Positions 1 to 64,000 of a stretch of 64,000 nt of DNA are shown in pieces. Each line of letters begins with the position of its first letter. Positions within the stretch are counted from its first letter, which is position 1. The notes beneath the pieces are model-generated. The model did not search any database. It was given only the letters and a program-made list of their open reading frames with translations, and had not been told where the DNA came from. A program made the position numbers and the translations under genes. The stretch is taken from sequence record NC_100372.1, one strand, 5' to 3'. The DNA is from a phage.

Positions 1-1983
1 TTATTTGATGTTATTCTTTGTATCAATCAGTTCACGGTATTCAATCATAGCAGGAGTGTCCCAATATTTCAAGCCTACATGCTTCAAAAGTGGATATTTC
101 TTTTCCAATCTTGCAATATAGGCCTTCCCGCACTTAACCCGGTTGGCGATTAAGATTTTGGCACGATGATTTAGCTCACCGTACTTCCACGTGGTGCTAC
201 CTTCCCACTTGTGGAAATGTGGCCGATAACTTCCAAAATCCTGCATGGGGATAATTTTACCTAACTGTCTGTACAGGCTGTCATATGAAGTTTCATTTGC
301 TGCGCGAGTTAGTAAGAATTTCCAAGCATCCTCTTTCAACAAATGTTCCACATTCTTCTCTGTAACATATTGGCAATCAGGATCAGTCCAAAGCAGACGA
401 GATTCCGACACCAGGTACAGATCTTCCCCTTCAGGAATCTGGAGTGCCGAACGCACACGGTCATAATCTTGCTGGTAGATGTTGCTCATCTGCCCTAGCC
501 AACAACTTCCGCGTTGGATATCCCCCTCATACGGTATGCAGTGCTTAATCTTCCTGAACTCTGCCTTAGTAATACGCTCACGCCGGAAGTAACCATCCTT
601 CTCAAGTTTTTTAACCCAATAACCTGGTTCGTAACGGGTTTTGGTTTCACCTTTCTTCGTAGGTCGGCGTGGAAGCTCCGATAACAATTTGACCGTATCT
701 GCAAAAAACGGATGGTGTGCCGCCTCTTTAAACTCTTTCACCAGATCCGTGTTCCGGCAATAGAAAACATTGCGTCCGGTAATCTCGCTTAAGTAGTTAC
801 ATTTATTCCGGTTGTATTTTCCGTCTCCGTCGTTAAATACTAAATAGACTCCCCGTAGGAATTCTACCTTTCCGTAACAAGCGTAGCCTATGCGGCCTTT
901 GTTTAAGCCACCTGCGAAGATCTCGCAGTCTCCCAAATTCCCTAGCCCTGTTTCTTCCCAGCGGTCATACATAAAATTCTTACCGAAGATGTGCCCGAAC
1001 ACTCCGCTGTTCTTCATCATCTCGCGTGCTTCTGAGGATGTTTTTGCTGTCTCCAATTCTGCAACAACTTCTGCTCCACGAAGGCGAATGCCTTCTTTGA
1101 CAAAAGCTTCCAAACGCTCTTGGAATCCACCATCGTCGTGACCTTCTATGGTCCATTCACGCCCTGGGTTAATATTGCAATCTCCGATAGGGATCTCTAC
1201 ACAAATTGCAGGATAATCTGTTAGTGTCTCCAGGAACTTAGAACGGTAAGGTTGGTGACCCATTACCACACGACTCTCGTCAGAGCTGGTATATCCTTTC
1301 AGGATGGTCATCTTCCAACCATCTTTTTCATAATAATACTGCGCCTCTACTTTGTCTCCCTCCAGCATCTTGCTCGTCATCGGATCGGTGACAGTGAACG
1401 GAAATTTTGCATAGCGCAGGCATGATGCAATAGCAGTGCGATATTTCAGAACATGCTCTTTCTTAACATGAAACTGAACTTTTACCCCGTTGTGATCTTC
1501 AGTCTTCCGCTCACGGATCTTGGTGACATTTGGGATACCCTGGTCCAAGAACAATAGGTATGTGCTTTCCACACCGTTGTGCACACTGATTACATCGAAA
1601 GTGTCCACCATGCTGAACGGGGCCTTTGAACCAACACCTTTATTGCCTACCAGAGCGTTGCTGTTGCGCTTGGTTGACTCACCGAGGTTCATGAAAGTGT
1701 TACGGACCATCTCTTCTGACATGCCTAATCCAACGTCCTGCACAAAGAAGTATGGTTCAAGGTCTGTAGGAGAGTGAATGATGATCGGTACATCACCTCG
1801 TCCAGACTCAACATGGGAGTCCACAGCATTGAAGATTGGTTCACGGCAGCTTGCCAGTACCTTATCTTCATAAATCCCTTTGATGATTAGCCCAAAAGTC
1901 TCTTTGTTCAGAGAAATTGATCCCCTGGTTACCTCCATATTCCCAGTTAGCACCGCTTTAGTTTCATTGCTGTTTACAATCAT
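1..1983 (-). CDS. GHKL (Bergerat-fold) ATPase domain protein, possibly rIIA-like
   Basis: 660 aa ORF. N-terminal third carries GHKL motifs in order: E-x3-NAxD (REPIFNAVDS), DxGxG (QDVGLGM), GxxGxG (GNKGVGSKA). C-terminal two thirds not recognised. Stop TAA at 1-3; start ATG overlaps upstream gene stop (ATGA). Confidence 0.5.
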   Translation of the reverse strand: MIVNSNETKAVLTGNMEVTRGSISLNKETFGLIIKGIYEDKVLASCREPIFNAVDSHVESGRGDVPIIIHSPTDLEPYFFVQDVGLGMSEEMVRNTFMNLGESTKRNSNALVGNKGVGSKAPFSMVDTFDVISVHNGVESTYLLFLDQGIPNVTKIRERKTEDHNGVKVQFHVKKEHVLKYRTAIASCLRYAKFPFTVTDPMTSKMLEGDKVEAQYYYEKDGWKMTILKGYTSSDESRVVMGHQPYRSKFLETLTDYPAICVEIPIGDCNINPGREWTIEGHDDGGFQERLEAFVKEGIRLRGAEVVAELETAKTSSEAREMMKNSGVFGHIFGKNFMYDRWEETGLGNLGDCEIFAGGLNKGRIGYACYGKVEFLRGVYLVFNDGDGKYNRNKCNYLSEITGRNVFYCRNTDLVKEFKEAAHHPFFADTVKLLSELPRRPTKKGETKTRYEPGYWVKKLEKDGYFRRERITKAEFRKIKHCIPYEGDIQRGSCWLGQMSNIYQQDYDRVRSALQIPEGEDLYLVSESRLLWTDPDCQYVTEKNVEHLLKEDAWKFLLTRAANETSYDSLYRQLGKIIPMQDFGSYRPHFHKWEGSTTWKYGELNHRAKILIANRVKCGKAYIARLEKKYPLLKHVGLKYWDTPAMIEYRELIDTKNNIK

Positions 1984-2480
1984 TTATTGCGCTCCTTGTA
2001 GTAGATATGGCTCCCGAATTGAGCTGTCCTCTGCATCTTTTTTGCCCATTTCGGTCGCACTTTTGTTGTATGGTAGTGTGTTGCTCCACCTGTTATATCC
2101 ATAGCCATGTATGCAACATGGTTGTTATTATAGACCTTTAGAAGCATCTTTGCAAGACTTTTAGCGTGATCCCATGAATCTTTTTCTGTCACCTTAAAAG
2201 TTTTGCCGTGGTTTGTCCACGAAAACTGGTTAGGTTGGTAGACAATCTTTCTTATAGTGTCTGGGTATTTGGGGTGAGATTTCCTGTTTAGTGTGGCAAA
2301 CCCAGATGCCAGCATACCCATCGTGCCATCCCCTCTAGCCTCCCTGTAGATATTGCATGCCAGAATGTTTTCCTTAGTATCCGACGGCTTGCAGGTGTGA
2401 TATACTTTTTGTTTTGGTGCTGCAACAACAGGCAGCGATAAAAATGCGCTCAAAATAATAGCAAAGATCTTAGTTTTCAC
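1980..2480 (-). CDS. secreted cell-wall hydrolase, SleB/CwlJ-like (Hydrolase_2-type) domain
   Basis: 166 aa. N-terminal signal-peptide-like segment (MKTKIFAIILSAFLSLPVVAAP), then NIYREARG motif typical of SleB/CwlJ-type hydrolases. GTG start with SD TGGAG 5 nt upstream; 4-nt overlap with downstream GHKL gene. Confidence 0.55.
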   Translation of the reverse strand: MKTKIFAIILSAFLSLPVVAAPKQKVYHTCKPSDTKENILACNIYREARGDGTMGMLASGFATLNRKSHPKYPDTIRKIVYQPNQFSWTNHGKTFKVTEKDSWDHAKSLAKMLLKVYNNNHVAYMAMDITGGATHYHTTKVRPKWAKKMQRTAQFGSHIYYKERNK

Positions 2481-2490
2481 AATAGCTCCA

Positions 2491-2516
2491 AATAGAAAAT
2501 CCCCGCCGAAGCGGGG
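2491..2516 (-). terminator. intrinsic terminator-like hairpin (RNA CCCCGC-UUCG-GCGGGG then U-rich tract)
   Basis: Perfect 6-bp GC stem with UUCG tetraloop on the minus-strand transcript followed by AUUUUCUAUUU; lies between stop of 2530..2910 and the RBS of 1980..2480. Confidence 0.5.
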
Positions 2517-2529
2517 TGTGTCTTAGAAA

Positions 2530-2910
2530 TTAATCGTAGTGTGCCAAAATCTCTCCATCGTTGCAAGTCCCCTCTACGAAGTTGTGAAGATTCATGCATT
2601 CATCTTGATAGAAGAATTTACCGCTTTTCAGCCGTAGACCAAACAACTCCGCATCTCCACGATGGCAAGCCTCTACAAGTTCATAGATTTCATACGGTAA
2701 CTCTCCATCGTCATGGAAGAACCCCGCTTTATCGTTGACATAGATGAAGAAATAGTCACTGCTGTCGCAAGCGTCCAGTATTTTAAACCAGATTTCATCC
2801 ACATCTTTTTCTCGGATATCGATCACACAAGTGGAGCTGCATTCGTACTCCTTCTCCGGCTCCTCGGTCAATACCACCAAGTAGTTTCCCCGCTTACCTA
2901 CTTTAGCCAT
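2530..2910 (-). CDS. hypothetical protein
   Basis: 126 aa ORF, tightly packed in the minus-strand early operon; no recognisable motif. Confidence 0.45.
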   Translation of the reverse strand: MAKVGKRGNYLVVLTEEPEKEYECSSTCVIDIREKDVDEIWFKILDACDSSDYFFIYVNDKAGFFHDDGELPYEIYELVEACHRGDAELFGLRLKSGKFFYQDECMNLHNFVEGTCNDGEILAHYD

Positions 2911-2919
2911 ACAACCTCC

Positions 2920-4104
2920 TCAAGCTTTAGCTAAAATGGCGCTAAACTCTTCACCAAACTCTTTTACAATCTTCATCAGGTTTGGGTATGCTTTGATCAG
3001 CTGAGCAACGATCTTGTCCCTGCCTTTACCAATAAGTAAGGCATTTCCTAAGGCGTTAGGTTTCATCATCGCCATAAAGACTGAGAATACAAAGTCTCGG
3101 TTCTCATCCTTGAAATTTTCCCAAAGGAAATCAAGGAAGTTTGCCACACAGCTGACAAGATCTTCGTCGGAGATACTTGCATTTTCCATCATATTACGAA
3201 TAGCGATACAACCTTCTGACCCCAGAATCCACAAGATGTCTGGCTGCTTAGGACCTACATATTCTTTGCAGCCTCCTGCCATAATCCGACCGATTTCTGG
3301 CAAGTTTCGTTTCTTGGTGTGGTAGGTCCAAATTTCTACCGCTGCAGTGTGACCAATTGCACCTTGTAGAAGGACACGGGCCATAGCGTCAGAAATAATA
3401 CCGCTGTCAAAATCGTGCAGGATGTCAGATGCAGCAACCCAAGATCGCGGTGTGGCAAAAGATGGACAATTAATCTCAGCCATGGCCTCATAATTATCAA
3501 TGGCTGATGGGACTCTTTTCAGATATCCAATTACAGAGGAGTGAACCCCATTAAGGAATGCGTAGTCCTCAATAAACACCTCTGCATTGCTTGTAACTTC
3601 TACAATAATAAAGCGGTTAGCTAGAGGAGCTTCGAGCGCCGAAAGAACAGCACCATCTGTAGCACGGTTACCTGCAGCTACAAAAACAGAACCCTTAGGA
3701 AATGCATAGGTACCGCACTTGTGGTCGAGCATAATTTGCATTGCAACCTTCTGCAGGTAGTTATCCGCATGAGTAAGCTCGTCTAGAAAGATAATTCCGC
3801 TCCAGTCCGGATCTGCAGGCCAAAATTCTGGAATTGCAAACACTGTACGTGTAGTCCCATCCGACTCCACAGGGATAGGCAGTCCAGATAAGTCAGCAGG
3901 ATCTTTATCTGACAACCGCACGTCAACCAGGTTGTCATCTCGCTCACCGAACATATTATCAGCAATCTGCTTCATCACCTGGCTCTTCCCCACACCCATC
4001 GGTCCTAAAATCAGGACAGATCGATTATGACGCTGGGCAAATTGAATAATAGCTGGCAACTCGCGGACAGTGATTTGACCACTTTCGAATACGTTTCTTG
4101 ACAT
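2920..4104 (-). CDS. MoxR/CobS-like AAA+ ATPase
   Basis: 394 aa. Walker A GPMGVGKS, Walker B-like IIFLDELT; size and layout fit MoxR/CobS-family AAA+ proteins. Confidence 0.65.
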   Translation of the reverse strand: MSRNVFESGQITVRELPAIIQFAQRHNRSVLILGPMGVGKSQVMKQIADNMFGERDDNLVDVRLSDKDPADLSGLPIPVESDGTTRTVFAIPEFWPADPDWSGIIFLDELTHADNYLQKVAMQIMLDHKCGTYAFPKGSVFVAAGNRATDGAVLSALEAPLANRFIIVEVTSNAEVFIEDYAFLNGVHSSVIGYLKRVPSAIDNYEAMAEINCPSFATPRSWVAASDILHDFDSGIISDAMARVLLQGAIGHTAAVEIWTYHTKKRNLPEIGRIMAGGCKEYVGPKQPDILWILGSEGCIAIRNMMENASISDEDLVSCVANFLDFLWENFKDENRDFVFSVFMAMMKPNALGNALLIGKGRDKIVAQLIKAYPNLMKIVKEFGEEFSAILAKA

Positions 4105-4373
4105 TAGTAAAAGTCCTCTACTTGTGTGTAAGTGTTTTCAAAGTTTTCCAAAACAGACATCACATCGGATCTGTCAATATCATACGCAACTCTCCAGCCA
4201 TATGCAACCCTTTCTGCTGTTGCCTCTTCTGGCGCTAGTCGTCTGCTGGCATAAAAGAGTGTTGGAGTACACTTTCTTGCTTGCCCTCTAACTTTCCCAT
4301 AATAATATCTGTGAATATCTTTGTCAAAATTTAATTCTTTTTCTGCACGAAGTTCGTACTGCTGGTATAACAT
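4104..4373 (-). CDS. hypothetical protein
   Basis: 89 aa ORF, 1-nt overlap with downstream ATPase gene, same operon. Confidence 0.4.
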   Translation of the reverse strand: MLYQQYELRAEKELNFDKDIHRYYYGKVRGQARKCTPTLFYASRRLAPEEATAERVAYGWRVAYDIDRSDVMSVLENFENTYTQVEDFY

Positions 4374-4417
4374 CTCTACTGCTCCTTAAGCAGCATCCTT
4401 GCCGCCATCCCTACCCA

Positions 4418-4798
4418 CTAAAATGCAGTCCGAATCCAGACAAGGTTCTTATCTGCCCAATCATAGAGGCAAGTCATTGCACTATTGAATTGCTCACACG
4501 GAGGATAATCTTCTTCCATCTTGCGCATAGCAGAGCCTTGTGGGTAAAGCTCCCGTGCTGCAAACCACGCGTCGTAGTCATCAACGGTATCGAAGTAGTA
4601 TACAACCTCCTCCAACTCAGGATCGAACTTTGAACTATCAGGATCCAGCTGTTCAGGGAACTTGGAGCGTAACTTGCCAGCCACAATACTTGCCAACTCG
4701 CTAACATGCTTGTTGTCCCACTCTACCAGTTTCCCGTCTTCAGTTATGCGTCCTAACCACTGATCATGAAGGTCAACTGTTGTCTTCCACTGGGCCAT
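4418..4798 (-). CDS. hypothetical protein
   Basis: 126 aa ORF, acidic, in operon context. Confidence 0.45.
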   Translation of the reverse strand: MAQWKTTVDLHDQWLGRITEDGKLVEWDNKHVSELASIVAGKLRSKFPEQLDPDSSKFDPELEEVVYYFDTVDDYDAWFAARELYPQGSAMRKMEEDYPPCEQFNSAMTCLYDWADKNLVWIRTAF

Positions 4799-4800
4799 TA

Positions 4801-5058
4801 TCAGTCTACCTCTTCTTCTCGTTGCAGTTCAAGATACCCATAGGTCTGGATATCTTCAAAGGTGTGGAACTCTCCATCTGCCGCTAAGGCACGGACAACC
4901 TGGCATAGAGTTTTATAAGGTACTTTCTCCAAACCCAGATTCAGCGCAGGAAAAACCTTATCTAAGTCAACAAAATATACAAACTGTAGCTCACCAGTTT
5001 CAAAAGGCGTATCTTCGATAAACATCTTCTCGGCATTAGTTAAGATTTGCACTTTCAT
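4801..5058 (-). CDS. hypothetical protein
   Basis: 85 aa ORF in operon context. Confidence 0.4.
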   Translation of the reverse strand: MKVQILTNAEKMFIEDTPFETGELQFVYFVDLDKVFPALNLGLEKVPYKTLCQVVRALAADGEFHTFEDIQTYGYLELQREEEVD

Positions 5059-5414
5059 TATTCTGCCTCCTCTTCTTTTTCTTCAGCATTAGTTTCAGTA
5101 CCACCCCACTCTGGAGTTTCCACCTCGACAGTAAACTCACGCACTACACGGTAATTGCCCATGAAGCGCTCCACTTCTTCAAGGCTTATGGAGAGGCCAT
5201 TGGCAACCAAGTCTGCAGCACCCTTCTCTACCAGGTAGTCCAGATTGGCTTCCAAGGCTTCAGGCTCAAACCCTGTCAATGCAATCATATAACCTTCCCC
5301 TTCATCAGGGAGGGCAATACAGCCCAACTGATTTTCTTTAAAAAAGCAGTGACCATCACTATTGATTGGTTGCTCATTGCAGTAAATAGCTGCACGATAA
5401 GTAACTTTAGACAT
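5058..5414 (-). CDS. hypothetical protein (acidic C-terminus)
   Basis: 118 aa ORF. Its first 24 nt (ATGTCTAAAGTTACTTATCGTGCA) are repeated exactly, in inverted orientation, inside the plus-strand gene at 7257-7280. Confidence 0.5.
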   Translation of the reverse strand: MSKVTYRAAIYCNEQPINSDGHCFFKENQLGCIALPDEGEGYMIALTGFEPEALEANLDYLVEKGAADLVANGLSISLEEVERFMGNYRVVREFTVEVETPEWGGTETNAEEKEEEAE

Positions 5415-5426
5415 TGATAGGCCTCC

Positions 5427-5705
5427 TTAGGCAACTGTCATTTTACATTCTTGAAATTTTAGCACAAGACGGTGATTGTGTCTAGTGTCTAAAAAGATTT
5501 TTTCAACCATCAGGCACACGGTATAACCGTCTGTCTTGTTGACAACAAAATCCCCAGGGTGAGGGAGAATGTCCCCAGGATTGGGGAAACATAACCCGCT
5601 CAAGAAGGCATCATCGGTGGTGGACTTAATGGATTTCCACACACTATCTGCCTGAACATTCTCACCAACATAATATACACTACCACATGACTTCATCATA
5701 GTCAA
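5427..5705 (-). CDS. hypothetical protein
   Basis: 92 aa ORF; 4-nt overlap with upstream gene. Confidence 0.4.
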   Translation of the reverse strand: MTMMKSCGSVYYVGENVQADSVWKSIKSTTDDAFLSGLCFPNPGDILPHPGDFVVNKTDGYTVCLMVEKIFLDTRHNHRLVLKFQECKMTVA

Positions 5706-6601
5706 ATCTCCGCGTAAATTAAACTGGAATCAGTATACTTCTTTAGTGGGTAAATATCCTGTCCATAGATGCCGTCATTAAACACCTCATCTACCCAAAG
5801 GCTACACTTATATCCCATCATCTCTAAAACACCCATCTCTTCTTCGGTAAACTTATCACCGCTCTTGCAAGATGTCAACACCTCATTCTGTACTCTTGCT
5901 ACCTCGAAGCGATTATTGGCAATATCGCTATTGGCGATCAAATACTCACCTAAAGGGTGTGCGGCATTAAAGATGCACAGTGGGCGGTTGACGTAATAGT
6001 CTCCAGGTGTATAAAAATTATTGAGGTCTTTCACTAGGACATTCTTATCAGTCACTTCATTTATAACATCATGCATATCGCACATCTTTATATGTTTGAG
6101 GATTCCATCCCCCATCACAAAATAAAAACTTGCTGAGACACTCTCGGCATAGATCTTACTAGATCCGTTGTAGTTGTATTTTACTCGGATGCTAACGGGG
6201 GTTTTTCCTGTCGCGTTAGCCATCATCCAAAGAAATGGCAGCTCATACTTCTCCTCTGAGGAAACAAAAGGTGAAGTTGCCAGAGATCGGAAACCTCCAG
6301 AGAAGTTGAAAGTTACAGAACCGCTCCGGCGGTATGATACTGCGTATTCCACTTTTATATCAACATATCCGTTGGAGTAAGTATGCCCTCCATTATCAAG
6401 GTATGTCCACTTATCTGACCCAGATACCAACCTCCGCTCAATTACCTTCATCACTACAGGGATTAGCGGATTAGTACAAACCGATTTTGAAGTAGCTTTA
6501 TCATCCAAAGCCTCGTAAATTGCAGAAAGGATATCACCTGCTGAGAGATTGGTTGTGATATCTTGTTTCCACCTGGTGCTAAAACTGTTAAGATTTGCCA
6601 T
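5702..6601 (-). CDS. hypothetical protein
   Basis: 299 aa ORF, first gene after the minus-strand early promoter; SD AGGAG about 9 nt upstream of ATG. Confidence 0.5.
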   Translation of the reverse strand: MANLNSFSTRWKQDITTNLSAGDILSAIYEALDDKATSKSVCTNPLIPVVMKVIERRLVSGSDKWTYLDNGGHTYSNGYVDIKVEYAVSYRRSGSVTFNFSGGFRSLATSPFVSSEEKYELPFLWMMANATGKTPVSIRVKYNYNGSSKIYAESVSASFYFVMGDGILKHIKMCDMHDVINEVTDKNVLVKDLNNFYTPGDYYVNRPLCIFNAAHPLGEYLIANSDIANNRFEVARVQNEVLTSCKSGDKFTEEEMGVLEMMGYKCSLWVDEVFNDGIYGQDIYPLKKYTDSSLIYAEI

Positions 6602-6641
6602 GAGTAAGTGCTCCTATGTTAGTTTTCTTTTGAATGGGTGC

Positions 6642-6670
6642 ACTATATCTGGGATTTAGAGTAAAGTCAA
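6642..6670 (-). promoter_or_regulatory. sigma70-like promoter, minus strand (TTGACT-17-TATAGT)
   Basis: On minus strand: -35 TTGACT (plus 6665-6670), 17-nt spacer, -10 TATAGT (plus 6642-6647); positioned upstream of 5702..6601. Confidence 0.5.
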
Positions 6671-6683
6671 CACGTTTTTGAGG

Positions 6684-6712
6684 TTGACATCTACCCAGGC
6701 GCTTGGTAAGAT
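6684..6712 (+). promoter_or_regulatory. sigma70-like promoter, plus strand (TTGACA-17-TAAGAT)
   Basis: -35 TTGACA 6684-6689, 17-nt spacer, -10 TAAGAT 6707-6712; back-to-back with the minus-strand promoter. Confidence 0.5.
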
Positions 6713-6743
6713 TTCTCCACCTACAGAGAACAAGAGACAACTC

Positions 6744-7721
6744 ATGAATCTTGAAAAATATTATACACCAGAAGAGTTAGAGCGCTTGCTCAAAAAATAC
6801 AGACGCAAACAGAATAACGCACGGAAACGGGATATAGAGTTCAACCTGTCATGGGAAGAATATCTCCTATTTGGTAAAAAACTTTTAGGAGAGGGAGTAT
6901 GCGACTATACCCTTATACCTTTCGACATGCACACAGATGAAAACGGACTGGGAAATCCTTTCTACCCATCTCTAGAGCGGATAGATGATGAAGGTCCTTA
7001 CGCAATTGATAATTGTTGTGTGGTAGGATTGAGGTGCAACTCTCTGAAGGACTGTCTGGTAGATAAAAAGACTGCAGTCTTGATTAAAGACGAAACTGAT
7101 CGAAAAATTGTCCAGCAGATGATGCTCCACCTGAGCGAAGAGCGTATGGAGAAATTGAAAGGTGATTATACTTTTGAAGATTTCATCTTGCAATATGGAA
7201 CGGAAGAGGATAAACTAGCACTCTTTGACGAAGAAGAGGAGGAAGATATGCTACCTATGTCTAAAGTTACTTATCGTGCACCCAAGAAGCACATTTCTGA
7301 CATTGTAAACGAACCTATCACAGAAGAGATTGAAGAAATGACGCAACAGGTACATGAAGAGGAAAAAGAGACTCAGGAGGTCGAAGAGGGGCTTACAGAA
7401 GAGGTTCCTGCACTACCTGATGATGTTGAGATTGCCAAAGCTTACACCTTCTATTGTCAAACGTTCTACGATGTAGGCATGAAAGTTGATCTGTCGTTCA
7501 GCCAATTTAAGAGCACATACATTCGAAAATGTTGTGCTTTAACTGGTGAGCGTCTCGGGGCCGGACTTAAACCACTATTAGTTACCGACTGGAACAAAGG
7601 TTTCACCAAAGGTAACTTCATGGTGGTATCTCCAATCATGGAAAAAGCTATGACAGACCTTATGAAGACCACCCGCATGACAATGACCGAGTTGGCTGGT
7701 ATTTTCAAGCACGTTAAATAA
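6744..7721 (+). CDS. protein with two degenerate HNH-like (HNH_3-type) modules separated by an acidic linker
   Basis: Track ORF 6678..7721 starts at TTG inside the promoter; ATG at 6744 (MNLEKYY) is the likely start. Module 1: ARKRDIEFNLSWEEY ... CDYTL ... SLERIDDEGPYAIDNCCVVGLRCNSLK; module 2: CALTGERL ... VTDWNKGFTKGNFMVVSPIMEKA. The His of the S-I-D-H-I-D consensus is Arg or absent. Confidence 0.45.
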   Translation: MNLEKYYTPEELERLLKKYRRKQNNARKRDIEFNLSWEEYLLFGKKLLGEGVCDYTLIPFDMHTDENGLGNPFYPSLERIDDEGPYAIDNCCVVGLRCNSLKDCLVDKKTAVLIKDETDRKIVQQMMLHLSEERMEKLKGDYTFEDFILQYGTEEDKLALFDEEEEEDMLPMSKVTYRAPKKHISDIVNEPITEEIEEMTQQVHEEEKETQEVEEGLTEEVPALPDDVEIAKAYTFYCQTFYDVGMKVDLSFSQFKSTYIRKCCALTGERLGAGLKPLLVTDWNKGFTKGNFMVVSPIMEKAMTDLMKTTRMTMTELAGIFKHVK

Positions 7722-7725
7722 TGAC

Positions 7726-7742
7726 AGGGGCCATTGGCCCCT
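7726..7742 (+). other. GC palindrome / stem-loop (GGGGCC-ATT-GGCCCC)
   Basis: Perfect 6-bp GC stem between 6744..7721 and 7755..9215; no clean U-tract follows. Near-identical to the stem of the terminator at 13437-13452. Confidence 0.35.
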
Positions 7743-7754
7743 TCTGGAGTTTTA

Positions 7755-9215
7755 ATGGATAGCAGAAGTTCAGAAATCATTACCGCACAAAAAGATGATG
7801 CCTTGCGAATGCTGCAGGCCGCTCGCATGTATCTTCTTGAAAAGCTGCCGTTTTATGGCACACTGTTGTCAGGGTTGCAGTTCGTAGAAAACCACACATG
7901 GTGCTCCACTATGGCAACAGACCATAAACGCATCTACTACAGCCCTGAGTTCATTATGGGGTTGGCAGATGAGCGTAAAACCATTCTTAAAGCATCTCTG
8001 ACTGACAAGCAGTTTGAGATGGCTGAGGTTTTCTATTCCCCAAAATCTGTGAAAGAGGTGGCATTTCTTCTGTCACATGAGGTGGGGCATATTATCTGTG
8101 ATCATCTGGTCCGTGGTAAAAGCTTTGAGCCGGAACTGTTCAATATTGCTTGTGATCACGTTATCAACACAGGTCTTGTGGTTGACTTTAGCAAGCCTCC
8201 TTGTGTTTTCTTCCCGAAGGGGAAAAGCACTGAGTTCGTAAAAGGTAAGCCTTTTGGCTTCTTAGCTAATTGCTACTGCGACATGAAGTTTCATGGATGG
8301 ATTGCTGAGAACGTCTATGCAGTTCTTGATAAACAAAGAGATCAGAATGGCGGTAAAAGTAAGAACGGTAAAGGTGAGAACTCCCAAGGAGATAAACGAC
8401 AAACCGATGATCACATGAGCGGGAACGGTGGCACTAGTGATGATCTTGGAAAGGCTATGGGGTATGATCAGCCGCAACCAGTAATCAGTCAATCTGATAA
8501 AGATCAGGCCATGCAGGATTCTGGTGACATGTTGGAAGCAGCAATGCAAGCTTCAGGAGGTCGTTGCCCCGAGGCGGTGCGCGAGTTTGTCAAAAACAGA
8601 GGCAAGCCTGTAATCAATTATATAGATATTATTAAGCAACGTATGTTATCTAAAAGAAAGGCTGAGTTAACCTACAGAAAACCTGGTCGCCGATCTGGGT
8701 CTTTGACCACCACAATGCGAAAAGTTGGAGCTATAAACAAGAATCAACACGTTATTGTTCCTGGTCGTAATCCGGAAAACACTATAGATATTGTAGTGGC
8801 TTTAGACGTTTCTGGGTCGATCTCACAAAGAACTTTAAAGAAAATGTTCAATGAGATCACCGGGTTGTGCAATCTGTATAAAGAGTTTAAGGTTACGATG
8901 TTCTGTTGGTCAACCGAGGTTGGAGAGGTTAAAGTATACACTCGCGGTAACATCGATGAGATGATCAACTATGAGGTCCACTCAACATGGGGCACAACAG
9001 CCGCCTGCGTGTTCGAGTATCTAGATGCTAACATACCGAATGCAAAAGATGTCATCGTCCTTACCGACCTCTACTTTGAGCATAACTTTGAACAAAAGGC
9101 TGTTGACAACAAGTGGAAAAAGTACGATACTTTATGGGTTCTCACCGAAGGGTATAATAAAAATTATATCCCGAGCTTTGGGAAAACTGTGGAATTAATC
9201 GAGTACGCTAAGTAA
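7755..9215 (+). CDS. vWA-domain protein with N-terminal HExxH metallopeptidase-like domain
   Basis: Track start 7734 is TTG; ATG at 7755 has SD GGAG 5 nt upstream. HEVGH motif (LLSHEVGHIICDH) in N-terminal half; MIDAS-like DxSGS (IVVALDVSGSIS) in C-terminal half; Gly/Asp/Ser-rich linker between. Confidence 0.6.
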   Translation: MDSRSSEIITAQKDDALRMLQAARMYLLEKLPFYGTLLSGLQFVENHTWCSTMATDHKRIYYSPEFIMGLADERKTILKASLTDKQFEMAEVFYSPKSVKEVAFLLSHEVGHIICDHLVRGKSFEPELFNIACDHVINTGLVVDFSKPPCVFFPKGKSTEFVKGKPFGFLANCYCDMKFHGWIAENVYAVLDKQRDQNGGKSKNGKGENSQGDKRQTDDHMSGNGGTSDDLGKAMGYDQPQPVISQSDKDQAMQDSGDMLEAAMQASGGRCPEAVREFVKNRGKPVINYIDIIKQRMLSKRKAELTYRKPGRRSGSLTTTMRKVGAINKNQHVIVPGRNPENTIDIVVALDVSGSISQRTLKKMFNEITGLCNLYKEFKVTMFCWSTEVGEVKVYTRGNIDEMINYEVHSTWGTTAACVFEYLDANIPNAKDVIVLTDLYFEHNFEQKAVDNKWKKYDTLWVLTEGYNKNYIPSFGKTVELIEYAK

Positions 9216-9230
9216 GAGAGGATGGTATTT

Positions 9231-9488
9231 ATGGCAACAGAGGTAGTAATTAAAGCTGAACGCCCAGTTAAAAAAGCTATCAACACGTTCCCTGTAGGAA
9301 CCATTGTGAGCATGATTACAGAGTCAGGCCGTGTATCTACACTGCTAATCGTGAAATCTGCATGCTCATCTTGTGTGTGGGCATACGATCTTGACGAGAA
9401 AGAACTGAAAGATTTTGTCGGGGAGCTGAAAGCAACAGAGCTTGACGCTCGTATCGAAGTATTTGGTGAAACTATGGAGGAAGAGTAA
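9231..9488 (+). CDS. small protein, member 1 of a tandem paralogous family
   Basis: Second ATG (9231) has better SD spacing than track start 9222. Shares Cys position and C-terminal E-I-x-V/I-F/Y pattern with the next two ORFs. Confidence 0.45.
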   Translation: MATEVVIKAERPVKKAINTFPVGTIVSMITESGRVSTLLIVKSACSSCVWAYDLDEKELKDFVGELKATELDARIEVFGETMEEE

Positions 9489-9751
9489 TGACTACAAAAA
9501 TCACCATTGCAGAACCAAAAGCTAACACGCAACCTATCGAAAAGTTTAAATGCGGTGAGGTGGTAACATTCACACCAGATAATGAAGATGCCAAGATTTT
9601 TGCCATGGTCACAGCCGAGTGGATGTGTGACAATACCACACAGGTGCTGCGTTTTGACACCTATCTTACAGATGAAATCAGGAACGACAAGATCGTGACT
9701 GGTGTGGATACTGAGATTATTTTCTACAAGAGCTTTTTAGAGGGTTTCTGA
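9488..9751 (+). CDS. small protein, member 2 of a tandem paralogous family
   Basis: 87 aa; ATGA overlap with upstream gene; KFxxGEVV ... C ... EIIFY pattern. Confidence 0.5.
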   Translation: MTTKITIAEPKANTQPIEKFKCGEVVTFTPDNEDAKIFAMVTAEWMCDNTTQVLRFDTYLTDEIRNDKIVTGVDTEIIFYKSFLEGF

Positions 9752-9752
9752 T

Positions 9753-9986
9753 ATGGCAAAAATTCGTAAATTATCCAGCAATCAGGTTGTGAAAGACTTT
9801 GAATCTGGAGAGATCTTGTATGTCCGTGATGCAGATGATGAATGTGAAGATCTTGTTATGCTGGTAGGGCACGCTGAAGACGGATGCATCCAGGCTGTTT
9901 TTCTTGAAACAGCGATGGTGCACTGGATAGAGCTGGACCTGAAAGCACGAAAACCTAAAGCAGAAATCATTATTTACGAAGATTAA
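9753..9986 (+). CDS. small protein, member 3 of a tandem paralogous family
   Basis: 77 aa; starts 2 nt after upstream stop; DFESGEILYV ... C ... EIIIYE pattern. Confidence 0.5.
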   Translation: MAKIRKLSSNQVVKDFESGEILYVRDADDECEDLVMLVGHAEDGCIQAVFLETAMVHWIELDLKARKPKAEIIIYED

Positions 9987-10002
9987 CAAGAAGGAGAGAG
10001 CC

Positions 10003-10452
10003 GTGTTGAGCAAACGTGAATGCGACAGCATTAGCCTGAATTCTTATAAGAAACAATGGTTTGGGGTAGAAGTTTGCCGACTACGGCTGGGCTCCTACTT
10101 GAACTTCGTCCATTATGAGAGTGACAGTCGTATCGTTTCTTATGAAGTGTTCTACACTAAGAATACATTCGAGCTGAGACGTAAGGTGGATGGCGGGAGA
10201 TCTACCGCCCAGAATAATTGGGAAACTATTCTGCCTCCAGATGTTATAGGAAGTCCCCTGAATGTATCTGAAGATGAAAATCTTATGGTTCATGCTATGA
10301 TGGGACTTGACAGCTTAGAGCTGGCGATCTATGATATGTCCATCGAAGCAGTTAAGTTGGACTACATCGAAAACACTTTAGAGGAAGGTATCAAGAAGTT
10401 TCTCGGTGAGAAATTGAAAGCCCACTTTCATAAGGAGCTATATCTGTTATGA
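10003..10452 (+). CDS. hypothetical protein
   Basis: 149 aa; GTG start with strong SD AAGGAGAG 4-5 nt upstream. Confidence 0.5.
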   Translation: MLSKRECDSISLNSYKKQWFGVEVCRLRLGSYLNFVHYESDSRIVSYEVFYTKNTFELRRKVDGGRSTAQNNWETILPPDVIGSPLNVSEDENLMVHAMMGLDSLELAIYDMSIEAVKLDYIENTLEEGIKKFLGEKLKAHFHKELYLL

Positions 10453-10694
10453 AGACCCGTAAAGAACGTAACAAGATTTTACCTGGCGCTCTCGAACATA
10501 TGATGAAGTGCAGATCTATCTGGCACTCTGCCAAGGAGGGGCAGCATGTAGTCGTGGTTAGTGATAATGCCAACCCGTTCGGTGATTATGTCACCATGAT
10601 GACTCCATACATCCGCGACGGTGTTGTGGAAGTGGTTCCTTATAGTGGTCTGCATGAGAGGCATTTTGAGAGCACTTTGCTAGTGGAGCTATAA
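10449..10694 (+). CDS. hypothetical small protein (possible diverged fourth member of the paralog family)
   Basis: 81 aa; ATGA overlap with upstream gene; GxHVVVVSD ... VVEVVPY loosely echoes the family pattern. Confidence 0.45.
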   Translation: MKTRKERNKILPGALEHMMKCRSIWHSAKEGQHVVVVSDNANPFGDYVTMMTPYIRDGVVEVVPYSGLHERHFESTLLVEL

Positions 10695-10696
10695 TT

Positions 10697-11263
10697 ATGG
10701 CGGTCAATGTGGCTTACAACACAGGAAAGCTTGACAGAGACATTGGGTGTCTTGTCCTTTCAGATACAGAGGAGTATTGGGGTTATGGGTTGCTGTCAGA
10801 CCCACACCCGAGCAACCTTGTATCAACAGTGCTATATCGCTACGACCCTGTACCAACGGTACACGACAAAGACATTCACGACCTTCGGATCAAGTGTCTG
10901 GAAGATCTTCTGAACAATGGCTGCAACGATCTGCGGGTAGCCAAGGAGAAGCTTACAAACATTCACAAAGAGGAAGTGATGAGCACCCTCAGTAAGAGAT
11001 CAGTGCACAAAAAGATGATGCTGAACTTTGCAATGGGTATCTACATGGATGGGTATAAGGGAGGGGATCCGATCCTCAAGCTTCGCTGCCCAACACTGTG
11101 GGAAAGAGTGGTTGACAGTAAGGACGGTACTGCCCTGCTAGAACTCCACACTGCAGGTTGGATTTGGCGGTATGTGGACGGATACCCTCTGTGGGCATGT
11201 GGGCCCGGTGAGTTTGTTGACAGACCTAGTGCGGTGGTGGATTTGCTATTGCAGTTTGAATAA
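10697..11263 (+). CDS. hypothetical protein
   Basis: 188 aa ORF, 2 nt after upstream stop. Confidence 0.5.
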   Translation: MAVNVAYNTGKLDRDIGCLVLSDTEEYWGYGLLSDPHPSNLVSTVLYRYDPVPTVHDKDIHDLRIKCLEDLLNNGCNDLRVAKEKLTNIHKEEVMSTLSKRSVHKKMMLNFAMGIYMDGYKGGDPILKLRCPTLWERVVDSKDGTALLELHTAGWIWRYVDGYPLWACGPGEFVDRPSAVVDLLLQFE

Positions 11264-11318
11264 AAGGTGAGTTATAAAGCATTCATACACCTATCAACAA
11301 TAAACAGGAGAGACTGAG

Positions 11319-11594
11319 ATGACGAAAGAAGAGGCAGATGTATTGGACTTTGCATTAGAGGCTACGCAGGAGGCTTTGGTGTTAGCTTGGAAAATGAACC
11401 AGCGTGCTGCAGAATGCAACCGCCGCATCAATGAGATTCTAGGTATGTCTATGTATGATTTCACCATGCATGCTGGAGAGATTCCTGAATTAACTGCTGA
11501 GATGAATGATCTTGACAATAAAATTAATATCATTCTGAAGACAGCAGAAACAACTCACCAAACCGCCCGTAAATTTATCAACGAGAAGGTGTGA
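11319..11594 (+). CDS. hypothetical protein
   Basis: 91 aa; SD AGGAGAG upstream of ATG. Confidence 0.5.
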   Translation: MTKEEADVLDFALEATQEALVLAWKMNQRAAECNRRINEILGMSMYDFTMHAGEIPELTAEMNDLDNKINIILKTAETTHQTARKFINEKV

Positions 11595-11596
11595 AT

Positions 11597-12070
11597 ATGG
11601 ACTACAGCTACTGCGGAGAAGAAGTACCTTTTAACTACAGCAATCTCACCACGAGCAATCCATATGAGACTCGTCACGGCACACACATCATTGCTATTGA
11701 CTTTGATGGAACGTTTAATGCGAGCCCTTTCATCTTCTCCCGCCTTATTAAGGACCTGAAGAAGGAAGGGTGGACAGTCTATCTTGTGACTTTCCGATTC
11801 ATCACTCAAGACAACGTGGACATCGAATACTGGCGCAAGGAGCTTGATGTTGGAGTGTTTTATACTGGGGGTGTTCAGAAGGCCGCTTTTCTGGCGCAGT
11901 TTGATATCTACCCAGACATCTGGGTTGATGATTCTCCAGCTTGCATTCCAGCTAAGAATCAGCTAGAATTTGCAATTAAGGAGATCGAGTATAAGTCTGA
12001 GGCTAAACGTAACGGATGGCCCTTTATTATTGAAGATTACCCAGATCCTGAACCGGAGAAAGAACCATGA
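11597..12070 (+). CDS. HAD-superfamily phosphatase-like protein
   Basis: HAD motif I IAIDFDGTF and a later WVDDSP acidic motif; ATG at 11597 preferred over track GTG 11591. Confidence 0.45.
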   Translation: MDYSYCGEEVPFNYSNLTTSNPYETRHGTHIIAIDFDGTFNASPFIFSRLIKDLKKEGWTVYLVTFRFITQDNVDIEYWRKELDVGVFYTGGVQKAAFLAQFDIYPDIWVDDSPACIPAKNQLEFAIKEIEYKSEAKRNGWPFIIEDYPDPEPEKEP

Positions 12071-12237
12071 AACGAAGATACCATTACGTGATGTGGAAGT
12101 TATATCATGGTGCTGCTAAGGCTTATCGAGCCGTGTTTGGTAATGACAATCACTTCATTATGTTACACCTTACATCCATTGAGCATCACAATGAGTGGAT
12201 TCGTGAAATCGTAATAGGTGACAAAGACTTTAAGTAA
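12067..12237 (+). CDS. possible small ORF (56 aa), translationally coupled
   Basis: ATG overlaps stop of HAD gene (ATGA); below the 60-aa track cutoff; fills an otherwise empty 200-nt gap. Weak evidence. Confidence 0.25.
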   Translation: MKRRYHYVMWKLYHGAAKAYRAVFGNDNHFIMLHLTSIEHHNEWIREIVIGDKDFK

Positions 12238-12267
12238 AGTATGGCTTTCTAGATGGAGACTGACTAA

Positions 12268-12648
12268 ATGTGCAAGTGTAAATCTTATAATTGGAAAGTG
12301 AAAGGTGCCAAGCATCCAAATGTTATCGTTGATGTGCCTAAAAAGCTCCGTGACGGCAAAAAACGTGTGTGCCTTGATAAGTGCATGGCTAAACCTATCA
12401 TGAGTCTATGGGCGGCAGGATTGAAAACTCTAAACTGCTGCTGTGGTCATAACAAAGATGTTCCAAGCATCATTATCCCAGAGGATGCAGACCCTAAAGC
12501 TTATGCCAAAATACTGACTCGCTACCCCAGCACCTTTCTGATCGGAAAATGGTGTCACGATGAACTTCAATGGTGGATAGCGTACGGTAGTGTAGGTGCT
12601 GCTTTTGGCTTCCCAGCTTTGTCAGAGCGCTACGTCAAATCATCATAA
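12268..12648 (+). CDS. Cys-rich hypothetical protein
   Basis: 126 aa with many Cys (MCKCK, CLDKC, NCCCGH); SD GGAGAC upstream. Confidence 0.45.
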   Translation: MCKCKSYNWKVKGAKHPNVIVDVPKKLRDGKKRVCLDKCMAKPIMSLWAAGLKTLNCCCGHNKDVPSIIIPEDADPKAYAKILTRYPSTFLIGKWCHDELQWWIAYGSVGAAFGFPALSERYVKSS

Positions 12649-12657
12649 TCTATTTTA

Positions 12658-12675
12658 AGGCCTCAAACGAGGCCT
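12658..12675 (+). other. stem-loop (AGGCCTC-AAAC-GAGGCCT), not a clean terminator
   Basis: 7-bp stem just after stop of 12268..12648; no U-tract on either strand. Confidence 0.3.
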
Positions 12676-12752
12676 GTGCCTTCATAAACTGCCTACCTCT
12701 GTGTGATTACCTCTCTAAATAAAATACCCTCTCAAATTGCTTAAAATTAAGC

Positions 12753-12781
12753 TTGACATCAACACCAGATTTATATATGAT
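12753..12781 (+). promoter_or_regulatory. sigma70-like promoter (TTGACA-17-TATGAT)
   Basis: -35 TTGACA 12753-12758, 17-nt spacer, -10 TATGAT 12776-12781; upstream of 12812..13219. Confidence 0.5.
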
Positions 12782-12811
12782 TATCTCATCAACCAAGCAG
12801 AGGAGATTGTC

Positions 12812-13219
12812 ATGGATAATCTTGCAAGTGTGAACGTCGAAATTGTTAAACTAAAGTTCTTGGGCTTTCGAGACCCTAATTCTCTAACAGCTATACTGAT
12901 GGATACCCACTTCACACCTGGGAAAGAGTACACTGCCTTCCGTTATATTTGCGGAGATCACGAATCGGCCTATAGTGTGAATACAAACCTCGGCGAGGGA
13001 TATTTCATCAAAGATATCACAGATCACTTGTGGGGTATGTGGGAATTGGTGGAAGAAGAGAATAAATCCCTTCCCAAAGAGATTTGGGTGCACACCTTCC
13101 ACACAGGTAAGTTCGGAGGTACGGAACATAAGTCTATCCACTATGATGAAGTAAGTGCCATCAAACAACAAGCTGTGCTTGGTGGATCTGTAGAAAAATT
13201 TGTTAAATGCGAGGACTGA
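12812..13219 (+). CDS. hypothetical protein
   Basis: Track ORF 12737..13219 contains the promoter; ATG at 12812 (MDNLASV) has SD GAGGAG upstream. Confidence 0.5.
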   Translation: MDNLASVNVEIVKLKFLGFRDPNSLTAILMDTHFTPGKEYTAFRYICGDHESAYSVNTNLGEGYFIKDITDHLWGMWELVEEENKSLPKEIWVHTFHTGKFGGTEHKSIHYDEVSAIKQQAVLGGSVEKFVKCED

Positions 13220-13222
13220 GAA

Positions 13223-13423
13223 ATGGCTGATTTTTGCAAAGATTGTTCTGAAGAGTTGTTTGGTTTTGACTGCAGAGATCTGGAAGGACTGATCACAGAA
13301 GACCAGTGGAAGGAAGGTTATGCGGCACCTGTTATTTGTGAAGGTTGTGGCTATACCTATGTTGACCATAAAGGTAAGCGCGTCAAGCCGTCTGAAGATG
13401 GGGCATGTTGGGAGTATTACTAA
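13223..13423 (+). CDS. small Cys-rich zinc-ribbon-like protein
   Basis: 66 aa; CxxC ... CxxC ... C spacing (CKDC ... CEGCGY ... C). Confidence 0.4.
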   Translation: MADFCKDCSEELFGFDCRDLEGLITEDQWKEGYAAPVICEGCGYTYVDHKGKRVKPSEDGACWEYY

Positions 13424-13429
13424 CTATAA

Positions 13430-13458
13430 AAAGAAAGGGGCCAAATGGCCCCTTTTTT
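13430..13458. terminator. bidirectional intrinsic terminator (GGGGCC-AAAT-GGCCCC flanked by T/A runs)
   Basis: 6-bp GC stem with TTTTTT on plus and a U-rich tract on minus; sits between convergent genes 13223..13423 (+) and 13471..19104 (-). Confidence 0.6.
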
Positions 13459-13470
13459 ATCTACTACTTG

Positions 13471-16400
13471 TTAAAGAGAGAAAGTCGCGTAGGCTCCCAG
13501 ACGATACTGCTGGTCACCAGGGAACATAACACCTATAGAGGCTGTCCCTAGAATCCTGCCTTCCTTTCCAGACTCCATTCTGAACCCTACCCATCCGGAA
13601 CTCCTTGCAGCCTCGATGTTGTCGCTATACCCAAAAGTGGCAAGCTCGTCAACACCAGCTCCAAACAGCAACTGAAGCTGACTTCTCGGAAGCCCTATAA
13701 TTTCAGGAATATATGCACCAAAGTACACCATCTGCCCTACCTTAGGACCGCTGCCGTACTCCATCGGCTTGCTTGTAGAGAAAGTCTTCATACCAGAAGT
13801 CCCTGCCGGATTAGGGTATGCCCCGTTTGTTGCTGTGCCTATCCACATTCTCCACTGAGGTGCCATCTGTCTGACAGTGAAAGATGTTGAAGACGTTTTG
13901 CGGCCTGCATCATCCGTAACTACAAACTTTATAGTGACATTACCAGGGGCTTTAAATGTTACCAATCCTGTGGTAGCATCCACTGTTGCAATGTTAGTAT
14001 TACTACTTTCCCAAGTCTTTCTAATCCCTGGCACATTGGAAGGGGTAATAGAAGGTTCCTGCATCTGCAGTTTACCGCCCACAATCCCTATGCCGTTACC
14101 TGGATTATACAACGCACCAACTTCATCTACAATGTTACCTGCCTTGAGGCTGTACTTTTTAGAGAAGTTGTAAGTGCCGTTATATGCGTGTGTCCCTGAG
14201 AAGGTTACATCTGCCTTGCCGTTGGAGATGCAAACCAAAGCATACTTCCTGTCAGGCAACTGTGCCCCAGTTTCTGGGTGAGTTTTACCCACCTGGAACA
14301 CGCTCGGGTCAGTAGAGTCGTGGCTATCACTAACAGAGCTTGGACCACCCATCAACTGTGACAAGCAATTCCTTACCCATGTCCAGTTATTGTCACTGGA
14401 GAAGTCTACAGTCAAATCAAACACAACCCACTCATTTGGCTTCCACACAGGTGTTGTGATCAACTTACCAACACCCCCACCCTGAAGGGTAGGAGATTGT
14501 TCAGTGATCAAGGCAGAGTATGCCAGAGTTCCCAACTGCATAGTCTGGCTTGCTGTTCTCACTACCTTAGAATCAGCATCTGTGAAGTTGTTGATGATCT
14601 GGAATGTGCCATAAGTGTTTTTACAGGTAATTCTGGCATTCAGTGTATCAATCTTTCTCACATCTGCCATGGCAGTGTTAGACACAGAGAAGTCAGAAGC
14701 TTTAGCTGAGTTTGCTGCAACAGCCGGATCAACGTTGAGGGTTGCGTTGAACTGGCAGGCAGGAGTAACCAGTAGCTTGTTATCACCTATTTGCTTCCAT
14801 GAAACACTTTGAACAGGGAGATTCCATTTAATACCTGAGAAAACTTTAGCAACCCTTGGTCCCAAAGCTCCAGTTCTGTTGTCTTTACAACACATAGACA
14901 TGGTGATTGTTGACGGAGTGGCCTGACCAAACAATTGCTGGGCTTTTGCAGAGGACATAGTGTAGAAATTGTCCTTAACAAACTCATCAGCTGCTAACGA
15001 TCCGTCAGATCTCCACCATTGTACCTGGTACCCTGTCTTATCCCAGCCACCAACCTGCTTTAAGTCCTCCCAAGAGATTTCCAAATCCCCCGTGGTAGGG
15101 TTGATTGCCGCAGTTCCCGGTGTTCCAGATGACCATATTGGTATATCGAACCACGCTGGCTTAACAGACTGCACTGCGTTAGGGCCTATTGCAGCAGCAA
15201 GTTGTTGACCCATCAATACGCGAGCATCTTTCACCAGACCCCACTCGATCATGGATCCGGAGTAACCCTCTTTCTTATACGCGGATGACCCATTCAAGTG
15301 AATAAGTCTACTTGTGCCGAAGTTATGTGCTCCACCGCCGTTGTCGTCTGCAAAATTGGTTATGATTCTATCCCTGATGTTTTTCCATGCCCTGCCCCCA
15401 ATCTCGTAGTCATGGTCATAACATCTTTGCAGCGTTGTCCAGCAAATGATCGCCATCCTTCTGCCGTTACTGAAGCCAAAAGCCTGATCGTTAAGCTCTC
15501 TCCACAAATAGCAGTTAGTGGTCCACATAGCTCTGTGAATGTTGAACCAGTTTATAGACTTGGCTGAGTTATCCCACTGAGTCCCAGGTAATTCAGGCCA
15601 CACTGCATTAACCAGCATGTCTTCTGTTCCTGCATCAACCAAGAACCCTCTTACCTTTTTACCCATGCCTACCCTGTCTTTTGCAATCCAACTGCCAAAC
15701 AATCTCAGTTTTGGACCGTAAACAACATCTTCCGGATGCTCAAAAGAGACATACTTCAGATATACTGTAGGGTCACCATAGGTGCCATCACAAACAGCTT
15801 TGTGCATGTTCTCGCCAAGGTCTAGACGAAGTCCTGTTACAACTTTTGACGTGTCGGTGAATTTGTCTGTTAAATCAAATTCATACCACCACCAACCTGC
15901 ACCCAACAATACCTTCTTACAACGCTGCGCATCTGTATCAGATATTCTCTTATCTCCTGAAAAAGGTGAGTCAGCAAACTGATAGTGCAGAGCAATTTCA
16001 AAAGGATGTGTGGAGGTCCCGTTTTCTGCAAGGACTTGTTTACCTATTAAGTCACACTTAATAATCATCACAACACGTTTGTACCCATTTGTTACTGGGA
16101 TCTGCATAGACATAGATGTCCCGTCCATGTTTGATCTCAGCGCAGTCATGATGATATAAGGATCAACGGCATTACCAAGAGTTTCAGGCCCTGGAATTAT
16201 CTTATACTTCTTAACCTGCCCCATGATGTAATCACTGGCGTAAGTTGCAGCCTCGAAGCAAGATCCCCCGTTAGGCAGTTCCCCTGGCCCCCAGAAAAAT
16301 GCGCCATAACAGTTATAAAACCACTTGTTAGGGTCGTATTTGTTCTTGAAGGTCTGAACCTCGTTGGCCTGTTTTGTCAAGAAAACCTGCGTATCTGTAA

Positions 16401-19104
16401 AGATTGCAGGGTTTACTCTTGACTGTCGATTAGCATACCCGGTTTGGTTAAACCATTGATTGCAAGAGTAATCCCTCATATAATCGTAATCAGAGTATTT
16501 GTTTGCATCCTCGTTCCAACACATGTTGAGGTTGGTGCCGCCCATGCATACAATATATTCTTCAACGTATTTATCACTTCGAGTGGGAATTCCTATGAAC
16601 CATCTGTTAACAGGCTCGTCCCAAGCGGTACGTTCATCTTTAACGCAGATTGCAATCCAGTCATGTGTCCCTGTTTTCTTGCACACATCCCGTTTCATAC
16701 CGTAGTAGAATTCTTTGGTATTTGGCTCAGGTGCGCTTATCAGGTAGCTCCACGCTTGGTCTGCATAGGTTCCGTCAGTGCGTGGGTCGTGATCAAAGGC
16801 GTACATGATGATCCTTTCCCCGCCAAGATGTTCACCAAGAGTAACTTTGATGTTCACATCCCCGTAACCGTTGCGAACAACATCCATATTATCAATAGAA
16901 ATACCTCTAGGAGTGTAGGCAATTTTCAGCGAGTTATCCTCACTGGTGCCCCCAAGTGTAATCCCTATGTTGTTTGTTGTCCCGTCGGCATATCTTACTG
17001 TGGCTTCCCAGCGTATTCCGAAATATCCTGCATCATGGCTGACAATTTTCAGTGTACGAGCACCTGGGTGAGGTTTTCCAGGATCAGGCCAAGGGTCTGG
17101 GTGTTCGTGGACAGTCAACGACGTTCCGTTTTGCTCGTTAACCTGCAACATTTTACCACCTCTGCCGTTAGGGTTGAACTCCCATACGGCCTGTGTCTGC
17201 ACTAAGTTGTTGTAGGTATTTCGTCTCTGATCATAAATCTCTTGGGTAACATCATAGGTGACTGATCCAGCATCCATTCTGTGGAGTCGGACCATATACG
17301 ATGTATCTCCTTCTACCGCAGGCTGAGTCCCATTCAGCCCGAAGTATACAGTATCGTTAACATGGAACTGCTTGTTTCTACCAACGGTATGCCACTTACC
17401 GTCAGAAGGATACGCAGGAACTATGGTGTTCCAGTTCAAAGTCCTTGTCGTGTGAGTTCTTCCTGTGCCATGCTTGTCATGATAGGTTATTTTTACAGAG
17501 TACAGGCCACGTCTGTTAACATTCCTGTTATACTGAGTAACAACAACTTCGTTGGCCCCGCCGTGGTTCCAGTTGGTGGAGAATTGGTAATTTGCATCTG
17601 TAACAACCGTACCCGCAGCATTTACCAGTTCAATCTTGTCAATAATGAACGTAGCCCCCTCTGGCTGAGGCTTCAATTTCATCTTGACCGTGTCACCAAT
17701 GTAAATATTGCTAACGCTGCTAACACCGTTAACGTCAAAAATATCATCAACACCCCAACTGTCTACTGGGACATTTTTATACCAATTCTCAGGAACCTCT
17801 GTGAACCCCTGACTATTAAGTCTGCCGCCAAACAGGTTGTTAGAGCCTGCAAAACTTCCCCTTGGGATGCCTGACCACCAAAGTTTACCATTAACAACAG
17901 TAAAGGTACCTAAAAAACCTTCTCTGTGAATGCCTTGGAAATAAACACTCTCTGTCCAGCTAACTGGGAGGCGTTGCTCAACGTATTTGGCTGTGGCAAG
18001 AGCTTGATAGTGGATAAAATTGGCCCTAGGGTTATTGTTTGCAGATTGTGCGCCAATATCATTACATAAGTTGCGAGAGAATCCGCGATACTGCTTAGTG
18101 CCATTATTGAAGAAAATGCCACTTGTTCCGTACCCACGAGCCATTATTACTTCATGGGTGTAGGTAATATTTAAGGAACGCCATGTATCATCTCCCCAGA
18201 CATCTTGCCCGTAGAATACGTTAACAAGCTGCTGGTCATTGGGCTTATGCATCCGCTGTGTAACAACCACTGCCCCGTTCGGACCGCACATGAACCCTTT
18301 CCACTCCTCGTCTGCAGGAATGCCTCTCAAATCGTCACGGGTAACCTGAGCAGGAGGCCAAACGAGAGTGTTTCTACTATTATTCCTCAGAAAGTCATAT
18401 CCAGCAATCCAGAAACCTCTAGGGCCACCGAAAATAACAGAGTTATCATGCACCTCGCAGTTAATGCTTGGGTTTTTCCAAGGACCTGTTTCAGGATTTT
18501 CTGATGTTTCACCAATCTTTACAGGAGTTGCATGCTGGTTTTTATCTACATGCAAAGATCCGTAGGTGTTGTTACCAGATCCATACAGGTTCAGTATGCC
18601 AGTGCCTTCTGCCTCTGCAATAACCCAAACAGTGTTGTTAATACCACCCATCACCTCAACAAGGCGCTCTGGGTGCGTGTCAAGGTGTAACCCTTTAACA
18701 ATCTGTTCAGGAAGAGGTGTCCACTCGTTTACGCAAACATCGTTACCACCTGCCGCAGTGGATCCGATAAGACCTGCAGTGCAGCCAATGTAGAAAAACT
18801 GGTTATCAAAAGTCCGGATCACAAACGCACGGTCTGCTCTCCACACATGATCAACATTCCAGGCTGTCTCGCTCGGGTAGTTTATAGGGCTACGATCCCC
18901 CGTGCGACACTCCCCGAACTTGTTATAGCCAGTAATATTAAGCTGACCATCGTCAAAAAGTATAGCTAAGCTATTTACATAAGCTACTGTAGTGCTTGTA
19001 CCGTCACTGTTGTCTATTGGGTATGACAGAACAGCAAGTTCCTTAACTCCACCCCTCTTATCGAGGAAATGACGACCAAGTTTTAGCAAAGGGATTGGAA
19101 GCAT
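13471..19104 (-). CDS. very large tail fibre / tail-associated protein with RCC1-like and Ig-like regions
   Basis: 1877 aa. N-terminal region has repeated G-rich beta-propeller-like repeats (LYGSGNNTYGSLHV); C-terminal region has Big_2-like segment (GNVTIKFVVTDDAGRKTSSTSFTV). Last gene of the late module. Confidence 0.5.
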   Translation of the reverse strand: MLPIPLLKLGRHFLDKRGGVKELAVLSYPIDNSDGTSTTVAYVNSLAILFDDGQLNITGYNKFGECRTGDRSPINYPSETAWNVDHVWRADRAFVIRTFDNQFFYIGCTAGLIGSTAAGGNDVCVNEWTPLPEQIVKGLHLDTHPERLVEVMGGINNTVWVIAEAEGTGILNLYGSGNNTYGSLHVDKNQHATPVKIGETSENPETGPWKNPSINCEVHDNSVIFGGPRGFWIAGYDFLRNNSRNTLVWPPAQVTRDDLRGIPADEEWKGFMCGPNGAVVVTQRMHKPNDQQLVNVFYGQDVWGDDTWRSLNITYTHEVIMARGYGTSGIFFNNGTKQYRGFSRNLCNDIGAQSANNNPRANFIHYQALATAKYVEQRLPVSWTESVYFQGIHREGFLGTFTVVNGKLWWSGIPRGSFAGSNNLFGGRLNSQGFTEVPENWYKNVPVDSWGVDDIFDVNGVSSVSNIYIGDTVKMKLKPQPEGATFIIDKIELVNAAGTVVTDANYQFSTNWNHGGANEVVVTQYNRNVNRRGLYSVKITYHDKHGTGRTHTTRTLNWNTIVPAYPSDGKWHTVGRNKQFHVNDTVYFGLNGTQPAVEGDTSYMVRLHRMDAGSVTYDVTQEIYDQRRNTYNNLVQTQAVWEFNPNGRGGKMLQVNEQNGTSLTVHEHPDPWPDPGKPHPGARTLKIVSHDAGYFGIRWEATVRYADGTTNNIGITLGGTSEDNSLKIAYTPRGISIDNMDVVRNGYGDVNIKVTLGEHLGGERIIMYAFDHDPRTDGTYADQAWSYLISAPEPNTKEFYYGMKRDVCKKTGTHDWIAICVKDERTAWDEPVNRWFIGIPTRSDKYVEEYIVCMGGTNLNMCWNEDANKYSDYDYMRDYSCNQWFNQTGYANRQSRVNPAIFTDTQVFLTKQANEVQTFKNKYDPNKWFYNCYGAFFWGPGELPNGGSCFEAATYASDYIMGQVKKYKIIPGPETLGNAVDPYIIMTALRSNMDGTSMSMQIPVTNGYKRVVMIIKCDLIGKQVLAENGTSTHPFEIALHYQFADSPFSGDKRISDTDAQRCKKVLLGAGWWWYEFDLTDKFTDTSKVVTGLRLDLGENMHKAVCDGTYGDPTVYLKYVSFEHPEDVVYGPKLRLFGSWIAKDRVGMGKKVRGFLVDAGTEDMLVNAVWPELPGTQWDNSAKSINWFNIHRAMWTTNCYLWRELNDQAFGFSNGRRMAIICWTTLQRCYDHDYEIGGRAWKNIRDRIITNFADDNGGGAHNFGTSRLIHLNGSSAYKKEGYSGSMIEWGLVKDARVLMGQQLAAAIGPNAVQSVKPAWFDIPIWSSGTPGTAAINPTTGDLEISWEDLKQVGGWDKTGYQVQWWRSDGSLAADEFVKDNFYTMSSAKAQQLFGQATPSTITMSMCCKDNRTGALGPRVAKVFSGIKWNLPVQSVSWKQIGDNKLLVTPACQFNATLNVDPAVAANSAKASDFSVSNTAMADVRKIDTLNARITCKNTYGTFQIINNFTDADSKVVRTASQTMQLGTLAYSALITEQSPTLQGGGVGKLITTPVWKPNEWVVFDLTVDFSSDNNWTWVRNCLSQLMGGPSSVSDSHDSTDPSVFQVGKTHPETGAQLPDRKYALVCISNGKADVTFSGTHAYNGTYNFSKKYSLKAGNIVDEVGALYNPGNGIGIVGGKLQMQEPSITPSNVPGIRKTWESSNTNIATVDATTGLVTFKAPGNVTIKFVVTDDAGRKTSSTSFTVRQMAPQWRMWIGTATNGAYPNPAGTSGMKTFSTSKPMEYGSGPKVGQMVYFGAYIPEIIGLPRSQLQLLFGAGVDELATFGYSDNIEAARSSGWVGFRMESGKEGRILGTASIGVMFPGDQQYRLGAYATFSL

Positions 19105-19152
19105 TGTGTTCTCCAGATAAGAAAACCGCCCCGTCAGGAGCGGTCAGATATA

Positions 19153-20898
19153 TTAACGTTGTGCAATAACCACATCCACAATATCACCAACACCACAATA
19201 TGTCAATTGTAACAAGGTGACACTGTTGGCTTTGTTGTTAATAACAGGAGTAGCCGACAGTATGGCATATTTATCGTGTAAAGTCACGTTGTGGCCTACA
19301 GCATCCTGAATGACATAGATGATTGCAGTGAACGGGTAAGGTTTATCTTCAGCCGATGTTCCAGGCCATTGCCCTATTGTAAAATCCCCTTTCGCGTGGA
19401 CAACATACATATTGGCCTGCCCGTTAGGTGTCCATGTTCCACTAGATGCGTCAGCCTCCTCTAAGTCAAACTCCACCTTCCCTGCATGGAAAGCAGGGGC
19501 AGTAATAGTTTTACCAGCTTCAATTTCTTGAGAGGTGGTTATCTTGCCACTGGAGTTAATGCCATTACAGACAAAGTTGACATTAGAGAAGTCTGGCAGC
19601 CACCCAGTCACTGTACCTGATATTTCAAGGTTGTGAAGGTAGGTGGTGCCAGTCCCTGCTGCGTTTAAACTAACATCTCCATTTACCTGCAAGTTTCTGG
19701 TAACGTTGCAGTTTTCAGAGTTTGCAGTTGTTGCAGTTAAAGTGGTGGTTGTCAGCTCGGTAATTACACCTTTGTTGGCTGTAAGCCCTTCTCCTTCAAA
19801 AGTGGCACGCTCATTCACCCTCAGAGTATTTAAAGATATGTTCTGGACAGATGCTGTGCCACGAATGACTATAGATCCGCCAACCTCTAAATCTCCATTG
19901 ATCAGTGCATCTCCCGTGCTTTCAATATAGCTAGGGTAGATCATGGTGCCATCTACAGAGTAGGTTATCCCTGTAACGGTGCCTGTCACCTCAAGGTTCT
20001 TAACCCTGGTGGTCCCATCAACCTGCAATGTCGGTTCGGTGGCTGCCTTCATGGCATTACCGCGAATGTACACGTAGTCAAAAAAGTTATTACCTAGACC
20101 ATCAAAATGCACATCGTTGTTATTAGCCACTGGTTTCCCAGAAGTTATAGTGTCAGCTATAACTCTGTGAGTTGATACTTCATGAGGTTGCAGCTCTGTG
20201 CTTCTCCAGTCTGCATGCTTAGGATCGCTCCACGCAAAAGTCAGTGTAGAAGTATTTGCCGTAAGGATTAGGTTCCTGAAGCGTGCAGTAGAATCTGCTC
20301 CATTAACAGGTCCGTGTAAGGTAAGGGTACCCCCAACTATAGTGTTAGCAAGTTCTGTAAGACCTTTTACCACCAAAGATCCTACAGTAACTTTCATCCC
20401 CTCCATGGCTTTAAATATGCTATCCACATAGTCAACAACAAACTCTGTGTTTGCTATAGACTCGGACTTATCATCCATTGGAGGTGTAGGTACTCTCGGG
20501 TCACCTTCGAACCTTGGGCTGTTAAGTTTTGCGTAGTATTTTGCCATTACTGCAGAATCGGTATATAATCTCCAGTTCGGAGATTGTGAAGGATCTGCTG
20601 GCATCCTAACTGGGTTAGATTTTGATGCTGCTGGGGCGTACCACCACTGAGTGCCTGTATCCCCTTTAAACTCATACAACTGGTTAAAAACTGTTGTGGA
20701 TGCACCATACGCCCAAGGGATTGGTGGCGTTTTAAAATAAAGGGTGTCAAGCATGGCTTTTCGTACCGTAGGGATAGTGGTCCCATCCTCTACGACAACT
20801 TCATCCACAGCGTTACCGTTGACAATCAAGTGCAAACGTTCAGAATCAACAATTACTTGATCTACCGCCTGCTCGAAGCTTGTCATGTCTTGCGCCAT
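19153..20898 (-). CDS. tail fibre protein (beta-helix-like repeats)
   Basis: 581 aa; Thr/Gly/Asn-rich repeated segments typical of fibre shafts; sits in tail-fibre cluster. Confidence 0.5.
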   Translation of the reverse strand: MAQDMTSFEQAVDQVIVDSERLHLIVNGNAVDEVVVEDGTTIPTVRKAMLDTLYFKTPPIPWAYGASTTVFNQLYEFKGDTGTQWWYAPAASKSNPVRMPADPSQSPNWRLYTDSAVMAKYYAKLNSPRFEGDPRVPTPPMDDKSESIANTEFVVDYVDSIFKAMEGMKVTVGSLVVKGLTELANTIVGGTLTLHGPVNGADSTARFRNLILTANTSTLTFAWSDPKHADWRSTELQPHEVSTHRVIADTITSGKPVANNNDVHFDGLGNNFFDYVYIRGNAMKAATEPTLQVDGTTRVKNLEVTGTVTGITYSVDGTMIYPSYIESTGDALINGDLEVGGSIVIRGTASVQNISLNTLRVNERATFEGEGLTANKGVITELTTTTLTATTANSENCNVTRNLQVNGDVSLNAAGTGTTYLHNLEISGTVTGWLPDFSNVNFVCNGINSSGKITTSQEIEAGKTITAPAFHAGKVEFDLEEADASSGTWTPNGQANMYVVHAKGDFTIGQWPGTSAEDKPYPFTAIIYVIQDAVGHNVTLHDKYAILSATPVINNKANSVTLLQLTYCGVGDIVDVVIAQR

Positions 20899-20907
20899 GA
20901 TTTCTCC

Positions 20908-21174
20908 TTAAGCTTTTTGCTCTTCGTTTTTAACGTGGTCAGGGTGCTGGCAACCCCACCGGAGCGAGATGAATTTGCTAATAAGCTGGGGGCAAGCTAC
21001 CGAAGGTGCGTATATCCACGCATACCATTCAGGAAGCGTATCATTGTACCCCATATGAATAAACACCCCAGTCATCACTGCCATGCCTATGTTTGACCAT
21101 AGCTTAGATTGGGACACTTTCGTAGGGTCATCAGATGCCGCAACCAACCCCCATAAAAACTGAGTTAATTTCAT
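20908..21174 (-). CDS. small protein with one hydrophobic segment
   Basis: 88 aa ORF exactly filling the gap between two fibre genes; hydrophobic stretch NIGMAVMTGVFIHMGY. Confidence 0.35.
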   Translation of the reverse strand: MKLTQFLWGLVAASDDPTKVSQSKLWSNIGMAVMTGVFIHMGYNDTLPEWYAWIYAPSVACPQLISKFISLRWGCQHPDHVKNEEQKA

Positions 21175-21183
21175 TTACCCTCT

Positions 21184-22230
21184 TTAAGCATAAGATATGG
21201 TAATCCATTGACCGTTTACAAATTTTTGAATAGCACCAGTCCAATAGTCACCTTGATACGGGTGTTTATAGGCGTAATTGCCGGAGCACATTACATGCCC
21301 AGGGTATACTCTTGATTCTCTGTAGGTGGTTCTGAAGCGGTTTGCTATCCTTACATCTTCAACACCCCTACTAGGCATAGGGATAGTAAGGTTACCACTA
21401 CTGTCTGCGCTGCTACCGTTTACCCTGCGGACCACGTTTCTCCCACCAACTGTTGCATATTGACCCCTGGTGGTTTTATCGTTACAATCTACTCTTCCAC
21501 CTATTTGAGCGCTGCCGCAGGATTGTTGTCCATTAACAGTGGCTCTAGGTATCGTTACCGCATTAGCATTTGCAGAGGAGCTTTTTGCATCATTGCATTC
21601 AAGATTCCCTTGGATAGCCAGTCTTGCACGGTTGGCAGTTATAGCATTGAGCTTCATAGCCGAAAACACAGGCTGCCCACCAGAAGGTTGAAATCTCCAA
21701 CGGAAACCGTCTATTTGGTGAGAGGGATCATCAAGGTCTGTGCCGTCAGCACCACCTATGTTGTCCATAATCCAGAAATCCATCATCGTCTTGTCTGGAG
21801 TTATGGTGGTATATATCGCCGCATTGTCTGTTGACGCGGATGCAAACTCGATTCTTTGAAGACCTAAAGTTTGAGTCTGGGTCATTGTGTCCCCAGTCTT
21901 GTCAACATACAGGTCATCCATTTCTTCAGGCGAGTATACATTGAGAACTTGACGTGCAGCAGCTTTGTCTGGAACGTCTGCCAGATTATTAGTGACCCTT
22001 AAGAATCTATTATCCCATCCCGGGACAACATCTTCTGTTAAATGCTTTAACCACGCAGAAAGCATGTGAAGTTCAAAGTTAACAACCTCACATGCCACTC
22101 TTTGTGTCATACCCCAACCTTTCAATCTCTCTTCTTTTTTTGGTTGGGACTTATTCAATTCTCCCGTATTTTCAAGCACAACATCCTGATTGGCCCAAAT
22201 ATCAAGAGGGATAACTGGTTTAGTCATCAC
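21184..22230 (-). CDS. tail fibre protein (paralog A)
   Basis: 348 aa; shares PL(D/E)IWA start, (Y)VDKTGDTMT(G) motif and C-terminal KFVNGQWITISYA with 23243..24283. Confidence 0.55.
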   Translation of the reverse strand: MMTKPVIPLDIWANQDVVLENTGELNKSQPKKEERLKGWGMTQRVACEVVNFELHMLSAWLKHLTEDVVPGWDNRFLRVTNNLADVPDKAAARQVLNVYSPEEMDDLYVDKTGDTMTQTQTLGLQRIEFASASTDNAAIYTTITPDKTMMDFWIMDNIGGADGTDLDDPSHQIDGFRWRFQPSGGQPVFSAMKLNAITANRARLAIQGNLECNDAKSSSANANAVTIPRATVNGQQSCGSAQIGGRVDCNDKTTRGQYATVGGRNVVRRVNGSSADSSGNLTIPMPSRGVEDVRIANRFRTTYRESRVYPGHVMCSGNYAYKHPYQGDYWTGAIQKFVNGQWITISYA

Positions 22231-22317
22231 GTTCTCCTGAGAAAATTCCTTAAGGACTATTTTAACACTTTAGAGAACAAAATGCAAGAACGGCATCCTT
22301 GCCGTTCTGGCCTTTGT

Positions 22318-22632
22318 TTACCTTTTACTATGCTCTACAAGCATGTGTAAAATCTTTTGCACATCAGCTCTGATACCGGAGACATCTGTCCTGACATCTT
22401 GCTTAAGGTCGTTGATATCAGCCTCTAGCTTACTTAACCGGGTTTCAATAATGGAATCAAGTCTATCTTTTGTAACCATGCTATTTTTCACTAAAATAAG
22501 GTCTTTCTCCAGCTCATCCAACCTCTTGGAAATGCCTTTCCATTTGGTGTGCCACTGGTTGAAAGCCCATACACAGATCGGGACAACGGTACCCATGCAG
22601 ATACCGTACAATGCCGCCAAATCCAACTCCAC
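22318..22632 (-). CDS. small membrane-anchored coiled-coil protein
   Basis: 104 aa; N-terminal hydrophobic helix (LAALYGICMGTVVPICVWAF) followed by heptad-like charged region. Confidence 0.4.
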   Translation of the reverse strand: MELDLAALYGICMGTVVPICVWAFNQWHTKWKGISKRLDELEKDLILVKNSMVTKDRLDSIIETRLSKLEADINDLKQDVRTDVSGIRADVQKILHMLVEHSKR

Positions 22633-22643
22633 AACACCTCCTC

Positions 22644-23228
22644 TTAGAGGGTAGGTCGTTCCGGGAAGAAAATGTCAGGGGCTTTAGATGTATCTATTTC
22701 AAGAAGTTTTACCCTGTACATTTTCAAATCCCTGATGTTGCGTTTTTGGTCATCAGTAAGATCGTATTCAAGGTCAATCATGTCTTGATAGGCACCAATT
22801 CTAGCAGTAGCCCAAGCAAGTTCTGTCTCTATGACACCCTCTGCCTGTTGAACAAAGAATTCATTGTCTGTGACAAATTCATCACCAACTAAACGCAAAG
22901 CGTCGTGGTGGAGCATAATGTTTTCTGGTACCTCTTCTTTTTTGGCGATAACCACACGAAGACCTGGAGCAGGCCACAAGGCATCAGGTTCTTCTGTAGA
23001 TGTCTTAAGAATACCCTTCTCGTCAACAAGTAAGAAGATACAGCCTGGATTTTCTTGTCGCAGTGTTCGTGATTGCACATACCAATCGCCATCATCATTA
23101 CGTAAAAAATATCCAGTGTATGCTGTGTAATCCTCAACCTCCTGAGGAGTCAGCTCCTTGGTCTCCTTGTTGGTGTAGTATTCGCCAGATCCCGGCTGGT
23201 AAAGTTTAAACTCTTGAAGTATTTTCAT
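22644..23228 (-). CDS. tail fibre assembly chaperone (Tfa-like)
   Basis: 194 aa directly downstream of fibre paralog B; C-terminal ELAWATARIGAYQDMIDL ... YRVKLLEID resembles the conserved Tfa C-terminus. Confidence 0.5.
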   Translation of the reverse strand: MKILQEFKLYQPGSGEYYTNKETKELTPQEVEDYTAYTGYFLRNDDGDWYVQSRTLRQENPGCIFLLVDEKGILKTSTEEPDALWPAPGLRVVIAKKEEVPENIMLHHDALRLVGDEFVTDNEFFVQQAEGVIETELAWATARIGAYQDMIDLEYDLTDDQKRNIRDLKMYRVKLLEIDTSKAPDIFFPERPTL

Positions 23229-23242
23229 GCTAGTCCTCCGAT

Positions 23243-24283
23243 CTACGCATAATTAACAGTGATCCATTGACCATTTACAAGTTTTTGTAAAGGTCCTGCC
23301 CAGTAGGTTGAACCACGCATCTCTTTTTTATCACCAAAATGCCAACCTGTGACAACGTAGCCGTTGCGAACTGGAGATTCAGAAACACCATCAACAAGTC
23401 TTGCACCGATTCTGATATCCTGTACCCCTGTCTGCGGGATGGTGATCGTTACATCGCCGTTACCGTTAGCCGTCACTCCATTCACAGAGCGCACCACATT
23501 TCTGTTACCTACAACACAATGCTGGCTTCTTACAACCATACTGTCACAACTTGCGCCGCCATTAACATATACGGACCCAGCTGTCAACTGACTAGCCACA
23601 TTACAGTTGGTGAATGTTGCTGTGCTGCTAATGGTAAGGTTGTTACACCGCATGTTATCGACAACTTCAACATTACCTACCACTTTCAACAGCGCACGGT
23701 TAGCCGTGATCGCGTTCAGGTACATCAAAGTGAACTCTGGATTAATGTCTGGCTGAGTTGGCTGGAATCTCCAACGAAACGCATCTACTGTAGATGTGCC
23801 ACCATCATCAAACGCCCCAGTGTTATCACTTAACCCAAAGTCGAGAGTTGTCTTATCTGGACCAATAGTTGTCTCTATCCAAGCCTTATCTGTCTCGGCA
23901 GCTTTAAAGTTGATACGCTGCAAACCTAAGGGGCCTGTCATTGTATCGCCTGTAACTTTTACATACCTGGCGTCTGCCTCTTCCTTAGTAATAACCCCAA
24001 GGTTTCTACGGGCGACAGGAATGTTCAGAAGATCGCTCAGGTTATTATCACGTACCAGATAACGGCCCTCTTGGGCTGGGATCTGCTCGTCAGCAATATA
24101 TTTTGCCCAAGTCCCGAGCATATTGAAAATATAGTTAAGTTCTTCACATGACGGCTTTTGACCAAGATCCCAACCTTTTCTCCACAAATCATCAATCGGG
24201 CGTAGCCTGTTCTGTCTGTGGGTGTTAGGCAGAACCTGATCCTCCTCTGCCCAAATCTCTAATGGAAAACTAGGTTTTGACAT
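23243..24283 (-). CDS. tail fibre protein (paralog B)
   Basis: 346 aa; PLEIWAEED start, KVTGDTMTGPL motif, C-terminal KLVNGQWITVNYA; paralog of 21184..22230. Confidence 0.55.
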   Translation of the reverse strand: MSKPSFPLEIWAEEDQVLPNTHRQNRLRPIDDLWRKGWDLGQKPSCEELNYIFNMLGTWAKYIADEQIPAQEGRYLVRDNNLSDLLNIPVARRNLGVITKEEADARYVKVTGDTMTGPLGLQRINFKAAETDKAWIETTIGPDKTTLDFGLSDNTGAFDDGGTSTVDAFRWRFQPTQPDINPEFTLMYLNAITANRALLKVVGNVEVVDNMRCNNLTISSTATFTNCNVASQLTAGSVYVNGGASCDSMVVRSQHCVVGNRNVVRSVNGVTANGNGDVTITIPQTGVQDIRIGARLVDGVSESPVRNGYVVTGWHFGDKKEMRGSTYWAGPLQKLVNGQWITVNYA

Positions 24284-24295
24284 TTTATCTCCTGA

Positions 24296-26368
24296 TTATG
24301 AGAAGTCTGGCGGAACAACATCTTCTACATACCCTTTCAGAGCAACCTGCCCCATATGCAGAACAGTAGAATCTCTGGCGGTAACAGTGATGCTGTCAGA
24401 CATTACTTGCGGGTATGCCCACACATACTGTTTTACCTCAGGGTATCTATACTCTATGGTTGCCATGTTTCCGCAAATACATCTCCATAAAAATTCTTGG
24501 TAATTCCTGGTTGGGTCGTAGCCATATACCGGAGCAAGCTCTTTGCTAGGAACGAACCCTGCAAGGTATTGTATTTCAGACGGTTTCCAACCTAACTTAA
24601 CGATAGGTATGTTTACAGACTCTTTTGCCTTTTCAATACCTCCCTGCATCACCCAATCGTAGCACTCAGTGCAGAAGAAATCAAGAGCACCTGCTTCCTT
24701 TTTATATTGGTCAGCAAGGTTCAGTTTTTGCGTAAGCTCGGTTTCCATAATAGTGGGGAAAAACAGTAAAGCTGTCATCTGAGCCGATGCAGCGTGTGCT
24801 TTTATTGCCTTTGAAATGGCTGCAATACGAGCGCCAAGCTTACCACGACAAAATGCTACATACTTGTCATAAACACCGCCAGTTTTAGGATCGTCAATAG
24901 TCCCAATGTCTAGTGCATATTCACCAGTCTCATCATAAAACGCCTGCTTTGTAGGGTAGTCATAAATACAAGGCTTACGAGTATCGGTATTGAACCACCA
25001 CCACGGTTCACCAATCTGCATAATCACTGGCAGGTTGTTTCTCATAGCGGCTGATGCAAAATTCTTAAATACTGCAGTAAGGAAATTCATGCCCTCTTCA
25101 ATGGTTGGAGACAGGAGGTAACTACAAGGCGTATAGCCTGTTTTAGCATAGTTATCGTTCCAGTCTCTCTGGGTCCATTCCAACGGACAGGCATCGCTAT
25201 AAAGCTCAAAGCTTACAGACTGCATAACGTCGAAGTCATGTCGTTTGGCATTGTACATAAAATCATCATGCCATTTATAAGCTGCAGCGTTTAGAGCTCC
25301 TGTTTTGTTTATAGACCATTGGGTTCCTGACCATGTGTAGTCATAATAATGGCTCATACCAACATAATGGTTTATGGTTCCTGTATAGCCCAGACGCTTG
25401 ATATTGCTCAACACCCTTAAAGGGGATACGTTCCACATATCGTCATATGCTGTGCAGATCCCAACATCGTGTTCTTTCACCTGAATATTGTTAAGTTGCA
25501 TCATTTTCCAGCCTGTGTCCGGCTGAAGAAGATCTAGACGCAACTCACACTCTACATTTTCCGTTCTCGGGTCTGTGCTATTACCTACCCAATCTTTAGG
25601 CATAAGTGGTATTAGAATCCTTCTCACCTGCCGAGGATCAACACCCATCATGTTGTTGTTCTGGTCCATCCCGACGCAGTCCTCGAAATCAATATGAATT
25701 TCTGCAACATTCTTATCCTCTGAGATGCTGACAGCATATTGAGCTAAAGGAACATAGATGATTGTACCATCAACAAGGTCTACAGTCATAATCATCTTTT
25801 CAGGGGTGGAGAAGTTGCTGGCATTGGTTATTGACATTCTGAACCAAAGCTTGGTGTTTCTCATCTCGTAGTGATCATCAAATCCAATGCCGAAATGGTC
25901 ATACTTGTCAACTGTTTCCCAAATGCACCCAGCCATGCCCCCATATGTTCTTGACACTAAACGGTTAATACAGCAGTTATTATCCGCAACAATACAGGTG
26001 CTTTCAGTCTGCTGTGTGGTTGTAACCCAGTATCTTGGGTGAAACATTCTCTCCTCAACGGTATCCCAAGATATTCTGTCAAGATTCTCATCTGAAACTA
26101 TTGTACATTTCGCTCTTTGTGTTCCAATCATAACCCCTTGGGAGTTTGATGAAAACTCCATAAAGAAGCTTCTTGGCAACCTGTTTGGCAATTTGTCAAC
26201 AATTTCTACAGGGATCTCAATACTGGTTGCCCCAACCGGGATAGTTACATCGCCCTCAACATGATCATAATCCCTACCCGGAACTGCAGTATCCTGAACT
26301 GTGCGGTAATGAAACCGTGCAGCCATTGTAGAGTAATCACGGTAAGGTTTAAAAACAGCTGTTGCCAT
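24296..26368 (-). CDS. tail-associated protein with Calx-beta-like N-terminus and putative glycosidase-like body
   Basis: 690 aa. N-terminus PGRDYDHVEGDVTIPVGATSIEIPVEIVD is Calx-beta-like; remainder Trp/Tyr-rich, reminiscent of carbohydrate-active enzymes. Assignment by pattern only. Confidence 0.4.
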   Translation of the reverse strand: MATAVFKPYRDYSTMAARFHYRTVQDTAVPGRDYDHVEGDVTIPVGATSIEIPVEIVDKLPNRLPRSFFMEFSSNSQGVMIGTQRAKCTIVSDENLDRISWDTVEERMFHPRYWVTTTQQTESTCIVADNNCCINRLVSRTYGGMAGCIWETVDKYDHFGIGFDDHYEMRNTKLWFRMSITNASNFSTPEKMIMTVDLVDGTIIYVPLAQYAVSISEDKNVAEIHIDFEDCVGMDQNNNMMGVDPRQVRRILIPLMPKDWVGNSTDPRTENVECELRLDLLQPDTGWKMMQLNNIQVKEHDVGICTAYDDMWNVSPLRVLSNIKRLGYTGTINHYVGMSHYYDYTWSGTQWSINKTGALNAAAYKWHDDFMYNAKRHDFDVMQSVSFELYSDACPLEWTQRDWNDNYAKTGYTPCSYLLSPTIEEGMNFLTAVFKNFASAAMRNNLPVIMQIGEPWWWFNTDTRKPCIYDYPTKQAFYDETGEYALDIGTIDDPKTGGVYDKYVAFCRGKLGARIAAISKAIKAHAASAQMTALLFFPTIMETELTQKLNLADQYKKEAGALDFFCTECYDWVMQGGIEKAKESVNIPIVKLGWKPSEIQYLAGFVPSKELAPVYGYDPTRNYQEFLWRCICGNMATIEYRYPEVKQYVWAYPQVMSDSITVTARDSTVLHMGQVALKGYVEDVVPPDFS

Positions 26369-27054
26369 TAACCCTCCTGTCTAGTTGCGTTTACTGTAAT
26401 ACTTTCACAATAAATAGTTGTGGTATCCCAATCAGGTCTTACGTCAGGGACATATAACAAAGTAGCCAGCCCACCAACCCCGAACTGGTTTTCTTCCCAC
26501 ACTGATCCGAAGCCGAGAGCTGTAGAGTCCCCTTCAAAACCAAAAGCTTGCCCTTGCGACTCCGTAAGACGCAAATGACAAGGCAATGGCAGCATATCTA
26601 AGATCTGGTCGATAGACTGCAATATGTCAAAGCAAGTTTTTCTAATGTTTATGTCAAACCTGAAATTGTCACCTTTCCACGTATCGAAATTGTCTCTTCC
26701 GAACAATTGTCGCAAGGTGGAGATGACATCTTCGCGAGTCCCACCCCTTGATGCTGCTGCTTGCTGAATAACCAGGGTAGCACGAAAATCCGCATCTGAA
26801 AGCCCATTCCGAAGAATACCGAGTTGATTACCAACTTCGTCAAGGTATCTCCCGCTGGCATTGTTAAGCAATCTTCCTTCAGCCAAGCCTACCAGCATTT
26901 TATCAACATCCTCCAACCTTTTAAGGTACACGGTTAAGAATGTGACTAAATTAACCTTCTCAGCCAGAAAATCTCCAGGCAGGTAATCAAGACCTCCCTG
27001 AACAAAATCTGGCAGAGTGTGGATGTGGTTGACATCCGACTTAATCTCTGCCAT
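26368..27054 (-). CDS. baseplate/tail protein
   Basis: 228 aa; 1-nt overlap with next gene; downstream of baseplate J-like gene. Confidence 0.4.
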   Translation of the reverse strand: MAEIKSDVNHIHTLPDFVQGGLDYLPGDFLAEKVNLVTFLTVYLKRLEDVDKMLVGLAEGRLLNNASGRYLDEVGNQLGILRNGLSDADFRATLVIQQAAASRGGTREDVISTLRQLFGRDNFDTWKGDNFRFDINIRKTCFDILQSIDQILDMLPLPCHLRLTESQGQAFGFEGDSTALGFGSVWEENQFGVGGLATLLYVPDVRPDWDTTTIYCESITVNATRQEG

Positions 27055-27065
27055 ATCTCACCGCC

Positions 27066-28556
27066 TTAAATAGTTTGTTGGAAAGTTATATTACTTTCGT
27101 CTAGGTCAAACACCTCAGTCATGTTTGCAACAATATCGTTTGTAGTGTAAGCTTCATCAGAGGCTCCCACAGGTTTTACTTGAATCACAAGTCTGTTAAA
27201 TCTGCCTATTGACACAGCAGCTGATGCAGCACCAACCAATTGGATATTGTACAACGTATCTGCAACATCCAGTCCGTTAACAACCTGCAAAAGAGCCTCT
27301 ACAATGGCATCTTTTTCGGTTGTGGAAAGCGCAGCACCTGAGTAGGTAATTCTTACATCTAGGCGGTAGGTATTTGCCTTGGAGTAATAAATCCTTTCAG
27401 TCTGACCGTCTGATGTGGTAATATCGTAGAAGATATTCCCATAAGTTCTGTTTGTGCAAGCTATGGTTTGATACAGCGCCTGACAGATATCCTCTGTTGC
27501 ACCACCAAACACCACCACTTGAAACTTATAAGGTGGTATACCTTTCGCATCCGTTTTATCGGTGTTGTTAGAGAACACTCTTACTTTCTCAACACCTTTC
27601 ACCTCGCTTACAGCGCTAAGAATTGCAGGACGGGTAGCTTTAGATGTCAGCTGTTTAGTGCTGGAAGCTCTTAAGCGATACTCAGAGTCTTTCTCAACAT
27701 CCCTACCCTCATTGAATCTTTCTCGGTTGGTAAGCTTGATAAATCCACTGGGAGTAGGTGACATTGTTGTCACGGTTTCTGCCTCTCTTGACAGCTCACC
27801 AGCCTCGTTAGCGATAACATCTAGGGTGATAGTTCTTTCCCCTACAATCGGGGATACTCTGAAATCTACCCTGCTATTAAGTCCAACTTGATCAAGATTC
27901 GAATTGTACCCTATCCACAACGTCCCTGTCAACATATCTATCTGAATTAAATCATCATTCAGCAGGGTTGTATTATCGACAATGAATTGCTTAATCTCAC
28001 CGTAAAAGCTTGGCAAATCAGAAGAGTCCAGAGCCTTATCTGTTAAAACCAGACTTTTTGTTTTGATACTTCCGTCTGTCTGGTTGGTAATTTGAAAGTT
28101 GTATTTCCCAATTCTTAGGTCTGGAGCGTTTATTCTGTGAGCAATAAGATTTCCCGCCACCTGCACATCGTTGCTAAGAACAAAGTTGCCACTGTCCAGC
28201 GTATAAGTTTTGGAATCATAAATCATATTGTATGGCACAGTTGTGTTGATTGTCAACTGGCAGGTACCTGATGATTTAGAACGGCCTCTTCGGTAAATAC
28301 CCTGTCTTCCAAGAAGCTCATCCAGGTAAATACCTTCTGCCCCATACAGCGTCTGCGATGCGTATACAGATGCTGCCATAAGAATAAGTTGATACTCTCG
28401 CTCGTTGAAGATAGTGGTCAGCTTATCTGCAACGGAGTTACTCTGTACGTTGAAGTTTTCGCCAAAAGCACGGATCAGGCTTTGCTTAGTTTCAACGATT
28501 AGGTCATTTAGGGTTGGTATAACGAAACCAGCCTCTGTCAATCCATACTTAGCCAC
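27066..28556 (-). CDS. baseplate J-like protein
   Basis: 496 aa; size, position and overall composition fit baseplate wedge (gpJ / gp6-like) proteins. Low-resolution call. Confidence 0.4.
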   Translation of the reverse strand: MAKYGLTEAGFVIPTLNDLIVETKQSLIRAFGENFNVQSNSVADKLTTIFNEREYQLILMAASVYASQTLYGAEGIYLDELLGRQGIYRRGRSKSSGTCQLTINTTVPYNMIYDSKTYTLDSGNFVLSNDVQVAGNLIAHRINAPDLRIGKYNFQITNQTDGSIKTKSLVLTDKALDSSDLPSFYGEIKQFIVDNTTLLNDDLIQIDMLTGTLWIGYNSNLDQVGLNSRVDFRVSPIVGERTITLDVIANEAGELSREAETVTTMSPTPSGFIKLTNRERFNEGRDVEKDSEYRLRASSTKQLTSKATRPAILSAVSEVKGVEKVRVFSNNTDKTDAKGIPPYKFQVVVFGGATEDICQALYQTIACTNRTYGNIFYDITTSDGQTERIYYSKANTYRLDVRITYSGAALSTTEKDAIVEALLQVVNGLDVADTLYNIQLVGAASAAVSIGRFNRLVIQVKPVGASDEAYTTNDIVANMTEVFDLDESNITFQQTI

Positions 28557-28623
28557 GTCACTCCTCCGGTATGAAAATCTCTACAAGGTATTTTACCAAA
28601 TTTTGTAACAATAGTCAATCTGA

Positions 28624-28656
28624 GCATAAAAATAAACCCCGCCGAAGCGGGGCTTT
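28624..28656 (-). terminator. intrinsic terminator (RNA CCCCGC-UUCG-GCGGGG then UUUAUUUUUAU)
   Basis: Same 16-nt hairpin core as at 2501-2516; immediately downstream of stop of 28661..32806. Confidence 0.55.
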
Positions 28657-28660
28657 ACTG

Positions 28661-31600
28661 TTAGTCGTGAGACTCATTCCAAGGACCTTGGAAACTTGAG
28701 TTAGAACGACTTACAACGACTGTAGGACAAGATATTGTAATGCCTGTCACGTTCCCTGTTGACCATGGTGTGTAAATCTCGATAATAATGTCTATAGTTT
28801 GTTCATCTAGACCTGTTATCCCAACTGCACACATGCCATCGTTATCGTTTCCGTACTTCTTGCCAGCAAGTAGTTGGTGACCAGCTATCCACGCATTTAG
28901 TTGAGAGTTGGCACGAGTACCGTTCAGTTTAAAGAAGAATGTTACGTTTTTACCTTGGCCTTGCACGTTGTCCACATATCTCCACCTCCAACGGCAAACC
29001 CTTTGCTGCGAGTTATATACTGGAGCACAATCTCCGTAAGTCCTGTGTGCAACAATCGCACCTTCGAACTGGTTAGCACGGATAACGGAAGCTTCTACAC
29101 GTCCACGGAATGTACCTCCTGTTGCATCTATGGTCCCTCTAAAGCTACCATTGTTGGCATAAACATCTCCACGGAAGGTACCACTGGTGGCGTTAACTGC
29201 CCCTGTGAAGTTACCTGCACTAGCGTTGATGTTACCTTTCACCCACACATCCATAAACTGGGCGTGCCCGTTCTTGTTAATATACCAACCGTATTTGTGG
29301 TACCCGTTGCCATCGTAGTTGTTTGACGAAATTTCTTGCGCGATCTTGGCAGAAGAGATCGTGCCGTTCTCTATAAAAGCGTCTTTCAAGAACGCTTGGT
29401 TGTTCTTGATTGCGAAAGCAAGGGTTGCTGTTCCATTGCCTGGGTTGTATACCGCAAAGTTGTTTGCGCTAACCATGAAATATGACTGAACTTGGCCTCC
29501 AGAGCCTTCCATGCCTAACTGGATACCTGCCACATACTTATTCCCTGCGGAGTCTACCTGTATTTTTGTGCCCCATTGAGCATTTACTTTGCCCTCTAAG
29601 TCGGTCACAGCCTTAGATGTTGTAGCCACTGCAGCTCTGAGTTCGGTCACATCTCCAACATCATCAATAATCTCCTGCTTAGCAACAGCAAGTTCTTGAC
29701 GAATAGCTGACGCTGTGCCATTAATAAGGTCAACAGTAGACTTATTAGTTTCAGAAATATTCGCAGACAATTCTTTCTTAGTCTGAGTCAGCTTATTATC
29801 CAACCCGGTAATGTTATTGGTGTTGGTTGTAATCTGCCCTTTAGCAGTGGTTAACTGCTCAGTCAAAGCTGCCGTTTTCTGATTCAATAGGTCAGTTGTG
29901 GCCTTGTTGGTGGTAGAAATCAACGTATTAAGATCAGACTTGGCGGTGTTTATCTTACCATCAAGCGTGGTGTAGTTTTTGGACACTGTGGCGTTGGTCT
30001 GGCTAATCTTCTGGTCAAGAGTCTCAGAAGTTCTGTTCAGCAAGTCCACAGTGGCCTGGTTAGTGCTCAGAATGCTCGCATCCAACTCAGATCTTTGAGT
30101 ATTCAACTTGCCCTCTAGGCTCTTATCACCAGCCAGATAGCCTTTTTCAACATCTCCGATCTGCTCAGTCAACTCTCCCTGTGCAGCAACCAGTTTTTCA
30201 TCCAACGCCTCTGTTTTCTTATTAAGAAGATCAGTGGTGGATTTGTTGGTTGACTCAATCAAGGATGATAGTTTAGCACTCTCATTCTGCAGGTTGTTGG
30301 TCAACTCACCTTTCGCTGCTGTCAGCTTATTGTCTAAAGCCTCGGTTTTCCGATTAAGGAGATCTGTAGTCGTTTTATTGGTTGAAACAATCAGAGAGTT
30401 CAGCTCAGAGCTTTCCTGTGCCAAAGCATCTTCCAATTCACCCCTTGTTGAAACAATCTTCTCGTCCAAAGCTTCGGTTTTCTGATTTAACAGATCGGTT
30501 GTAGCTTTGTTAGTGGTCTGTATTAGAGAAGTCAGCTTACCACTTTCTTTAGAAAGATCATCTGCAAACTTGTTCTGAGTGGCTACCAGTTTCTGGTCTA
30601 GAGTGGTAAGCGTTCCATTAACGTCCTGGAAGTTGTCGTGGGTTTCTTGGATGAATATTCCAACCCTATCCCCCAACTGAGCATACAGCTTGTCTACTCT
30701 AGAGAACTCACCTTCCATGTGGTCAAAAGCCTCGTCAACTCTACCATCCATGTACCTGTTAAGTTCTGTGACACGATTTTCAACCTCTTCGATAGAGGAA
30801 TCTAAAGTGCTCATCAACTCTTTATAAGTTTCTGTCTTTTTAAATTCAGCATCTATCTGAGGCATCAAATCTTCAATAGAGGTGTAGCAGCGTGCAGCGC
30901 ATTCTATAAACTGAGAACTACCAAAAGCGTTTGTGGTTCGAATATACCAATAATAGATCTTATCATTCTGCAGACCTTCAGATGTCCAAGTTGAACCAAC
31001 ACCCATACGAGTGGCTTTTGAAGTAACGGTTGCATCACTTGTGTCTGGCAGCCTTGTCATACCAGATGTCCAAAAGTCATACTGGGTGCTTACACTTGCT
31101 AAGTCCCTGCTGTGCGGAATCAAGGTGATAGCAAAGTATCCCTGCTTAACTTCTACAGAAACCGGAGCTTCAGGTGCCTGAATGTTAAACTCGCAGTAAG
31201 CTTCTGGAGATACACCACCTTTATAAGATGTTGCAACCACGGTTGCTGTGTATGATCCTTTGGTCAATCCTTCTACACGGACAAACTGCTCAACTGTCTG
31301 TGCTGTCCAAATAATCTCTCCGTTCTTTCTTACCTGCACAATATTTTGAGCATAAGTTCCAACGTTGTCCCAAGCCAAAACACCATGAGTTACTTCCCCA
31401 GCTTGAAGAACAGAGTATCTGAAGTTTTGCGGTTGAGCTACGCCGGACGGGGATATCGGAATATCCACATCTCCAGAATCCGGAAGTTGCCCTGTGGCAT
31501 CATTCCACTCTTTAGCATCTTGACGGAGTTTTACCTTGACACCGCCCTTTTTGGTGAACTCCCACTCAAGAACCCTCATTTCTTGGCCCACTATACCAAT

Positions 31601-32806
31601 ACTTGGAAGGTCCATCGTAACGTAACGCCCAGGCTTAAATTTAAAACCCCGCATATTGCAGGTTACTTCAATAATCCTACCAGCTCTGGCACGTCTTAAG
31701 AAGATTGCAGAAACACGCTGAGCTTGATAAGGACTGGTAACAAAGCGATAATCTATATCGATTATCTTTCTTTCTCCATCCTTCTCTATCCACTCTGGGA
31801 CAAACACTGATGGAAAATCTGTTTCAGAATACCCTTTAGCCGGACTAGTGAATCTGCCAGTTATTGTGTTGGATCTTTTGTCGAAGGAGGCTTCAGGATA
31901 GATCTTAACCTCACCGCAAACACAGTCCTCACTCAGTGTCATTGTTGCCGGGCCATAGTATGCACCTACCAGCAGACCATATTTGCCAGCTACATAGCTA
32001 AGGTCTGCACCACAAGCTTTCAGCATCTCTGCCATAATGCTTGCTGGTGCTTCATCCATGTCGAACTCGCCATTAATGGTGTAACGGCGCTCACTGGTTC
32101 CGTCCGCGTTTTTTACAGCCTCGTCGCATATGTTGGCAGCTTCCTTGAAGGACTCCCAGTTGATGGTTTCGTCAGGACATTTAAGGTACGTTCTTAGGTA
32201 GTCCAGAATCACCAGGGCAGCGTTATTGGTATGCACCTCTTTACTGATACGAGGATCATAACATTTTTTACCAACCTTGACGAGTGTAACGTTTGGCAAC
32301 CCAAAAGGAAACTTGTTAGGGTCAAACTTGAAGCTGGCACGTAGCCAACTGATCCCTCTACCTATCATGTCCGGTGTCCACGAAGGGCAGTGTGTGCCCA
32401 TGAAAGGATCAGAGGTTTTTCTGTCGTTATGTAGCTCCCAAGATACCAAATCTCCATATGAGGAAATAGGATTACCGTCGATAAGTATATCTTCTATACC
32501 TTCCAAGGGATGATTGGCAAGAACAATAGCACAATGAAGGGTTCTGTCCCTGTCCTGCTCCAAAAACGCAAGCAATCCAGATGTGCGTGTCTTCCCATAC
32601 ACTACAGAGCAAGGTGCAGCAGAAGATCTGAGAAGCTTTTGTCTATCTTGCTGACTTCTGTAAGATTTGTTACCTTCGAAAATCTTATCCAAGGTTCTGG
32701 TGGTAACAGTGTTCAGGCTGTCAGCCAGAGCTGCCTTGGATGCGTTCCAGTCATAGCTCGAAGATCTTGCAGAAGCAACGATGTTATCAATCATTGCAAT
32801 TGGCAT
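28661..32806 (-). CDS. large tail/baseplate protein with repeated coiled-coil segments
   Basis: 1381 aa; about eight repeats of TTDLLNQKTEALDEKL-type ~35-aa units in the middle; beta-rich C-terminus; N-terminal third resembles phage central-fibre / host-specificity proteins. Confidence 0.5.
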   Translation of the reverse strand: MPIAMIDNIVASARSSSYDWNASKAALADSLNTVTTRTLDKIFEGNKSYRSQQDRQKLLRSSAAPCSVVYGKTRTSGLLAFLEQDRDRTLHCAIVLANHPLEGIEDILIDGNPISSYGDLVSWELHNDRKTSDPFMGTHCPSWTPDMIGRGISWLRASFKFDPNKFPFGLPNVTLVKVGKKCYDPRISKEVHTNNAALVILDYLRTYLKCPDETINWESFKEAANICDEAVKNADGTSERRYTINGEFDMDEAPASIMAEMLKACGADLSYVAGKYGLLVGAYYGPATMTLSEDCVCGEVKIYPEASFDKRSNTITGRFTSPAKGYSETDFPSVFVPEWIEKDGERKIIDIDYRFVTSPYQAQRVSAIFLRRARAGRIIEVTCNMRGFKFKPGRYVTMDLPSIGIVGQEMRVLEWEFTKKGGVKVKLRQDAKEWNDATGQLPDSGDVDIPISPSGVAQPQNFRYSVLQAGEVTHGVLAWDNVGTYAQNIVQVRKNGEIIWTAQTVEQFVRVEGLTKGSYTATVVATSYKGGVSPEAYCEFNIQAPEAPVSVEVKQGYFAITLIPHSRDLASVSTQYDFWTSGMTRLPDTSDATVTSKATRMGVGSTWTSEGLQNDKIYYWYIRTTNAFGSSQFIECAARCYTSIEDLMPQIDAEFKKTETYKELMSTLDSSIEEVENRVTELNRYMDGRVDEAFDHMEGEFSRVDKLYAQLGDRVGIFIQETHDNFQDVNGTLTTLDQKLVATQNKFADDLSKESGKLTSLIQTTNKATTDLLNQKTEALDEKIVSTRGELEDALAQESSELNSLIVSTNKTTTDLLNRKTEALDNKLTAAKGELTNNLQNESAKLSSLIESTNKSTTDLLNKKTEALDEKLVAAQGELTEQIGDVEKGYLAGDKSLEGKLNTQRSELDASILSTNQATVDLLNRTSETLDQKISQTNATVSKNYTTLDGKINTAKSDLNTLISTTNKATTDLLNQKTAALTEQLTTAKGQITTNTNNITGLDNKLTQTKKELSANISETNKSTVDLINGTASAIRQELAVAKQEIIDDVGDVTELRAAVATTSKAVTDLEGKVNAQWGTKIQVDSAGNKYVAGIQLGMEGSGGQVQSYFMVSANNFAVYNPGNGTATLAFAIKNNQAFLKDAFIENGTISSAKIAQEISSNNYDGNGYHKYGWYINKNGHAQFMDVWVKGNINASAGNFTGAVNATSGTFRGDVYANNGSFRGTIDATGGTFRGRVEASVIRANQFEGAIVAHRTYGDCAPVYNSQQRVCRWRWRYVDNVQGQGKNVTFFFKLNGTRANSQLNAWIAGHQLLAGKKYGNDNDGMCAVGITGLDEQTIDIIIEIYTPWSTGNVTGITISCPTVVVSRSNSSFQGPWNESHD

Positions 32807-33243
32807 TAATACCTCCAGACATCAACAACGATAGAATCTTTCATGTCGAACATAAAGATCCCTTTATCACCTTTCGCCCAAATCTGATTGTTCCAGAACA
32901 CACCAGCGGTGAGCCCGTTCAGACCTTCGAAAATAACAATATCGCCACGCTGAACCTGTTTAGGAGTATCCAGTCGAGTCAAAAAGAGATCAAAAATAGT
33001 AGGCAGATGTGTGGTTTTGAAACGAAGCATGCACCATCTCTTGCTTTCCAACTCTGTTTTATACGTTCCTTCAAAGTTAGAAAGAAAATCTGTTCCGTAT
33101 TGGGCATCAACACACTTAGCCGCAAAAGTGCAGCAATCGTGGAATCCCCATTCAAACGGGACGGTGGCTTCTTCGTCAAACACTTTCCACAATCTTTCTT
33201 GCCAGTCCACTAAACGAGGGTGTGTGCTCATTAAACCTCCCAA
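32806..33243 (-). CDS. small tail-associated protein
   Basis: 145 aa; 1-nt overlap with downstream large gene. Confidence 0.35.
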   Translation of the reverse strand: MGGLMSTHPRLVDWQERLWKVFDEEATVPFEWGFHDCCTFAAKCVDAQYGTDFLSNFEGTYKTELESKRWCMLRFKTTHLPTIFDLFLTRLDTPKQVQRGDIVIFEGLNGLTAGVFWNNQIWAKGDKGIFMFDMKDSIVVDVWRY

Positions 33244-33797
33244 ATGATCGGGCGGCTTGCCACCTGATCCACATATTTAAAAAATCTGTCATTATCGTTT
33301 CTTGAGCTATGGCTCTCCTCTGTGTATCGATAAGGAAAACCTCTTAACCAGCTGTTGAAGATGGAAGATATGGATATGGACAAAGCACTATTCTCCCCTG
33401 TCTGAATAGCCATGTCTGTTATAAGGCCGTCAAACAAGCCATTGGTTGTAACAGGTAAACCATTCTCCATGGCTGTGATATACAACGTGGCACGACAACC
33501 CGAATACTCTGTCTTCAGCAGATCACCTACATACTTGGGATCAAACCCGTTCAATGTTGCTACCACAGACCCAAAGTTGGTGGCATCTTTCTCAGATACA
33601 GCAGTCAATGTTGCTGATCCCCCTATCCCTATAAAATGTTGCCCCTCAATCACCACAACACCAGTTCCTGAGCACACCCTAACAGTCCCTGTTGGTAGCT
33701 CTAGCTTTGCAGCAATTAAGATCTCAACACTATCAAGCTCCAGCTTTTCAAGAAATAAATTATCTAATGGCGCTCTAATCATCTTAGAAATCCTCAA
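33231..33797 (-). CDS. tail/baseplate protein
   Basis: 188 aa; overlapping-stop coupling with neighbours in structural module. Confidence 0.4.
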   Translation of the reverse strand: MRISKMIRAPLDNLFLEKLELDSVEILIAAKLELPTGTVRVCSGTGVVVIEGQHFIGIGGSATLTAVSEKDATNFGSVVATLNGFDPKYVGDLLKTEYSGCRATLYITAMENGLPVTTNGLFDGLITDMAIQTGENSALSISISSIFNSWLRGFPYRYTEESHSSRNDNDRFFKYVDQVASRPIIWEV

Positions 33798-34374
33798 AGA
33801 AGTTGATAACTATATTATCACCTTTTTGCATAGCATCGACTTTTTGCTTAATTTTATAAATATCCCTGATATGAAACCTACCCTTTGGGGATTGAGTTAT
33901 TATCTTCATAGTGTCCCCTGCGGCAATAGGTTTTCTAAGTCTTGGAGATATGCTTATAACAGCAGACCCAACACCATCGCTGCGCACTGGAGCTGTTACC
34001 ACTTTCAATTCATCGTTAACAGATATTTTATCCCCAGCTCTAGCTATGTCTCTGTTTGGCTCCCATCCGACCGTCTTCAAAAAATCGTCGTTACCAGTAG
34101 GCCCAAGGGCGATTGGCTCATTAGCTGTTACTGAGTGACCGTACGTTTTAATAAGAAAAATGTTCCCATCTTTATACACCTGATCAACAAAGCTCTTAAG
34201 CTCTAGCAGCTGTGACTCGCTGATATTGGAAACCGTCAAAGTGCCTTTCCAGTTAGGTGTGGCATAGGTCACTTTTTGCGTTTTACCTGTAAACGGACTT
34301 TTAAACGTAACAATATCTGCCAGCAGCTCCAATCTGATGTCTGGAAGGTATCTAGGCCTTTCCCATAAAAACAT
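33784..34374 (-). CDS. tail/baseplate protein
   Basis: 196 aa; in structural module. Confidence 0.4.
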   Translation of the reverse strand: MFLWERPRYLPDIRLELLADIVTFKSPFTGKTQKVTYATPNWKGTLTVSNISESQLLELKSFVDQVYKDGNIFLIKTYGHSVTANEPIALGPTGNDDFLKTVGWEPNRDIARAGDKISVNDELKVVTAPVRSDGVGSAVISISPRLRKPIAAGDTMKIITQSPKGRFHIRDIYKIKQKVDAMQKGDNIVINFFEDF

Positions 34375-34435
34375 TGTGCCTCCAGGTTAAACAATCATGA
34401 TAGTTATTTTACCAGATTTTGAGTTAATACGCAAT

Positions 34436-34466
34436 ACAAACAAAAAGCCCCCGCCGAAGCGAGGGC
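34436..34466 (-). terminator. intrinsic terminator (RNA GCCCUCGC-UUCG-GCGGGGGC then UUUUUGUUUGU)
   Basis: Variant of the CCCCGC-UUCG-GCGGGG core, downstream of stop of 34474..38283. Confidence 0.5.
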
Positions 34467-34473
34467 AAAACAG

Positions 34474-37400
34474 TTACTTCAGTTTCTCTTGCAACCCAGT
34501 AACAACCTCTGTCAATTTTTTAACCTGCTCCTCAAGGGAGGTTATTTTATCATCCTGTTCCCTACAAACTTGGACAAGCAAGCCTGTCACAGCTGCGTAG
34601 TCAACATTATAGAATCTTTCCTCGGTCATCAGAGGAATACCATCTTGAGTAGAACCAGGAACCTCTTTCCTTTTCACGAAAGAACCAACCGCTTCAGGTA
34701 ATGCTTCCATAACCTCTTGAGCAATTACCCCCGCGTGAGGCATACCATTCTCTTTTAGAGTGTAGGTATAGCCCTTCATCTTACGGATAGCTTCCAGCGC
34801 GTTAGGAATAACCTCTATGTTATCCTTCAGGTCTCTATCAGAGCTCTGGCTCACAGTGGTGCACTCAACTACACCGTTGACAGCAAAATATCTTGACTTA
34901 GCCTCGTCTGCCCTAGCCCCGCAGTGGAATACCCAACTAGCAGAAGAAGAGTTGTCGTTTATCTGAAACTCAAGAACGTTCTTCCTGTCTGCGCCGTTAC
35001 CCCAATAGTACATTCTACCTGAATTGGCGGGTAAGTTATCGGCGTTACTAGAAAGACTGTTAGCACCGACATGAATTTCCAGTTGATTACTGGTTTCACC
35101 AAAAGTGTAATTAGGTCTTAACTGGATGCCCTTACCAGCATCGTGTCTCCATTCTTCCCAAGTAAAGACATCGCCAACGTAGTTACCAGCACGAGTATAT
35201 CTGTCACCAAAATAGGTGATATATTCCTGCACACAACCTTGAGGTCTGTTAGCTGTGTTTTTGTAAACAAGCAGTGTACCAGCGTACGGAGCAGGGTAGT
35301 GGCGATCTATTACAAGTGCGTCAGCGTTTGAACCTTGGTGATAGAAACCTTCACGGCTACCATCATAGGCATTAAGGTCTTCTGTCCCCAGACCTTGACC
35401 ACGGTGCTGAATAACTTTGTTCCACGCCCTGTGGTTACCACCCTCAATAGATCTGGTGTATAACTGATCAAGGCGACCAGCCATTTGGAAAGCATAGTTT
35501 CCAGAAAACGCCACAGACAGTCCACCAACAACCATCGAACCTTCTGGCCCGTTGACGTTGCCAGCCATTATTTTTGACGGGTTATTAGGCCCGAACTGGT
35601 TGTTCCAGTCTCCACCAGTATGACATACAAAACCACCAGGGGCTGAGAAAGTACCATCTTTGTTGAAGTTGTAGAATCTGTGAGCGGAACCTACAACATC
35701 ACGAACAATAACTTGACCAGCTTCTGGAGTAGACCTGAACTCTGCTTGGCCTTGAAGGCCAGCACCATTACCGCATTTAGAGGTAAACGTGCCGTTAGTT
35801 AGATCCTCTGTTCCGTCAGATGCACACTGGAACCCTGCATTAGAGAATAACGCCTTTCTAGGACTGCCGTAGCACAAATAGTCAAGACCGTCTGCCCACA
35901 GCTCGACTTTAGGCATGTTCGTTTTGCTCATCACTGCATAGCGTTCAGGAGTCCCCAGGTAGTGCCACATAGTTCCACCACCAGTGTAGAAACCTGATGT
36001 TCCTTTGAACTCAACCAGAGGTCTGGTGTTTGTTACATCATCACCTTTGATTGCAAGACTCAAATCTGCAGATTCCAGAGGAGCACAGAACTTGACACCA
36101 TCTTGGTTACCTGTCACGTTGCCTACTTGCCAATCAGCCTCCCTGGTTGACACTTCTATTACAGTAGCGCCAGCATATACTGTAACAGGGAATGCACGTG
36201 CCTCTACATAGAATGCAACATACTCCTGCTTACCTCTGGTTGGAGATACACATCCGAGGATTGCTCTCTCGTTTTGGTAGAAATTAATAACCCCTTGGAA
36301 AGAATCACCTCTGTCCGTCCAGCCACCAGTTCTGTAGTGACACTGTAGTGTAGCACAGTTCATTGGGTCGCCGCCAGAAGAAGATCTGGTGACAATGGTT
36401 AAATCTGTCCCGATAGTTGCTGCAAAGTTGGGGTCAGTTCTGACGATAATAGGATAATACTTACCGTCCTGCATAGCTGCAGTTCTGGGCAGGTTTACAT
36501 ATGGTCTAGCGCCTGCTGCCAGAGGGATTCTGAATTGTGCTTGAGCATCCCCTACAGTCCTGGCACTGGTACCACCACAAGCTATCGGTAGTGGTTCCCA
36601 TTTGGCTTTCCGGTTGTTATAAACACCCCACTCAAGCGTTCCTTCACCTTGCTCGTCCATACCGCCATCCCAGATGACCATCTTGGCGGCTTTCTTAGAT
36701 CCCCAGAAACCTCTTTCTGCCCTTGAACTGCGGATCCATTCTCCAAGTCCCCAGTTTGCCAGCTGACCGTTCAGATCACCAACCTGCATATATTTAGGAC
36801 AATCTAAGACCCCATCCTCGCGGAAGCCTAAATATCTATGAGTTTCAGATCCTTTTGCGCCTTTGTGCAGGTGGATTGTCAACCAAGCCTTATTGTCGTT
36901 TCTTACCTCAGAGTAGATCCTATACCCATGCTCAAGGACACCGTCAGCGCTGTATTTGTCCCCGTTAACAATACCTGATGCCGACTTAACATCAGCCGAG
37001 CTTTGAGACAGGTAAAGGTGCCCGAAGGTAGGAGAATTCCTAGACCCAAGACCGATGTGCGATCTAAAGGTCTCATCGTTACGAGGTCTGACCATCGGCT
37101 GCCATGCAGTCCACTGGTTTGTGTTGGCCTGATAGGTTCTCAAATACCAAACATCTACGTTAGAGAATGGGTAGTATTCCTGACGACAGCCTGTACCGCC
37201 GTTAGCATTGTTCTGCCAGACAATCAAGTGACCAGCACCAGAACCTGCAGGGTAACCATTTGCCTCAGTTGCATAAGCAGTCATCGGCTGGTAGTATATA
37301 CCATCCTGATTACCAGTCAAGTTATTGATATTAAAATTTGACTCAAGGGCTGCACGTTGCTTATAGAAAGCCCCTAAATTAATGCGTGCACCTGCGGCAT

Positions 37401-38283
37401 CTCTGGCCCCTGTACCGCCCTGCTCTATAGCAAGAGGTTGCCACGAGGCTGTTTGTTGGTTCCACATACCCCAACGGCCTGTTGCATCAAGCTGCAAGTA
37501 CCCTGCCGTGTTTAAATCATCTCCGGCACGGATAACTGTTCTTGTTGGGTTGTTTGCCTCCAGGCGTTTAAATTCGTCACGAAGTGCTATTCTTTTTGTT
37601 GTTGCTACACCGTTGGCTACTGCAATGGTATACATGGCTCCGGAGGTAGCGCCACGGAAAATGCCATCAACAGTTGTAGTATCACGACGAGATACCACAC
37701 CGTTCAGAAATTTTTCACCCGCCGCTTCAGAAGGGTAGTTAGTAGTTCTTCCCTCTTCAATAACTGCAGGACCAACAAAGTTGACAAGGTGAATAACATC
37801 GCCTACAGTATGCACTGTGCCAAAATCTACCCGCTGTGCAAGTGCTTTAGCATCGTTGGCTGTCTGAACAGTAACATCCATTACATCCTGGACAGACTGC
37901 CCTTCGGCTGTCATGATCATAGATGCGCCAATGGTAGACTCCAGCTCCTCCCTTAAGGACGGATCTGTATATACCATCCACGCAGCGTCAGTAATCCCAC
38001 CGTCAGAATATGGTGAAGACAGTGCAGGGACAGTGTGTGGAAATTCGCCTTTCCAACGCAGGTATAGATCTTCCTCTTCGAAGTAGGCAAAATCCATTGG
38101 GCCGTTTAACTTACCACCTTCCTTAAAGGAGATTACATGAGAAACAGTCCCATCCACATGGACAACATCGCCAATTTTCACACGACGGGTCAGGTCTGGT
38201 TGTTGAACAACCAGGTAATCATCCTCTGTCACTGCGGTAGTGGCAGGAAGAGATTCAATTCTGACAACTTTAATATCAGCCAT
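34474..38283 (-). CDS. long tail fibre protein
   Basis: 1269 aa; first ~90 aa shared with the 222-aa protein at 40918..41586 (DD(F/Y)LVV-Q-D-TR-KI-DVV ... EGG ... FAY); remainder Gly/Asn/Thr-rich. Confidence 0.5.
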   Translation of the reverse strand: MADIKVVRIESLPATTAVTEDDYLVVQQPDLTRRVKIGDVVHVDGTVSHVISFKEGGKLNGPMDFAYFEEEDLYLRWKGEFPHTVPALSSPYSDGGITDAAWMVYTDPSLREELESTIGASMIMTAEGQSVQDVMDVTVQTANDAKALAQRVDFGTVHTVGDVIHLVNFVGPAVIEEGRTTNYPSEAAGEKFLNGVVSRRDTTTVDGIFRGATSGAMYTIAVANGVATTKRIALRDEFKRLEANNPTRTVIRAGDDLNTAGYLQLDATGRWGMWNQQTASWQPLAIEQGGTGARDAAGARINLGAFYKQRAALESNFNINNLTGNQDGIYYQPMTAYATEANGYPAGSGAGHLIVWQNNANGGTGCRQEYYPFSNVDVWYLRTYQANTNQWTAWQPMVRPRNDETFRSHIGLGSRNSPTFGHLYLSQSSADVKSASGIVNGDKYSADGVLEHGYRIYSEVRNDNKAWLTIHLHKGAKGSETHRYLGFREDGVLDCPKYMQVGDLNGQLANWGLGEWIRSSRAERGFWGSKKAAKMVIWDGGMDEQGEGTLEWGVYNNRKAKWEPLPIACGGTSARTVGDAQAQFRIPLAAGARPYVNLPRTAAMQDGKYYPIIVRTDPNFAATIGTDLTIVTRSSSGGDPMNCATLQCHYRTGGWTDRGDSFQGVINFYQNERAILGCVSPTRGKQEYVAFYVEARAFPVTVYAGATVIEVSTREADWQVGNVTGNQDGVKFCAPLESADLSLAIKGDDVTNTRPLVEFKGTSGFYTGGGTMWHYLGTPERYAVMSKTNMPKVELWADGLDYLCYGSPRKALFSNAGFQCASDGTEDLTNGTFTSKCGNGAGLQGQAEFRSTPEAGQVIVRDVVGSAHRFYNFNKDGTFSAPGGFVCHTGGDWNNQFGPNNPSKIMAGNVNGPEGSMVVGGLSVAFSGNYAFQMAGRLDQLYTRSIEGGNHRAWNKVIQHRGQGLGTEDLNAYDGSREGFYHQGSNADALVIDRHYPAPYAGTLLVYKNTANRPQGCVQEYITYFGDRYTRAGNYVGDVFTWEEWRHDAGKGIQLRPNYTFGETSNQLEIHVGANSLSSNADNLPANSGRMYYWGNGADRKNVLEFQINDNSSSASWVFHCGARADEAKSRYFAVNGVVECTTVSQSSDRDLKDNIEVIPNALEAIRKMKGYTYTLKENGMPHAGVIAQEVMEALPEAVGSFVKRKEVPGSTQDGIPLMTEERFYNVDYAAVTGLLVQVCREQDDKITSLEEQVKKLTEVVTGLQEKLK

Positions 38284-38297
38284 TCTTTCTCCTGAAA

Positions 38298-38314
38298 GGG
38301 GGCAAACAGCCCCC
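38298..38314 (-). other. GC hairpin (GGGGGC-loop-GCCCCC) immediately upstream of the RBS of 34474..38283
   Basis: 6-bp GC stem followed on the minus-strand transcript by only UUU, then SD AGGAG and the start codon; may act as a weak terminator or processing signal. Confidence 0.35.
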
Positions 38315-38318
38315 TATG

Positions 38319-40916
38319 TTAAAGGTACAATCCACGGTATTGAGCATAAAGGCCAAGACCGCGAAGGATTTCGCCAGAGTGATAGCCTACCGGATCAGAA
38401 ACTGCCCAGCAGCCATTTAAAACATTATCCCCATTAATAAAGTGGTGCTTTTGCAGTAGCTTCATACAGGCTTCTACAACAATATCTATTTGAGGTATTG
38501 TTTCTGAATACCCGCACAGACCTAGCCAGCAGCAACCTGCAAGCCATTCACCTACCACCCACATCCTATCTCCTCTATCTTGATAAGAGTATCCACCAGA
38601 GGTGTTAAAGTCTGTAGGCAAATTTCCTGAATGGGATGACTGGAATCTGTTGAGGAACCATGCCCATTTCTGGCAGAACAGGAACAGTCTTTCATCAACA
38701 GGCTCTTTATGTTTCTTGAGCTCATATATTGTGCGGCACGCAGCAACAAAAGATCTTGACTGGAGCTTAGAGTTATCTACCATCTCCCACCAACCAGTCA
38801 ACCCTTCATTACCTCTTTGCCATACATAACGTGAGGCAACTGGACCCTCTGTCTTAAATGTATTGTTATACCAGACTTGAGAGTCATACAGAAAGCCTAT
38901 TGTATTTGACAATCTATGGCGGTCTATGTTTTCTGCACCCATGCAGTAGACTGCTGGGTATTGCATACCAGGACAGGGCCAACTTGGCCTTTCCTCTAAG
39001 AGATAATTTTCCTTATCTATCACCTTTCCGGCAGGGAACACACCTGGGGTGTGCCTGTAGGCACCTTGCTTGTAGTTTCTGACATAGCAATCACCAACCT
39101 TGGCGGTTGATTCTGTCTTGCTTGCCATCCATACGCTAAACCAGATTAGATAAGCATCCCTATCTGCAACATAAAATTGCGGCAGTGTGTTGACGCAATA
39201 CAGATCGAACAAGCCATTACCTATCTGCCTGTCGCTCAGACTGAAATCTACAGAGGTAATTCCTTTAGGGTTAGCAAAGAAAGGTTTAATCTCATCTTCT
39301 GTGTGATGAGGTTGTGTTGGGTCTAGTTTAAAATCACCTAGGGTAAGAGTTTCTGTTACCCATTGCCCGTTAGTGGCATATAGATCAGCATACCATAACC
39401 AACGGTCTTTGTCAAGAAATTTGACCCTTACCATCTCATCATCTGATCGATAAGTCACTGAGTTTAAAGAAATCTCTCTTCCAAAATTGAAAGTTACTTT
39501 GCCTCTTACTATATTGCAACGGGTGAAGTTGTCGGAGTGGTTGTAAATGTCGGTACCATACTGCATACTGACACTCGCGCCACCGCTTACGGTAATGTTT
39601 TCCTCTTTTGGCAAGAGATACGGGTTACCGTCTTTACCAACCACCTCCACGAAATCGGTGACCTTGGCAACTGTCTCTGTTACCTCTGCCCCTCCAAAAG
39701 GGACCCCTATCCTATACTGTTTTTTGTTATTGTTGCCATCATTAAGGATGAAATGTGGCTGGAACAGGACCCCTTCTCCTCCAAAATTCATAACAATTTC
39801 GGCATCTCTGCCTATTTTGTATGTAGTCCCTTTTTGGATTATTTCGCAAGGCTGGCGTGCGTTCATTCTAAAATTGATATATCCGTCACTATCCCTACTC
39901 ATGACAGGTACTGTTCCTGCAACTAGACAAGCGCCATCTGTGAACGGGGCCTTAATCAACGTGGTCTTTCTGAACAGCTTGTCGTAGGCATTTATATCAC
40001 TAAAATTAAGCAACTTATTGTAAGACTGCTTAAACGCGGTGTAATACTTTTCCTCACCTGTCAGGGTGTAGAGTTGATAACAAGCGTCACACCACATCTC
40101 TTCCCCATCTAACTCTGGGGCTTGATTGTCTGCAACCACGTTTATAGGATTTACAATTACAGGGGATCCAGCAGGTATCACCGATCCGCCCTGCTCTTGA
40201 GGCAATCTCACACAATAGGTAACCTTGTGGTTGCCTGTAACACCCTTATCTTGCAGTTGGATTGTGCCGAACTCTGCAGACGTATGACCACTGTCGGCTA
40301 TGCTACCGTTGGCCCAATAGCGGTTACCATCCCATGCTATATACCACTCAACCCACCAACTTAATCCGGAAGTTGTCCAATTAGGATTAGCATCTGTGCC
40401 GCCGTAAACATCAGAGTCTACAGTGTTTCTTCCTAAAACACCGTTATACGCCTGAAAAGCCTTGTCCAAGTATTCTCCCCATGTCGGGGATCCTGCTGGG
40501 ATTTTTCCTCTACCTTTGTTAAAAGACACAACCACATCTTTAAACCCACCATGTGATGGAACTCCATCTGTGGATAACGGGTAGTGGGACAATCTTTGCA
40601 TTTTACTTTCTACTGCATATACTCCCAGAAGATGACTGTTGTAGGCTTCCCAAGCCTCTTTGGCCCTGTCCAGATAAAAATCGCTTTTTGATGCCCTGTA
40701 TGCCTCAATGTATCCCAGAATCAACACAGCTTGGGACTCATGCATTGCCCAATCATTATTTATCTTACTTCCTGACCAACCTGACGCTATAAGTCCATCC
40801 TGGTTTACCAGTTTGTTCTGTGTAGGGAGATTGGTAATACCTGTGTTGTTATCGAGGCACTTCCTGTGCCCCTCGATCATCTGAAATACGTTATCAATGT
40901 TGTGTTGAATACGCAT
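38319..40916 (-). CDS. putative polysaccharide-degrading tail protein (alpha/alpha-toroid-like composition)
   Basis: 865 aa; Trp/Tyr-rich with helical-repeat-like N- and C-terminal regions (AWEAY, GEWLAGCCWLGLCGY); lacks the shared fibre N-terminal anchor. By-eye assignment. Confidence 0.4.
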   Translation of the reverse strand: MRIQHNIDNVFQMIEGHRKCLDNNTGITNLPTQNKLVNQDGLIASGWSGSKINNDWAMHESQAVLILGYIEAYRASKSDFYLDRAKEAWEAYNSHLLGVYAVESKMQRLSHYPLSTDGVPSHGGFKDVVVSFNKGRGKIPAGSPTWGEYLDKAFQAYNGVLGRNTVDSDVYGGTDANPNWTTSGLSWWVEWYIAWDGNRYWANGSIADSGHTSAEFGTIQLQDKGVTGNHKVTYCVRLPQEQGGSVIPAGSPVIVNPINVVADNQAPELDGEEMWCDACYQLYTLTGEEKYYTAFKQSYNKLLNFSDINAYDKLFRKTTLIKAPFTDGACLVAGTVPVMSRDSDGYINFRMNARQPCEIIQKGTTYKIGRDAEIVMNFGGEGVLFQPHFILNDGNNNKKQYRIGVPFGGAEVTETVAKVTDFVEVVGKDGNPYLLPKEENITVSGGASVSMQYGTDIYNHSDNFTRCNIVRGKVTFNFGREISLNSVTYRSDDEMVRVKFLDKDRWLWYADLYATNGQWVTETLTLGDFKLDPTQPHHTEDEIKPFFANPKGITSVDFSLSDRQIGNGLFDLYCVNTLPQFYVADRDAYLIWFSVWMASKTESTAKVGDCYVRNYKQGAYRHTPGVFPAGKVIDKENYLLEERPSWPCPGMQYPAVYCMGAENIDRHRLSNTIGFLYDSQVWYNNTFKTEGPVASRYVWQRGNEGLTGWWEMVDNSKLQSRSFVAACRTIYELKKHKEPVDERLFLFCQKWAWFLNRFQSSHSGNLPTDFNTSGGYSYQDRGDRMWVVGEWLAGCCWLGLCGYSETIPQIDIVVEACMKLLQKHHFINGDNVLNGCWAVSDPVGYHSGEILRGLGLYAQYRGLYL

Positions 40917-40917
40917 C

Positions 40918-41586
40918 TTAGATAGCTCCTGCGATGATCAGTGCCCCGTACCAAGTTAGTCCATTATCATATGTTTCCAACTTGAAAATGTCTGTTGCAC
41001 CAGCTGTAAATGTTAGGATAGGATCTCTTCCGTAGGCCCATTTAACATTGTCAGGCCAATAAACTTTGTTACCACCAGAGGTCTGCGTTATGCATACAGT
41101 TATAGTTCTTGCCACTCCGTCGAGCCCTTCTGTTTGATTTTCAAAAGAGATTGTGGTGTTTGAAGTGAGCCGAACTTTAAACGTGTCTGCAACGTCAAGA
41201 TCCATGTCAAGTTGACCACCAATAGAGCCGTAATCAACTATCCTACCTGAAGAAGTTGCAGCAAGCTCTCCAAAAACAGACCATGCTTTTGCAGACACAC
41301 CTCCGGCACCCTCTACAGTGGAATCTGGGAGGATTATTTTAGGATAATCTCCATTCCATGTGTAGTAGCGCTTAGTTTCCGGATCATAAGCAAAATCCTT
41401 CTTGCTCTTAAGATAACCGCCCTCTGTGAAATAAACTATTTTAGTAATGCTAAGATCATTGACAACATCATCAATCTTAGCCTTTCTTGTCCCGTCAGTC
41501 TGGTTGACAACCAAGAAGTCATCACTCAAGACTGTTTCTGCATCTTCAAGATCTGGGATTGGTATTGTAGGATAAGCTACAGCCAT
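40918..41586 (-). CDS. tail protein sharing the fibre N-terminal anchor domain
   Basis: 222 aa; N-terminus aligns with that of 34474..38283. Confidence 0.45.
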   Translation of the reverse strand: MAVAYPTIPIPDLEDAETVLSDDFLVVNQTDGTRKAKIDDVVNDLSITKIVYFTEGGYLKSKKDFAYDPETKRYYTWNGDYPKIILPDSTVEGAGGVSAKAWSVFGELAATSSGRIVDYGSIGGQLDMDLDVADTFKVRLTSNTTISFENQTEGLDGVARTITVCITQTSGGNKVYWPDNVKWAYGRDPILTFTAGATDIFKLETYDNGLTWYGALIIAGAI

Positions 41587-41595
41587 GATTTCTCC

Positions 41596-42312
41596 TTAGT
41601 TAACATCAATAGCACGACCAGACTGGTTGGCAATAGCCTCATCATTAGAGGTAGCAATAACACCAGAATATTCGCGCTCATCTGGAGCAAGCGTCCAGGT
41701 ATTGCGGTTAATGGTTTGTTCTGCATCAGTCATCAGCAGATCTTTATCCTGAGTCAACAGAGAACCTACAGGGATCGGGTTTTCCATCTCAGGACCAGCA
41801 TACTGGTTCCACCACGTAGCATCTCCAGTTCTAGGCAATCTGAAGTTGATCAGGTAGTACAGTTTATTAGCCCACTTAATCCAACCTTCATCATCACAAA
41901 GAGAGGTTGCCCCGTCATCAGGCTGTGGGTAGGTAAACTGATCAAGACCTACGAAAGCCAGCCTTACAATCTCGTTCTCCTTGGTAACAACCTCAAAGAA
42001 CGCTTGGTATGTTCTAGATCTTCGATCCATAGTAGACTGGAAGTTTATGATGTTTAGCACATCTGGCTCTTGTCTTGCCACTTCCATAATCTTGTTATCA
42101 AGAACAGTCTTCATGACCTTCTTACTGAGAAAGTCCATATAAGGGAAGCCAAACAACTCATCAAAGTACCAGCTCCCCTTCCATGTATTAAACCTCATCC
42201 ACAGGCGCTGGCGCAGACTTACTTGGTTTGAATCTATCAACTCAAGACCTTTGTCTATCGCCAAATCACCTGTCTGTGGGTCCATCAATATATCACTATA
42301 AAGCGTAGCCAT
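41596..42312 (-). CDS. baseplate protein
   Basis: 238 aa in baseplate cluster. Confidence 0.4.
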   Translation of the reverse strand: MATLYSDILMDPQTGDLAIDKGLELIDSNQVSLRQRLWMRFNTWKGSWYFDELFGFPYMDFLSKKVMKTVLDNKIMEVARQEPDVLNIINFQSTMDRRSRTYQAFFEVVTKENEIVRLAFVGLDQFTYPQPDDGATSLCDDEGWIKWANKLYYLINFRLPRTGDATWWNQYAGPEMENPIPVGSLLTQDKDLLMTDAEQTINRNTWTLAPDEREYSGVIATSNDEAIANQSGRAIDVN

Positions 42313-42324
42313 TCAAGCCCTCTA

Positions 42325-43002
42325 TTAGTGCGGTCCACTTGTCTCGCCATCAGGGCAAGAGTGGGTATGACCTTTATATTCTGCATAGAATGAGTCCAAA
42401 TCCACACCAGCAGCCGTTATAATTCTACCTGATGGATCTATTGTGGCACCATTCATTCTGATATTTCCATCCACAGCAGCTCGTAAATTGGCAGCCCCGT
42501 TGGTGAAAGAAAACTCCCCGCTACTGTCGCACCGTAATGTCCCACCAGGTGTTTGAAGCTCAAAATCACCAGAAGGTGTTAGCTTAAAATAAACCCTATC
42601 ATTCCATAACTCTACATTATCAGGATCGATCTGCAAAGCATTCGAATCTGAATGAACAGAGGTTATTGCCCACCCTGGAAATAGGCCGTGAGTTTGTTGA
42701 TCATCGTTATTGTTTTCATTTCTCTCTGAAAACTGCAACCCTACAACATCCCCAGCCTTAATTGGTAGTGTTAACCTTGCCTTCCCACTGTTTGCAGACA
42801 TCACCTGGATTGGAACATCATAGATAAGAGGGTATCTCTCAACATCTCCGTCATCAAACGTGGTTTCAGCTATCGGCTGCACGGCTGCAGAAGGGATACT
42901 GTAATCTACACTGACAACTCTGGCCCTGATACTGGTGTGGTAGTCCCTCATTATTTTTTCTATAAAGGATCTTACAGCAGCATCTTTCCTATTTATTGCC
43001 AT
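42325..43002 (-). CDS. baseplate spike protein (gpV / Mu gp45-like)
   Basis: 225 aa; C-terminal GHTHSCPDGETSGP matches the HxH metal-binding tip typical of myovirus spike proteins. Confidence 0.5.
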   Translation of the reverse strand: MAINRKDAAVRSFIEKIMRDYHTSIRARVVSVDYSIPSAAVQPIAETTFDDGDVERYPLIYDVPIQVMSANSGKARLTLPIKAGDVVGLQFSERNENNNDDQQTHGLFPGWAITSVHSDSNALQIDPDNVELWNDRVYFKLTPSGDFELQTPGGTLRCDSSGEFSFTNGAANLRAAVDGNIRMNGATIDPSGRIITAAGVDLDSFYAEYKGHTHSCPDGETSGPH

Positions 43003-44000
43003 TATACCTCCTCAGTTTTGTCAACAACTCCACCTATTGTTTCCCCAAGGCCAAGCTCTGTAGTGTAATCACCGCCTTCTATGGTGCCCTTATGATGGAC
43101 TGTGATCACCTTATAGAAGCCTGTGTATTGCCTGCTTTTAAGATAAATGGTGGACTCTGGGAGGATAGCCCCATTAAGACATGTGGTTACAGTAAGACCA
43201 ACATCCTCTCTCGGGTTTTTCTTTTTCTTACTTGTGCCACCTTTCGCAGCAGCTTTAGCTTTTCGTTTTTTAGCAGGTTCTGGGTTTTTAGGTGTGGGTG
43301 ATCCGTGCATCCCAGACTCTGCACTTATTTCAAATACAGAGTCCTTGAACCTTTTTCCAACCTTGGTCCAATATAGAGCACCGTCCTGAACGCTGAATGT
43401 TGAGTTTGTCAGCCTTGCAAACCTGCGGAGGTTCTCTGCAGTGTTCCCAGAGAAAGCCATAGAGTATTGTAAAGTCTGGTTTCCAAAACCAACAACCCTA
43501 CCTTTTGGCAAGTTCATATCCTTCAGCAGGTCATTAAGCACAGAGTTCAGAGGTGTGCCCTTCTGATAAGATCTTGTGCTTTGGCACTTAATGATGTTCT
43601 CAGTGCCATCCCCAAAGATGAACTTAGTTTTTCTGGTCGGACCTTCCCATCTGTCCTCAACAAACTCTACAGTTCCGGAGAATATCAACTGGTTCTCATT
43701 ATCATAGCCAGCCTCAAACATAACTGCAAGAGCATCAGCTTGATGCATATCTAGATAGTTAACTGTATCGTCAGACAGGTTGTAAACTGTCACATAGCCT
43801 TTGTTTGGCTCTTTGGTATTGTCCTTTTGTATGTCAAACTCTATATTGGCAGCACCAGTGTCCGAGCTAATCTCATAAACTCCGGAATCACTCTCTCCTT
43901 TCTTTTCAACAGATTTTGGGATATTGGTTTTTGATTTACCGCCATGCTCTACAGGACGACCAAATAATAATCGCCATGTTCTACGTCTGTACTCTGCCAT
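43002..44000 (-). CDS. baseplate hub-like protein
   Basis: 332 aa; 1-nt overlap coupling on both sides; basic Lys/Ala-rich C-terminal tail. Confidence 0.4.
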   Translation of the reverse strand: MAEYRRRTWRLLFGRPVEHGGKSKTNIPKSVEKKGESDSGVYEISSDTGAANIEFDIQKDNTKEPNKGYVTVYNLSDDTVNYLDMHQADALAVMFEAGYDNENQLIFSGTVEFVEDRWEGPTRKTKFIFGDGTENIIKCQSTRSYQKGTPLNSVLNDLLKDMNLPKGRVVGFGNQTLQYSMAFSGNTAENLRRFARLTNSTFSVQDGALYWTKVGKRFKDSVFEISAESGMHGSPTPKNPEPAKKRKAKAAAKGGTSKKKKNPREDVGLTVTTCLNGAILPESTIYLKSRQYTGFYKVITVHHKGTIEGGDYTTELGLGETIGGVVDKTEEV

Positions 44001-44380
44001 TATTCTAACCCTTGCTGTTCCTTGTAAAGATCAACTGGGGTGCCGTATACAAGCTGTAACTCGGATCTTGCTCCAAGGTTGTATCTTCCAACCCTGCCCC
44101 AATATTGATCATCTTTAAACGACAGCGCCATCAATCTACCTTTCGGTAAATCGTCTCTGTAATGCAGTCCGTCTAAGATATCTTGACAAGCTGTTACTTT
44201 TCTGGTTACTAAAGGGCTGTCACCTACCGGACCAAGGGATAACCACCAAGACTCATCCCTCTCATTCCATTGCATACGCATTTCATACGTTTCATTGTCT
44301 AAAACAACACGCATGGTTTGATCAGGAAAGCCGTCAATGTCCCACACAAAGGTGATTATGCACCAATCTTTAAGCTCCAT
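44000..44380 (-). CDS. small baseplate/tail protein
   Basis: 126 aa; coupled to hub gene. Confidence 0.4.
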   Translation of the reverse strand: MELKDWCIITFVWDIDGFPDQTMRVVLDNETYEMRMQWNERDESWWLSLGPVGDSPLVTRKVTACQDILDGLHYRDDLPKGRLMALSFKDDQYWGRVGRYNLGARSELQLVYGTPVDLYKEQQGLE

Positions 44381-44391
44381 TGCACGCCCCC

Positions 44392-45303
44392 TTATTTTCC
44401 GTTCACTTTGTTGTAGTTTCCCTGCTCAGATGGGACTATGGTAGAAGGTCTTCCATATTCCTGATAATACCAATCCGCAGCAGATTGAGTAACACCGTTT
44501 TCATCCGTCCACATCATAGATTTGTATGGCTGCCACTCTTCTGCGGCATTTGTGGATGCAGTGTCTGCAAATGCCCCTGTATCCCTCTTGTTACCTACGT
44601 TACTGCCATTCTTACAGTCGTTGACAGCACCTTTTTGCTGGGTCTTGCCTACTTTCTTAGGGTTGCTGTACACAGTTGCATTAACAACCTTGTTCAAGTA
44701 GAATGTGCGGAACTCTGTAAGTTCTACATCAAACACCATCGCAGCACCTTCACCAACAGACTTGTTGGCAGAAAGGCTGGTTATGATGTAGTTCTCAAGG
44801 AGTCTTTCCTCGGTAACCAAAGAAACCAACTGGCGCTTATTAATGATCTCAGTCAAAGCCTCCAGTGCAGCGCCTGGTCGCATAGATGCTGCAGGATTTT
44901 TAGAGTCAGTATTCCTGTCAATGTAGTTTTGCTCATAGATTATATGTGGTGATGTATTTACCCTACCAGTAAAAGAAAATACACCATCTTTAATTACAGC
45001 GTGGTCTGACAGGGTAGATTTATCTTCCACCGCAAACCCAGTTTTATCAACAGAATGTTTGAAAGAGTAGTTCTCAACCTGATCGAAGATAATGGCAAGA
45101 TCGTTAGTAAAGTTTTTACCCTTCATCTCCGTATTGCGACCGCCATAGTTAAGACCGCTGACAAACATAGTGTACTTTACATCGCTTTCAGTTTGCTGCT
45201 CTGCCTTTTCAGCCTTTGGAGATTTAACCTCTTGAGGCTTGTACAGGTCTTTTTCATCAACTATATTGCTTGGCATAACCTCTCCAGGACACTCCGATAC
45301 CAT
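44392..45303 (-). CDS. tail protein downstream of tape measure
   Basis: 303 aa; position immediately after TMP. Confidence 0.4.
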   Translation of the reverse strand: MVSECPGEVMPSNIVDEKDLYKPQEVKSPKAEKAEQQTESDVKYTMFVSGLNYGGRNTEMKGKNFTNDLAIIFDQVENYSFKHSVDKTGFAVEDKSTLSDHAVIKDGVFSFTGRVNTSPHIIYEQNYIDRNTDSKNPAASMRPGAALEALTEIINKRQLVSLVTEERLLENYIITSLSANKSVGEGAAMVFDVELTEFRTFYLNKVVNATVYSNPKKVGKTQQKGAVNDCKNGSNVGNKRDTGAFADTASTNAAEEWQPYKSMMWTDENGVTQSAADWYYQEYGRPSTIVPSEQGNYNKVNGK

Positions 45304-45339
45304 CTAGATATTGTATCATAAAATAGCCGTTTTTACAAC

Positions 45340-45369
45340 ACCGATAAAATAAAGGGGGCCGGAGCCCCC
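45340..45369 (-). terminator. intrinsic terminator (RNA GGGGGC-UCCG-GCCCCC then UUUAUUUUAU)
   Basis: 6-bp GC stem with U-rich tract, downstream of TMP stop. Confidence 0.5.
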
Positions 45370-45382
45370 TATGTGCCGTTTA

Positions 45383-47719
45383 TTACCAAAGATCTGTTGA
45401 CATAAAGTTAATATCTTTGTTGTTCTCCCACTCAAGTTTTGCATCAATTATTTTGTTAAACTCGCCCTCATTTATTGAAATAGTGATTTTCCCATCACTG
45501 ATCTCTAAAGGTAGCATTTCCATAGTTCTTAATTGAGAAGCAAAACCAGGGCCACCTGGCAACGGAAGAGTACCGCCAGGTAAGGTGTCCAAAGGATCAA
45601 CAAACCCGTTACCTCCGGATATAATATCTTTGCGAATCATATCGCTGATAGTATCCAGTTGCTGATTTCTTTCACTCAGCGGGTTGAAACGGTCATTAAA
45701 TAACTCTCCGGCACTTAATATTGTGCCGATAATGCCCAGCTTGCCAAGTATGCCAACTTTACCACCAGGTGTCTTGAGGCCACCTCCACCTTTTCCTGCT
45801 GCGCCTCCACCACCAGATCCTTCTGCAGTGGCTGCACCTGCTGCTCCAGCTGCACCTCTTAGAGAACTAAGGAATTTAAAGGTTTTTACAAGCATGGATG
45901 CCATGACAAAACCTTTTGTCAGGGCGTTGACGACCAGCATGATGGCAGCAGCAAACCCTGCCCATTTAGCATAGCTAAAGGTGTCATGAAGCTCTTCAGA
46001 ATATTCCTTCGTCTTAGCTGTTATGAATCCCCATTTAATCCCCCATTCAAGGAAAAACATGCGGATCTTGACTATAGTGTTGTTCAGTTCACCAACTACC
46101 CAGTTAAGACCTCTCACAAACCCGCTAACAAAATCACCAGAGGCATCCCACACAAATTGCAAAGTCTCACCAGTGCGGATCAGTGTATAATAGAACTCTG
46201 TTAGTTCGTCAGCCCAACGGGTGAACAGTTTCTGACGGGACAGTTCGATGAAGGTTTTCAGTCTGTTTTCTGCCAGCACGTTAGACTTCTGCATTCTCTC
46301 ATAACCAGCTGCAGATGCCTCGTTCATGTACTTAGCCACATACTTCATGATCTTGGCTGTTTTAACCTCACCTTTCTTCATCATGTCCATGAACTGATCC
46401 ATGGAGAGTTCAGAAAGACCAAAAGCCTCTTTGGTGGCCTTGATGAAAGGTTCATATGCCCCAGGTAACGCCTCAGCAAGCTGTTGCTTAAGTTCTTCTG
46501 ACATTACCTGTCCTTTACCAAGCATTTGCTGGATTGCCATAATACCGCGCTGGTATTTTACCTCATCAGCACCATAAGCAGCAGCATATTGAGAGTATGC
46601 AGAGAATAGCTCATGTACCTCTTGGTTTGTCATCTGATTTTTGGCGTTCACCGCCATCTGAGAATAACCCTGAAGACCAGATTTGAGATCAAAACCAAGA
46701 CGCATAGCCTCCTGCTGGACAAACGCAACTTCACTGTTGGCTTTGTTTGGATCTCCAGTAACAGCAGTAAGAGCAGCACTTGCCCCCTCCATCATGTGAC
46801 CGGATCTGTTCACCGCAGCAAATCCAGAAAAAGCTGTATACGCAGCTGTTGCATTAATAACAGATCTACGTAAGTCTCTCAAGGCATCGCCTAGTGTAAG
46901 CGTTTGGCTGGTGGCGCTTTTAAACCCAGACTGCAGAGCTGACAGGTGGGCGTTAAAGGTTGACTTTTTCATCTCTCCGCGAGCAAACCTGGACTCTAAC
47001 TCGGAGTATCCTGGCAAGCTTCCACGGAATCCGGCTCCATACTTGGCAGAAAGTCTTATCGCAGAGTTGTATAGGTGGGTTCTCCTTGCCTCACGATCCG
47101 ACATAAGCCTATTATCCATACCAGCTTTACTGTCCCTTCTTAGCTGCCTATGGTAACGGTTCATAGCCGCTGTCTGAGCTTTCACAAGATTAGGGTCGGA
47201 AGCCACACCACCCATGTTAGGGTTACCGGGGATATATTTGAAAGATTTGGCATTAGCCAAAACTCTTGCCTTAGGTGCCTTATACCCGCCGTAAGACACT
47301 GGTGCAGATTTGGCAGCCTTTTTGGCCTCTTTAGCTTGCTGCTGGTAGAACTTACGCATCCTTGCCATTTCTGGATTTTTAGCAGTAAGATTACCTACAG
47401 CTTGTTTACGTCTCGCGTTCTCCCTACGTTCTATTGCAGCCCTTACTGCAGCCTCTTTCTTGGCTTGTGCTACGCTCTCCCTGTGCAGTTTAGCATTTGC
47501 CTGAGATTGCTGCCTGGCAACCCGCTGCATTGTTTGCTGGGTTTTAACAGCCACTGCCTGCCATCTACTCATTGGGTTGGCTGAGTTAAAATCCTCGCCC
47601 AGTTTCCTGAACTCCCTCCCAATACTGCGAATTTTCTCTACAGCTTTTTTGTAGGAGGAGTTCTCTATCTCAAAGCCAATCTTGTTGACTGTTGTGGCAA
47701 CTATTTTGTTTGTAGCCAT
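45383..47719 (-). CDS. tail tape measure protein
   Basis: 778 aa; long helical Ala/Gln/Lys-rich body, Gly-rich patch (GAAGAATAEGSGGGGAAGKGGGG) near C-terminus; sits after the frameshifted chaperone pair. Confidence 0.6.
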   Translation of the reverse strand: MATNKIVATTVNKIGFEIENSSYKKAVEKIRSIGREFRKLGEDFNSANPMSRWQAVAVKTQQTMQRVARQQSQANAKLHRESVAQAKKEAAVRAAIERRENARRKQAVGNLTAKNPEMARMRKFYQQQAKEAKKAAKSAPVSYGGYKAPKARVLANAKSFKYIPGNPNMGGVASDPNLVKAQTAAMNRYHRQLRRDSKAGMDNRLMSDREARRTHLYNSAIRLSAKYGAGFRGSLPGYSELESRFARGEMKKSTFNAHLSALQSGFKSATSQTLTLGDALRDLRRSVINATAAYTAFSGFAAVNRSGHMMEGASAALTAVTGDPNKANSEVAFVQQEAMRLGFDLKSGLQGYSQMAVNAKNQMTNQEVHELFSAYSQYAAAYGADEVKYQRGIMAIQQMLGKGQVMSEELKQQLAEALPGAYEPFIKATKEAFGLSELSMDQFMDMMKKGEVKTAKIMKYVAKYMNEASAAGYERMQKSNVLAENRLKTFIELSRQKLFTRWADELTEFYYTLIRTGETLQFVWDASGDFVSGFVRGLNWVVGELNNTIVKIRMFFLEWGIKWGFITAKTKEYSEELHDTFSYAKWAGFAAAIMLVVNALTKGFVMASMLVKTFKFLSSLRGAAGAAGAATAEGSGGGGAAGKGGGGLKTPGGKVGILGKLGIIGTILSAGELFNDRFNPLSERNQQLDTISDMIRKDIISGGNGFVDPLDTLPGGTLPLPGGPGFASQLRTMEMLPLEISDGKITISINEGEFNKIIDAKLEWENNKDINFMSTDLW

Positions 47720-47773
47720 GCTTTCCTCATAATAAAAAGGGCCAGATCCCAGAAAAGGAATCCGGCCCTTAGA

Positions 47774-48022
47774 TTATCCTCTCCTGCGCTTAGCTTTCGC
47801 AGCAGCTGCGGCAGCCTTCTGCTCCCGCTCCATTTCCCTGTTTTGGACGGTATCTAGGAATTCTTCGATATCAAGATACTCACAGAGTTTCAGGAAATAC
47901 GCCATATCTGCAAGATTTAGCGATTCAAAATTTTCCCCTTTGAAATTCTTGAGCACCCTGCACCAAAGAAAGTCGAACCAGTTAAGTGAACTGTTCTTGG
48001 CTGCCCACTCACTGGCCCTCAC
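47774..48022 (-). CDS. tail assembly chaperone, -1 frame extension (likely expressed as frameshift fusion)
   Basis: 82-aa ORF in the -1 frame relative to 48034..48507; this frame stays open upstream back to the slippery site at 48133-48139. Confidence 0.45.
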   Translation of the reverse strand: MRASEWAAKNSSLNWFDFLWCRVLKNFKGENFESLNLADMAYFLKLCEYLDIEEFLDTVQNREMEREQKAAAAAAKAKRRRG

Positions 48023-48033
48023 AACAACCTTGC

Positions 48034-48507
48034 TTATTCCTGCTCTTCCGGAGCCTGATCCAGATTGTTCACCTGCTGGATCATACCCATCTGCTGTAAC
48101 ATCTCCAGAAGGCTTCCTAAACCGTCTTGTGTGAAAAAACAGCCGTAGTTAACCTCCAGAACCTTACCTGCCAGCTTAATCATCTCCAGCAGATGCCCTG
48201 CAAACACAACATCAGGGTTAAGCTTATCCACACCATCCACGGTAATATCTTCGAACAAGATCTTAAATAACTCTTCAATAGAGTTATCATCAAGTTCTTG
48301 AAACAGGTAAGCCAGGGCTGTAGGAAGGACCTCTGCCATATTCTGACCACCTGAGAGAATAGATCCGCCGACAGCTCCTAGCGGGACAGCTACAATCTTA
48401 CCGATTTTAGGCATGTTTTTCATTGCTTTCATCGGTCCCCAGTGGGTGATCACAAAGTTGTGCCCTGCTAAATCAATCTCTGTTGTAGGTCTAAAGTTTA
48501 TAGCCAT
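48034..48507 (-). CDS. tail assembly chaperone
   Basis: 157 aa between tube and TMP genes; contains slippery heptamer T-TTT-TTC in frame. Confidence 0.5.
   Translation of the reverse strand: MAINFRPTTEIDLAGHNFVITHWGPMKAMKNMPKIGKIVAVPLGAVGGSILSGGQNMAEVLPTALAYLFQELDDNSIEELFKILFEDITVDGVDKLNPDVVFAGHLLEMIKLAGKVLEVNYGCFFTQDGLGSLLEMLQQMGMIQQVNNLDQAPEEQE
48133..48139 (-). other. candidate -1 programmed frameshift site (U UUU UUC)
   Basis: Minus-strand heptamer TTTTTTC (plus GAAAAAA) in X-XXY-YYZ register within GCFFTQD; the -1 frame downstream has no stop until 47774. Confidence 0.5.
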
Positions 48508-48614
48508 TTTATAGCATCCTTATTAGTCATGTTGTGCACCATATTTGTGTATTTTACCATGATTATGGTGCATTGTCAATTTAACCTTTCAAGCAATCCA
48601 AAAGAGTTTGTCAA

Positions 48615-48652
48615 AACCATAAAAGCAAAAAGCCCCACCCGAAGGTGAGGCT
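48615..48652 (-). terminator. intrinsic terminator (RNA AGCCUCACC-UUCG-GGUGGGGCU then UUUUUGCUUUUAU)
   Basis: UUCG-tetraloop hairpin after the tail tube gene. Confidence 0.5.
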
Positions 48653-48669
48653 TATACTAAAGTGTGCCC

Positions 48670-49143
48670 TTAGATAATACCTGCAAGACCTGCGAGGCCA
48701 GTGAGAGCACCAGTGATGTTGTCACGGTTGAGCCATGCATCCAGAATACCGATATCCCAGTCCAGCTGACCTACTTCGGTTCCGTAAGTGAGGTCAGGCT
48801 GTTTTTGGATCCAACCGATTGTAGCAATACCAGGACCCTGGCTACCTTCCAGTAGAACCGGGAAGAATACCAGACCAGTAATAGATGCCTGTTTCTGCCA
48901 GTCAGAAAGGTAAGCGTTCCATACAGAAGTGTTCTGCAAAGACACAGTCATAACACCAGATTGGTTACGAGACAGGGCTGCAGACATTTCGCCATCCACA
49001 CCAACATGAGGGTAGATGTTGTCTTCGTTTCTTGAAACAACAATCTTGGTGTCAGCAGCGAAGCCAGTGACACGCTGCTGCATCAGATACAGTTTGACCT
49101 TTTTAGGGTCATAAGCATAAGGAGTTAAAATTTGAGTTTCCAT
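48670..49143 (-). CDS. tail tube protein
   Basis: 157 aa immediately downstream of the sheath gene, followed by a terminator. Confidence 0.5.
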   Translation of the reverse strand: METQILTPYAYDPKKVKLYLMQQRVTGFAADTKIVVSRNEDNIYPHVGVDGEMSAALSRNQSGVMTVSLQNTSVWNAYLSDWQKQASITGLVFFPVLLEGSQGPGIATIGWIQKQPDLTYGTEVGQLDWDIGILDAWLNRDNITGALTGLAGLAGII

Positions 49144-49153
49144 CTAGTCTTCC

Positions 49154-50530
49154 TTATTCAGTCATTGCAACAGCATTGGTGGATTTAGAACCAACCTTGT
49201 CCAGAAGGACGTTGATCCGGATACGAACGAAGTGCAGGGCGTTGTTATACACCAGTTCTACTTTCACACCTTCCAGAACACGAGCAGCCAACTGATTGGT
49301 TGGGATCTCTGCACGTTTAGGAACTGTGATGATCGGGTCGTAGAACACATTGTTGTCTTCGTCAAAACCTGTCAGGATCGCGCCATTCTTAATGCCAGTA
49401 TTGATCGGGTTGTTCATCAGAACAGACTTGATAACCGGAAGATCATCATCAGACATCTTCATGCTTAAACCCATATTGGAGCGACGATGCATGTACCCAA
49501 ACATGGATTCTTCAGATCTGAACTTGATCCAGTGTGCAAAACGAATAGCGTCTGCATACTGACCTGAAGCACACTTACCTTCCCAGAAAGCGCCAACACC
49601 GTTAATCATTCTGTAGAAGTTAACGTGGTTTTCCCAAATCGCCATACGTTGAGTTAAAGTCAGAGATGGTGCAATCACACCTGGCATCTGTTTTAAGTGC
49701 AAGCTGTCACCGTAGGACGGATCGTTGGATGCCATAGCACCTATGATACCACCCTCCGGGAAGTCCTTATCTGCACGAGGATCGTACATGCCAACACTGT
49801 CATATTGTGCAGCTTTCAGTTTGGTAGCGATGTTGCTATCTTTGCCAGTCACATCTTCTGCAGTAGAGTAGACGTGCAGCTTGTAGTTGGCCTGAGCCCA
49901 CTTAGCACATGCTTCAATGTCGGTGTGGTCTTCATGGCACAGGAAGTACCAATTGTCCCGCTCAGCATTGATCTTATCAACTACTGTAGAAGGTTTTTCA
50001 GAATTGGCGATATTCTTGATTGTATAGTTACCAGTATGATAACCAACAGTGCAGTCACCAGTGATGGTGATAACACCTTCAGAAGCCTCTACAGTGATAT
50101 CGTTCAAGTTATCATCTGCTTCGATTTTAGTCTTCATTGATTCTGCAATCTGAGTTGCAGCTGTCCCACCAGAGATAGGAACTATCAAAGAGGTATTGTA
50201 GCCACCTTTTGCAATAGTCATTACGACATCAGTATCAGCTGCGGCAGCAATACCTTTAAAATCTACAGTGGTTTTTTCTTTGGCCTGTCTGCCGATCATA
50301 ACATATTGTGGAGGGAATACACCACCAAAAGCTTTTGCTGCAAACTCATACGCTGCAGAGCCTTGTGCGAAACCATCTTCCACCATCTGATCCAGCTCCG
50401 CATATACGCGAGCTCGCTCAGTGAAGTTGTTGTGGATAGCGATGAACAGGGGAGTTTCGAAACCTACAGTGTCAATAGGTTGGGTTCCGAGGTTAACTGT
50501 AACATCTACCACTTTATCTAAATATGGCAT
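49154..50530 (-). CDS. tail sheath protein
   Basis: 458 aa preceding tube and chaperones; size and position typical of contractile-tail sheath. Confidence 0.5.
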   Translation of the reverse strand: MPYLDKVVDVTVNLGTQPIDTVGFETPLFIAIHNNFTERARVYAELDQMVEDGFAQGSAAYEFAAKAFGGVFPPQYVMIGRQAKEKTTVDFKGIAAAADTDVVMTIAKGGYNTSLIVPISGGTAATQIAESMKTKIEADDNLNDITVEASEGVITITGDCTVGYHTGNYTIKNIANSEKPSTVVDKINAERDNWYFLCHEDHTDIEACAKWAQANYKLHVYSTAEDVTGKDSNIATKLKAAQYDSVGMYDPRADKDFPEGGIIGAMASNDPSYGDSLHLKQMPGVIAPSLTLTQRMAIWENHVNFYRMINGVGAFWEGKCASGQYADAIRFAHWIKFRSEESMFGYMHRRSNMGLSMKMSDDDLPVIKSVLMNNPINTGIKNGAILTGFDEDNNVFYDPIITVPKRAEIPTNQLAARVLEGVKVELVYNNALHFVRIRINVLLDKVGSKSTNAVAMTE

Positions 50531-50602
50531 TTGTTTCCTCTTAATATCTGTGCACGGATATCAAACACGCAGTGTAATCATTACACTACACAATTATAAC
50601 GA

Positions 50603-51154
50603 TTACTGACCACTGTCTGTAACCGCTTTACCAGAATTGGGTGAAGGGAAGTGTGTGGTTATTTCAGCCTTAATTCCCTGAAGATCCTCAAAAGCCCCAA
50701 TGTCTGTCTCAACAAACCTTACGTTAAATGTCAGCATTACTGTGGCTCTATTTTCATACGTCTGCTTATTCAACGGCACCCTTTGAGGTGAAATTGTTGA
50801 ATTGTTAGAGTAGGCAAAGCACGATCCCAGAGGGAAATACTTGTCATAAAACATTGGAAGGTTTATTGCTTGCAATACTCTGCTAAGTGCAGCATATGCC
50901 CTGCCGCGATAAGCTGTTAACAGATAAGTAACAGTGTAGCTGTGGGTGACGTAAGCATTACCCTCCGCATCTTGAAACTCATTATCTTCCCAAGTGGTGG
51001 GATTGATCGCCAGGGTTTGCAAAAGTACAAACTCACCTTCCGGCTTCGGTATGGTAGAGCTTTCTGCCAGAACTACAGTTCTTCCTGTGGCAACCTTGAC
51101 AAGCTTAGCGATGGTTGTTTCAAGATCAGAAAAAACTTTTTCGAAAGCTTCCAT
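50603..51154 (-). CDS. neck / tail completion protein
   Basis: 183 aa between head and sheath genes. Confidence 0.35.
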   Translation of the reverse strand: MEAFEKVFSDLETTIAKLVKVATGRTVVLAESSTIPKPEGEFVLLQTLAINPTTWEDNEFQDAEGNAYVTHSYTVTYLLTAYRGRAYAALSRVLQAINLPMFYDKYFPLGSCFAYSNNSTISPQRVPLNKQTYENRATVMLTFNVRFVETDIGAFEDLQGIKAEITTHFPSPNSGKAVTDSGQ

Positions 51155-51579
51155 CAGTTTTCTCCTTCAGGCTCTTCTACCACAAAAAATCTATATCTTC
51201 CACCACCAGACGTGACATAAGAATCGCATTTTAAAACGGTAAACCACTTCAGGTCACCACGGATGTCAGGCAGTTGAATTTGATCAGCCATTGCATATGT
51301 TCCTTCGTCTGGACTATACAACTTGGTTGAGGAGTAAACTGTAAAAGCCTCGTACTGTCTGTCACCCTCAGGATTTATCTGGGAGGAGTAATCTTTAGCT
51401 GCTCTTCCTGTCAACGGCTGCACAACACACTCTAAGACATCAAACTCTTCATACTCAAGTTCTAACCCCTCGTTAGCAAAAGGACTGCCAACTGTTTTGT
51501 TATATACTCTGTGGCGACCTTTGAATGTTTTACGAGGTATTAGCCTGTTCTTTCCTATCAGCTTATAACCTGCTGCCAC
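51154..51579 (-). CDS. neck / head-tail joining protein
   Basis: 141 aa; 1-nt overlap coupling. Confidence 0.35.
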   Translation of the reverse strand: MAAGYKLIGKNRLIPRKTFKGRHRVYNKTVGSPFANEGLELEYEEFDVLECVVQPLTGRAAKDYSSQINPEGDRQYEAFTVYSSTKLYSPDEGTYAMADQIQLPDIRGDLKWFTVLKCDSYVTSGGGRYRFFVVEEPEGEN

Positions 51580-51598
51580 TCAACCACCCCCTTATTTT

Positions 51599-52069
51599 TT
51601 ACTGTCCAATTTTAAAGGTTGCAGATTCAAGCAGCACATCGTAATGCCGCATAGCCTCGTTGAAGCCCTTCTCTTGTGCCCACTGCTCACTAACAGTAGG
51701 GTTACTAAACTGACCAGCCTCAATAACAAACTGGATAGCTTTGGCCCCTGTGTCCCCCATCTGTCTAAGAACAGCCTCTGCACTTGATCCTCTAGCCATA
51801 GCTCTCAACAATTTTTCTGTCAAGGTCTGTAGTTGCGTGCTGTGAAATGCAAAGGCCGTCTCCATGAAATTGCGAACAGGCAGCCCGTTCCAACCGAAGT
51901 TGTGAATAGCTGCCAATGTTGCCATATTTAAGCCTGACGGGTGAGGTTCATCATAAAAGCCGTAGGTTATTGTTTTGCTTTCAAGTTTCACAAGGTCTTT
52001 ATAAAAGCGATCTAAACGCTTTAGGTTGAACCTTGTTTGACATTTAACCTTTAGCATTATATTCCTCAC
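51599..52069 (-). CDS. head completion / neck protein
   Basis: 156 aa. Confidence 0.35.
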   Translation of the reverse strand: MRNIMLKVKCQTRFNLKRLDRFYKDLVKLESKTITYGFYDEPHPSGLNMATLAAIHNFGWNGLPVRNFMETAFAFHSTQLQTLTEKLLRAMARGSSAEAVLRQMGDTGAKAIQFVIEAGQFSNPTVSEQWAQEKGFNEAMRHYDVLLESATFKIGQ

Positions 52070-52110
52070 TAATGTATTTTACCACAAAGATACATCAAAA
52101 GCAACAATTT

Positions 52111-52788
52111 TTAAAAACTGCGTTTGCGTCTTGGGTGGCGAGGAGGTTGATTATTTAGACCACTAATAGGTGTAATCCCCTGAACATCGAACGGGCCGTT
52201 ACTGTTTTCATTAAATTTAACCCGAATTCCTTCGTCTACACGAACACCACCAATGATAATCATTCTGCTATAAGCATCTAGCTCAGAGTCTACATAATCT
52301 GGGTGTGCCAGCAGCCAATCAAGAAAATCTTTCCACTGAGCGTAGGAAGATCCACCACGAATCTCTATGGTCTCATCACCTATTTTTTCCAGACGAGAAG
52401 TTATACTTGCATTACCGCTGGAAACTTCCTGCATCATCAGCCACCGCACAAGCTGCACAAGCACATTGTACTTAAGCAGGGGTAGCTTATCAGGGTCTGC
52501 CGGATAATTTAGTTTCAGCTTCTCCATGTCAAGGAATGTTTTAATTACCTCATCAGGGAGTGTTTCCTCGTCAACATTGCCAAGCAATAACCTCATAATA
52601 TCAATAAGAGGTTGGTCTGGATCAGGTTCCGGAGGCACAGGATCTTCTTTTGGTGGTTCTTCTGGGGTATCGACTACACCATCATGGTTAGGCGGTGACG
52701 GGATAATCTCTTCATCTTCATACCATGCCATTTGAAAATACCTCGTAAAAATAAAGCCCCATTCCTGATTTGGAAGGGGCCTTAACAA
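52111..52788 (-). CDS. head-tail connector-like protein
   Basis: 225 aa; Pro/Glu-rich N-terminus. Confidence 0.35.
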   Translation of the reverse strand: MLRPLPNQEWGFIFTRYFQMAWYEDEEIIPSPPNHDGVVDTPEEPPKEDPVPPEPDPDQPLIDIMRLLLGNVDEETLPDEVIKTFLDMEKLKLNYPADPDKLPLLKYNVLVQLVRWLMMQEVSSGNASITSRLEKIGDETIEIRGGSSYAQWKDFLDWLLAHPDYVDSELDAYSRMIIIGGVRVDEGIRVKFNENSNGPFDVQGITPISGLNNQPPRHPRRKRSF

Positions 52789-52790
52789 AA

Positions 52791-53645
52791 TTATGCCAGT
52801 GCAGCCTCAAAATCTTTCATCATATTTTGGAAAGTTTTTGCCTTACTTAAGGTGACACCGTGCTCTTTAGCGAAGGTTTGGAGTGCATCTTTCGAACCAC
52901 TTTTGTCATCTTCGTTGTTAAGAGCTGAGGCTTGCTGTAGTATGGCATCAATATCATTACCGGAAGATCTTGATTCTTGTGCCTGTTCAGGATCCTGCTC
53001 AGTGCCTTCCGTACCATCCGGTGCGGTAGGGCCTGGTGATTCCTCACTGCCACCACCAGGCTCAGTAGGGCCTACAGGTGGCTCAGGCTCTGGTTCAGGT
53101 TCTGGGGCTACTGTAGAAGTCAGCCCAAGATTTACAACCTGAGAACGTTTCTTAGGCCACTCAATGGTGAAAGTCTGGGTATCTTCTGCATAAGCAACAT
53201 CGCATTGCTCATCGTTTATGGTCACTTTTTTGGGCATCCCTTCAGGGTCCCACAGATGACCTTCTGCTACGGAAACCTTGAAAGCAGCATCTACCTCTTT
53301 AAACACTGACGGGGTGAGTGTGATATTGACATCACCGCTTTGCAGTGTTAAAGTGCTTTCATCAAGGTTTTCTGTGAAGAACAGAAGAATAACACCCATA
53401 CGGATAGTTGAAATACCAGTATCAATTGGCAGACCTGTGTGTTTTGCAATCTTCTCGAAGAAGTCTACAATCGTTCTGCATGGATAGTGAACACTGCCAA
53501 TAACGAACTCTGTTGGTGGCAGCAGGGCTGATAAACCAACATTGATTTCTGGATTGTATTGTGCTAAAAATTGATAAAAACTTAACTGATTGTTGAAAAC
53601 TCTTAATAGAGGATCATACTCGACTGGATATACGGCTCTCTTCAC
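52791..53645 (-). CDS. structural protein with PEPEPEPEP linker
   Basis: 284 aa; central low-complexity PEPEPEPEPPVGPTEPGGGSEESPGPTAPDGTEGTEQDPEQ segment. Confidence 0.4.
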   Translation of the reverse strand: MKRAVYPVEYDPLLRVFNNQLSFYQFLAQYNPEINVGLSALLPPTEFVIGSVHYPCRTIVDFFEKIAKHTGLPIDTGISTIRMGVILLFFTENLDESTLTLQSGDVNITLTPSVFKEVDAAFKVSVAEGHLWDPEGMPKKVTINDEQCDVAYAEDTQTFTIEWPKKRSQVVNLGLTSTVAPEPEPEPEPPVGPTEPGGGSEESPGPTAPDGTEGTEQDPEQAQESRSSGNDIDAILQQASALNNEDDKSGSKDALQTFAKEHGVTLSKAKTFQNMMKDFEAALA

Positions 53646-53665
53646 GGGACACTCCTGTTAAACCC

Positions 53666-53702
53666 TAATAAATAAAAAGGGGAGGGGGAGAACCCCCTCC
53701 CC
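53666..53702 (-). terminator. strong intrinsic terminator (RNA GGGGAGGGGG-UUCU-CCCCCUCCCC then UUUUUAUUUAUU)
   Basis: 10-bp GC stem plus U-tract immediately after the major capsid gene stop. Confidence 0.6.
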
Positions 53703-53726
53703 ATATGGGATGAATCACCTTAGTGA

Positions 53727-54734
53727 TTAGTCACCTTTCAGAGTTGCTTTAACAACCAGCTCTGGGCGGGTGTTAACTGCCAGCATTGAAGTTTCAGATT
53801 CAATCTTCTCTTCACGCAGGTATGCAGAGTGTTTATACCACATGTACAGTTCCTGTGCAGGGGTGTTTGCTTCGTTAACATCATCTGCCGGAGCAAAGTG
53901 CAGCTGGAACATCTGATCAATACCCATCGGCAGGATGCGAGCCTCTTTCTTAGGAATATTGCCAGAGATATCTTCGATAAAGGTGATACCTTTATGTTCA
54001 AACACACGGTATACGCTGTCTTGACCGCCAGCACCCAGACGGCGACGCAGAGGTTCCTGAGCAGAGCCGTAATAGGTGTATGCCAGTTCTACCAGCGGGT
54101 GATGGGTAACAGCACTGAAGAACTCCGGTGAGCACAGAGCTACAATACGATAGCCAGCTGCGTTATCACCAGCTTGCAGTGCGATGTGCAGACGAGCTTC
54201 TTCCAGAACCTCCATAGGATCCTGATCTGCTTTTGCAGGGTCGATCTCAACAGACTTCTGAGACACACCCCACAGAGTGTAGTAATCATACTGGCAGGTA
54301 GCGTCACCAGGCGCATAGGATTTACCCAGAATAGCCTGGAACAGCGCTTTCTCACGCAGTGCTTCATGAGAAACACGGATACGGCGAACAACGCGGGTTA
54401 CTACATCCTGAACAGTTTTCGGAGCGTCAGGGGTGAAGTAACGACGGAAGTTCTGAACATCTGCAGCAGTGATGCCTTTGTCCAGAGGGAAGAACGGGAT
54501 GTTCAGGTTTTTAACCTGAGCACGTTCACTACCAACATAGTTACGCTCACCACCACGACGGCGTGCCGGAATGTCGGTTACAACTTCATCAACACGCTCG
54601 ATCTGAGCAATTGTTGAGGTGCCGAGACGGGTTTCGAACAGATCCATACCGGTAATCAGTCGGAATTGGCGCGGAACAAGGTCCAGAGTAGCACCTAAAT
54701 CGACAATGCCAAATTCATCTTTACGAGTAATCAT
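53727..54734 (-). CDS. major capsid protein
   Basis: 335 aa; position after scaffold and decoration genes, strongest terminator of the window directly downstream, good SD (GGAGAAA). Confidence 0.55.
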   Translation of the reverse strand: MITRKDEFGIVDLGATLDLVPRQFRLITGMDLFETRLGTSTIAQIERVDEVVTDIPARRRGGERNYVGSERAQVKNLNIPFFPLDKGITAADVQNFRRYFTPDAPKTVQDVVTRVVRRIRVSHEALREKALFQAILGKSYAPGDATCQYDYYTLWGVSQKSVEIDPAKADQDPMEVLEEARLHIALQAGDNAAGYRIVALCSPEFFSAVTHHPLVELAYTYYGSAQEPLRRRLGAGGQDSVYRVFEHKGITFIEDISGNIPKKEARILPMGIDQMFQLHFAPADDVNEANTPAQELYMWYKHSAYLREEKIESETSMLAVNTRPELVVKATLKGD

Positions 54735-54784
54735 TTATTTCTCCAAAGTAAAACTTAAATATTTCCCGAACAATTTAGGGCTTA

Positions 54785-55171
54785 TTATTCACCAACAGTT
54801 TGGACGTGAACTTTGTTACCTAAAGCTTCCAACTTATCCAGAATTCTTTGGTCTGCTTTAGCTCCCTCTGCACCTAACAGCATGTCTTTTGCAAAGGTAA
54901 CACCGTGAACGGCAACAACCAGGTTATAGGATTGACCAACTTCTAACGGTTTTGCAAGATGAACCGTACCAGCATCTTTGACAAGAGCACGGTCAACAAG
55001 AACGCCGTACACATCAGAACCGTCTGCGTTAGCGATGGTCCCAGTTTTTGTTACAACAGTACCAGCGTGGTGATGCTCTGTCAGTGTTACCTTGATTTCT
55101 TTAAAATTGTAGCCAGCATCGCTAGAATCAACTTTGCCGAGCACGATATCAGAATATTGAGCGGTAATCAT
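54785..55171 (-). CDS. putative head decoration protein
   Basis: 128 aa between scaffold and capsid genes; Gly/Val/Ala-rich beta-like composition. Confidence 0.35.
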   Translation of the reverse strand: MITAQYSDIVLGKVDSSDAGYNFKEIKVTLTEHHHAGTVVTKTGTIANADGSDVYGVLVDRALVKDAGTVHLAKPLEVGQSYNLVVAVHGVTFAKDMLLGAEGAKADQRILDKLEALGNKVHVQTVGE

Positions 55172-55191
55172 TTATTTCCCCCGTTAATGTC

Positions 55192-56169
55192 TTATTTGGT
55201 AGATTCTGCACGTGCACGAGCAAGTGCTTTTGCAACGTTTTCAGCAAGAATTTCTTCTGCGGATTTTGCAATATCATCCACAACAGGTTCGCCATCATTA
55301 CCATGTTCAGTGGTGGCAAACTCTTCTTTGGTTTTATGCACCTCTGCTTCCAGCTCTTTAATTTTGGCTTGAGCTTTCTCCAGCATAGCTACGATAGGTT
55401 CGTTAGCTTTTTCCAGCATGAAGTCAACCAGGGTTGCATGATCTTCTTCACCAACAAAGCTTAAAGCTTGAGCTTTAGCCAGCATTTTAGCTTTTTCAAC
55501 TTCAACCTGGGCCTTGATGATTTCTTCAGCTTTACTCTGGGTTGCTTTCAGCTCTTCTACTTGCTTCAGCAGATCCAGATACTCTTTAGTTTTGGTTACG
55601 TCCACCGGATTCTCCTCGGTATTTGCGGATTTTGCAACATCATCCACCTCGGTAGTTTTATCCACCTCAGTAGGTTCCTGTACCGCCTTGATCAGGTTCC
55701 CTTCTTTATCGAAGAGATCAGCGGTTACTTGTTCAAAAATCTGTTGTGTTTTTAACAGACTGTACTGATCTACCACACTAAGCTGCTTGCCTTCTTTTGC
55801 AGCTTTATGAATGGTCACGTTATCACAACGCTCTTCCAGCCATGCAATGCAAGACTCTGCGTCAGCTTGTGCCCATTCCCAATCAGGATGCTCTTTAGCC
55901 CAAGCTTCCTCTTCAATCTCAAAACCAAGCATGTGTGCGAGTGCTTTGGCATCGTCATACCACATATCGAAGAAACGACGCAGGTATTCTTCAAAACTCA
56001 GCTCCACAGTAACTTGGCGAAGTGCCTTAACAATATCGTCTGTTAACTGCTCAGGCTGAAGATCACTCTTCATCAAAAGAGATACAGGTCTGTTGTTAGC
56101 GCTATAGCCTTGCGCCTTATGGCACAGGGCAATCCCCTTCTCTTTAATAGTGATTGTTTTTTCAGACAT
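55192..56169 (-). CDS. scaffolding protein
   Basis: 325 aa; highly acidic, helical, coiled-coil-like (EELKATQSKAEEIIKAQVEVEKAKMLAKAQ); between protease and capsid. Confidence 0.5.
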   Translation of the reverse strand: MSEKTITIKEKGIALCHKAQGYSANNRPVSLLMKSDLQPEQLTDDIVKALRQVTVELSFEEYLRRFFDMWYDDAKALAHMLGFEIEEEAWAKEHPDWEWAQADAESCIAWLEERCDNVTIHKAAKEGKQLSVVDQYSLLKTQQIFEQVTADLFDKEGNLIKAVQEPTEVDKTTEVDDVAKSANTEENPVDVTKTKEYLDLLKQVEELKATQSKAEEIIKAQVEVEKAKMLAKAQALSFVGEEDHATLVDFMLEKANEPIVAMLEKAQAKIKELEAEVHKTKEEFATTEHGNDGEPVVDDIAKSAEEILAENVAKALARARAESTK

Positions 56170-56600
56170 TATTCATTGCCCTCTTCTACAACACTGATCC
56201 CGAAATTTACATTGGTAATTTCGCCCGTCTCTTCATCAACATTACCTGTTGCCTGAATGCTTAGGCCACCAACAATGCCAGCCTTCTTAGCTTCCCATAA
56301 TTCAGGATTATTGTATTTAACTTTAGCAACCCAAGAGCCAGCCTTGATGACCTGCTCAGTACCAATTACTACAACATCAAACTCTTCTTGAATCCACGTC
56401 TTTTCAATAGTGAAAGCATCTGTAGAGGTCAAGTGGAAAAGGTTTTCAGAAACCAGGCCTGCGGCGTATGCTGCGTCCCAATTATCTTTAGCCTTTTTGA
56501 TGGTGTCTTTACTCATCCACTCACCGTGAGCGTCTTTAGTGTCCGGTTCGTAGATGATTTCGTAGGAAATCATTTCTTCCTGTGGCATCTTATTCCCCAT
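56169..56600 (-). CDS. prohead protease-like protein (XkdF-like)
   Basis: Track ORF 56169..56744 overlaps portal by 89 nt; internal ATG at 56600 (MGNKMPQ) or 56588 avoids overlap. Motif IYEPDTKDAHGEWMSKDTIKKA resembles the XkdF-type family. Start uncertain. Confidence 0.4.
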   Translation of the reverse strand: MGNKMPQEEMISYEIIYEPDTKDAHGEWMSKDTIKKAKDNWDAAYAAGLVSENLFHLTSTDAFTIEKTWIQEEFDVVVIGTEQVIKAGSWVAKVKYNNPELWEAKKAGIVGGLSIQATGNVDEETGEITNVNFGISVVEEGNE

Positions 56601-56655
56601 GTGGATTATTTTATCACGCCAAAGGAGGTTTTGCAACCCCCTGTGTTGATAATTT

Positions 56656-58212
56656 TTAATTTTCCATGTTGGATATGGAATTATCTCTGGTTGATGACAT
56701 CTTAGAAGTGCCGTTGCCAGTGGATCCTGCAGCCATTCCATCACCAGCCCTACTGATATCCTGGCCCAAGAGCTTCATTAGCTCTTCCTGATCCATGTCC
56801 TCGTCAAATCTTTCATCAAACCCACCTACTTCAAGAATCTTATTAATTACTGCAGGAGTTTTTGGCAAGTAACCTACAGCACCGATCCTCTGGACAAACT
56901 TGGAGAAGCTCTCCATGTCCACCTCTTCAATCAGACCAGGTTTCAGTTTAGGCATATCATCATCTTCAAGGATGATACCATTCAATGCCAGAAGCTGTGG
57001 AATAAGATCTTTATTGAAGGCCTCAGTGATAATATCTATATCACGCTGAACAAAATGACCATGGATAGACTGTTTTGACTCAGACAGAGAGAAGGATCCG
57101 ACGTTATCGTTACCGAGGTTAATAAAGCCAGCACCGAAACGGTCAAGAATCGCCTTCTTACGGGCATCAATCAAATCTTTAGTGGAATACTGCTTGCCCA
57201 TACCGTCAACCCCCTTCAGGGTCATGGAGTAAAGCTCTTTACCAGACTTATCTCTATCAGACGGAAGTATAAAGAAACTTTGCTCCCCACTATGGGCGTT
57301 TGCTGCGTCAAGCATAAGATCTGCAACCATTCTCCCTTCCATTGAATTCGGGTCAATACTGGCCTTGTTCAAAATATTGGAAGGAATTTTCAGCTCAAGC
57401 ACACCACCAAGGTCTTTGGAACAGCCAACAACCTCAAGGTTTTCAATCAAAACTTTCTCACGGAAAGATCTGTAGCAACCTATCATCGGTGACACACCTG
57501 CAGGGTTAGATTCTGTTCCTGACAGAGTCATGAGCATAAGCTTTTTAGCAGGGATGAAAATTTCAGGCTCATTAAAGCCTTTTGAAGGCATTGCAGCGAG
57601 AGGACCAGCCCAGCGTGCATTCTGCGTGTTTAGAAATGCATTAGGTGATTGATAAATACCTGTCAGTGTTCTACTATTCTTGTCAAAGACAAACGGCTCT
57701 GATCTGGACAAACTGGCCTGTGGTCGGAACGCAATCTTATCAATGAGAAGCATCCCGGCGTATTTGCCTTCTTTCTCTCTGCGGTATACTTTCTCAAACA
57801 GTGAAAAACCATACTCGTTAAAGGTAGCTGCGCTTCTTGCAATATCTCGAAGAGTTTGTTGGTTTGCCAAATTACGCAAAGAATACTCTATAAGCTCGGC
57901 GGCTTTCTTAGAGTCTTCACTTTTAACATTATAAAGGATCTTAAAATCATTGAATGCTTTCGTGATGAAAACATATTTTGTATCTAAGGCAGTAGCAACT
58001 GTGGAATCACATTTCATAGTCTCCACTGTGGCAATCAGCTGAGGCCAACGCAATTCCTCAACCATCATAGATTGTGATTCTGCCATAATTTGGGAAAGTG
58101 CGCCAGAACCGATCTCACTCATACGAACATTATGAGTTGGTGCGCCTGCGTTCCCAGATTTATTCACAGTTTTGGCTGTGGCGTTGTGTTTCCTGCGGTT
58201 CTTTTTGGACAC
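56656..58212 (-). CDS. portal protein
   Basis: 518 aa immediately downstream of terL. Confidence 0.5.
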   Translation of the reverse strand: MSKKNRRKHNATAKTVNKSGNAGAPTHNVRMSEIGSGALSQIMAESQSMMVEELRWPQLIATVETMKCDSTVATALDTKYVFITKAFNDFKILYNVKSEDSKKAAELIEYSLRNLANQQTLRDIARSAATFNEYGFSLFEKVYRREKEGKYAGMLLIDKIAFRPQASLSRSEPFVFDKNSRTLTGIYQSPNAFLNTQNARWAGPLAAMPSKGFNEPEIFIPAKKLMLMTLSGTESNPAGVSPMIGCYRSFREKVLIENLEVVGCSKDLGGVLELKIPSNILNKASIDPNSMEGRMVADLMLDAANAHSGEQSFFILPSDRDKSGKELYSMTLKGVDGMGKQYSTKDLIDARKKAILDRFGAGFINLGNDNVGSFSLSESKQSIHGHFVQRDIDIITEAFNKDLIPQLLALNGIILEDDDMPKLKPGLIEEVDMESFSKFVQRIGAVGYLPKTPAVINKILEVGGFDERFDEDMDQEELMKLLGQDISRAGDGMAAGSTGNGTSKMSSTRDNSISNMEN

Positions 58213-58314
58213 AAGCTTTACCCCTCAAAACAGTATAACAAAATAGCCCTCGTGTCAGAGGGCTAGTATCTCCGATTACTCTATTCTACCACATCTAATT
58301 AAGATTGGCAACAC

Positions 58315-59862
58315 TTAGATAAAACGCTTGAACATAGAAGGTGATGAGATTGATGGAATCACACAAGGCAGCGCTACCTCCTCTTTCTCCAGGAAATTAA
58401 TCGCAGAAGCTACACAGTCGGCCCAGTCGTCTTTTCTGTTAAATGTTGATCTTTCCCCGTTGAACTTTTCAAGTTCAGTCAGAAATGCTTCCAGAGTGTC
58501 AGGATGGAAACTGGATTTTACAATCCTCACCATTCCTTGTTGGGCAAGATTGGCAAAAGGTGAGAACCTTGTCAGTTTAGATTTGTTGGAAGGCATTGGA
58601 TCTTCTTCAACCCTGAACCCTTCGGCGAGCAAAGATCTGGACGAGGTTAAGAACTCACTCTTACCTGCCTGACCGGGGTCTACAGAAAATACGATTATGC
58701 AATCATCTCCATCAAACTGCGCCTGTTTCCTGATGATCACATCTCGTTCCCCAGCCTTTTTACAGAACTTTCCTTCCAGACCTGTGGAATACCTACCGTC
58801 ATCCACGTTCTCAGGACAATAATCCCCGGACAGGTAATAAAAGCCGTCGCTATCTTTACTTACCTTAACACTGGCAGTAAAGTCAGGAAATTTATTACCG
58901 GAAGTTCTCTCGGTTCCTGCCTTATCCCATGCCCTGCAAGATACTGATCCAAGAGGTACTCTATCGGCATCCCGAAGGAAAGATCTTTGGAAATAGTTTG
59001 CACCCTCAGGTTTGGCAAACCAGTTGCCATGAAGAAGCTGGGCTTTTTCAAGCTCGGGTAGACCTTCAAGGAAAGCAAGGTATTCCGGGTTGTCTCTCAA
59101 ACAGACAGGATTATCGAAAATTGTTGCGCCTATAAACGAGAATGACAACGGTCTTGGCTTGATCTCCACACCCAGTCCGTTAACCGTGGTGTATTTCTCT
59201 ATTAACTCTTCTTTAGAGTCTCCCCAAATAAATTCACCGTCGCGTCGGATAAAATATCTTTTCTTACCACATTTCTCCGGATCTGGATACCCTTCATCGT
59301 CCAACCACCACCTAACCAGTTTGGCAAGCATGTGTTCTGAGTCGGGGTTACAGCTGATAACCATTCTTGATGGATACTTTGACTGAGATCGCAGACGAGA
59401 CATCAAATAGTCTATCTGCTCCCATTCGAATTGCGTGCCTTCATCGAAGCAAACCATGGTGTACTCAAGGCCTTGATGGTTAAGCTTATCTTGGACATAC
59501 TCCATGTGGCAGTATTTTACAACGGCCCCTTTTTTGCTCCTGTCCCACTTGCCAGTGCTCGGATCAAACCGTGGAAAAATAAACTTATGATCCTTCTCTC
59601 TGAACTTTGGTTTAATGTTTTCAGGCAGATCACTGTAGATAGCTACTGCTTTAGGCCATAGCCCACCCTCACCTTCCAACTGGGGAGTTGTTCTTCGGAA
59701 CATAACCACAGAGCTGTGCGGGTCATCAATAATTTTAAGCGGCATTAGCTGCAAGAGGAACGACTTGCCAGACCCAGCTGCACCTCCGATCACCAAAATA
59801 TCTGCATCGTTCTCTAGGATCATCTTCTGCTTTTCAGAACACGGTCCGTAAATCTTAGACAT
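58315..59862 (-). CDS. terL: terminase large subunit
   Basis: 515 aa; Walker A VIGGAAGSGKS, Walker B-like MVCFDEGTQ, C-terminal acidic nuclease-like residues; start overlaps o-spanin stop (TAATG). Confidence 0.7.
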   Translation of the reverse strand: MSKIYGPCSEKQKMILENDADILVIGGAAGSGKSFLLQLMPLKIIDDPHSSVVMFRRTTPQLEGEGGLWPKAVAIYSDLPENIKPKFREKDHKFIFPRFDPSTGKWDRSKKGAVVKYCHMEYVQDKLNHQGLEYTMVCFDEGTQFEWEQIDYLMSRLRSQSKYPSRMVISCNPDSEHMLAKLVRWWLDDEGYPDPEKCGKKRYFIRRDGEFIWGDSKEELIEKYTTVNGLGVEIKPRPLSFSFIGATIFDNPVCLRDNPEYLAFLEGLPELEKAQLLHGNWFAKPEGANYFQRSFLRDADRVPLGSVSCRAWDKAGTERTSGNKFPDFTASVKVSKDSDGFYYLSGDYCPENVDDGRYSTGLEGKFCKKAGERDVIIRKQAQFDGDDCIIVFSVDPGQAGKSEFLTSSRSLLAEGFRVEEDPMPSNKSKLTRFSPFANLAQQGMVRIVKSSFHPDTLEAFLTELEKFNGERSTFNRKDDWADCVASAINFLEKEEVALPCVIPSISSPSMFKRFI

Positions 59863-60149
59863 TAACCTCTCTCCTTTGGAAACAGTGTTCTTATATAGTC
59901 TTGCAAAATGATCAATTTAGCTCTATCATTACTACAAGACAGGTTATTATCCCTCATAATGCCAGAATTCACCGCATCTGGCGCACCTTTCTTCAAAGGG
60001 ATAGCTTTAGCAGGTGGTTTCATAGCACCCTCGGGAGGTTTAACAATCAACCTTCCTACATCCGGAGGGTCAATCTTGTATTCTCTCTCAACACTGGTTG
60101 CACACCCACACAATAACAAGCACAAAACAACCAGTGCAGTAACTCTCAT
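59862..60149 (-). CDS. o-spanin-like outer-membrane lipoprotein
   Basis: 95 aa; lipoprotein signal with lipobox LLLCGC, proline-rich mature part (KPPEGAMKPPAKAIPLKKGAPD). Confidence 0.5.
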   Translation of the reverse strand: MRVTALVVLCLLLCGCATSVEREYKIDPPDVGRLIVKPPEGAMKPPAKAIPLKKGAPDAVNSGIMRDNNLSCSNDRAKLIILQDYIRTLFPKERG

Positions 60150-60544
60150 CGAACCTCCTGATTGATACTCTCATTATAAATATCTATTAGCTGATCAGGA
60201 AGTGTTGACTTCTTACCTTCAGGAGATTGGAGGTAGATAATCTGCTTTTCTTTACCTGCCTTCTCAGCCATATTTAATTTATCCTGTAGATCAGAAAGAG
60301 ATTTTTCAAGGTTTTTAACCTCCTCTGCGTGGCCCATTTTAATTTTGTCGGCTTGCTTTTGTTGTTGGTCAAGGATCCGTTCCCACTTCAACTCTGTTGC
60401 TGACACACCTTCCTGATAAGCATCATTGAGCTTAGAGTTAAACCAATACACGGCCCCAAGATAAGCCATGCCTATAGCCGCTGCAAAAACTAAACCTTTT
60501 ATGATCCCTCTGTATTTACTCATCAATGTTAAGACTGAAATCAT
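60146..60544 (-). CDS. i-spanin-like protein
   Basis: 132 aa; N-terminal TM helix (GLVFAAAIGMAYLGAVYWF), coiled-coil periplasmic domain; 4-nt overlap with o-spanin gene. Confidence 0.5.
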   Translation of the reverse strand: MISVLTLMSKYRGIIKGLVFAAAIGMAYLGAVYWFNSKLNDAYQEGVSATELKWERILDQQQKQADKIKMGHAEEVKNLEKSLSDLQDKLNMAEKAGKEKQIIYLQSPEGKKSTLPDQLIDIYNESINQEVR

Positions 60545-60582
60545 TTTAAGGCTCCAGAAACGAAAAAACCCCGCAGCTATAC

Positions 60583-60615
60583 AGCTAACGGGGCGGGTTA
60601 AAATTGAGTAACCTA
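60583..60615 (-). terminator. terminator-like hairpin with U-tract
   Basis: Minus-strand RNA CCCCG-(17-nt loop with internal AGCU pairing)-CGGGG followed by UUUUUUCG; between 60650..60919 and the spanin/terL block. Confidence 0.4.
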
Positions 60616-60649
60616 AATAGATCGAAACTAACTAAAAGGAGACTAATAC

Positions 60650-60919
60650 TTATCGAGGCACTCGGTGGATGATTCTGACAGTAACCGCATTCTCATTCAT
60701 CAAGTAAGCATCCACATCTCTGTAAATATAAAACTTCTGCTCGCTATCAACAACACAAGCTACTGCCCCTTCAGAGTTGTCTTCAAAGAAGACCACAACT
60801 GCATCGCAGCTTAGTTCATGATACGACTCTCGAAGATTTACAGCAAGAGGGTTGAAATCTTCACGAAAATCTACAGTATGGGTTGGATTTACACGTTCTA
60901 CAATTTTAAGTGTATACAT
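60650..60919 (-). CDS. hypothetical protein
   Basis: 89 aa ORF just downstream of the tRNA array. Confidence 0.45.
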   Translation of the reverse strand: MYTLKIVERVNPTHTVDFREDFNPLAVNLRESYHELSCDAVVVFFEDNSEGAVACVVDSEQKFYIYRDVDAYLMNENAVTVRIIHRVPR

Positions 60920-60965
60920 TTTAAAGGTTCCTTTTGTGTGTATATATTTAAAGTATAACTAAAGG

Positions 60966-61042
60966 TGGTCTCCACGGAGTGATTCGAACACTCGACCTCC
61001 TGATCCCAAATCAGGCGCTCTACCAAGCTGAGCTACGCGGAG
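60966..61042 (-). tRNA. tRNA-Pro (anticodon UGG)
   Basis: Manual cloverleaf: acceptor CTCCGCG/CGTGGAG, D-arm GCTC..GAGC, anticodon loop UUUGGGA, T-arm GAGTG-TTCGAAT-CACTC, 3' CCA encoded. Confidence 0.65.
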
Positions 61043-61053
61043 TATTTATTATT

Positions 61054-61128
61054 TGGTGGCCCTGGGTGGAATTGAACCACCGTCTGGCGATTATGAGTCG
61101 CTTGCTTGAACCTTCCAGCTACAGGGCC
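61054..61128 (-). tRNA. tRNA-Met or Ile2 (anticodon CAU)
   Basis: Acceptor GGCCCTG/CAGGGCC, anticodon loop CUCAUAA, T-arm GGTGG-TTCAATT-CCACC, CCA encoded; G1-C72 pair argues against initiator. Confidence 0.6.
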
Positions 61129-61129
61129 A

Positions 61130-61205
61130 TGGTGCTGATGGCAGGACTTGAACCTGCAACCTATTGATTACAAATCAATTGCACTGCCAATTGTGCTACA
61201 TCAGC
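61130..61205 (-). tRNA. tRNA-Thr (anticodon UGU)
   Basis: Acceptor GCTGATG/CATCAGC, D-stem GCAC/GTGC, anticodon stem ATTGA/TCAAT with loop UUUGUAA, T-loop TTCAAGT, CCA encoded. Confidence 0.65.
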
Positions 61206-61209
61206 AAAA

Positions 61210-61308
61210 GGTGCTAGGTGATGGAATCGAACCACCTATGTATTCAACGACTACCTCGTCTATTTTCAGGATTAAAAATCCTCGCCCTTGCCAAAGGGCT
61301 TACCTAGC
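61210..61308 (-). tRNA. atypical tRNA-like element (about 99 nt; anticodon arm ambiguous, possibly UUU)
   Basis: Perfect 7-bp acceptor pairing GCTAGGT/ACCTAGC, D-arm GCCC-TTTGGCAA-GGGC, T-arm GGTGG-TTCGATT-CCATC, but about 30 nt between anticodon hairpin and T-arm; CCA not fully encoded. Confidence 0.4.
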
Positions 61309-61406
61309 GCAATATGTTGACCATGTGGCTAGTCGGCGATGACGACTGTAACATTTGATAATCCGGTTCTGCTTCCGGCTTTCGCTTAATTACAAGGTCA
61401 ACAATG

Positions 61407-61497
61407 TGGCGGAGAGTAATGGAATCGAACCATCATCGAGTCATCCTCAACGGGACGGTTTTCAAGACCGCTTGAGCACCATTGCTCCCTACCCTCC
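61407..61497 (-). tRNA. tRNA-Ser (anticodon UGA), long variable arm
   Basis: Acceptor GGAGGGT/ACTCTCC (one G-U), anticodon stem GCGGT/ACCGT with loop CUUGAAA, about 20-nt variable arm, T-arm GATGG-TTCGATT-CCATT, discriminator G, CCA encoded. Confidence 0.6.
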
Positions 61498-61601
61498 TTT
61501 ATAAATTACACTGATAATGACACTGATTTTCGAGCAGTTAGTGACTAGTATAAACGACGATAAATATCAATGTCATTATCTGTATGATTTATGCATTTAA
61601 A

Positions 61602-61688
61602 AATATAAATTTGGTGGGGAGTGGTGGAGTCGAACCACCCGAGTCGCAATGACAATAGATTTACAGTCTACACCGCTACCTCTACGGG
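61602..61688 (-). tRNA. tRNA-Tyr (anticodon GUA)
   Basis: Acceptor GGGGAGT/ACTCCCC, anticodon loop CUGUAAA, variable arm about 13 nt, T-arm GGTGG-TTCGACT-CCACC, discriminator A, CCA encoded. Confidence 0.65.
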
Positions 61689-61692
61689 ATAA

Positions 61693-61767
61693 CTCCCCAA
61701 TTTGGCACCCCGTACTGGACTCGAACCAGTGTCAACGGCTTAGAAGGCCGCTGCTTTATCCACTAAG
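61693..61767 (-). tRNA. tRNA-Arg (anticodon UCU)
   Basis: Acceptor GCCCTGT/ACGGGGT (two G-U), D-arm GCTT..AAGC, anticodon stem GCGGC/GCCGT with loop CUUCUAA, T-arm ACTGG-TTCGAGT-CCAGT, CCA encoded. Confidence 0.6.
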
Positions 61768-61835
61768 CTAACAGGGCACTGGGTGGCTTTCTTTTACACC
61801 TGAGCCGCCAGAAAAGGTGGGAGACCATGTTTATA

Positions 61836-61864
61836 ATATTACACTGTTAGGCAAAGTTTGTCAA
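61836..61864 (-). promoter_or_regulatory. sigma70-like promoter for the tRNA array (TTGACA-17-TAATAT)
   Basis: On minus strand: -35 TTGACA (plus 61859-61864), 17-nt spacer, -10 TAATAT (plus 61836-61841); about 60 nt upstream of tRNA-Arg. Confidence 0.5.
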
Positions 61865-61873
61865 GAAAATATT

Positions 61874-62212
61874 TTAACTATTGCCAACAGGCTGTATTTC
61901 TGTGGTAAATGGCATAAAAGGTGCTGGTTTTTCAGCCTCTTCTACTACCACCTCTTCCTCTTCACCAAACATCTCATCATATTCTTCCTGCATTCGGTCT
62001 GCCTTATCAAGAACATACTCTGCAATGCTTTGACGAATATTTTGTTTGGTTTTCGGGTCCAACATCAGCTCTCTTAAAACTTTGTGAGCTTCTGGAACCA
62101 TCGCTATAAAAGATTCCTTCATATCAAGAATGTTCTTCTCTAGCTGAATGGCGTTGGACTCCTCTTTCAGAGGTCTGCCTCTACGGCGACGCTTTTTAGT
62201 TGTATCCGCCAT
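61874..62212 (-). CDS. small basic protein with Arg-rich AT-hook-like N-terminus and acidic C-terminus
   Basis: Track ORF 61874..62332; internal ATG at 62212 (MADTTKKRRRRGRPLK) has strong SD GGAGG 4 nt upstream. C-terminus acidic (EEEEVVVEEAE). Confidence 0.45.
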   Translation of the reverse strand: MADTTKKRRRRGRPLKEESNAIQLEKNILDMKESFIAMVPEAHKVLRELMLDPKTKQNIRQSIAEYVLDKADRMQEEYDEMFGEEEEVVVEEAEKPAPFMPFTTEIQPVGNS

Positions 62213-62557
62213 GTTTCCTCCATTATCACGTGATAGGTGGATTTTATCACGGCAAATACTGATTGTCAAGTTCGCCGCAGGGTGGTATTCCCTGCGACTT
62301 GCCCAGCGTCCTGGACCAGCAAGACCCAACAAGTGGGTTACCAGATACCCATTACCGCGCTCTGGCTCGACCTTATTACAGGTTGGCTGGGGTCACATCG
62401 TCATGTGCTGGCTGCCCCTACCATTTTAAGTGTGGTGCACTATCAAGCCCTCTAAGGGGAACTCAGCCTTCTCCGAACCCTGTTTCAAAGCATCCGGAGA
62501 TAAAGCCATCAAACTCATCTTTAAATTGGATATTCATCATGATACACGAAAACAACC

Positions 62558-62800
62558 TCATTGTAAAGCACAAATAAATAAAACATACTTAATTTGTTTG
62601 TTATCGGGCTCAGGGTAGAAGTAGAAGATCTTGCTATCACCAATCTGAACACCACCATCCCAACAACATAAACCATAACCAGTATTCATACAAGCTAAGT
62701 CGTTGGCAAAATCTATTGCATCATCTAGTGCACGAAATTCACCTTCATCTTCTAAATAATCCTCATTCATGGAACGGAAAACGAGCTTAACCTTAAACAT
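62558..62800 (-). CDS. hypothetical protein
   Basis: 80 aa ORF. Confidence 0.35.
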   Translation of the reverse strand: MFKVKLVFRSMNEDYLEDEGEFRALDDAIDFANDLACMNTGYGLCCWDGGVQIGDSKIFYFYPEPDNKQIKYVLFICALQ

Positions 62801-62876
62801 AGCATTACCTGTAGACCTCGTAAGTTAAAATTGTATCACATCATATTGCAGATCTTATCAGGTAACATTATTTTTG

Positions 62877-63086
62877 TCAACAGATTCCGGCCTTATCCTT
62901 CCTGTCTGCGTATTCTTTAATCGCAACCTCACCTGCATTGGTGACTAGATCTTCAAAGTAATTCTCAAGCTCCTCGTCAATGTCCGGTGACCAGCTCTTT
63001 TTCCTGTCGGTGTGAATTGCAGACTTGTTGAACTTATTACAGTTCTTTGCTACCGGATTGTTCATTAAGCTCTCCTCAACGTTCAT
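62877..63086 (-). CDS. hypothetical protein
   Basis: 69 aa ORF; overlaps start of next gene by 11 nt. Confidence 0.35.
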   Translation of the reverse strand: MNVEESLMNNPVAKNCNKFNKSAIHTDRKKSWSPDIDEELENYFEDLVTNAGEVAIKEYADRKDKAGIC

Positions 63087-63654
63087 AGTAAATCTTATTC
63101 AACATTACCTCATCGTTTGCAGAAAGGATATCAAGATATGCATCACCAAATCTGCCTGCAACAACCTCTGCATGATACATCACTTCGTTAACATCGTCAA
63201 GAGTGATAACCGGATGACCATATCTTTCTGAATATTGTCTCAGGGTGCGATGTAACGAGTCGTCATCATATGCAGACTTTTTAATATCACAAACACGACG
63301 AATAGCCTTGATGTCGAAAAAACCTGTGCGATACCACCCAAGAAAAAAGTTCCGTGTAGTGTCAACATCTACATCAATACCATTAAGAACCTTATCTACA
63401 AGATAGCTGTCATCCTTTGGACTAGTGTCCTTAGTGCGAATGTAGTTGCCATCTTTTCCAGGTGATAGCTCCTTCTCATCACCAACCTGCATGCCATCAT
63501 TTGGCGGTGTTAGCCACTTATCAGGATGCTTACGATCACGAGCGTTAGAATGATTACGCTGGAAACCTGGCTTCCACTTGAAAGTTTTCTCCATCTGTTC
63601 TTCATTCTGATAACGTTTTGCAATCTTTTCACTGGCATCTTTGCGTGAACTCAT
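63076..63654 (-). CDS. hypothetical protein
   Basis: 192 aa; SD GAAGAGGAG upstream of ATG. Confidence 0.5.
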   Translation of the reverse strand: MSSRKDASEKIAKRYQNEEQMEKTFKWKPGFQRNHSNARDRKHPDKWLTPPNDGMQVGDEKELSPGKDGNYIRTKDTSPKDDSYLVDKVLNGIDVDVDTTRNFFLGWYRTGFFDIKAIRRVCDIKKSAYDDDSLHRTLRQYSERYGHPVITLDDVNEVMYHAEVVAGRFGDAYLDILSANDEVMLNKIYYER

Positions 63655-64000
63655 AGCAGACTCCTCTTCAAGTTATAGAAAAAACTCACTGTATCGCTTT
63701 GTAACGAGCTTTTCTATCAAACTGGTGCGATTGCCTTACTTGGTATAGTTTATATAGCTGTGGAGCGATTTAGGGGCCTTCTTGTCAGTTTCCACACATA
63801 AACTTTATCCGAACTCGCGCGGGAGGCTCTCAACCGACTCCTTCCGGCGCTGGCAAGCTTTCGTCGGTGGTCCACATTAGTGCTCGGCCTTTGGCCTGTG
63901 CTATCGCTTCGCTCCCACACATGTTAACAGTCCTGCATGTATGCACTTCTGTTATTGTGTGCACTATGGAGGCCCGGCATCTCGCCCCTCGTAGGCGAGT

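Follow-up and report, generated by a model that had tools for sequence, protein, structure and literature searches.

A paired short-tail-fibre locus of the rV5-like Vequintavirus type whose two fibres differ most consistently in the N-terminal baseplate-docking domain

The window analysed here, a stretch of 64,000 nucleotides of phage DNA (NC_100372.1), carries an rV5-like Vequintavirus short-tail-fibre locus made up of paired Mu-type short fibres, an assembly chaperone and a third fibre. Across the region, identity amounts to 98.7% with phage B9-1 and 94.4% with rV5, and the record annotations of rV5 and AlexBoehm agree with the window gene for gene. The genes and signals of the locus are as follows.

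26368..27054, minus strand: baseplate wedge-1 protein (rV5 gp35 ortholog), putative docking platform for STF-A
24296..26368, minus strand: 690-aa fibre or sheath-like protein (rV5 gp34 ortholog) with Calx-beta, NCTSP N-terminal domain and TIM barrel
23243..24283, minus strand: STF-A, 346 aa (rV5 gp33 ortholog), canonical short tail fibre (paralogy alignment, PHROG 4465, phmmer, Foldseek)
22644..23228, minus strand: tail fibre assembly protein (chaperone), 194 aa (rV5 gp32 ortholog; Pfam Caudo_TAP, PHROG 136)
22318..22632, minus strand: 104-aa protein (rV5 gp31 ortholog) with N-terminal transmembrane segment and coiled coil (PHROG 5345, E 1e-48)
22287..22308, minus strand: terminator-like hairpin, then TTGCATTTTG (pattern scan)
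22258..22267, minus strand: late-promoter-like motif TGTTAAAATA, about 30 nt upstream of STF-B
21184..22227, minus strand: STF-B, 347 aa (rV5 gp30 ortholog), a second, lineage-specific short tail fibre whose N-terminal docking domain is remodelled and whose tip is diverged
20908..21174, minus strand: 88-aa small hydrophobic protein (rV5 gp29 ortholog; PHROG 1322 'membrane protein', E 3e-32)
19153..20898, minus strand: 581-aa tail fibre (rV5 gp28 ortholog), a homolog of gp241, the long tail fibre of PhiTE (phmmer, PHROG 4549)
19124..19145, minus strand: terminator-like hairpin behind the 581-aa fibre gene (pattern scan; 9 pairs, 6 of them G-C, then a T-rich tail)

The order gp35, gp34, STF-A, Tfa, gp31, STF-B, gp29, gp28 is identical in the window, rV5, AlexBoehm and the divergent metagenomic lineage L007, and a second such lineage, L010, has the order of the window from the end of gp34 onward. 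At the amino acid level STF-A and STF-B are 98.6% and 96.8% identical to their rV5 orthologs over full length (5 and 11 substitutions, respectively), and the chaperone is 99.0% identical. Gene order and protein lengths match those of rV5 gp33/gp32/gp30 (Kropinski 2013) and of the orthologous BASEL Vequintavirus paralogs, with no substantive difference. The paralogy of rV5 gp30 and gp33 was reported at 42.3%, and gp30, gp32 and gp33 were all detected in rV5 virions by mass spectrometry (Kropinski 2013, PMC3606486), which agrees with the structural role assumed for their orthologs here from the DNA letters. In the BASEL Vequintaviruses, Maffei 2021 (S5D Fig) described a 'short tail fiber' paralog pair and a 'tail fiber chaperone' akin to Mu GpS/GpU; LPS outer-core glucose is required by LL12 and the BASEL Vequintaviruses. 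The arrangement is thus ordinary and already published, and virion presence and LPS-core dependence come from the literature; from the present analysis come the paralogy, orthology, synteny, selection, asymmetric divergence and structural homologies. What is added here is that the extra copy, STF-B, departs most at the end that plugs into the baseplate.

In STF-A an N-terminal wedge-1 docking domain (residues ~1-70/90) is followed by a shaft and, at ~286-346, by a C-terminal tip like that of Mu GpS. Both paralogs matched PHROG 4465 'tail fiber protein' over full length (STF-A E 1e-171, STF-B E 1e-163). In phmmer searches, STF-A residues 1-108 matched the PhiTE short tail fibre (9CUY_c, E 1e-19) and residues 286-343 the Mu fibre (5YVQ, E 2e-6), and its model matched 5YVQ_A, 'Complex of Mu phage tail fiber and its chaperone', in Foldseek (E 5e-7). 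The AlphaFold models of the two paralogs are low-confidence monomers (pLDDT 63 and 60). Judged by position and sequence, STF-A is the ortholog of the single short fibre of the sister genera, with phi92 fibre III (gp147), PhiTE gp236 and the Seunavirus and Mydovirus fibres as its counterparts. Directly downstream of it lies the Caudo_TAP gene, which had been taken for a Tfa-like chaperone and is one, its product scoring 45.5 bits against PF02413, above the Pfam gathering cut-off of 22.1, and matching PHROG 136 at E 1e-36.

The wedge-1 protein upstream matched the PhiTE 'Wedge 1 protein' (9MJN, E 6e-67) and Phi92_gp146 (E 2e-23) by phmmer; in PhiTE, residues 3-92 of the short tail fibre bind wedge 1 (PMC11972413). 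In the alignment, a C-terminal extension of ~20 aa on this protein is seen only in the window and L007, which are the two two-fibre lineages with an available wedge-1 gene. Between wedge 1 and STF-A stands the gene of the 690-aa protein (PF23845 E 7e-80, PF23844 E 1e-12, Calx-beta E 1e-5), a position that it holds only in two-fibre lineages. The third fibre, of 581 aa, was correctly recognized from the sequence: its residues 8-325 matched PhiTE 9CUY_g (phmmer, E 3e-78), it shows homology to the N-terminal region by which the PhiTE long tail fibre binds wedge 2A and the sheath initiator, and its L007 ortholog carries PF26208 and PF26209 (Phage_phiTE_241_N/C). Several further fibre-like proteins are encoded in the window as well (690, 865, 1269, 1381 and 1877 aa).

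For STF-B the ORF proposed from the letters exists, but its start is more likely the ATG at 22227 than the GTG at 22230, since an AGGAGA site lies 5 nt before it and it is the start annotated in rV5. Its N-terminus matched the PhiTE docking region more weakly than that of STF-A (E 1e-7). No direct match of STF-B to Mu GpS was obtained by phmmer against PDB, nor any significant fold match with its low-confidence AlphaFold model; its tip would belong to the Mu GpS family by way of its 45% identity to the STF-A tip. STF-B is under strong purifying selection (dN/dS 0.051) and evolves about twice as fast as STF-A (0.024 against rV5). An unbroken STF-B ORF is present, with 93.7-99.1% identity, in ~116 phage records, and two divergent lineages have one too.

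The sequence-only reading held the two ORFs of ~347 aa to be paralogs, and both minus-strand ORFs were confirmed, aligning end to end with 43% identity and 58% positives (E 6e-94). The dS between them is saturated; the paralogs diverged anciently, and a recent duplication with high central identity is refuted. The PL(D/E)IWA, GDTMT and GQWIT-x-YA motifs were all found. The pattern of conserved ends around a diverged centre held for the last ~15 C-terminal residues, to which C-terminal conservation is limited, but in 30-residue windows identity ran at 27-63% along the whole length, with lows at alignment columns 46-90, 211-255 and 301-345 and a high at columns 106-150, and indels separate the two proteins in the shaft.

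We scored the docking domain over the 29 columns within residues 1-70 whose conservation among 26 other homologs reaches 90% or more. STF-A kept 28 of these near-invariant columns and STF-B 15 (1 versus 14 lost), while outside residues 1-70 the conserved-column counts were equal for both paralogs (17/17, 17/18 and 9/9). The replacements in STF-B are themselves conserved across B-type sequences, where the motif QPxKE...GW..(T/S)QR.A.E..NFE stands in for the canonical RPIDDLWxKGxDxGQKPxxExxNY. In a relative-rate test over residues 1-70, unique changes numbered 20-23 in STF-B against 3-9 in STF-A, and Tajima tests with seven outgroups gave p values of 1e-4 to 0.013. In L010 the tips of the two paralogs are 84% identical and the A-type and B-type N-termini are still distinct. 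Thus it is in the N-terminal baseplate-docking domain, and not in the tip, that the copies differ most consistently; 'duplicated receptor-binding modules' described the two fibre paralogs rightly but missed this difference.

Two STF copies occur only in ~115 Vequintavirus records, with one in all other genera, and L007 and L010 have two copies as well with the gene order unchanged. The B-type N-terminus is restricted to two clusters (B and B'') among 1.84 billion representatives, and the closest kin of STF-B outside its own group are A-type proteins. Neighbour-joining bootstraps grouped A with B at 54-67% over the body or full length and at 0% over residues 1-70, so that the sequences lend moderate support to A and B as sisters. 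The duplication that gave STF-B is old, and the duplicate occurs in Vequintavirus-type lineages only; import of its N-terminus from an unsampled phage is conceivable. In Seunavirus and Mydovirus the order is wedge 1, STF, Tfa, a 104-aa gene, a 133-157-aa polytopic membrane gene, an 89-aa gene and a ~600-aa fibre gene; the slot of STF-B is thus held by the polytopic membrane-protein gene in these sister genera.

The small genes follow the same synteny. The 104-aa gene after the chaperone gene is kept in every relative examined, and homologs of 32-33% identity hold this position in SSE121, GAP31 and Mydo; muut has a similar 113-aa protein, for which BLASTP at E 1e-3 detected no homology. In the 104-aa protein and its relatives the hydrophobic 19-mers begin at residues 3-6. 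For the 88-aa protein, identity is 52-58% to its counterparts in SSE121, GAP31 and Mydo and 37% to gp026 of muut. The small hydrophobic ORF noted after the second paralog is real, and it takes the place behind STF-B that the Caudo_TAP gene takes behind STF-A, but it gave no Caudo_TAP match in the Pfam and PHROG searches, and it is not the chaperone counterpart of STF-B, because in single-fibre relatives a gene of this type directly precedes the 581-aa-type fibre gene. In a phi92-like phage a homolog of the 88-aa protein lies elsewhere in the fibre/baseplate cluster, between the gp34-type fibre gene and the baseplate wedge gene.

Between the chaperone gene and STF-B lie the 104-aa ORF, a hairpin and a promoter-like motif. 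The hairpin at 22287..22308 shows compensatory changes in 3 of 5 consensus pairs over four lineages, and it is predicted to end the transcription unit holding STF-A, the chaperone and gp31. TGKTAAAATA was found 5 times, in every case on the minus strand, with an expectation of 0.5; the motif upstream of STF-B, kept as TGCTAAAATA in L007 and L010, resembles the rV5 late motif TggTAaAAtA (PMC3606486). STF-B thus probably heads a separate transcription unit that also includes the 88-aa gene and the gene of the 581-aa fibre.

Taken together, we consider it probable that STF-A is the canonical wedge-1 fibre and STF-B an old duplicate docking elsewhere, so that each virion carries two sets of short fibres. 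By analogy with the related single fibres, STF-A would form a homotrimer whose N-terminal ~70-90 residues plug into the wedge-1 protein encoded just upstream (26368-27054). The Caudo_TAP chaperone (22644-23228) would help to fold its Mu GpS-like tip, which probably binds the LPS outer core and leads to irreversible adsorption, and this single chaperone may serve both fibres. Since about half of the near-invariant docking positions are changed in STF-B, we infer that it docks at a site or partner other than that of STF-A; the two proteins would then form two sets of short fibres and not two alleles competing for one site.

One can also argue that a single set of six wedge-1 sites is contested by both paralogs and that the virion displays a mixture of two tip types, which would amount to bet-hedging like the S/S' alternation of Mu, achieved by co-expression and not by inversion. 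Both N-termini match the PhiTE docking region, the predicted helices H29-35 and H46-67 are common to both low-confidence monomer models, and STF-B keeps, as does STF-A, the invariant P4, P7, W11, A12, N25, P29 and G37, so that it might yet attach to the wedge-1 site used by STF-A. In addition, a single STF-class density was located in cryo-EM maps of two Vequintaviruses at 7-9.5 A. Nevertheless, the 14 docking positions lost in STF-B, with replacements conserved among B-type sequences, speak against a shared site, and the L010 pair, nearly alike at the tips yet distinct at the N-termini, is hard to square with tip specificity as the sole purpose; we regard competition for one site as unlikely.

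A remodelled docking domain would also suit a branch fibre, carried off the baseplate on another fibre such as the C-terminal head of the 581-aa fibre. The promoter-like motif at 22258 and the hairpin at 19145 enclose the STF-B, 88-aa and 581-aa genes, and the RBPseg paper described unassigned density on the head domain of a Vequintavirus fibre class, TC8, though this class may be a protein other than the 581-aa one. This arrangement seems to us quite improbable, for the single-fibre relatives have a 581-600-aa fibre without any STF-B. It is very doubtful that STF-A and STF-B form heterotrimers and hence one fibre species: their near-equal lengths, collinear alignment and joint report from rV5 virions (PMC3606486) would fit, but they share only 43% identity with indels in the shaft, apparently belong to separate transcription units and evolve at rates differing about twofold, and the homologs of relatives work as single gene products, the PhiTE and phi92 fibres being trimers. 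Equally hard to credit is the view that STF-B is superfluous or in decay and has no role of its own. One may cite for it the faster evolution of STF-B, the lack of a phenotype assigned to it in the literature consulted, and Maffei 2021, where scant allelic variation is noted and one shared secondary receptor suggested, but against it stand its dN/dS of 0.05, the intact ORF throughout these phages, its own conserved promoter-like motif and the detection of rV5 gp30 in virions (PMC3606486).

Among known systems, the tip of STF-A resembles Mu GpS/GpU (PDB 5YVQ) in sequence and fold, and the likeness includes a Caudo_TAP gene directly downstream and extends to rV5, whose chaperone ortholog stays in virions. 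In Mu, DNA inversion switches between S/U and S'/U', whereas here both fibres are encoded on one strand with a single chaperone gene, and their docking domain at the N-terminus resembles that of PhiTE and phi92. With PhiTE gp236 (9CUY/9MJN) and phi92 gp147 the locus shares this homologous docking domain, clearly in STF-A and more weakly in STF-B, and a homologous wedge-1 partner, and the phi92-like phage muut has the same order of wedge 1, STF and Tfa. PhiTE and phi92 have one short fibre of this kind, described as a trimer in each, whereas the present locus has two; the fibre of PhiTE, a flagellotropic phage, has a coiled coil and Ig-like domains where the locus fibres have a Mu-like shaft. 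In phi92, six downward-pointing gp147 trimers sit on the wedge and have been proposed to serve irreversible or stable adsorption.

To T4 gp12 the likeness would be one of function, that of a baseplate-attached trimer binding the LPS core for irreversible adsorption. HHpred matches to gp12 were reported with probabilities of 98.4% for gp30 and 97.7% for gp33 (Kropinski 2013, PMC3606486). By phmmer against PDB, T4 gp12 was matched by neither STF-A nor STF-B. The type of chaperone sets the two systems apart as well, the T4 short fibre depending on gp57A and the present locus having a Caudo_TAP protein.

Each gene of the fibre cluster has one counterpart in phage rV5 and one in phage AlexBoehm as annotated in BASEL, and every gene of interest in the window lies on the minus strand. 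Over 19153-24283 the identity is 98.7% with Escherichia phage B9-1 and 94.4% with rV5; this region matched 117 phage records in all, and those examined that have a taxonomy line are assigned to Vequintavirus. The genes are as follows, the two short tail fibres being designated STF-A and STF-B.

26368-27054, minus strand, baseplate wedge 1, 228 aa, rV5 gp35 ortholog
24296-26368, minus strand, fibre or sheath-like protein, 690 aa, rV5 gp34 ortholog
23243-24283, minus strand, STF-A, 346 aa, rV5 gp33 ortholog
22644-23228, minus strand, chaperone (Tfa), 194 aa, rV5 gp32 ortholog
22318-22632, minus strand, membrane/coiled-coil protein, 104 aa, rV5 gp31 ortholog
21184-22227, minus strand, STF-B, 347 aa, rV5 gp30 ortholog
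20908-21174, minus strand, small membrane protein, 88 aa, rV5 gp29 ortholog
19153-20898, minus strand, fibre, 581 aa, rV5 gp28 ortholog
13471-19104, minus strand, Ig-like fibre protein, 1877 aa, rV5 gp27 ortholog

Between 16 and 21 GenBank records named 'Campylobacter phage' (MG0656xx, host Campylobacter jejuni) also match this E. coli Vequintavirus locus, the DNA of those listed being about 94% identical to it, and their host labels look doubtful. The fibre-like ORF at 28661-32806 encodes 1381 aa in the window and 1279 aa in its positional counterpart of AlexBoehm and rV5, a length gap which is consistent with the report that allelic variability in Vequintavirus falls on the largest lateral fibre genes (Maffei et al. 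2021).

The locus codes for a pair of short tail fibres of the Mu-tip type and for a single chaperone. What the sequence-only reading had observed here is confirmed, and its interpretation was broadly right but imprecise. The two proteins of about 347 aa are clear paralogs, 43% identical over their full length (E 6e-94) and both belonging to PHROG 4465, and the motifs quoted for them are all present. The proposed Tfa-like chaperone, the 194-aa protein, scored above the Pfam cut-off for Caudo_TAP, and the 581-aa protein named as a third fibre matched the long tail fibre of PhiTE (E 3e-78). The description of the paralogs as having conserved ends and a diverged centre was inaccurate, because STF-A/STF-B identity ranges from 27% to 63% by 30-residue window, dipping in the latter half of the N-terminal domain, in columns 211-255 and over most of the tip, and peaking around the GDTMT/LGLQRI block. 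The start of STF-B, placed at GTG 22230 by a mechanical ORF call, is likelier to be ATG 22227, one codon further on, which has the better spacing from the AGGAGA ribosome-binding site and from which the rV5 annotation begins the gene. The 104-aa ORF and regulatory-looking elements separate the chaperone gene from STF-B. The small hydrophobic ORF that follows STF-B is not its equivalent of the chaperone, as this 88-aa gene already adjoins the 581-aa-type fibre gene in single-fibre relatives.

By tblastn, two copies per genome were found in about 115 Vequintavirus records, among which STF-A is 96.8-99.7% and STF-B 93.7-99.1% identical, and a single copy in Seunavirus, Mydovirus, phi92-like phages and other relatives. 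The gene order in Seunavirus (SSE121, GAP31 and comparison locus L012) and Mydovirus (Mydo) is wedge 2, wedge 1, STF and Tfa, followed by genes for a 104-aa transmembrane/coiled-coil protein, a 133-157-aa polytopic membrane protein (PhiTE-gp239-type in L012), a protein of about 89 aa and a fibre of about 600 aa; in Mydo the Tfa position is taken by a 159-aa ORF which gave no BLASTP match to the window's Tfa. Vequintavirus differs in that gp34 stands between wedge 1 and STF-A and that STF-B sits in the slot of the polytopic membrane gene, no PhiTE-gp239-type gene being found within the 64 kb window. Since the 88-aa gene precedes the fibre gene in single-fibre relatives, it is an ancestral neighbour of the 581-aa fibre and was not acquired with STF-B; its product has a homolog at another place in the phi92-like phage muut. 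We rejected the 88-aa and 104-aa ORFs as a diverged second chaperone, as neither matches Caudo_TAP and the single-fibre relatives carry the former beside the 581-aa-type fibre gene and the latter after the chaperone gene. A cassette of such small membrane-protein genes (104-aa, 133-157-aa polytopic, about 89-aa) lies inside the fibre cluster throughout the subfamily (window, 22318-22632 and 20908-21174; comparison loci L003, 5686-6755, and L005, 5536-6609), and lysis, assembly or exclusion are possible roles for it. The two-fibre arrangement is identical in two divergent metagenomic lineages, L007 (STF-A 88% and STF-B 77% identical to the window) and L010 (73% and 45%).

The two paralogs proved to be unequal at their N-termini. 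Over residues 1-110 STF-A shares 57% identity with the single-copy fibres and only 38% with STF-B, and over residues 111-285 the two paralogs are mutually closest (47%). Considering columns at least 90% conserved in 26 homologs, from which A-type and B-type sequences (the two N-terminal classes) were left out, STF-A keeps 28 of the 29 in residues 1-70 and STF-B 15, and outside residues 1-70 both keep equal counts. The STF-B changes P19E, R28Q, W34R, K43R, Y51F, N54H and Y62H are common to other B-type sequences. Relative-rate tests with seven outgroups counted 20-23 unique changes in residues 1-70 of STF-B versus 3-9 in STF-A (p 1e-4 to 0.013), the excess being weaker beyond this stretch. In bootstrapped NJ trees of the body or full length STF-A and STF-B grouped in 54-67% of replicates; with residues 1-70 they grouped in none, and STF-B fell outside all Vequintavirinae in 80%. 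Strong purifying selection acts on both genes (dN/dS against rV5 0.024 for STF-A and 0.051 for STF-B), and STF-B has evolved about twice as fast. When 1.84 billion representative proteins were searched exhaustively by HMMER with residues 1-110 of STF-B, the B-type signature turned up in two clusters only, that of STF-B itself and the L010-type cluster B'', every other full-length match read carrying the canonical RPIDDLWxKGxDxGQKP. As a leading idea we rejected an origin of STF-B by import from any foreign lineage sampled, since its type of N-terminus was found in these two clusters only and its closest relatives beyond its own group are A-type proteins. The exhaustive search also showed that the motif around NNLADVPDKAAARQVLNV in STF-B residues 72-110 (window 21898-22014) forms 3-9 tandem copies in many long fibre proteins, and it is present in PDB 9ZD7, 'short tail fiber gp92'; this segment looks like a fibre repeat unit of wide occurrence, here in single copy.

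The C-terminal tips (residues 286-346) of STF-A and STF-B are 45% identical in the window and in L007. In L010 (contig L010 116-3254, ENA ERZ15185469) the tips are 84% identical while the N-termini are still A-type and B-type (37%), and thus what sets the paralogs apart consistently from lineage to lineage is the docking end, not the receptor end. The third-codon identity of the L010 tips is only about 50%, so that their likeness is not a recent conversion; recent gene conversion between the window's own paralogs was likewise rejected, their third-codon-position identity being 13-52% over the whole length. The L010 chaperone is just 45% identical to that of the window. An STF-A-type tip occurs at 57-61% identity on fibres of unrelated phages of about 52 kb and 150 kb, consistent with a mobile module, and the closest relative of the STF-B tip outside the genus reaches no more than 46%.

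The sole sizeable gap in the fibre cluster, 22228-22317 (minus strand), lies between the paralogs and contains a hairpin at 22287-22308 (minus strand) followed by TTGCATTTTG. Of its five consensus pairs, three have changed in a compensatory manner across four lineages, and a conserved TTGCATTTT comes after it. Past the hairpin, TGTTAAAATA at 22258-22267 (minus strand) is a late-promoter-like motif. Five matches to TGKTAAAATA were found in the window (22258, 28589, 34405, 48550 and 52075) versus 0.5 expected, all on the minus strand, which is also the late genes' coding strand. Three of them closely precede the start of a gene, namely those at 22258, 28589 (gp36) and 34405 (gp40). This sequence resembles the late-promoter motif of rV5, TggTAaAAtA (Kropinski 2013, PMC3606486), and probably marks the same class of promoters. 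A second hairpin lies at 19124-19145 (minus strand), after the 581-aa fibre gene. The hairpin and TGTTAAAATA between the paralogs suggest that STF-A and STF-B belong to separate late units, and we infer two of these, one with the wedge genes, gp34, STF-A, Tfa and gp31 and the other with STF-B, gp29 and gp28.

Homology searches placed STF-A on known structures at both ends. Its residues 1-108 matched the PhiTE short tail fibre 9CUY (E 1e-19), residues 3-92 of which form the joint binding wedge 1 (PMC11972413), and its tip (residues 286-343) matched the Mu fibre 5YVQ (E 2e-6), also the sole significant Foldseek match of its model (E 5e-7). The match of STF-B to the N-terminus of the PhiTE STF was weaker (E 1e-7); STF-B gave no direct match to the Mu fibre, and Foldseek with its model returned only noise. 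The AlphaFold2 monomer models, each from a 32-sequence alignment, are of low confidence (pLDDT 63 for STF-A and 60 for STF-B, pTM about 0.3), so that the tip structures are not comparable. NCBIfam gave zero matches among the six proteins searched. The window's gp35 matched wedge 1 of PhiTE (E 6e-67) and a phi92 wedge protein (E 2e-23). At the C-terminus of this protein (window 26368-26440) both the window and L007 have an extension of about 20 aa (…RPDWDTTTIYCESITVNATRQEG) that the homologs of single-fibre Seunavirus, Mydovirus and phi92-like phages lack, and gp34 or STF-B could use it as a further point of attachment.

In our main reading STF-A is the canonical fibre docked on wedge 1, and STF-B is an old duplicate kept by selection, whose re-modelled docking domain points, we infer, to another attachment site or partner. 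More tentatively, we propose that the function of STF-B shifted at the docking end, its N-terminal adaptor being remodelled after duplication for a second, Vequintavirus-specific site, so that the virion would carry two independent sets of short fibres and the duplication would have fixed attachment site and not receptor specificity. Candidate sites would be the wedge-1 extension, the adjacent gp34 or the head of the 581-aa fibre. Divergence of the tips, seen in the rV5 lineage, would then be permitted, and so would a tip common to both paralogs, as in L010. Rival readings are that STF-A and STF-B compete for one site, that STF-B branches off another fibre, or that the two form heterotrimers. 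A further rival makes STF-B a redundant duplicate; its gene is under the purifying selection described.

With their broad host range, phages similar to rV5 are candidate agents of therapy and of E. coli O157 biocontrol, and host-range engineering depends on which fibre makes the irreversible LPS-core contact and on how the fibres are mounted. The sole added value of our analysis in this respect is a testable hypothesis, that the second fibre differs mainly in its attachment to the particle, which would steer the re-fitting of existing Vequintavirus cryo-EM maps, where only three of nine annotated fibres have been located (RBPseg, 2025).

The pair of paralogs has been known from publications since 2013. 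In rV5, gp30 and gp33 were reported to be 42.3% identical and alike to short tail fibres, recognition of two LPS chemotypes by them was proposed as possible, and gp30, gp32 and gp33 were found in the virion proteome (Kropinski et al. 2013, PMC3606486). Maffei et al. (2021) described a pair of paralogous short tail fibres together with a tail fibre chaperone in Vequintavirinae sensu stricto, with little allelic variation of the paralogs and a requirement of these phages for the first outer-core glucose of LPS, and the 'Swiss army knife' multi-fibre reading is standard too; the same glucose dependence was shown genetically for phage LL12 (Piya et al. 2020). For the window's fibres, LPS outer-core specificity and presence in the virion would follow by analogy with these close relatives. 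RBPseg (2025) assigned the fibre to a Mu-like class and, in the cryo-EM maps of two Vequintaviruses, located one density of the STF class. In phi92 six trimers of gp147, the single homolog, sit on the wedge and have a proposed role in irreversible binding, and the Vequintavirinae locus is homologous to that phi92-like single-fibre locus and ultimately to Mu GpS/GpU (Maffei et al. 2021). To these known systems the docking-domain asymmetry and the shared-tip lineage add new details, modest in extent, and a concrete structural hypothesis.

What the first reader, a model, noticed from the sequence alone, without database searches (positions are those of the whole stretch)
34474..41586. Shared N-terminal anchor module on a 1269-aa fibre and a 222-aa protein
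The first ~90 residues of 34474..38283 and 40918..41586 align (DD(F/Y)LVV(N/Q)Q-D-TR-(A)KI-DVV ... EGG-L ... FAY ... Y-W-G-P). This suggests a common baseplate-docking domain with different distal parts, one long fibre and one short stub. Such modular anchors are the substrate for host-range swapping. The 865-aa enzyme-like protein between them lacks the anchor.
Basis: seen in the sequence. Interest (0 to 1): 0.4.

Follow-up and report, generated by a model that had tools for sequence, protein, structure and literature searches.

The report
Shared attachment head on two phage tail proteins
Two tail proteins of an rV5-like E. coli phage, a long exchangeable fibre and a short protein scored essential in a close relative, start with the same ~105-residue head that probably mounts them on the baseplate; this is a real but fairly ordinary case of modular phage receptor-binding proteins.

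Summary
The N-termini of the 1269-aa fibre and the 222-aa protein align over ~100 residues (38% identity, E = 3e-18; z = 31.6 against shuffles). No third copy exists in the window, and the 865-aa protein between them lacks the module. The window is an rV5-like Vequintavirus; the genes correspond to rV5 gp41, gp42 and gp43, all detected in virions.

The "anchor" has two parts. Residues ~47-106 are Pfam PF18668 (Tail_spike_N), the head domain of CBA120 and G7C tailspikes. Residues 1-46 are a separate N-terminal tag, significant on its own. In a related Mydovirus the tag heads five different tail proteins.

The same head carries beta-helix, collar, alginate-lyase, esterase-type and S74-capped distal parts elsewhere, so modularity is supported. 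Docking itself is inferred, and the partner is unknown; no gp10-like docking domain is detectable by sequence.

The stub looks like a minimal fibre: tag, head and a widespread fibre-tip beta-sandwich resembling the T4 gp9 / TSP4 XD1 fold. Published transposon data call its Bas54 orthologue essential, while the fibre tolerates disruption. Verdict: a new member of a known kind, of modest interest.

The parts
40918..41586 (-). Gene for the 222-aa 'stub' (orthologue of rV5 gp43 / bas54_0025): a minimal fibre made of tag, head and tip domain
   Evidence: ORF. phrog_7760 'tail fiber protein' at E = 2.6e-118. Orthologue detected in the rV5 virion proteome. The Bas54 orthologue is scored Essential, 7/47 TA sites hit.
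41446..41586 (-). Stub residues 1-47: N-terminal tag (sub-module 1), the presumed docking segment
   Evidence: 19/46 identities with the fibre's residues 1-46, z = 10.9. Always at the extreme N-terminus in relatives. Five proteins of Mydovirus AV124 start with it. pLDDT < 50 as a monomer.
41266..41445 (-). Stub residues 48-107: PF18668 Tail_spike_N head domain
40921..41253 (-). Stub residues 112-222: C-terminal beta-sandwich, a widespread tail-fibre tip domain resembling the T4 gp9 / TSP4 XD1 fold
38319..40916 (-). Gene for the 865-aa tail protein (orthologue of rV5 gp42 / bas54_0026); lacks the module; its start lies 1 nt after the stub's stop codon
   Evidence: ORF. phrog_2871 'tail protein'. 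No module. TAA-g-ATG junction. No Pfam, NCBIfam or PDB sequence hit. Bas54 orthologue scored Intermediate, 94/189. In the virion proteome.
34474..38283 (-). Gene for the 1269-aa lateral tail fibre (orthologue of rV5 gp41 / bas54_0027; probably RBPseg class TC12)
   Evidence: ORF. phrog_6578 at E = 0. Low-resolution cryo-EM of relatives places TC12 fibres at the baseplate wedge; the TC12 assignment rests on the matching description, not on a sequence comparison. Bas54 orthologue tolerates disruption, 154/238.
38146..38283 (-). Fibre residues 1-46: N-terminal tag (sub-module 1)
   Evidence: 66.8 bits to the tag HMM.
37966..38145 (-). Fibre residues 47-106: PF18668 Tail_spike_N head domain
   Evidence: Pfam 42.0 bits against a cut-off of 25. 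PDB sequence hits to Sf11 gp13 (E = 1.3e-10), B2 Gp48, G7C gp63.1 and CBA120 TSP1/3/4.
37294..37965 (-). Fibre residues ~107-330: neck and proximal shaft, conserved among alleles of this gene but not shared with the stub
   Evidence: Alleles P0005-P0008 align at 80-90% identity up to residue 331-455 and are then rearranged.
34687..34842 (-). Fibre residues 1148-1199: Peptidase_S74 intramolecular chaperone domain
   Evidence: Pfam 61.1 bits against a cut-off of 22. Replaced by a different C-terminal sequence in alleles P0006 and P0008, matching the lectin-like head described for some TC12 alleles.
34447..34466 (-). Terminator-like hairpin with a T-run directly after the fibre gene's stop; probable end of the transcription unit
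   Evidence: 8-bp stem with 7 G-C pairs, followed by TTTTTGTTTG.
27066..28556 (-). Baseplate_J-like wedge protein (496 aa): candidate docking partner, by inference only
   Evidence: Pfam Baseplate_J. In phi92, fibres I and III attach to the C-terminal domain of the homologous wedge protein gp145. No interaction was tested here.

Best explanation
The two proteins are old paralogues that share a two-part N-terminal attachment head. Part one is a ~46-residue tag (consensus ..[VI].[IV]..L........D.[LV][VI][VI].Q.D.T[RK][RK]...). Part two is a PF18668 'Tail_spike_N' domain. Each protein probably forms a trimer, and the head mounts that trimer on the periphery of the rV5-type baseplate. The tag most likely makes the specific contact, and PF18668 acts as the generic trimeric head beneath it.

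The fibre (1269 aa) adds a neck, a long shaft of shuffled modules and an S74 chaperone. It is an accessory, host-range-variable receptor-binding protein (RBP).

The stub (222 aa) adds only a ~110-residue beta-sandwich tip of the kind found at the end of many tail fibres. It behaves as a constitutive, essential baseplate-periphery component.

Shown here: the homology, the domain composition, the module boundary at ~residue 105, the diversity of distal parts, and the synteny. Shown in the literature: virion presence and differential essentiality. Inferred: trimerisation, that the head is the docking element, and where it docks.
For: Homology: E = 3e-18, with each half significant on its own.

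Domain identity: both proteins exceed the PF18668 gathering score, and the stub model superimposes on G7C gp63.1, CBA120 TSP1 and TSP3 heads.

Two-part structure: an exhaustive profile search shows positions 1-50 always at the extreme N-terminus, while positions 53-110 occur at offsets of 7 to ~430 in 576 proteins. Some proteins have an insert between the two parts.

The tag as a general RBP label: five proteins in Mydovirus AV124 start with it, and only one of them has PF18668.

Module boundary: similarity to non-orthologous spikes and fibres stops at residue ~102-110.

Distal diversity on the same head: Beta_helix, Collar, Alginate_lyase, SASA and Peptidase_S74. Seunavirus has a 712-aa protein in the syntenic position whose similarity to the fibre ends at residue ~134.

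Attachment role by analogy: the CBA120 TSP1 head binds TSP4 XD3. Sf11 gp13 residues 4-59, upstream of its PF18668-like region, bind the distal tail protein's adaptor helix.

Virion components: rV5 gp41, gp42 and gp43 appear in the proteome. TC12 fibres, which match the description of this gene family, are seen at the wedge by cryo-EM.

The stub belongs with the core baseplate: it lies directly after the sheath-initiator gene. In contig L004 it is followed by the wedge gene with no called fibre gene between them. Its Bas54 orthologue is scored Essential, while downstream genes tolerate insertions.
Against: No interaction was tested, and no docking partner was identified. A CBA120/G7C-type gp10-like XD2/XD3 partner is not detectable by sequence in the window.

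Residues 1-46 have no solved relative (best E = 0.83) and are modelled with pLDDT < 50, so their structure is unknown.

The two heads are only 35-38% identical, so they may bind different sites or partners.

PF18668-type heads also occur on a capsid spike (Pa223), so the domain does not by itself specify the baseplate.

Essentiality of the stub comes from one preprint on a relative whose first 110 stub residues are 99% identical, not on this phage, and 7 of 47 TA sites did take insertions.
Confidence: 0.7

Rival explanations
1. The stub is an adaptor or socket rather than a fibre. Like T4 gp9 or the branching tailspikes of CBA120 and G7C, it sits on the baseplate through the shared head and uses its C-terminal beta-sandwich to hold the anchor-less 865-aa protein or another fibre. 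That would build a branched fibre next to the 1269-aa fibre.
For: The 865-aa gene starts 1 nt after the stub's stop, and the same order with overlapping stop and start occurs in Seunavirus. The stub's distal domain has the fold neighbours of T4 gp9 and TSP4 XD1. The 865-aa protein has no recognisable anchor of its own. In phi92, fibre II attaches to the base of fibre I and is still unassigned. An essential socket would explain the stub's essentiality if it holds an essential fibre.
Against: Contig L004 has a stub with no 865-aa homologue called between it and the wedge gene. The stub is essential but the 865-aa protein is not, so the stub cannot be only its socket. In TSP4, XD1 is the domain judged unable to bind a trimeric partner. 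The same domain sits at the C-terminal end of many ordinary tail fibres, and its CpaA and StcE neighbours are described as glycan-binding modules, which fits a receptor-binding tip.
Confidence: 0.2
2. The shared module is a trimerisation and folding head only, and attachment is made elsewhere or through a separate adaptor protein. The similarity would then reflect a common structural scaffold rather than a common docking function.
For: PF18668 occurs at internal positions (offsets up to ~430) in hundreds of spikes whose true anchors lie further upstream. In Sf11 the modelled contact is residues 4-59, not the PF18668-like region. PF18668-type heads occur on a capsid spike too.
Against: This can hold for PF18668 but not easily for residues 1-46. 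That segment is strictly N-terminal, is conserved between paralogues (z = 10.9), and is the only element shared by five otherwise different AV124 tail proteins. Nothing lies upstream of it to serve as the anchor.
Confidence: 0.1

Closest known systems
CBA120 (Kuttervirus) TSP1/TSP3 and G7C gp63.1 tailspike heads (Pfam PF18668, Tail_spike_N)
   Different: The ~85-residue D1 domain upstream of PF18668 is replaced here by an unrelated ~46-residue tag. The tag HMM does not hit Kuttervirus TSPs, and TSP1 D1 does not hit the window meaningfully. No gp10-like XD2/XD3 partner is detectable by sequence. The host phage is an rV5-type myovirus with a different baseplate.
Sf11 siphophage tailspike gp13 docked on the distal tail protein adaptor helix (PDB 9OCC)
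   Same: Best PDB sequence match for both window proteins (E = 1.3e-10 and 5.1e-5), with a PF18668-like region preceded by a short N-terminal docking segment of similar length.
   Different: The gp13 docking segment is described as alpha-helical and forms a bundle with a Dit helix. The window tag is not similar to it in sequence, and its structure is unknown.
T4 gp9 / gp10 XD1 / CBA120 TSP4 XD1 beta-sandwich (also the CpaA and StcE glycan-binding modules)
   Same: The stub's C-terminal domain shares the set of structural neighbours reported for XD1.
RBPseg class TC12 fibres of Vequintavirus Bas49 and Bas54
   Same: Probably the same gene family as the 1269-aa fibre: S74-capped versus lectin-headed alleles, permutable internal modules, and density at the baseplate wedge.
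   Different: That work does not resolve the attachment and does not discuss the 222-aa protein or the shared head. The TC12 assignment here rests on the matching description rather than a sequence comparison.

Membership tests
Pfam PF18668 Tail_spike_N (TSP1/Gp66 N-terminal domain) | Score above the curated gathering threshold (25 bits) | tested here: met
   42.0 bits (fibre, residues 46-103) and 40.4 bits (stub, residues 51-104).
Pfam PF18668 Tail_spike_N | Fold of the head domain of solved members (G7C gp63.1, CBA120 TSP1/TSP3) | tested here: met
CBA120/G7C-type branched tailspike complex | A partner RBP with T4 gp10-like XD2/XD3 domains that receives the head | tested here: inconclusive
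   phmmer and hmmsearch with GG32 TSP4 and TSP2 XD2/XD3 queries against all window ORFs gave only noise (E >= 0.07, none in a plausible tail protein). The control XD3 found TSP2 XD3 at E = 5e-7. Fold-level presence was not tested.
CBA120/G7C-type branched tailspike complex | A D1 head domain immediately upstream of the PF18668 (D2) domain | tested here: not met
   Only ~46 residues precede PF18668. The tag HMM has no hit in GG32 TSPs, and TSP1 D1 has no meaningful hit in the window.
T4 gp9 / gp10 XD1-like domain | Beta-sandwich fold shared with T4 gp9, TSP4 XD1, CpaA and StcE | tested here: met
T4 gp9 / gp10 XD1-like domain | Sequence-family membership | tested here: not met
   No Pfam family at E <= 10 for stub residues 106-222, and no NCBIfam hit.
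Peptidase_S74 intramolecular-chaperone tail fibres | C-terminal PF13884 domain | tested here: met
   61.1 bits against a cut-off of 22, residues 1148-1199 of the fibre.
Peptidase_S74 intramolecular-chaperone tail fibres | Autoproteolytic release of the chaperone after trimerisation | not testable with these tools
   RBPseg reports no density for the peptidase domain on the RBP_11 fibre in Bas54 virions.
Sf11-type Dit-adaptor attachment | N-terminal helices forming a bundle with an adaptor helix of a Dit-like protein | tested here: inconclusive
   The tag is modelled at pLDDT < 50, with only one short helix at residues 38-44. It has no sequence similarity to solved chains. Dit-like proteins do exist in the window.
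P22 tailspike head-binding domain | Fold or sequence similarity of the N-terminus to P22 TSP residues 1-124 | tested here: inconclusive

The most novel reading that the evidence does not exclude
The ~46-residue N-terminal tag is a family-wide docking peptide for a so far undescribed receptor site on the Vequintavirinae baseplate periphery. This site would be distinct from the gp10-like XD2/XD3 system of Kuttervirus and G7C. The essential 222-aa stub would be a gp9-like minimal fibre or socket occupying one such site, and exchangeable fibres would occupy paralogous sites. If so, the stub could account for part of the unassigned density at the base of the lateral fibres in phi92 and rV5-type cryo-EM maps, and grafting the 105-residue head onto foreign spikes should mount them on rV5-like phages.
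Probability: 0.3. Interest if true: 0.5.

Novelty: new member of a known kind. Interest (0 to 1): 0.3.

Why it matters
rV5-like and phi92-like phages are broad-host-range candidates for therapy and biocontrol because they carry many fibres. It is still unclear which gene makes which fibre and how the fibres are mounted. A defined head with a sharp boundary near residue 105, together with a ~46-residue tag shared by up to five tail proteins in one genome, gives concrete junctions for RBP engineering. It also gives a testable handle for assigning unresolved cryo-EM densities. The contrast between an essential stub and a dispensable fibre on the same type of head shows that the shared anchor does not imply equivalent function. 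The general principle, a conserved N-terminal anchor with swappable distal domains, is well established, so this adds detail rather than a new concept.

Tried and rejected
1. Word-indexed homologue searches with the 110-aa module or the 222-aa protein returned almost nothing. I replaced them with tblastn against phage genomes and an exhaustive profile search.

2. Single-sequence AF2 of the stub failed (pLDDT 33.5) and was discarded. The 16-sequence MSA model was used only for residues 47-222.

3. A profile of residues 1-50 against PDB sequences gave no significant hit (E = 0.83 to crAss001 gp22).

4. A search for a gp10-like XD2/XD3 partner with Kuttervirus queries was negative, with a working positive control.

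5. A third, diverged copy of the tag in the window was not found, even with an 18-sequence HMM.

6. Positional analysis of transposon insertions in the fibre gene was abandoned. The per-site sheet I read is the liquid-competition library and is sparse over the whole gene, so the empty 5' end means nothing.

7. The BASEL label 'sialidase domain protein' for the stub is rejected: there is no family hit, and the sialidase structure match has E = 6.9 and probability 0.01.

8. An enzymatic nature for the 865-aa protein has no support from Pfam, NCBIfam or PDB sequence searches.

9. A recent duplication or gene conversion between the two heads is rejected. They are 35-38% identical, yet the stub's first 110 residues and the fibre's first 136 residues are each >= 99% conserved in more than 100 genomes, and fibre-type heads form a clade of their own.


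Full report
**What the window is.** The 8.4-kb region around the finding is 98% identical to Escherichia phage EI-SP-GF and 91-94% identical to about 120 rV5-like phages of the genus Vequintavirus. The minus strand carries a myovirus tail and baseplate cluster, in this order:
- tape measure (45383-47719)
- tube initiator
- plug
- hub
- central spike
- sheath initiator (41596-42312)
- the 222-aa protein (40918-41586)
- the 865-aa protein (38319-40916)
- the 1269-aa fibre (34474-38283)
- a lambda-like tip module (28661-34374)
- wedge proteins, followed by further fibres

By size, position and description the three genes correspond to rV5 gp43, gp42 and gp41, and to bas54_0025, _0026 and _0027 in phage MaxBurger.

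**The observation.** Both ORFs are as stated. BLASTP gives a single significant alignment, residues 7-105 against 8-105, with 38% identity and E = 3e-18. Shuffle tests give z = 31.6 overall. Each half is significant on its own: z = 10.9 for residues 1-46 and z = 17.7 for residues 47-106. HMMs of the module find only these two proteins among 440 window ORFs, so the 865-aa protein lacks it. The shared stretch is about 105 residues, not about 90.

**What the module is.** Residues ~47-106 of both proteins score above the gathering threshold of Pfam PF18668, 'Tail spike TSP1/Gp66 N-terminal domain' (42.0 and 40.4 bits against 25). PDB sequence hits for this part are Sf11 gp13, B2 Gp48, G7C gp63.1 and CBA120 TSP1/3/4.

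An exhaustive profile search of 1.84 billion representative proteins found 576 matches and split the module in two:
- Profile positions 1-50 occur only at the extreme N-terminus.
- Positions 53-110 (PF18668) occur at offsets from 7 to about 430 in proteins of 200-1100 aa.
- Some proteins have the first part, then an insert of roughly 50 residues, then PF18668.

The first part has no significant relative among solved structures.

In Mydovirus AV124, of the same subfamily, five proteins (250, 547, 559, 840 and 277 aa) between the hub and wedge genes begin with this tag. Only one of them carries PF18668. I added those five to the tag HMM after seeing the motif by eye, so their HMM scores are circular. 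The window and Seunavirus each have two tag-bearing proteins. I therefore treat residues 1-46 as a general N-terminal tag of Vequintavirinae receptor-binding proteins (RBPs), and PF18668 as a generic head domain beneath it.

**Modularity.** The complete head sits on proteins from 214 to 1599 aa. Their distal parts include a right-handed beta-helix, a tail-collar domain, an alginate lyase, a SASA-type esterase and S74-capped fibres. Similarity of both window proteins to these non-orthologous proteins stops at residue ~102-110. In Seunavirus NINP13076 the syntenic triad is 224 aa, 929 aa and 712 aa. The 712-aa protein shares only its first ~134 residues with the fibre.

Within Vequintavirus, alleles of the fibre gene remain 80-90% identical up to residue 331-455 and then differ by internal deletions or replaced tips. 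For example, P0005 equals residues 1-395 plus 969-1269. This matches the 'permutable' TC12 fibres described in the RBPseg paper. So the head is a true exchange unit over deep evolutionary time, but recent host-range variation occurs further out along the fibre.

**The two copies are old paralogues.** Their heads are 35-38% identical to each other. Yet the stub's first 110 residues and the fibre's first 136 residues are each at least 99% conserved across more than 100 genomes. In a neighbour-joining tree the fibre-type heads form their own clade. In one metagenomic lineage, stub heads (P0161, P0162) are closer to spike heads (P0013, P0015, P0016; 61-65% identity) than to other stubs (43-48%). 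This hints at exchange or co-evolution of heads within a lineage. I could not show that those proteins come from one genome.

Against predicted viral structures, about 104-111 columns superimpose at 1.5-3 A on many proteins annotated as tail fibres or 'tail fibre C-terminal domain'. P0163 carries the same domain behind a different, fibre-repeat N-terminus. The stub is thus a minimal fibre: tag, head and tip, with no shaft.

**Function from the literature.**
- rV5 gp41, gp42 and gp43 were all detected in virions. The gp43 N-terminus was noted in 2013 to resemble the P22 tailspike head-binding domain (PMC3606486).
- Cryo-EM of Bas49 and Bas54 at 7-9.5 A places TC12 fibres at the wedge without resolving the attachment (PMC12143355).
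- phi92 cryo-EM leaves fibres I and II unassigned. It shows fibres attaching to the C-terminal domain of the wedge protein, with fibre II attaching at the base of fibre I (PMC13450770).
- In the HIDEN-SEQ reference library of Bas54 on K-12, the stub orthologue is 'Essential' (7/47 TA sites hit), like the flanking core baseplate genes. The 865-aa protein (94/189) and the fibre (154/238) are 'Intermediate', and the text describes them as tolerating disruption. The lambda-like module is mostly non-essential (10.1101/2025.11.20.689424).

Because downstream genes tolerate insertions, a polar effect is an unlikely explanation for the stub's essentiality. In contig L004 a stub gene lies between the sheath-initiator gene and a gene 60% identical to the window's wedge protein, with no fibre gene called in between. 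The stub therefore behaves as a core baseplate component.

**Mechanism.** The best-supported reading is that both proteins use the shared head to sit on the baseplate periphery. In this reading the tag provides the specific contact and PF18668 provides the trimeric head. The analogies are the CBA120 TSP1 head binding TSP4 XD3 and Sf11 gp13 residues 4-59 binding the distal tail protein's adaptor helix.

The docking partner is unknown. No gp10-like XD2/XD3 domain is detectable by sequence, although the positive control works, and Kuttervirus spikes do not use this tag. The wedge protein's C-terminal domain is the most plausible site, by analogy with phi92. The divergence between the two heads suggests distinct or paralogous sites.

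Rivals:
- The stub is a gp9-like socket for the anchor-less 865-aa protein. This fits the tight gene coupling and the fold. It is weakened by L004, by the difference in essentiality, and by the domain's usual position at fibre tips.
- The shared module is only a folding scaffold. This is plausible for PF18668 but not for the strictly N-terminal tag.

**Comparison and novelty.** This is a member of the PF18668 head family but not of the CBA120/G7C branched-complex architecture as defined by D1 plus XD2/XD3 partners. Conserved N-terminal anchors with swappable distal domains are textbook for phage RBPs. The fibre family and the gp43 N-terminus were already partly described. Four points appear not to be spelled out in the papers I read:
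- the explicit gp41/gp43 head paralogy
- the two-part anatomy, with a tag shared by up to five proteins in one genome
- the fold of the stub's tip
- the link to the stub's essentiality

I rate this as a new member of a known kind, with interest 0.3.

Noticed in passing
window 28661-34374 (minus strand): A lambda/T5-like siphovirus tail-tip module sits inside this myovirus baseplate cluster. It comprises a Dit-like protein (33784-34374), a phrog_2048 tail protein (33231-33797), a DUF6950 protein (32806-33243) and a 1381-aa J-like protein with Phage_Tail_Tip and Ig_J domains (28661-32806). In Bas54 the orthologues bas54_0028, _0030 and _0031 are scored non-essential on K-12 and _0029 Intermediate.
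   Followed up: partly
window 34447-34466 and 38297-38315 (minus strand): There is a strong terminator-like hairpin (GCCCTCGC-TTCG-GCGGGGGC followed by TTTTTGTTTG) directly after the fibre gene's stop. A second G+C-rich hairpin (AGGGGGC-TGTTT-GCCCCCT) with only a short T-run lies between the 865-aa gene and the fibre gene, just upstream of the fibre's ribosome-binding site.
   Followed up: partly
window 34474-38283; proteins P0005-P0008: The fibre gene has internal repeats (residues ~264-378 resemble 545-655, and ~318-396 resemble 969-1047). Natural alleles look like deletions or replacements between these repeats, giving proteins of 617, 827, 988 and 1481 aa.
   Followed up: partly
GenBank records matched (e.g. 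MG065646.1, MG065647.1): Eighteen records named 'Campylobacter phage', with host given as Campylobacter jejuni, are ~91% identical to this E. coli rV5-like region over 8.4 kb. The host label looks doubtful.
   Followed up: no
window 40918-41586; BASEL records (bas59_0024, bas54_0025): The stub is annotated 'sialidase domain protein' in BASEL genomes. No Pfam or NCBIfam family supports this, and the only sialidase structure match is at noise level (E = 6.9, probability 0.01).
   Followed up: yes
L003 (Escherichia phage AV124, OR352954.1) 2749-13216: Five proteins in this Mydovirus begin with the same ~46-residue tag, and their downstream sequences differ. The region between the hub and wedge genes appears to be a variable RBP cassette across Vequintavirinae genera.
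   Followed up: partly
window 38319-40916: The 865-aa virion protein (orthologue of rV5 gp42) has no detectable Pfam, NCBIfam or PDB sequence relative and no recognisable anchor. How it is mounted on the particle is unexplained.
   Followed up: partly

What the first reader, a model, noticed from the sequence alone, without database searches (positions are those of the whole stretch)
59860..60544. Spanin pair translationally coupled to terL, with no small terminase, holin or endolysin gene beside it
The i-spanin (TM plus coiled coil) and o-spanin (lipobox LLLCGC, Pro-rich) overlap by 4 nt, and the o-spanin stop overlaps the terL start (TAATG). The position where a small terminase subunit is usually found is thus occupied by lysis genes, and the only candidate muralytic enzyme is about 58 kb away in the early region. 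Either terS lies outside the window or is highly divergent, and the lysis cassette is split.
Basis: partly seen in the sequence, partly recalled or inferred. Interest (0 to 1): 0.4.

Follow-up and report, generated by a model that had tools for sequence, protein, structure and literature searches.

The report
Known spanin–terL layout; hidden small terminase
The spanin gene pair abutting the large terminase gene is real, but it is the standard, already published layout of rV5-like coliphages. The apparently missing small terminase is probably an unannotated 112-residue protein 1.3 kb upstream.

Summary
The window is a Vequintavirus (rV5-like E. coli myophage), 95-99% identical to more than 100 GenBank genomes.

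**Observation: confirmed.**
- The i-spanin (60146-60544) and o-spanin (59862-60149) overlap by ATGA.
- The o-spanin stop overlaps the terL start (TAATG).
- Both match spanin PHROG families.

**Not new.** Kongari 2018 lists rv5 spanin families. Buttimer 2020 states that in CB7, rV5 and PVP-SE1 the spanins sit next to terL, outside any lysis cassette. Curated BASEL records annotate the same order.

**Lysis genes are scattered.**
- In 99%-identical relatives the lysozyme-type endolysin lies about 10 kb beyond the spanins on the other strand, just outside the window.
- The rV5 paper puts a putative holin elsewhere.
- The in-window SleB-like hydrolase (1980-2480) sits beside rIIA.

**Added result: a probable terS at 61874-62212(-), family phrog_3330.** Every sampled phage record calls it hypothetical.
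- Its relatives lie upstream of terL on the same strand in all 19 IMG/VR loci where the profile found one, and abut terL in at least eight loci.
- Its helical hairpin resembles the PaP3/NV1 small-terminase core, but the statistics are marginal.
- I put the terS assignment at about 0.65.

Interest is low for the finding itself and moderate for the terS lead.

The parts
60146..60544 (-). i-spanin gene (132 aa): N-terminal transmembrane segment followed by a charged periplasmic domain that is probably helical.
   Evidence: ORF and translation. phrog_4297 'Rz-like spanin', E 1e-48. Hydropathy peak 1.94 at residues 14-32. SD GGAG lies 8 nt before the ATG. Annotated i-spanin in BASEL Bas59 and other records.
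59862..60149 (-). o-spanin gene (95 aa): lipoprotein signal with lipobox LCGC, lipidated Cys16, Ala at +2, a Pro-rich mature part and a single periplasmic Cys72.
   Evidence: phrog_1267 'Rz-like spanin', E 4.3e-22. ATGA overlap with the i-spanin and TAATG overlap with terL.
58315..59862 (-). terL, large terminase (515 aa). It is intact, with no intron or intein, and its Walker A motif GGAAGSGKS starts at residue 26.
   Evidence: phrog_979, E 1.7e-208. Pfam Terminase_6N 4.6e-20 and Terminase_6C 2.7e-6.
60563..60593 (-). Intrinsic-terminator-like hairpin (11 pairs with one bulge) followed by U6. It ends 18 nt before the i-spanin ATG.
   Evidence: Sequence. RNA fold of 60540-60620(-): -22 kcal/mol, z-score -2.3. 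Analogous hairpin plus T-run just upstream of the i-spanin in L024, L034, L057 and L011.
60650..60919 (-). 89-aa ORF of unknown function (phrog_8729) that travels with this module.
   Evidence: Similar N-terminal sequences (compared by eye) in the phi92-like phage ALITA (L006 1660-1929) and in metagenomic L011 (3557-3832).
60966..61777 (-). Cluster of seven tRNA genes (Pro, Met/Ile-CAT, Thr, an atypical 99-nt tRNA-like gene, Ser, Tyr, Arg).
   Evidence: ARAGORN. Rfam tRNA hits for six of them.
61874..62212 (-). Candidate small terminase (terS), 112 aa. It has a basic N-terminus with RRRRGRP (AT-hook-like), a two-helix hairpin, an acidic tail and a conserved C-terminal PFTTxI motif. Family phrog_3330, 'unknown function'.
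   Evidence: See Best explanation for the argument.
62241..62269 (-). Near-consensus sigma-70-type promoter (TTGACA-17-TAAAAT with an upstream TG) in front of the terS candidate.
   Evidence: Promoter scan, 11 of 12 matches. Sequence with SD GGAGG 5 nt before the ATG.
58244..58265 (-). Terminator-like hairpin between terL and the portal gene. A sigma-70-like site precedes it at 58283-58311.
56656..58212 (-). Portal protein gene, next in the head-morphogenesis series.
   Evidence: phrog_113, E 1.9e-88. BASEL annotation.
1980..2480 (-). SleB-like cell-wall hydrolase with an N-terminal signal peptide, immediately upstream of rIIA (1-1983).
   Evidence: Pfam Hydrolase_2, E 2.1e-19. phrog_938 endolysin, E 1.7e-27. 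Hydrophobic N-terminus. BASEL context: cell wall hydrolase, rIIA, rIIB.

Best explanation
**1. [quoted passage not shown] They are arranged in the 'separated' architecture with a 4-nt overlap. By analogy with lambda Rz/Rz1 and T4 PseT.3/PseT.2, they should accumulate in the envelope late in infection. They would disrupt the outer membrane only after holin and endolysin have removed the peptidoglycan.

**2. Their position is the fixed layout of this phage group.** They open the spanin-terL-portal-head series, and this order is conserved in Vequintavirinae and in phi92-like Stephanstirmvirinae. terL starts on the o-spanin stop codon (TAATG) and has its SD inside the o-spanin gene. terL translation is therefore probably tied to whatever gene lies upstream. 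In more distant relatives that upstream gene is the terS candidate, with the same type of junction (GGAGGTTAA followed by GTG or TTG).

**3. The remaining lysis genes are scattered.** The lysozyme-type endolysin lies about 10 kb away on the other strand, outside the window. A putative holin lies elsewhere. A secreted SleB-like hydrolase sits next to rIIA/rIIB.

**4. terS is probably not missing.** The 112-aa protein at 61874-62212(-) is proposed to be a divergent small terminase without a helix-turn-helix domain. It has an AT-hook-like RGRP motif, a helical-hairpin oligomerisation core and an acidic tail. Seven tRNA genes, an 89-aa ORF, a terminator and the spanin pair separate it from terL.

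**Shown versus inferred.** Shown: sequence features, family matches, synteny, and weak homology to a small-terminase fold. Inferred: spanin function, translational coupling, terS function, and the transcription pattern.
For: **Spanins.**
- PHROG E-values of 1e-48 and 4e-22.
- Transmembrane segment, lipobox, +2 Ala, periplasmic Cys72 and Pro-rich region.
- The rv5 i- and o-spanin families are listed in Kongari 2018 (PMC6139136).
- Annotated as i-/o-spanin in several GenBank records, including curated BASEL Bas59.

**Layout is conserved and published.**
- LL12: gp64 TerL, gp65 o-spanin, gp66 i-spanin, gp90 endolysin, holin not identified (PMC6658697).
- Spanin homologues directly before terL in Mydovirus Seu621 (90-nt gap), in the phi92-like phage ALITA (o-spanin 3012-3341, terL from 3350), and in IMG/VR loci L019-L022, L024-L026, L034 and L054.

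**Scattered lysis genes.**, and the rV5 paper (lysin gp89, putative holin gp129; PMC3606486).

**terS candidate.**
- *a. Synteny.*
  - P0041 abuts terL in L011 (6375|6376, TAATTG).
  - P0044 abuts terL in L015 (TAAGTG).
  - P0043 lies 55 nt before a short terL first exon in L013.
  - Among 80 IMG/VR loci of this TerL clade, the family profile hit 19 at E<1e-4. Every hit was upstream of terL on the same strand. Six were within 36 nt of the TerL match: L037, L057, L064, L075, L094 and L096.
- *b. Homology.*
  - A library-wide profile search found P0047 (E 4e-4). P0047 matches both phrog_2538 'terminase small subunit' (5e-9) and phrog_3330 (1e-7).
  - The family profile including P0047 ranks NV1 (7joq, E 0.0011) and PaP3 (6w7t, E 0.0031) small terminases first in the PDB.
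  - hhalign of the family against NV1/PaP3-type TerS gives 68-84% probability. It aligns candidate residues 31-72 with NV1 residues 67-108, the alpha4-alpha5 oligomerisation hairpin described by Niazi 2020.
- *c. Structure.*
  - The AF2 model has mean pLDDT 78, above 85 for residues 11-80, and forms a two-helix hairpin.
  - The top 7 Foldseek PDB hits are all NV1/PaP3 TerS chains. Probability reaches 0.98 and rmsd is 2.0-2.5 A over 54 columns. The next hits have E>4.
- *d. Architecture.* The basic N-terminus, hairpin and acidic tail mirror the PaP3 TerS core plus acidic tail.
- *e. Precedent.* PaP3-like phages have the order tRNAs, terS, lysozyme, terL.
Against: **Spanins.**
- No rV5-type spanin has been tested experimentally.
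- The lipobox has Cys at -2, which is atypical.
- The i-spanin has no Cys, and the Mydovirus homologue pair has no periplasmic Cys at all.
- My crude heptad test of the i-spanin was not significant (81 of 1000 shuffles reached the observed score).

**terS candidate.**
- The window protein itself has no Pfam or PHROG small-terminase hit.
- Without the bridging sequence P0047, the PDB matches fall to E 0.14-0.28.
- Foldseek E-values (0.12-0.5) are not significant at database level, and a helical hairpin is a low-complexity fold.
- The protein lacks the helix-turn-helix domain that binds DNA in PaP3, Sf6 and lambda small terminases.
- The gene has its own near-consensus sigma-70 promoter and is separated from terL by a terminator. 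That would also fit a regulator.
- A slot just upstream of the packaging genes is also where late-gene activators such as RinA sit in other phages.

**Transcription.** No promoter fits between the terminator (60563-60593) and the i-spanin start. How the spanin-terL unit is transcribed is unexplained.
Confidence: 0.72

Rival explanations
1. The phrog_3330 protein is not a terminase subunit. It is instead a small DNA-binding regulator or accessory factor, for example a late-gene activator encoded just ahead of the packaging genes. The phage would then package DNA with TerL alone or with an unidentified partner.
For: - The gene has a strong sigma-70-type promoter of its own, and a terminator separates it from the spanin-terL unit.
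- It has an AT-hook-like motif rather than a helix-turn-helix.
- The window protein has no significant small-terminase family hit.
- One GenBank record calls it 'putative regulatory protein'.
- The small terminase of the related-TerL phage ICP1 is still reported as unknown (PMC11417361).
Against: - Family members abut terL with stop/start junctions in several lineages. This is typical of a stoichiometric partner.
- No other small-terminase-like gene lies between them and terL in those loci.
- The solved structures that repeatedly come out on top are small terminases only.
- The bridging protein P0047 hits a small-terminase PHROG.
Confidence: 0.2
2. The true terS lies outside the 64-kb window, elsewhere in the roughly 136-kb genome, and the in-window candidate is a red herring.
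For: - Only 64 of about 136 kb were visible.
- The other lysis genes are dispersed, so packaging genes could be too.
Against: - The curated BASEL record annotates no terS in the stretches I read (about 55 of 131.5 kb), nor does the Pharokka-style record in its first 31 kb.
- In every related locus where the candidate family was found, it is linked to terL on the same strand.
Confidence: 0.06
3. The two small ORFs are not lysis proteins. They would be some other envelope-targeted pair, for example superinfection-exclusion proteins, that merely have spanin-like signals.
For: - There are no experimental data for this spanin family.
- The genes are not linked to a holin or endolysin.
- The lipobox is atypical (Cys at -2).
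Against: - Full-length matches to two spanin PHROGs.
- The pairing, order and overlap are conserved from Vequintavirinae through phi92-like phages to metagenomic relatives.
- T4 and SP6/VP4 are precedents for spanins away from the lysis cassette (PMC6139136, PMC7344957).
- No other spanin candidate was found in the window.
Confidence: 0.04

Closest known systems
Spanin pairs of rV5, PVP-SE1 and Certrevirus CB7 (Vequintavirinae), as described by Kongari et al. 2018 and Buttimer et al. 2020
   Same: Same protein families (phrog_4297 and phrog_1267), same order (i-spanin, o-spanin, terL), the same stop/start overlap between the two spanin genes, and the same absence of a neighbouring holin or endolysin.
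   Different: Nothing of substance: this window is a member of that group. The o-spanin/terL junction varies: a 1-nt overlap here, a 90-nt gap in Mydovirus Seu621, and an 8-nt gap in the phi92-like phage ALITA.
Phage T4 PseT.3 / PseT.2 (separated two-component spanin located away from holin t and endolysin e)
   Same: Separate adjacent genes, a position unlinked to holin and endolysin, and a large virulent myovirus with rIIA/rIIB.
   Different: No sequence similarity was tested or expected. The T4 pair is not next to the terminase genes.
Lambda Rz / Rz1
   Same: The same predicted topology and mechanism: a type II inner-membrane protein plus an outer-membrane lipoprotein that span the periplasm. 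At least one periplasmic Cys is available for a homotypic disulfide (o-spanin C72).
   Different: In lambda, Rz1 is embedded within Rz and the pair is the last element of the S-R-Rz cassette. Here the genes are separate and head the packaging operon. The i-spanin here has no Cys.
PaP3 / NV1 small terminase (PDB 6w7t, 7joq; Niazi et al. 2020)
   Same: The terS candidate aligns with the alpha4-alpha5 helical hairpin of the oligomerisation core and also has an acidic C-terminal tail. PaP3-like genomes likewise place a tRNA cluster next to terS and a lysis gene (lysozyme) between terS and terL.
   Different: The candidate lacks the N-terminal helix-turn-helix domain and has an RGRP / AT-hook-like motif instead. 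No beta-strand is predicted after the hairpin. The similarity is statistically marginal. Oligomeric state and DNA binding are untested.
Vibrio phage ICP1 packaging module (TerL about 34% identical; small terminase reported unknown in Boyd et al. 2024)
   Same: Same TerL clade and the same terL, portal, protease, scaffold, decoration, capsid order. ICP1 Gp135 (124 aa, RKRGRGRP......IRLIERFIDRAEALLDDYYE, acidic tail) weakly resembles the candidate family (hhalign 61%).
   Different: In ICP1 the holin and antiholin genes (teaA/arrA), not spanin genes, lie upstream of this region. The Gp135 similarity is weak and unverified.

Membership tests
Two-component spanin (i-spanin / o-spanin) | i-spanin: a single N-terminal transmembrane domain, N-in / C-out. 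| tested here: met
   One hydrophobic segment at about residues 14-35 (Kyte-Doolittle mean 1.94), with K9, R12 and K16 before it.
Two-component spanin (i-spanin / o-spanin) | i-spanin periplasmic domain is mainly alpha-helical / coiled coil. | tested here: inconclusive
   E/K/Q/L-rich composition. The best heptad contrast (0.65, residues 74-101) was reached by 81 of 1000 shuffles. No structure prediction was run for it.
Two-component spanin (i-spanin / o-spanin) | o-spanin: a signal peptidase II signal with a lipobox Cys, and no Asp at +2 (outer-membrane sorting). | tested here: met
   MRVTALVVLCLLLCGC|ATS: lipobox LCGC (Cys at -2 is atypical) and Ala at +2. The aligned Cys follows VG, TG and AG in Seu621, ALITA and L011. 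No dedicated LipoP run was available.
Two-component spanin (i-spanin / o-spanin) | The genes are adjacent (embedded, overlapped or separated), with the i-spanin gene first. | tested here: met
   Separated architecture with a 4-nt ATGA overlap.
Two-component spanin (i-spanin / o-spanin) | At least one periplasmic Cys for an intermolecular disulfide (Kongari 2018). | tested here: met
   o-spanin C72; the i-spanin has none. The Mydovirus Seu621 pair has none at all, so the feature is not conserved across the family.
Two-component spanin (i-spanin / o-spanin) | Sequence membership of a curated spanin family. | tested here: met
   phrog_4297 at 1e-48 and phrog_1267 at 4.3e-22. The rv5 families are listed in PMC6139136.
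Two-component spanin (i-spanin / o-spanin) | Required for outer-membrane disruption; complements lambda Rz/Rz1. | not testable with these tools
   An experiment is needed.
Large terminase (TerL, T4-like Terminase_6) | An N-terminal ATPase with a Walker A motif plus a C-terminal RNaseH-like nuclease. | tested here: met
   Terminase_6N 4.6e-20 and Terminase_6C 2.7e-6; GGAAGSGKS at residues 26-34.
Small terminase (TerS), for the candidate at 61874-62212 | A small protein encoded upstream of terL on the same strand, usually adjacent. | tested here: met
   In the window it lies 2.0 kb upstream of terL on the same strand. Family members abut terL in L011, L015, L037, L057, L064, L075, L094 and L096. 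All 19 IMG/VR hits are upstream on the same strand.
Small terminase (TerS), for the candidate at 61874-62212 | An N-terminal DNA-binding domain (helix-turn-helix or winged helix). | tested here: not met
   No helix-turn-helix is present. The first 15 residues are basic and predicted disordered, with an invariant G-R-P (AT-hook-like). Only the distant relative P0047 carries an extra N-terminal domain.
Small terminase (TerS), for the candidate at 61874-62212 | A central helical oligomerisation core homologous to a known small terminase. | tested here: inconclusive
   hhalign 68-84% to the NV1/PaP3-type TerS hairpin. The top Foldseek hits are all NV1/PaP3 TerS, but with E 0.12-0.5. The HMM-versus-PDB search gives E 0.0011 with the bridging sequence and 0.14-0.28 without it.
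Small terminase (TerS), for the candidate at 61874-62212 | Ring oligomer (8-11-mer), binding to pac/cos DNA, and stimulation or recruitment of TerL. | not testable with these tools
   Needs biochemistry or a multimer prediction.

The most novel reading that the evidence does not exclude
phrog_3330 is the long-unidentified small terminase of the rV5 / phi92 TerL lineage, possibly extending to ICP1 Gp135, whose small terminase the literature states is unknown.

It would be a minimal small terminase without a helix-turn-helix: an AT-hook-like RGRP motif, a PaP3-like helical hairpin and an acidic tail.

In Vequintavirinae, the tRNA cluster and the spanin pair separate terS from terL. terL would then be translationally tied to an outer-membrane lysis gene rather than to its own partner subunit.
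Probability: 0.55. Interest if true: 0.5.

Novelty: already known. Interest (0 to 1): 0.3.

Why it matters
The finding as written does not change anything. The spanin pair and its position next to terL are annotated in GenBank and discussed in at least three papers.

What could matter is the by-product. More than 200 phage records encode the 112-aa protein, and all 60 sampled label it hypothetical, including the rV5, PVP-SE1, phiTE and CR8/CR9 reference genomes. A 2024 study of the related phage ICP1 says its small terminase is unknown.

A testable small-terminase candidate for this lineage would help in three ways:
- defining packaging-initiation sites and transduction risk in rV5-like therapeutic and biocontrol phages;
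- choosing genome start points for annotation;
- studying satellites that hijack this packaging motor.

Tried and rejected
1. **A small terminase fused to TerL.** phrog_979 aligns only from profile position 147, and phi92-like TerL is 694 aa. The extra segment in ALITA is an intein inserted in the Walker A motif (GGAAG|C...HIFVTGN|SGKS), not a small-terminase domain.
2. **The 89-aa ORF directly upstream of the spanins as terS.** It has no family hit beyond phrog_8729 (unknown function) and no basic or helical character.
3. **Direct annotation of the candidate.** Pfam and PHROG gave no small-terminase hit for the window protein, even at E up to 10.
4. **Possible family members in other phages.** Pakpunavirus Zigelbrucke orf047 and Barba13A gp092 were not significantly similar to the close-homologue profile. 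More distant GNPxGRP-type proteins were recovered only later, with the broader profile.
5. **A locus scan with the family alignment.** I scanned with a TerL alignment instead.
6. **Holin in the window.**
   - No small protein has 2-3 transmembrane segments.
   - The only membrane candidates are the spanins, the signal-peptide hydrolase and a 104-aa single-TMD protein among the tail-fibre genes.
   - The 68-aa protein after the endolysin in relatives has one N-terminal hydrophobic segment but no holin family hit.
7. **The motif TGATAAAAT as a phage promoter element.** It occurs 4 times against about 1 expected, all on the coding strand. That is too few to conclude anything.
8. **Heptad test for a coiled coil in the i-spanin.** Not significant.
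Full report
**What the window is.** A 3-kb query around the finding matches 120 phage records at 90-99% identity, nearly all of them Vequintavirus (rV5-like) E. coli myophages. Relatives with useful annotation are NHEP1 (Pharokka-style) and the manually curated BASEL phage Bas59 EduardKellenberger.

**Checking the observation.** All genes in question are on the minus strand.
- ORF 60146-60544 (132 aa) and ORF 59862-60149 (95 aa) overlap by ATGA.
- The 95-aa ORF's TAA overlaps the ATG of a 515-aa ORF at 58315-59862, giving TAATG.
- The 132-aa protein has one N-terminal hydrophobic segment preceded by basic residues, then a charged 96-residue domain.
- The 95-aa protein begins MRVTALVVLCLLLCGC|ATS. 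This gives a lipobox with the lipidated Cys at position 16 and Ala at +2, followed by a Pro-rich stretch and one further Cys, C72.
- The two proteins match phrog_4297 (E 1e-48) and phrog_1267 (E 4e-22), both 'Rz-like spanin'. The 515-aa protein is TerL: phrog_979 at 1.7e-208, plus Terminase_6N and Terminase_6C.
- Each downstream gene has its own Shine-Dalgarno inside the preceding gene.
- Overlaps of 1 or 4 nt occur at 14 of 61 same-strand junctions in this window. The overlap is therefore real but routine, and 'translational coupling' remains an inference.
- My crude heptad test for a coiled coil in the i-spanin was not significant.

**The layout is already known.**
- Kongari et al. 2018 list rv5 i-spanin and o-spanin families (PMC6139136).
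- The LL12 genome announcement names gp64 TerL, gp65 o-spanin, gp66 i-spanin and gp90 endolysin. It states that the holin could not be identified (PMC6658697).
- Buttimer et al. 2020 state that in CB7, rV5 and PVP-SE1 the spanin pair is not part of a classic lysis cassette because it lies next to the large terminase. They note the same arrangement in podoviruses such as SP6 and VP4 (PMC7344957).
- The BASEL record starts at the i-spanin and annotates i-spanin, o-spanin, TerL and portal, with no terS.
- I confirmed the adjacency in three further places: Mydovirus Seu621 (90-nt gap before terL); the phi92-like phage ALITA, where the true o-spanin ORF (3012-3341, lipobox MTGC) stops 8 nt before terL; and nine IMG/VR loci whose TerL is at least 58% identical.

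**Where the other lysis genes are.**
- The in-window muralytic candidate (1980-2480) is a SleB-like Hydrolase_2 protein with a signal peptide. It sits immediately upstream of rIIA and rIIB.
- In NHEP1 and Bas59 the annotated endolysin (phrog_90, no transmembrane segment) lies about 10 kb beyond the spanins on the opposite strand, among DNA-metabolism genes. That corresponds to roughly window position 70.7 kb, outside the window.
- The rV5 paper names gp89 as the lysin and gp129, a two-TMD protein elsewhere in the genome, as a putative holin (PMC3606486).
- No two- or three-TMD small protein is present in the window.
- The lysis genes are thus scattered over at least three or four loci, as in T4. 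No terS-holin-endolysin cassette sits just outside the window.

**The missing small terminase.** No record annotates a terS in the regions I read.
- TerL relatives (tblastn) include Seunavirus and Mydovirus, phi92-like phages, Barbavirus, Pakpunavirus, Felix O1-like phages and ICP1. None of the six loci I examined has an annotated terS.
- For ICP1 the literature says outright that the small terminase is unknown (PMC11417361).
- An apparent N-terminal extension of phi92-like TerL is an intein in the Walker A motif, not a fused small terminase.

*The candidate.* The 112-aa ORF at 61874-62212(-) stood out. It has a basic N-terminus (KKRRRRGRP), helices, an acidic tail and a conserved C-terminal PFTTxI motif. 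It belongs to phrog_3330, 'unknown function', as does the ALITA homologue in the same position. All 60 sampled records out of 226 tblastn hits call it hypothetical.

*Evidence 1: synteny.*
- In metagenomic contigs, family members P0041 and P0044 abut terL (TAATTG and TAAGTG junctions, with GGAGG inside the upstream gene).
- P0043 lies 55 nt before a short terL first exon.
- P0040 lies 2 kb upstream with tRNA genes nearby.
- In 80 IMG/VR loci retrieved with a TerL alignment, a profile built without the bridging sequence hit 19 loci at E<1e-4. All hits were upstream of terL on the same strand, and six were within 36 nt of the TerL match.

*Evidence 2: homology.*
- A search of 1.8 billion cluster representatives found only 22 clusters.
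- One of them, P0047 (E 4e-4), matches both phrog_2538 'terminase small subunit' (5e-9) and phrog_3330 (1e-7).
- With P0047 in the profile, the two best PDB sequences are the NV1 and PaP3 small terminases (E 0.0011 and 0.0031). Without it they remain ranks 2-3, but at E 0.14-0.28.
- Profile-profile comparison with an alignment of NV1/PaP3-type small terminases gives 68-84% probability. It aligns candidate residues 31-72 with NV1 residues 67-108, the alpha4-alpha5 oligomerisation hairpin.

*Evidence 3: structure.*
- The AlphaFold model has pLDDT 78, above 85 for residues 11-80, and forms a two-helix hairpin with disordered ends.
- The seven best Foldseek PDB hits are all NV1/PaP3 small-terminase chains. 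Probability reaches 0.98 and rmsd is about 2 A over 54 columns. E-values are only 0.12-1.3, and the next hits are unrelated at E>4.
- A weaker first model gave the same ranking.

*Caveats.*
- The protein has no helix-turn-helix domain.
- The homology statistics are marginal.
- The gene has its own near-consensus sigma-70-type promoter and is separated from terL by a terminator.
- A late-gene regulator could occupy a similar genomic slot.

I put the terS assignment at about 0.65.

**Comparative picture.** Three gene orders occur in this TerL clade.
- terS directly before terL: L015, L037, L075, L094 and L096.
- i-spanin, o-spanin, an insert, terS, terL: L011, L057 and L064.
- terS, tRNAs, orf89, i-spanin, o-spanin, terL: Vequintavirinae and phi92-like phages.

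The spanin pair is therefore an old neighbour of the packaging genes. In the rV5 lineage it sits between terS and terL, and the tight SD-stop-start junction of terL is kept with a different upstream partner. This last step is an inference. PaP3-like podoviruses, whose small terminase is the closest solved relative, have tRNAs, terS, lysozyme, terL. A lysis gene between the two terminase genes therefore has precedent.

**Expression.**
- A terminator-like hairpin with U6 (60563-60593) ends 18 nt before the i-spanin ATG, leaving no room for a promoter.
- Similar hairpins precede the i-spanin in four other lineages.
- A second terminator-like site follows terL.
- One reading is that promoters at 62241-62269 and 61836-61864 drive terS, the tRNAs and orf89 strongly, while the spanins and terL are expressed by partial read-through. 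This is untested.
- The rV5 paper found sigma-70-like promoters throughout the genome. It also found a TggTAaAAtA motif before late genes, which resembles the TGATAAAAT -10 element of the candidate's promoter.

**Verdict.** The only new element is an annotation-level prediction of the small terminase. It is moderately supported and experimentally testable.

Noticed in passing
window 61210-61308 (-): An atypical 97-99-nt tRNA-like gene. ARAGORN reports a 4-base anticodon 'atcc', and the Rfam tRNA score is only 35.5 bits. BASEL annotates a tRNA-Lys(AAA) at the equivalent place, and NHEP1 omits it.
   Followed up: partly
window 60563-60593 (-) and 58244-58265 (-): Terminator-like hairpins bracket the spanin-terL unit. 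The upstream one ends 18 nt before the i-spanin ATG, so no promoter fits between them. Comparable hairpins precede the i-spanin in L011, L024, L034 and L057.
   Followed up: partly
L004 2193-2564 (Vibrio phage ICP1 Gp135): This 124-aa protein (RKRGRGRP..., ...IRLIERFIDRAEALLDDYYE, acidic tail) lies 3.4 kb upstream of ICP1 terL on the same strand. It weakly resembles the terS candidate family (hhalign 61%). The ICP1 small terminase is reported as unknown.
   Followed up: partly
L006 3350-5434 (phage ALITA terL); also relatives: terL in this clade is a hotspot for selfish elements. There is an intein in the Walker A motif of the phi92-like TerL. Introns or homing-endonuclease insertions split terL in rV5, LL12, ECP26, HMD-6, DrSchubert, ICP1, Barba13A, L013, L015 and L016. 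The window's terL is intact.
   Followed up: partly
window 1980-2480 (-) with 1-1983 (-): A secreted SleB-like cell-wall hydrolase gene overlaps the start of rIIA by 4 nt, and rIIB follows in relatives. For Certrevirus, the literature suggests that the homologous protein takes part in lysis.
   Followed up: partly
window 22318-22632 (-): A 104-aa protein with one N-terminal transmembrane segment and a helical C-terminal part (phrog_5345, unknown function), lying among the tail-fibre genes. It is the only other small membrane-protein candidate in the window.
   Followed up: no
window 60650-60919 (-): An 89-aa ORF (phrog_8729, unknown function) travels with the tRNA/spanin/terminase module. Similar N-terminal sequences are seen in ALITA (L006 1660-1929) and metagenomic L011 (3557-3832).
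   Followed up: no
(GenBank MG0656xx records): Eighteen records named 'Campylobacter phage' (host C. jejuni) are 95-100% identical to this coliphage over the regions tested. This suggests mislabelled or contaminating rV5-like phages.
   Followed up: no
L001 21120-21326 (NHEP1; outside the window): A 68-aa protein with an N-terminal hydrophobic segment (phrog_4641, unknown function) lies immediately after the endolysin gene. It may be a holin or a secreted partner. It is unannotated in all records seen.
   Followed up: no
window 62220-62250 (-): CGTGATAA occurs twice, once across the -10 element and once just before the SD of the terS candidate. This could be an operator-like repeat.
   Followed up: no
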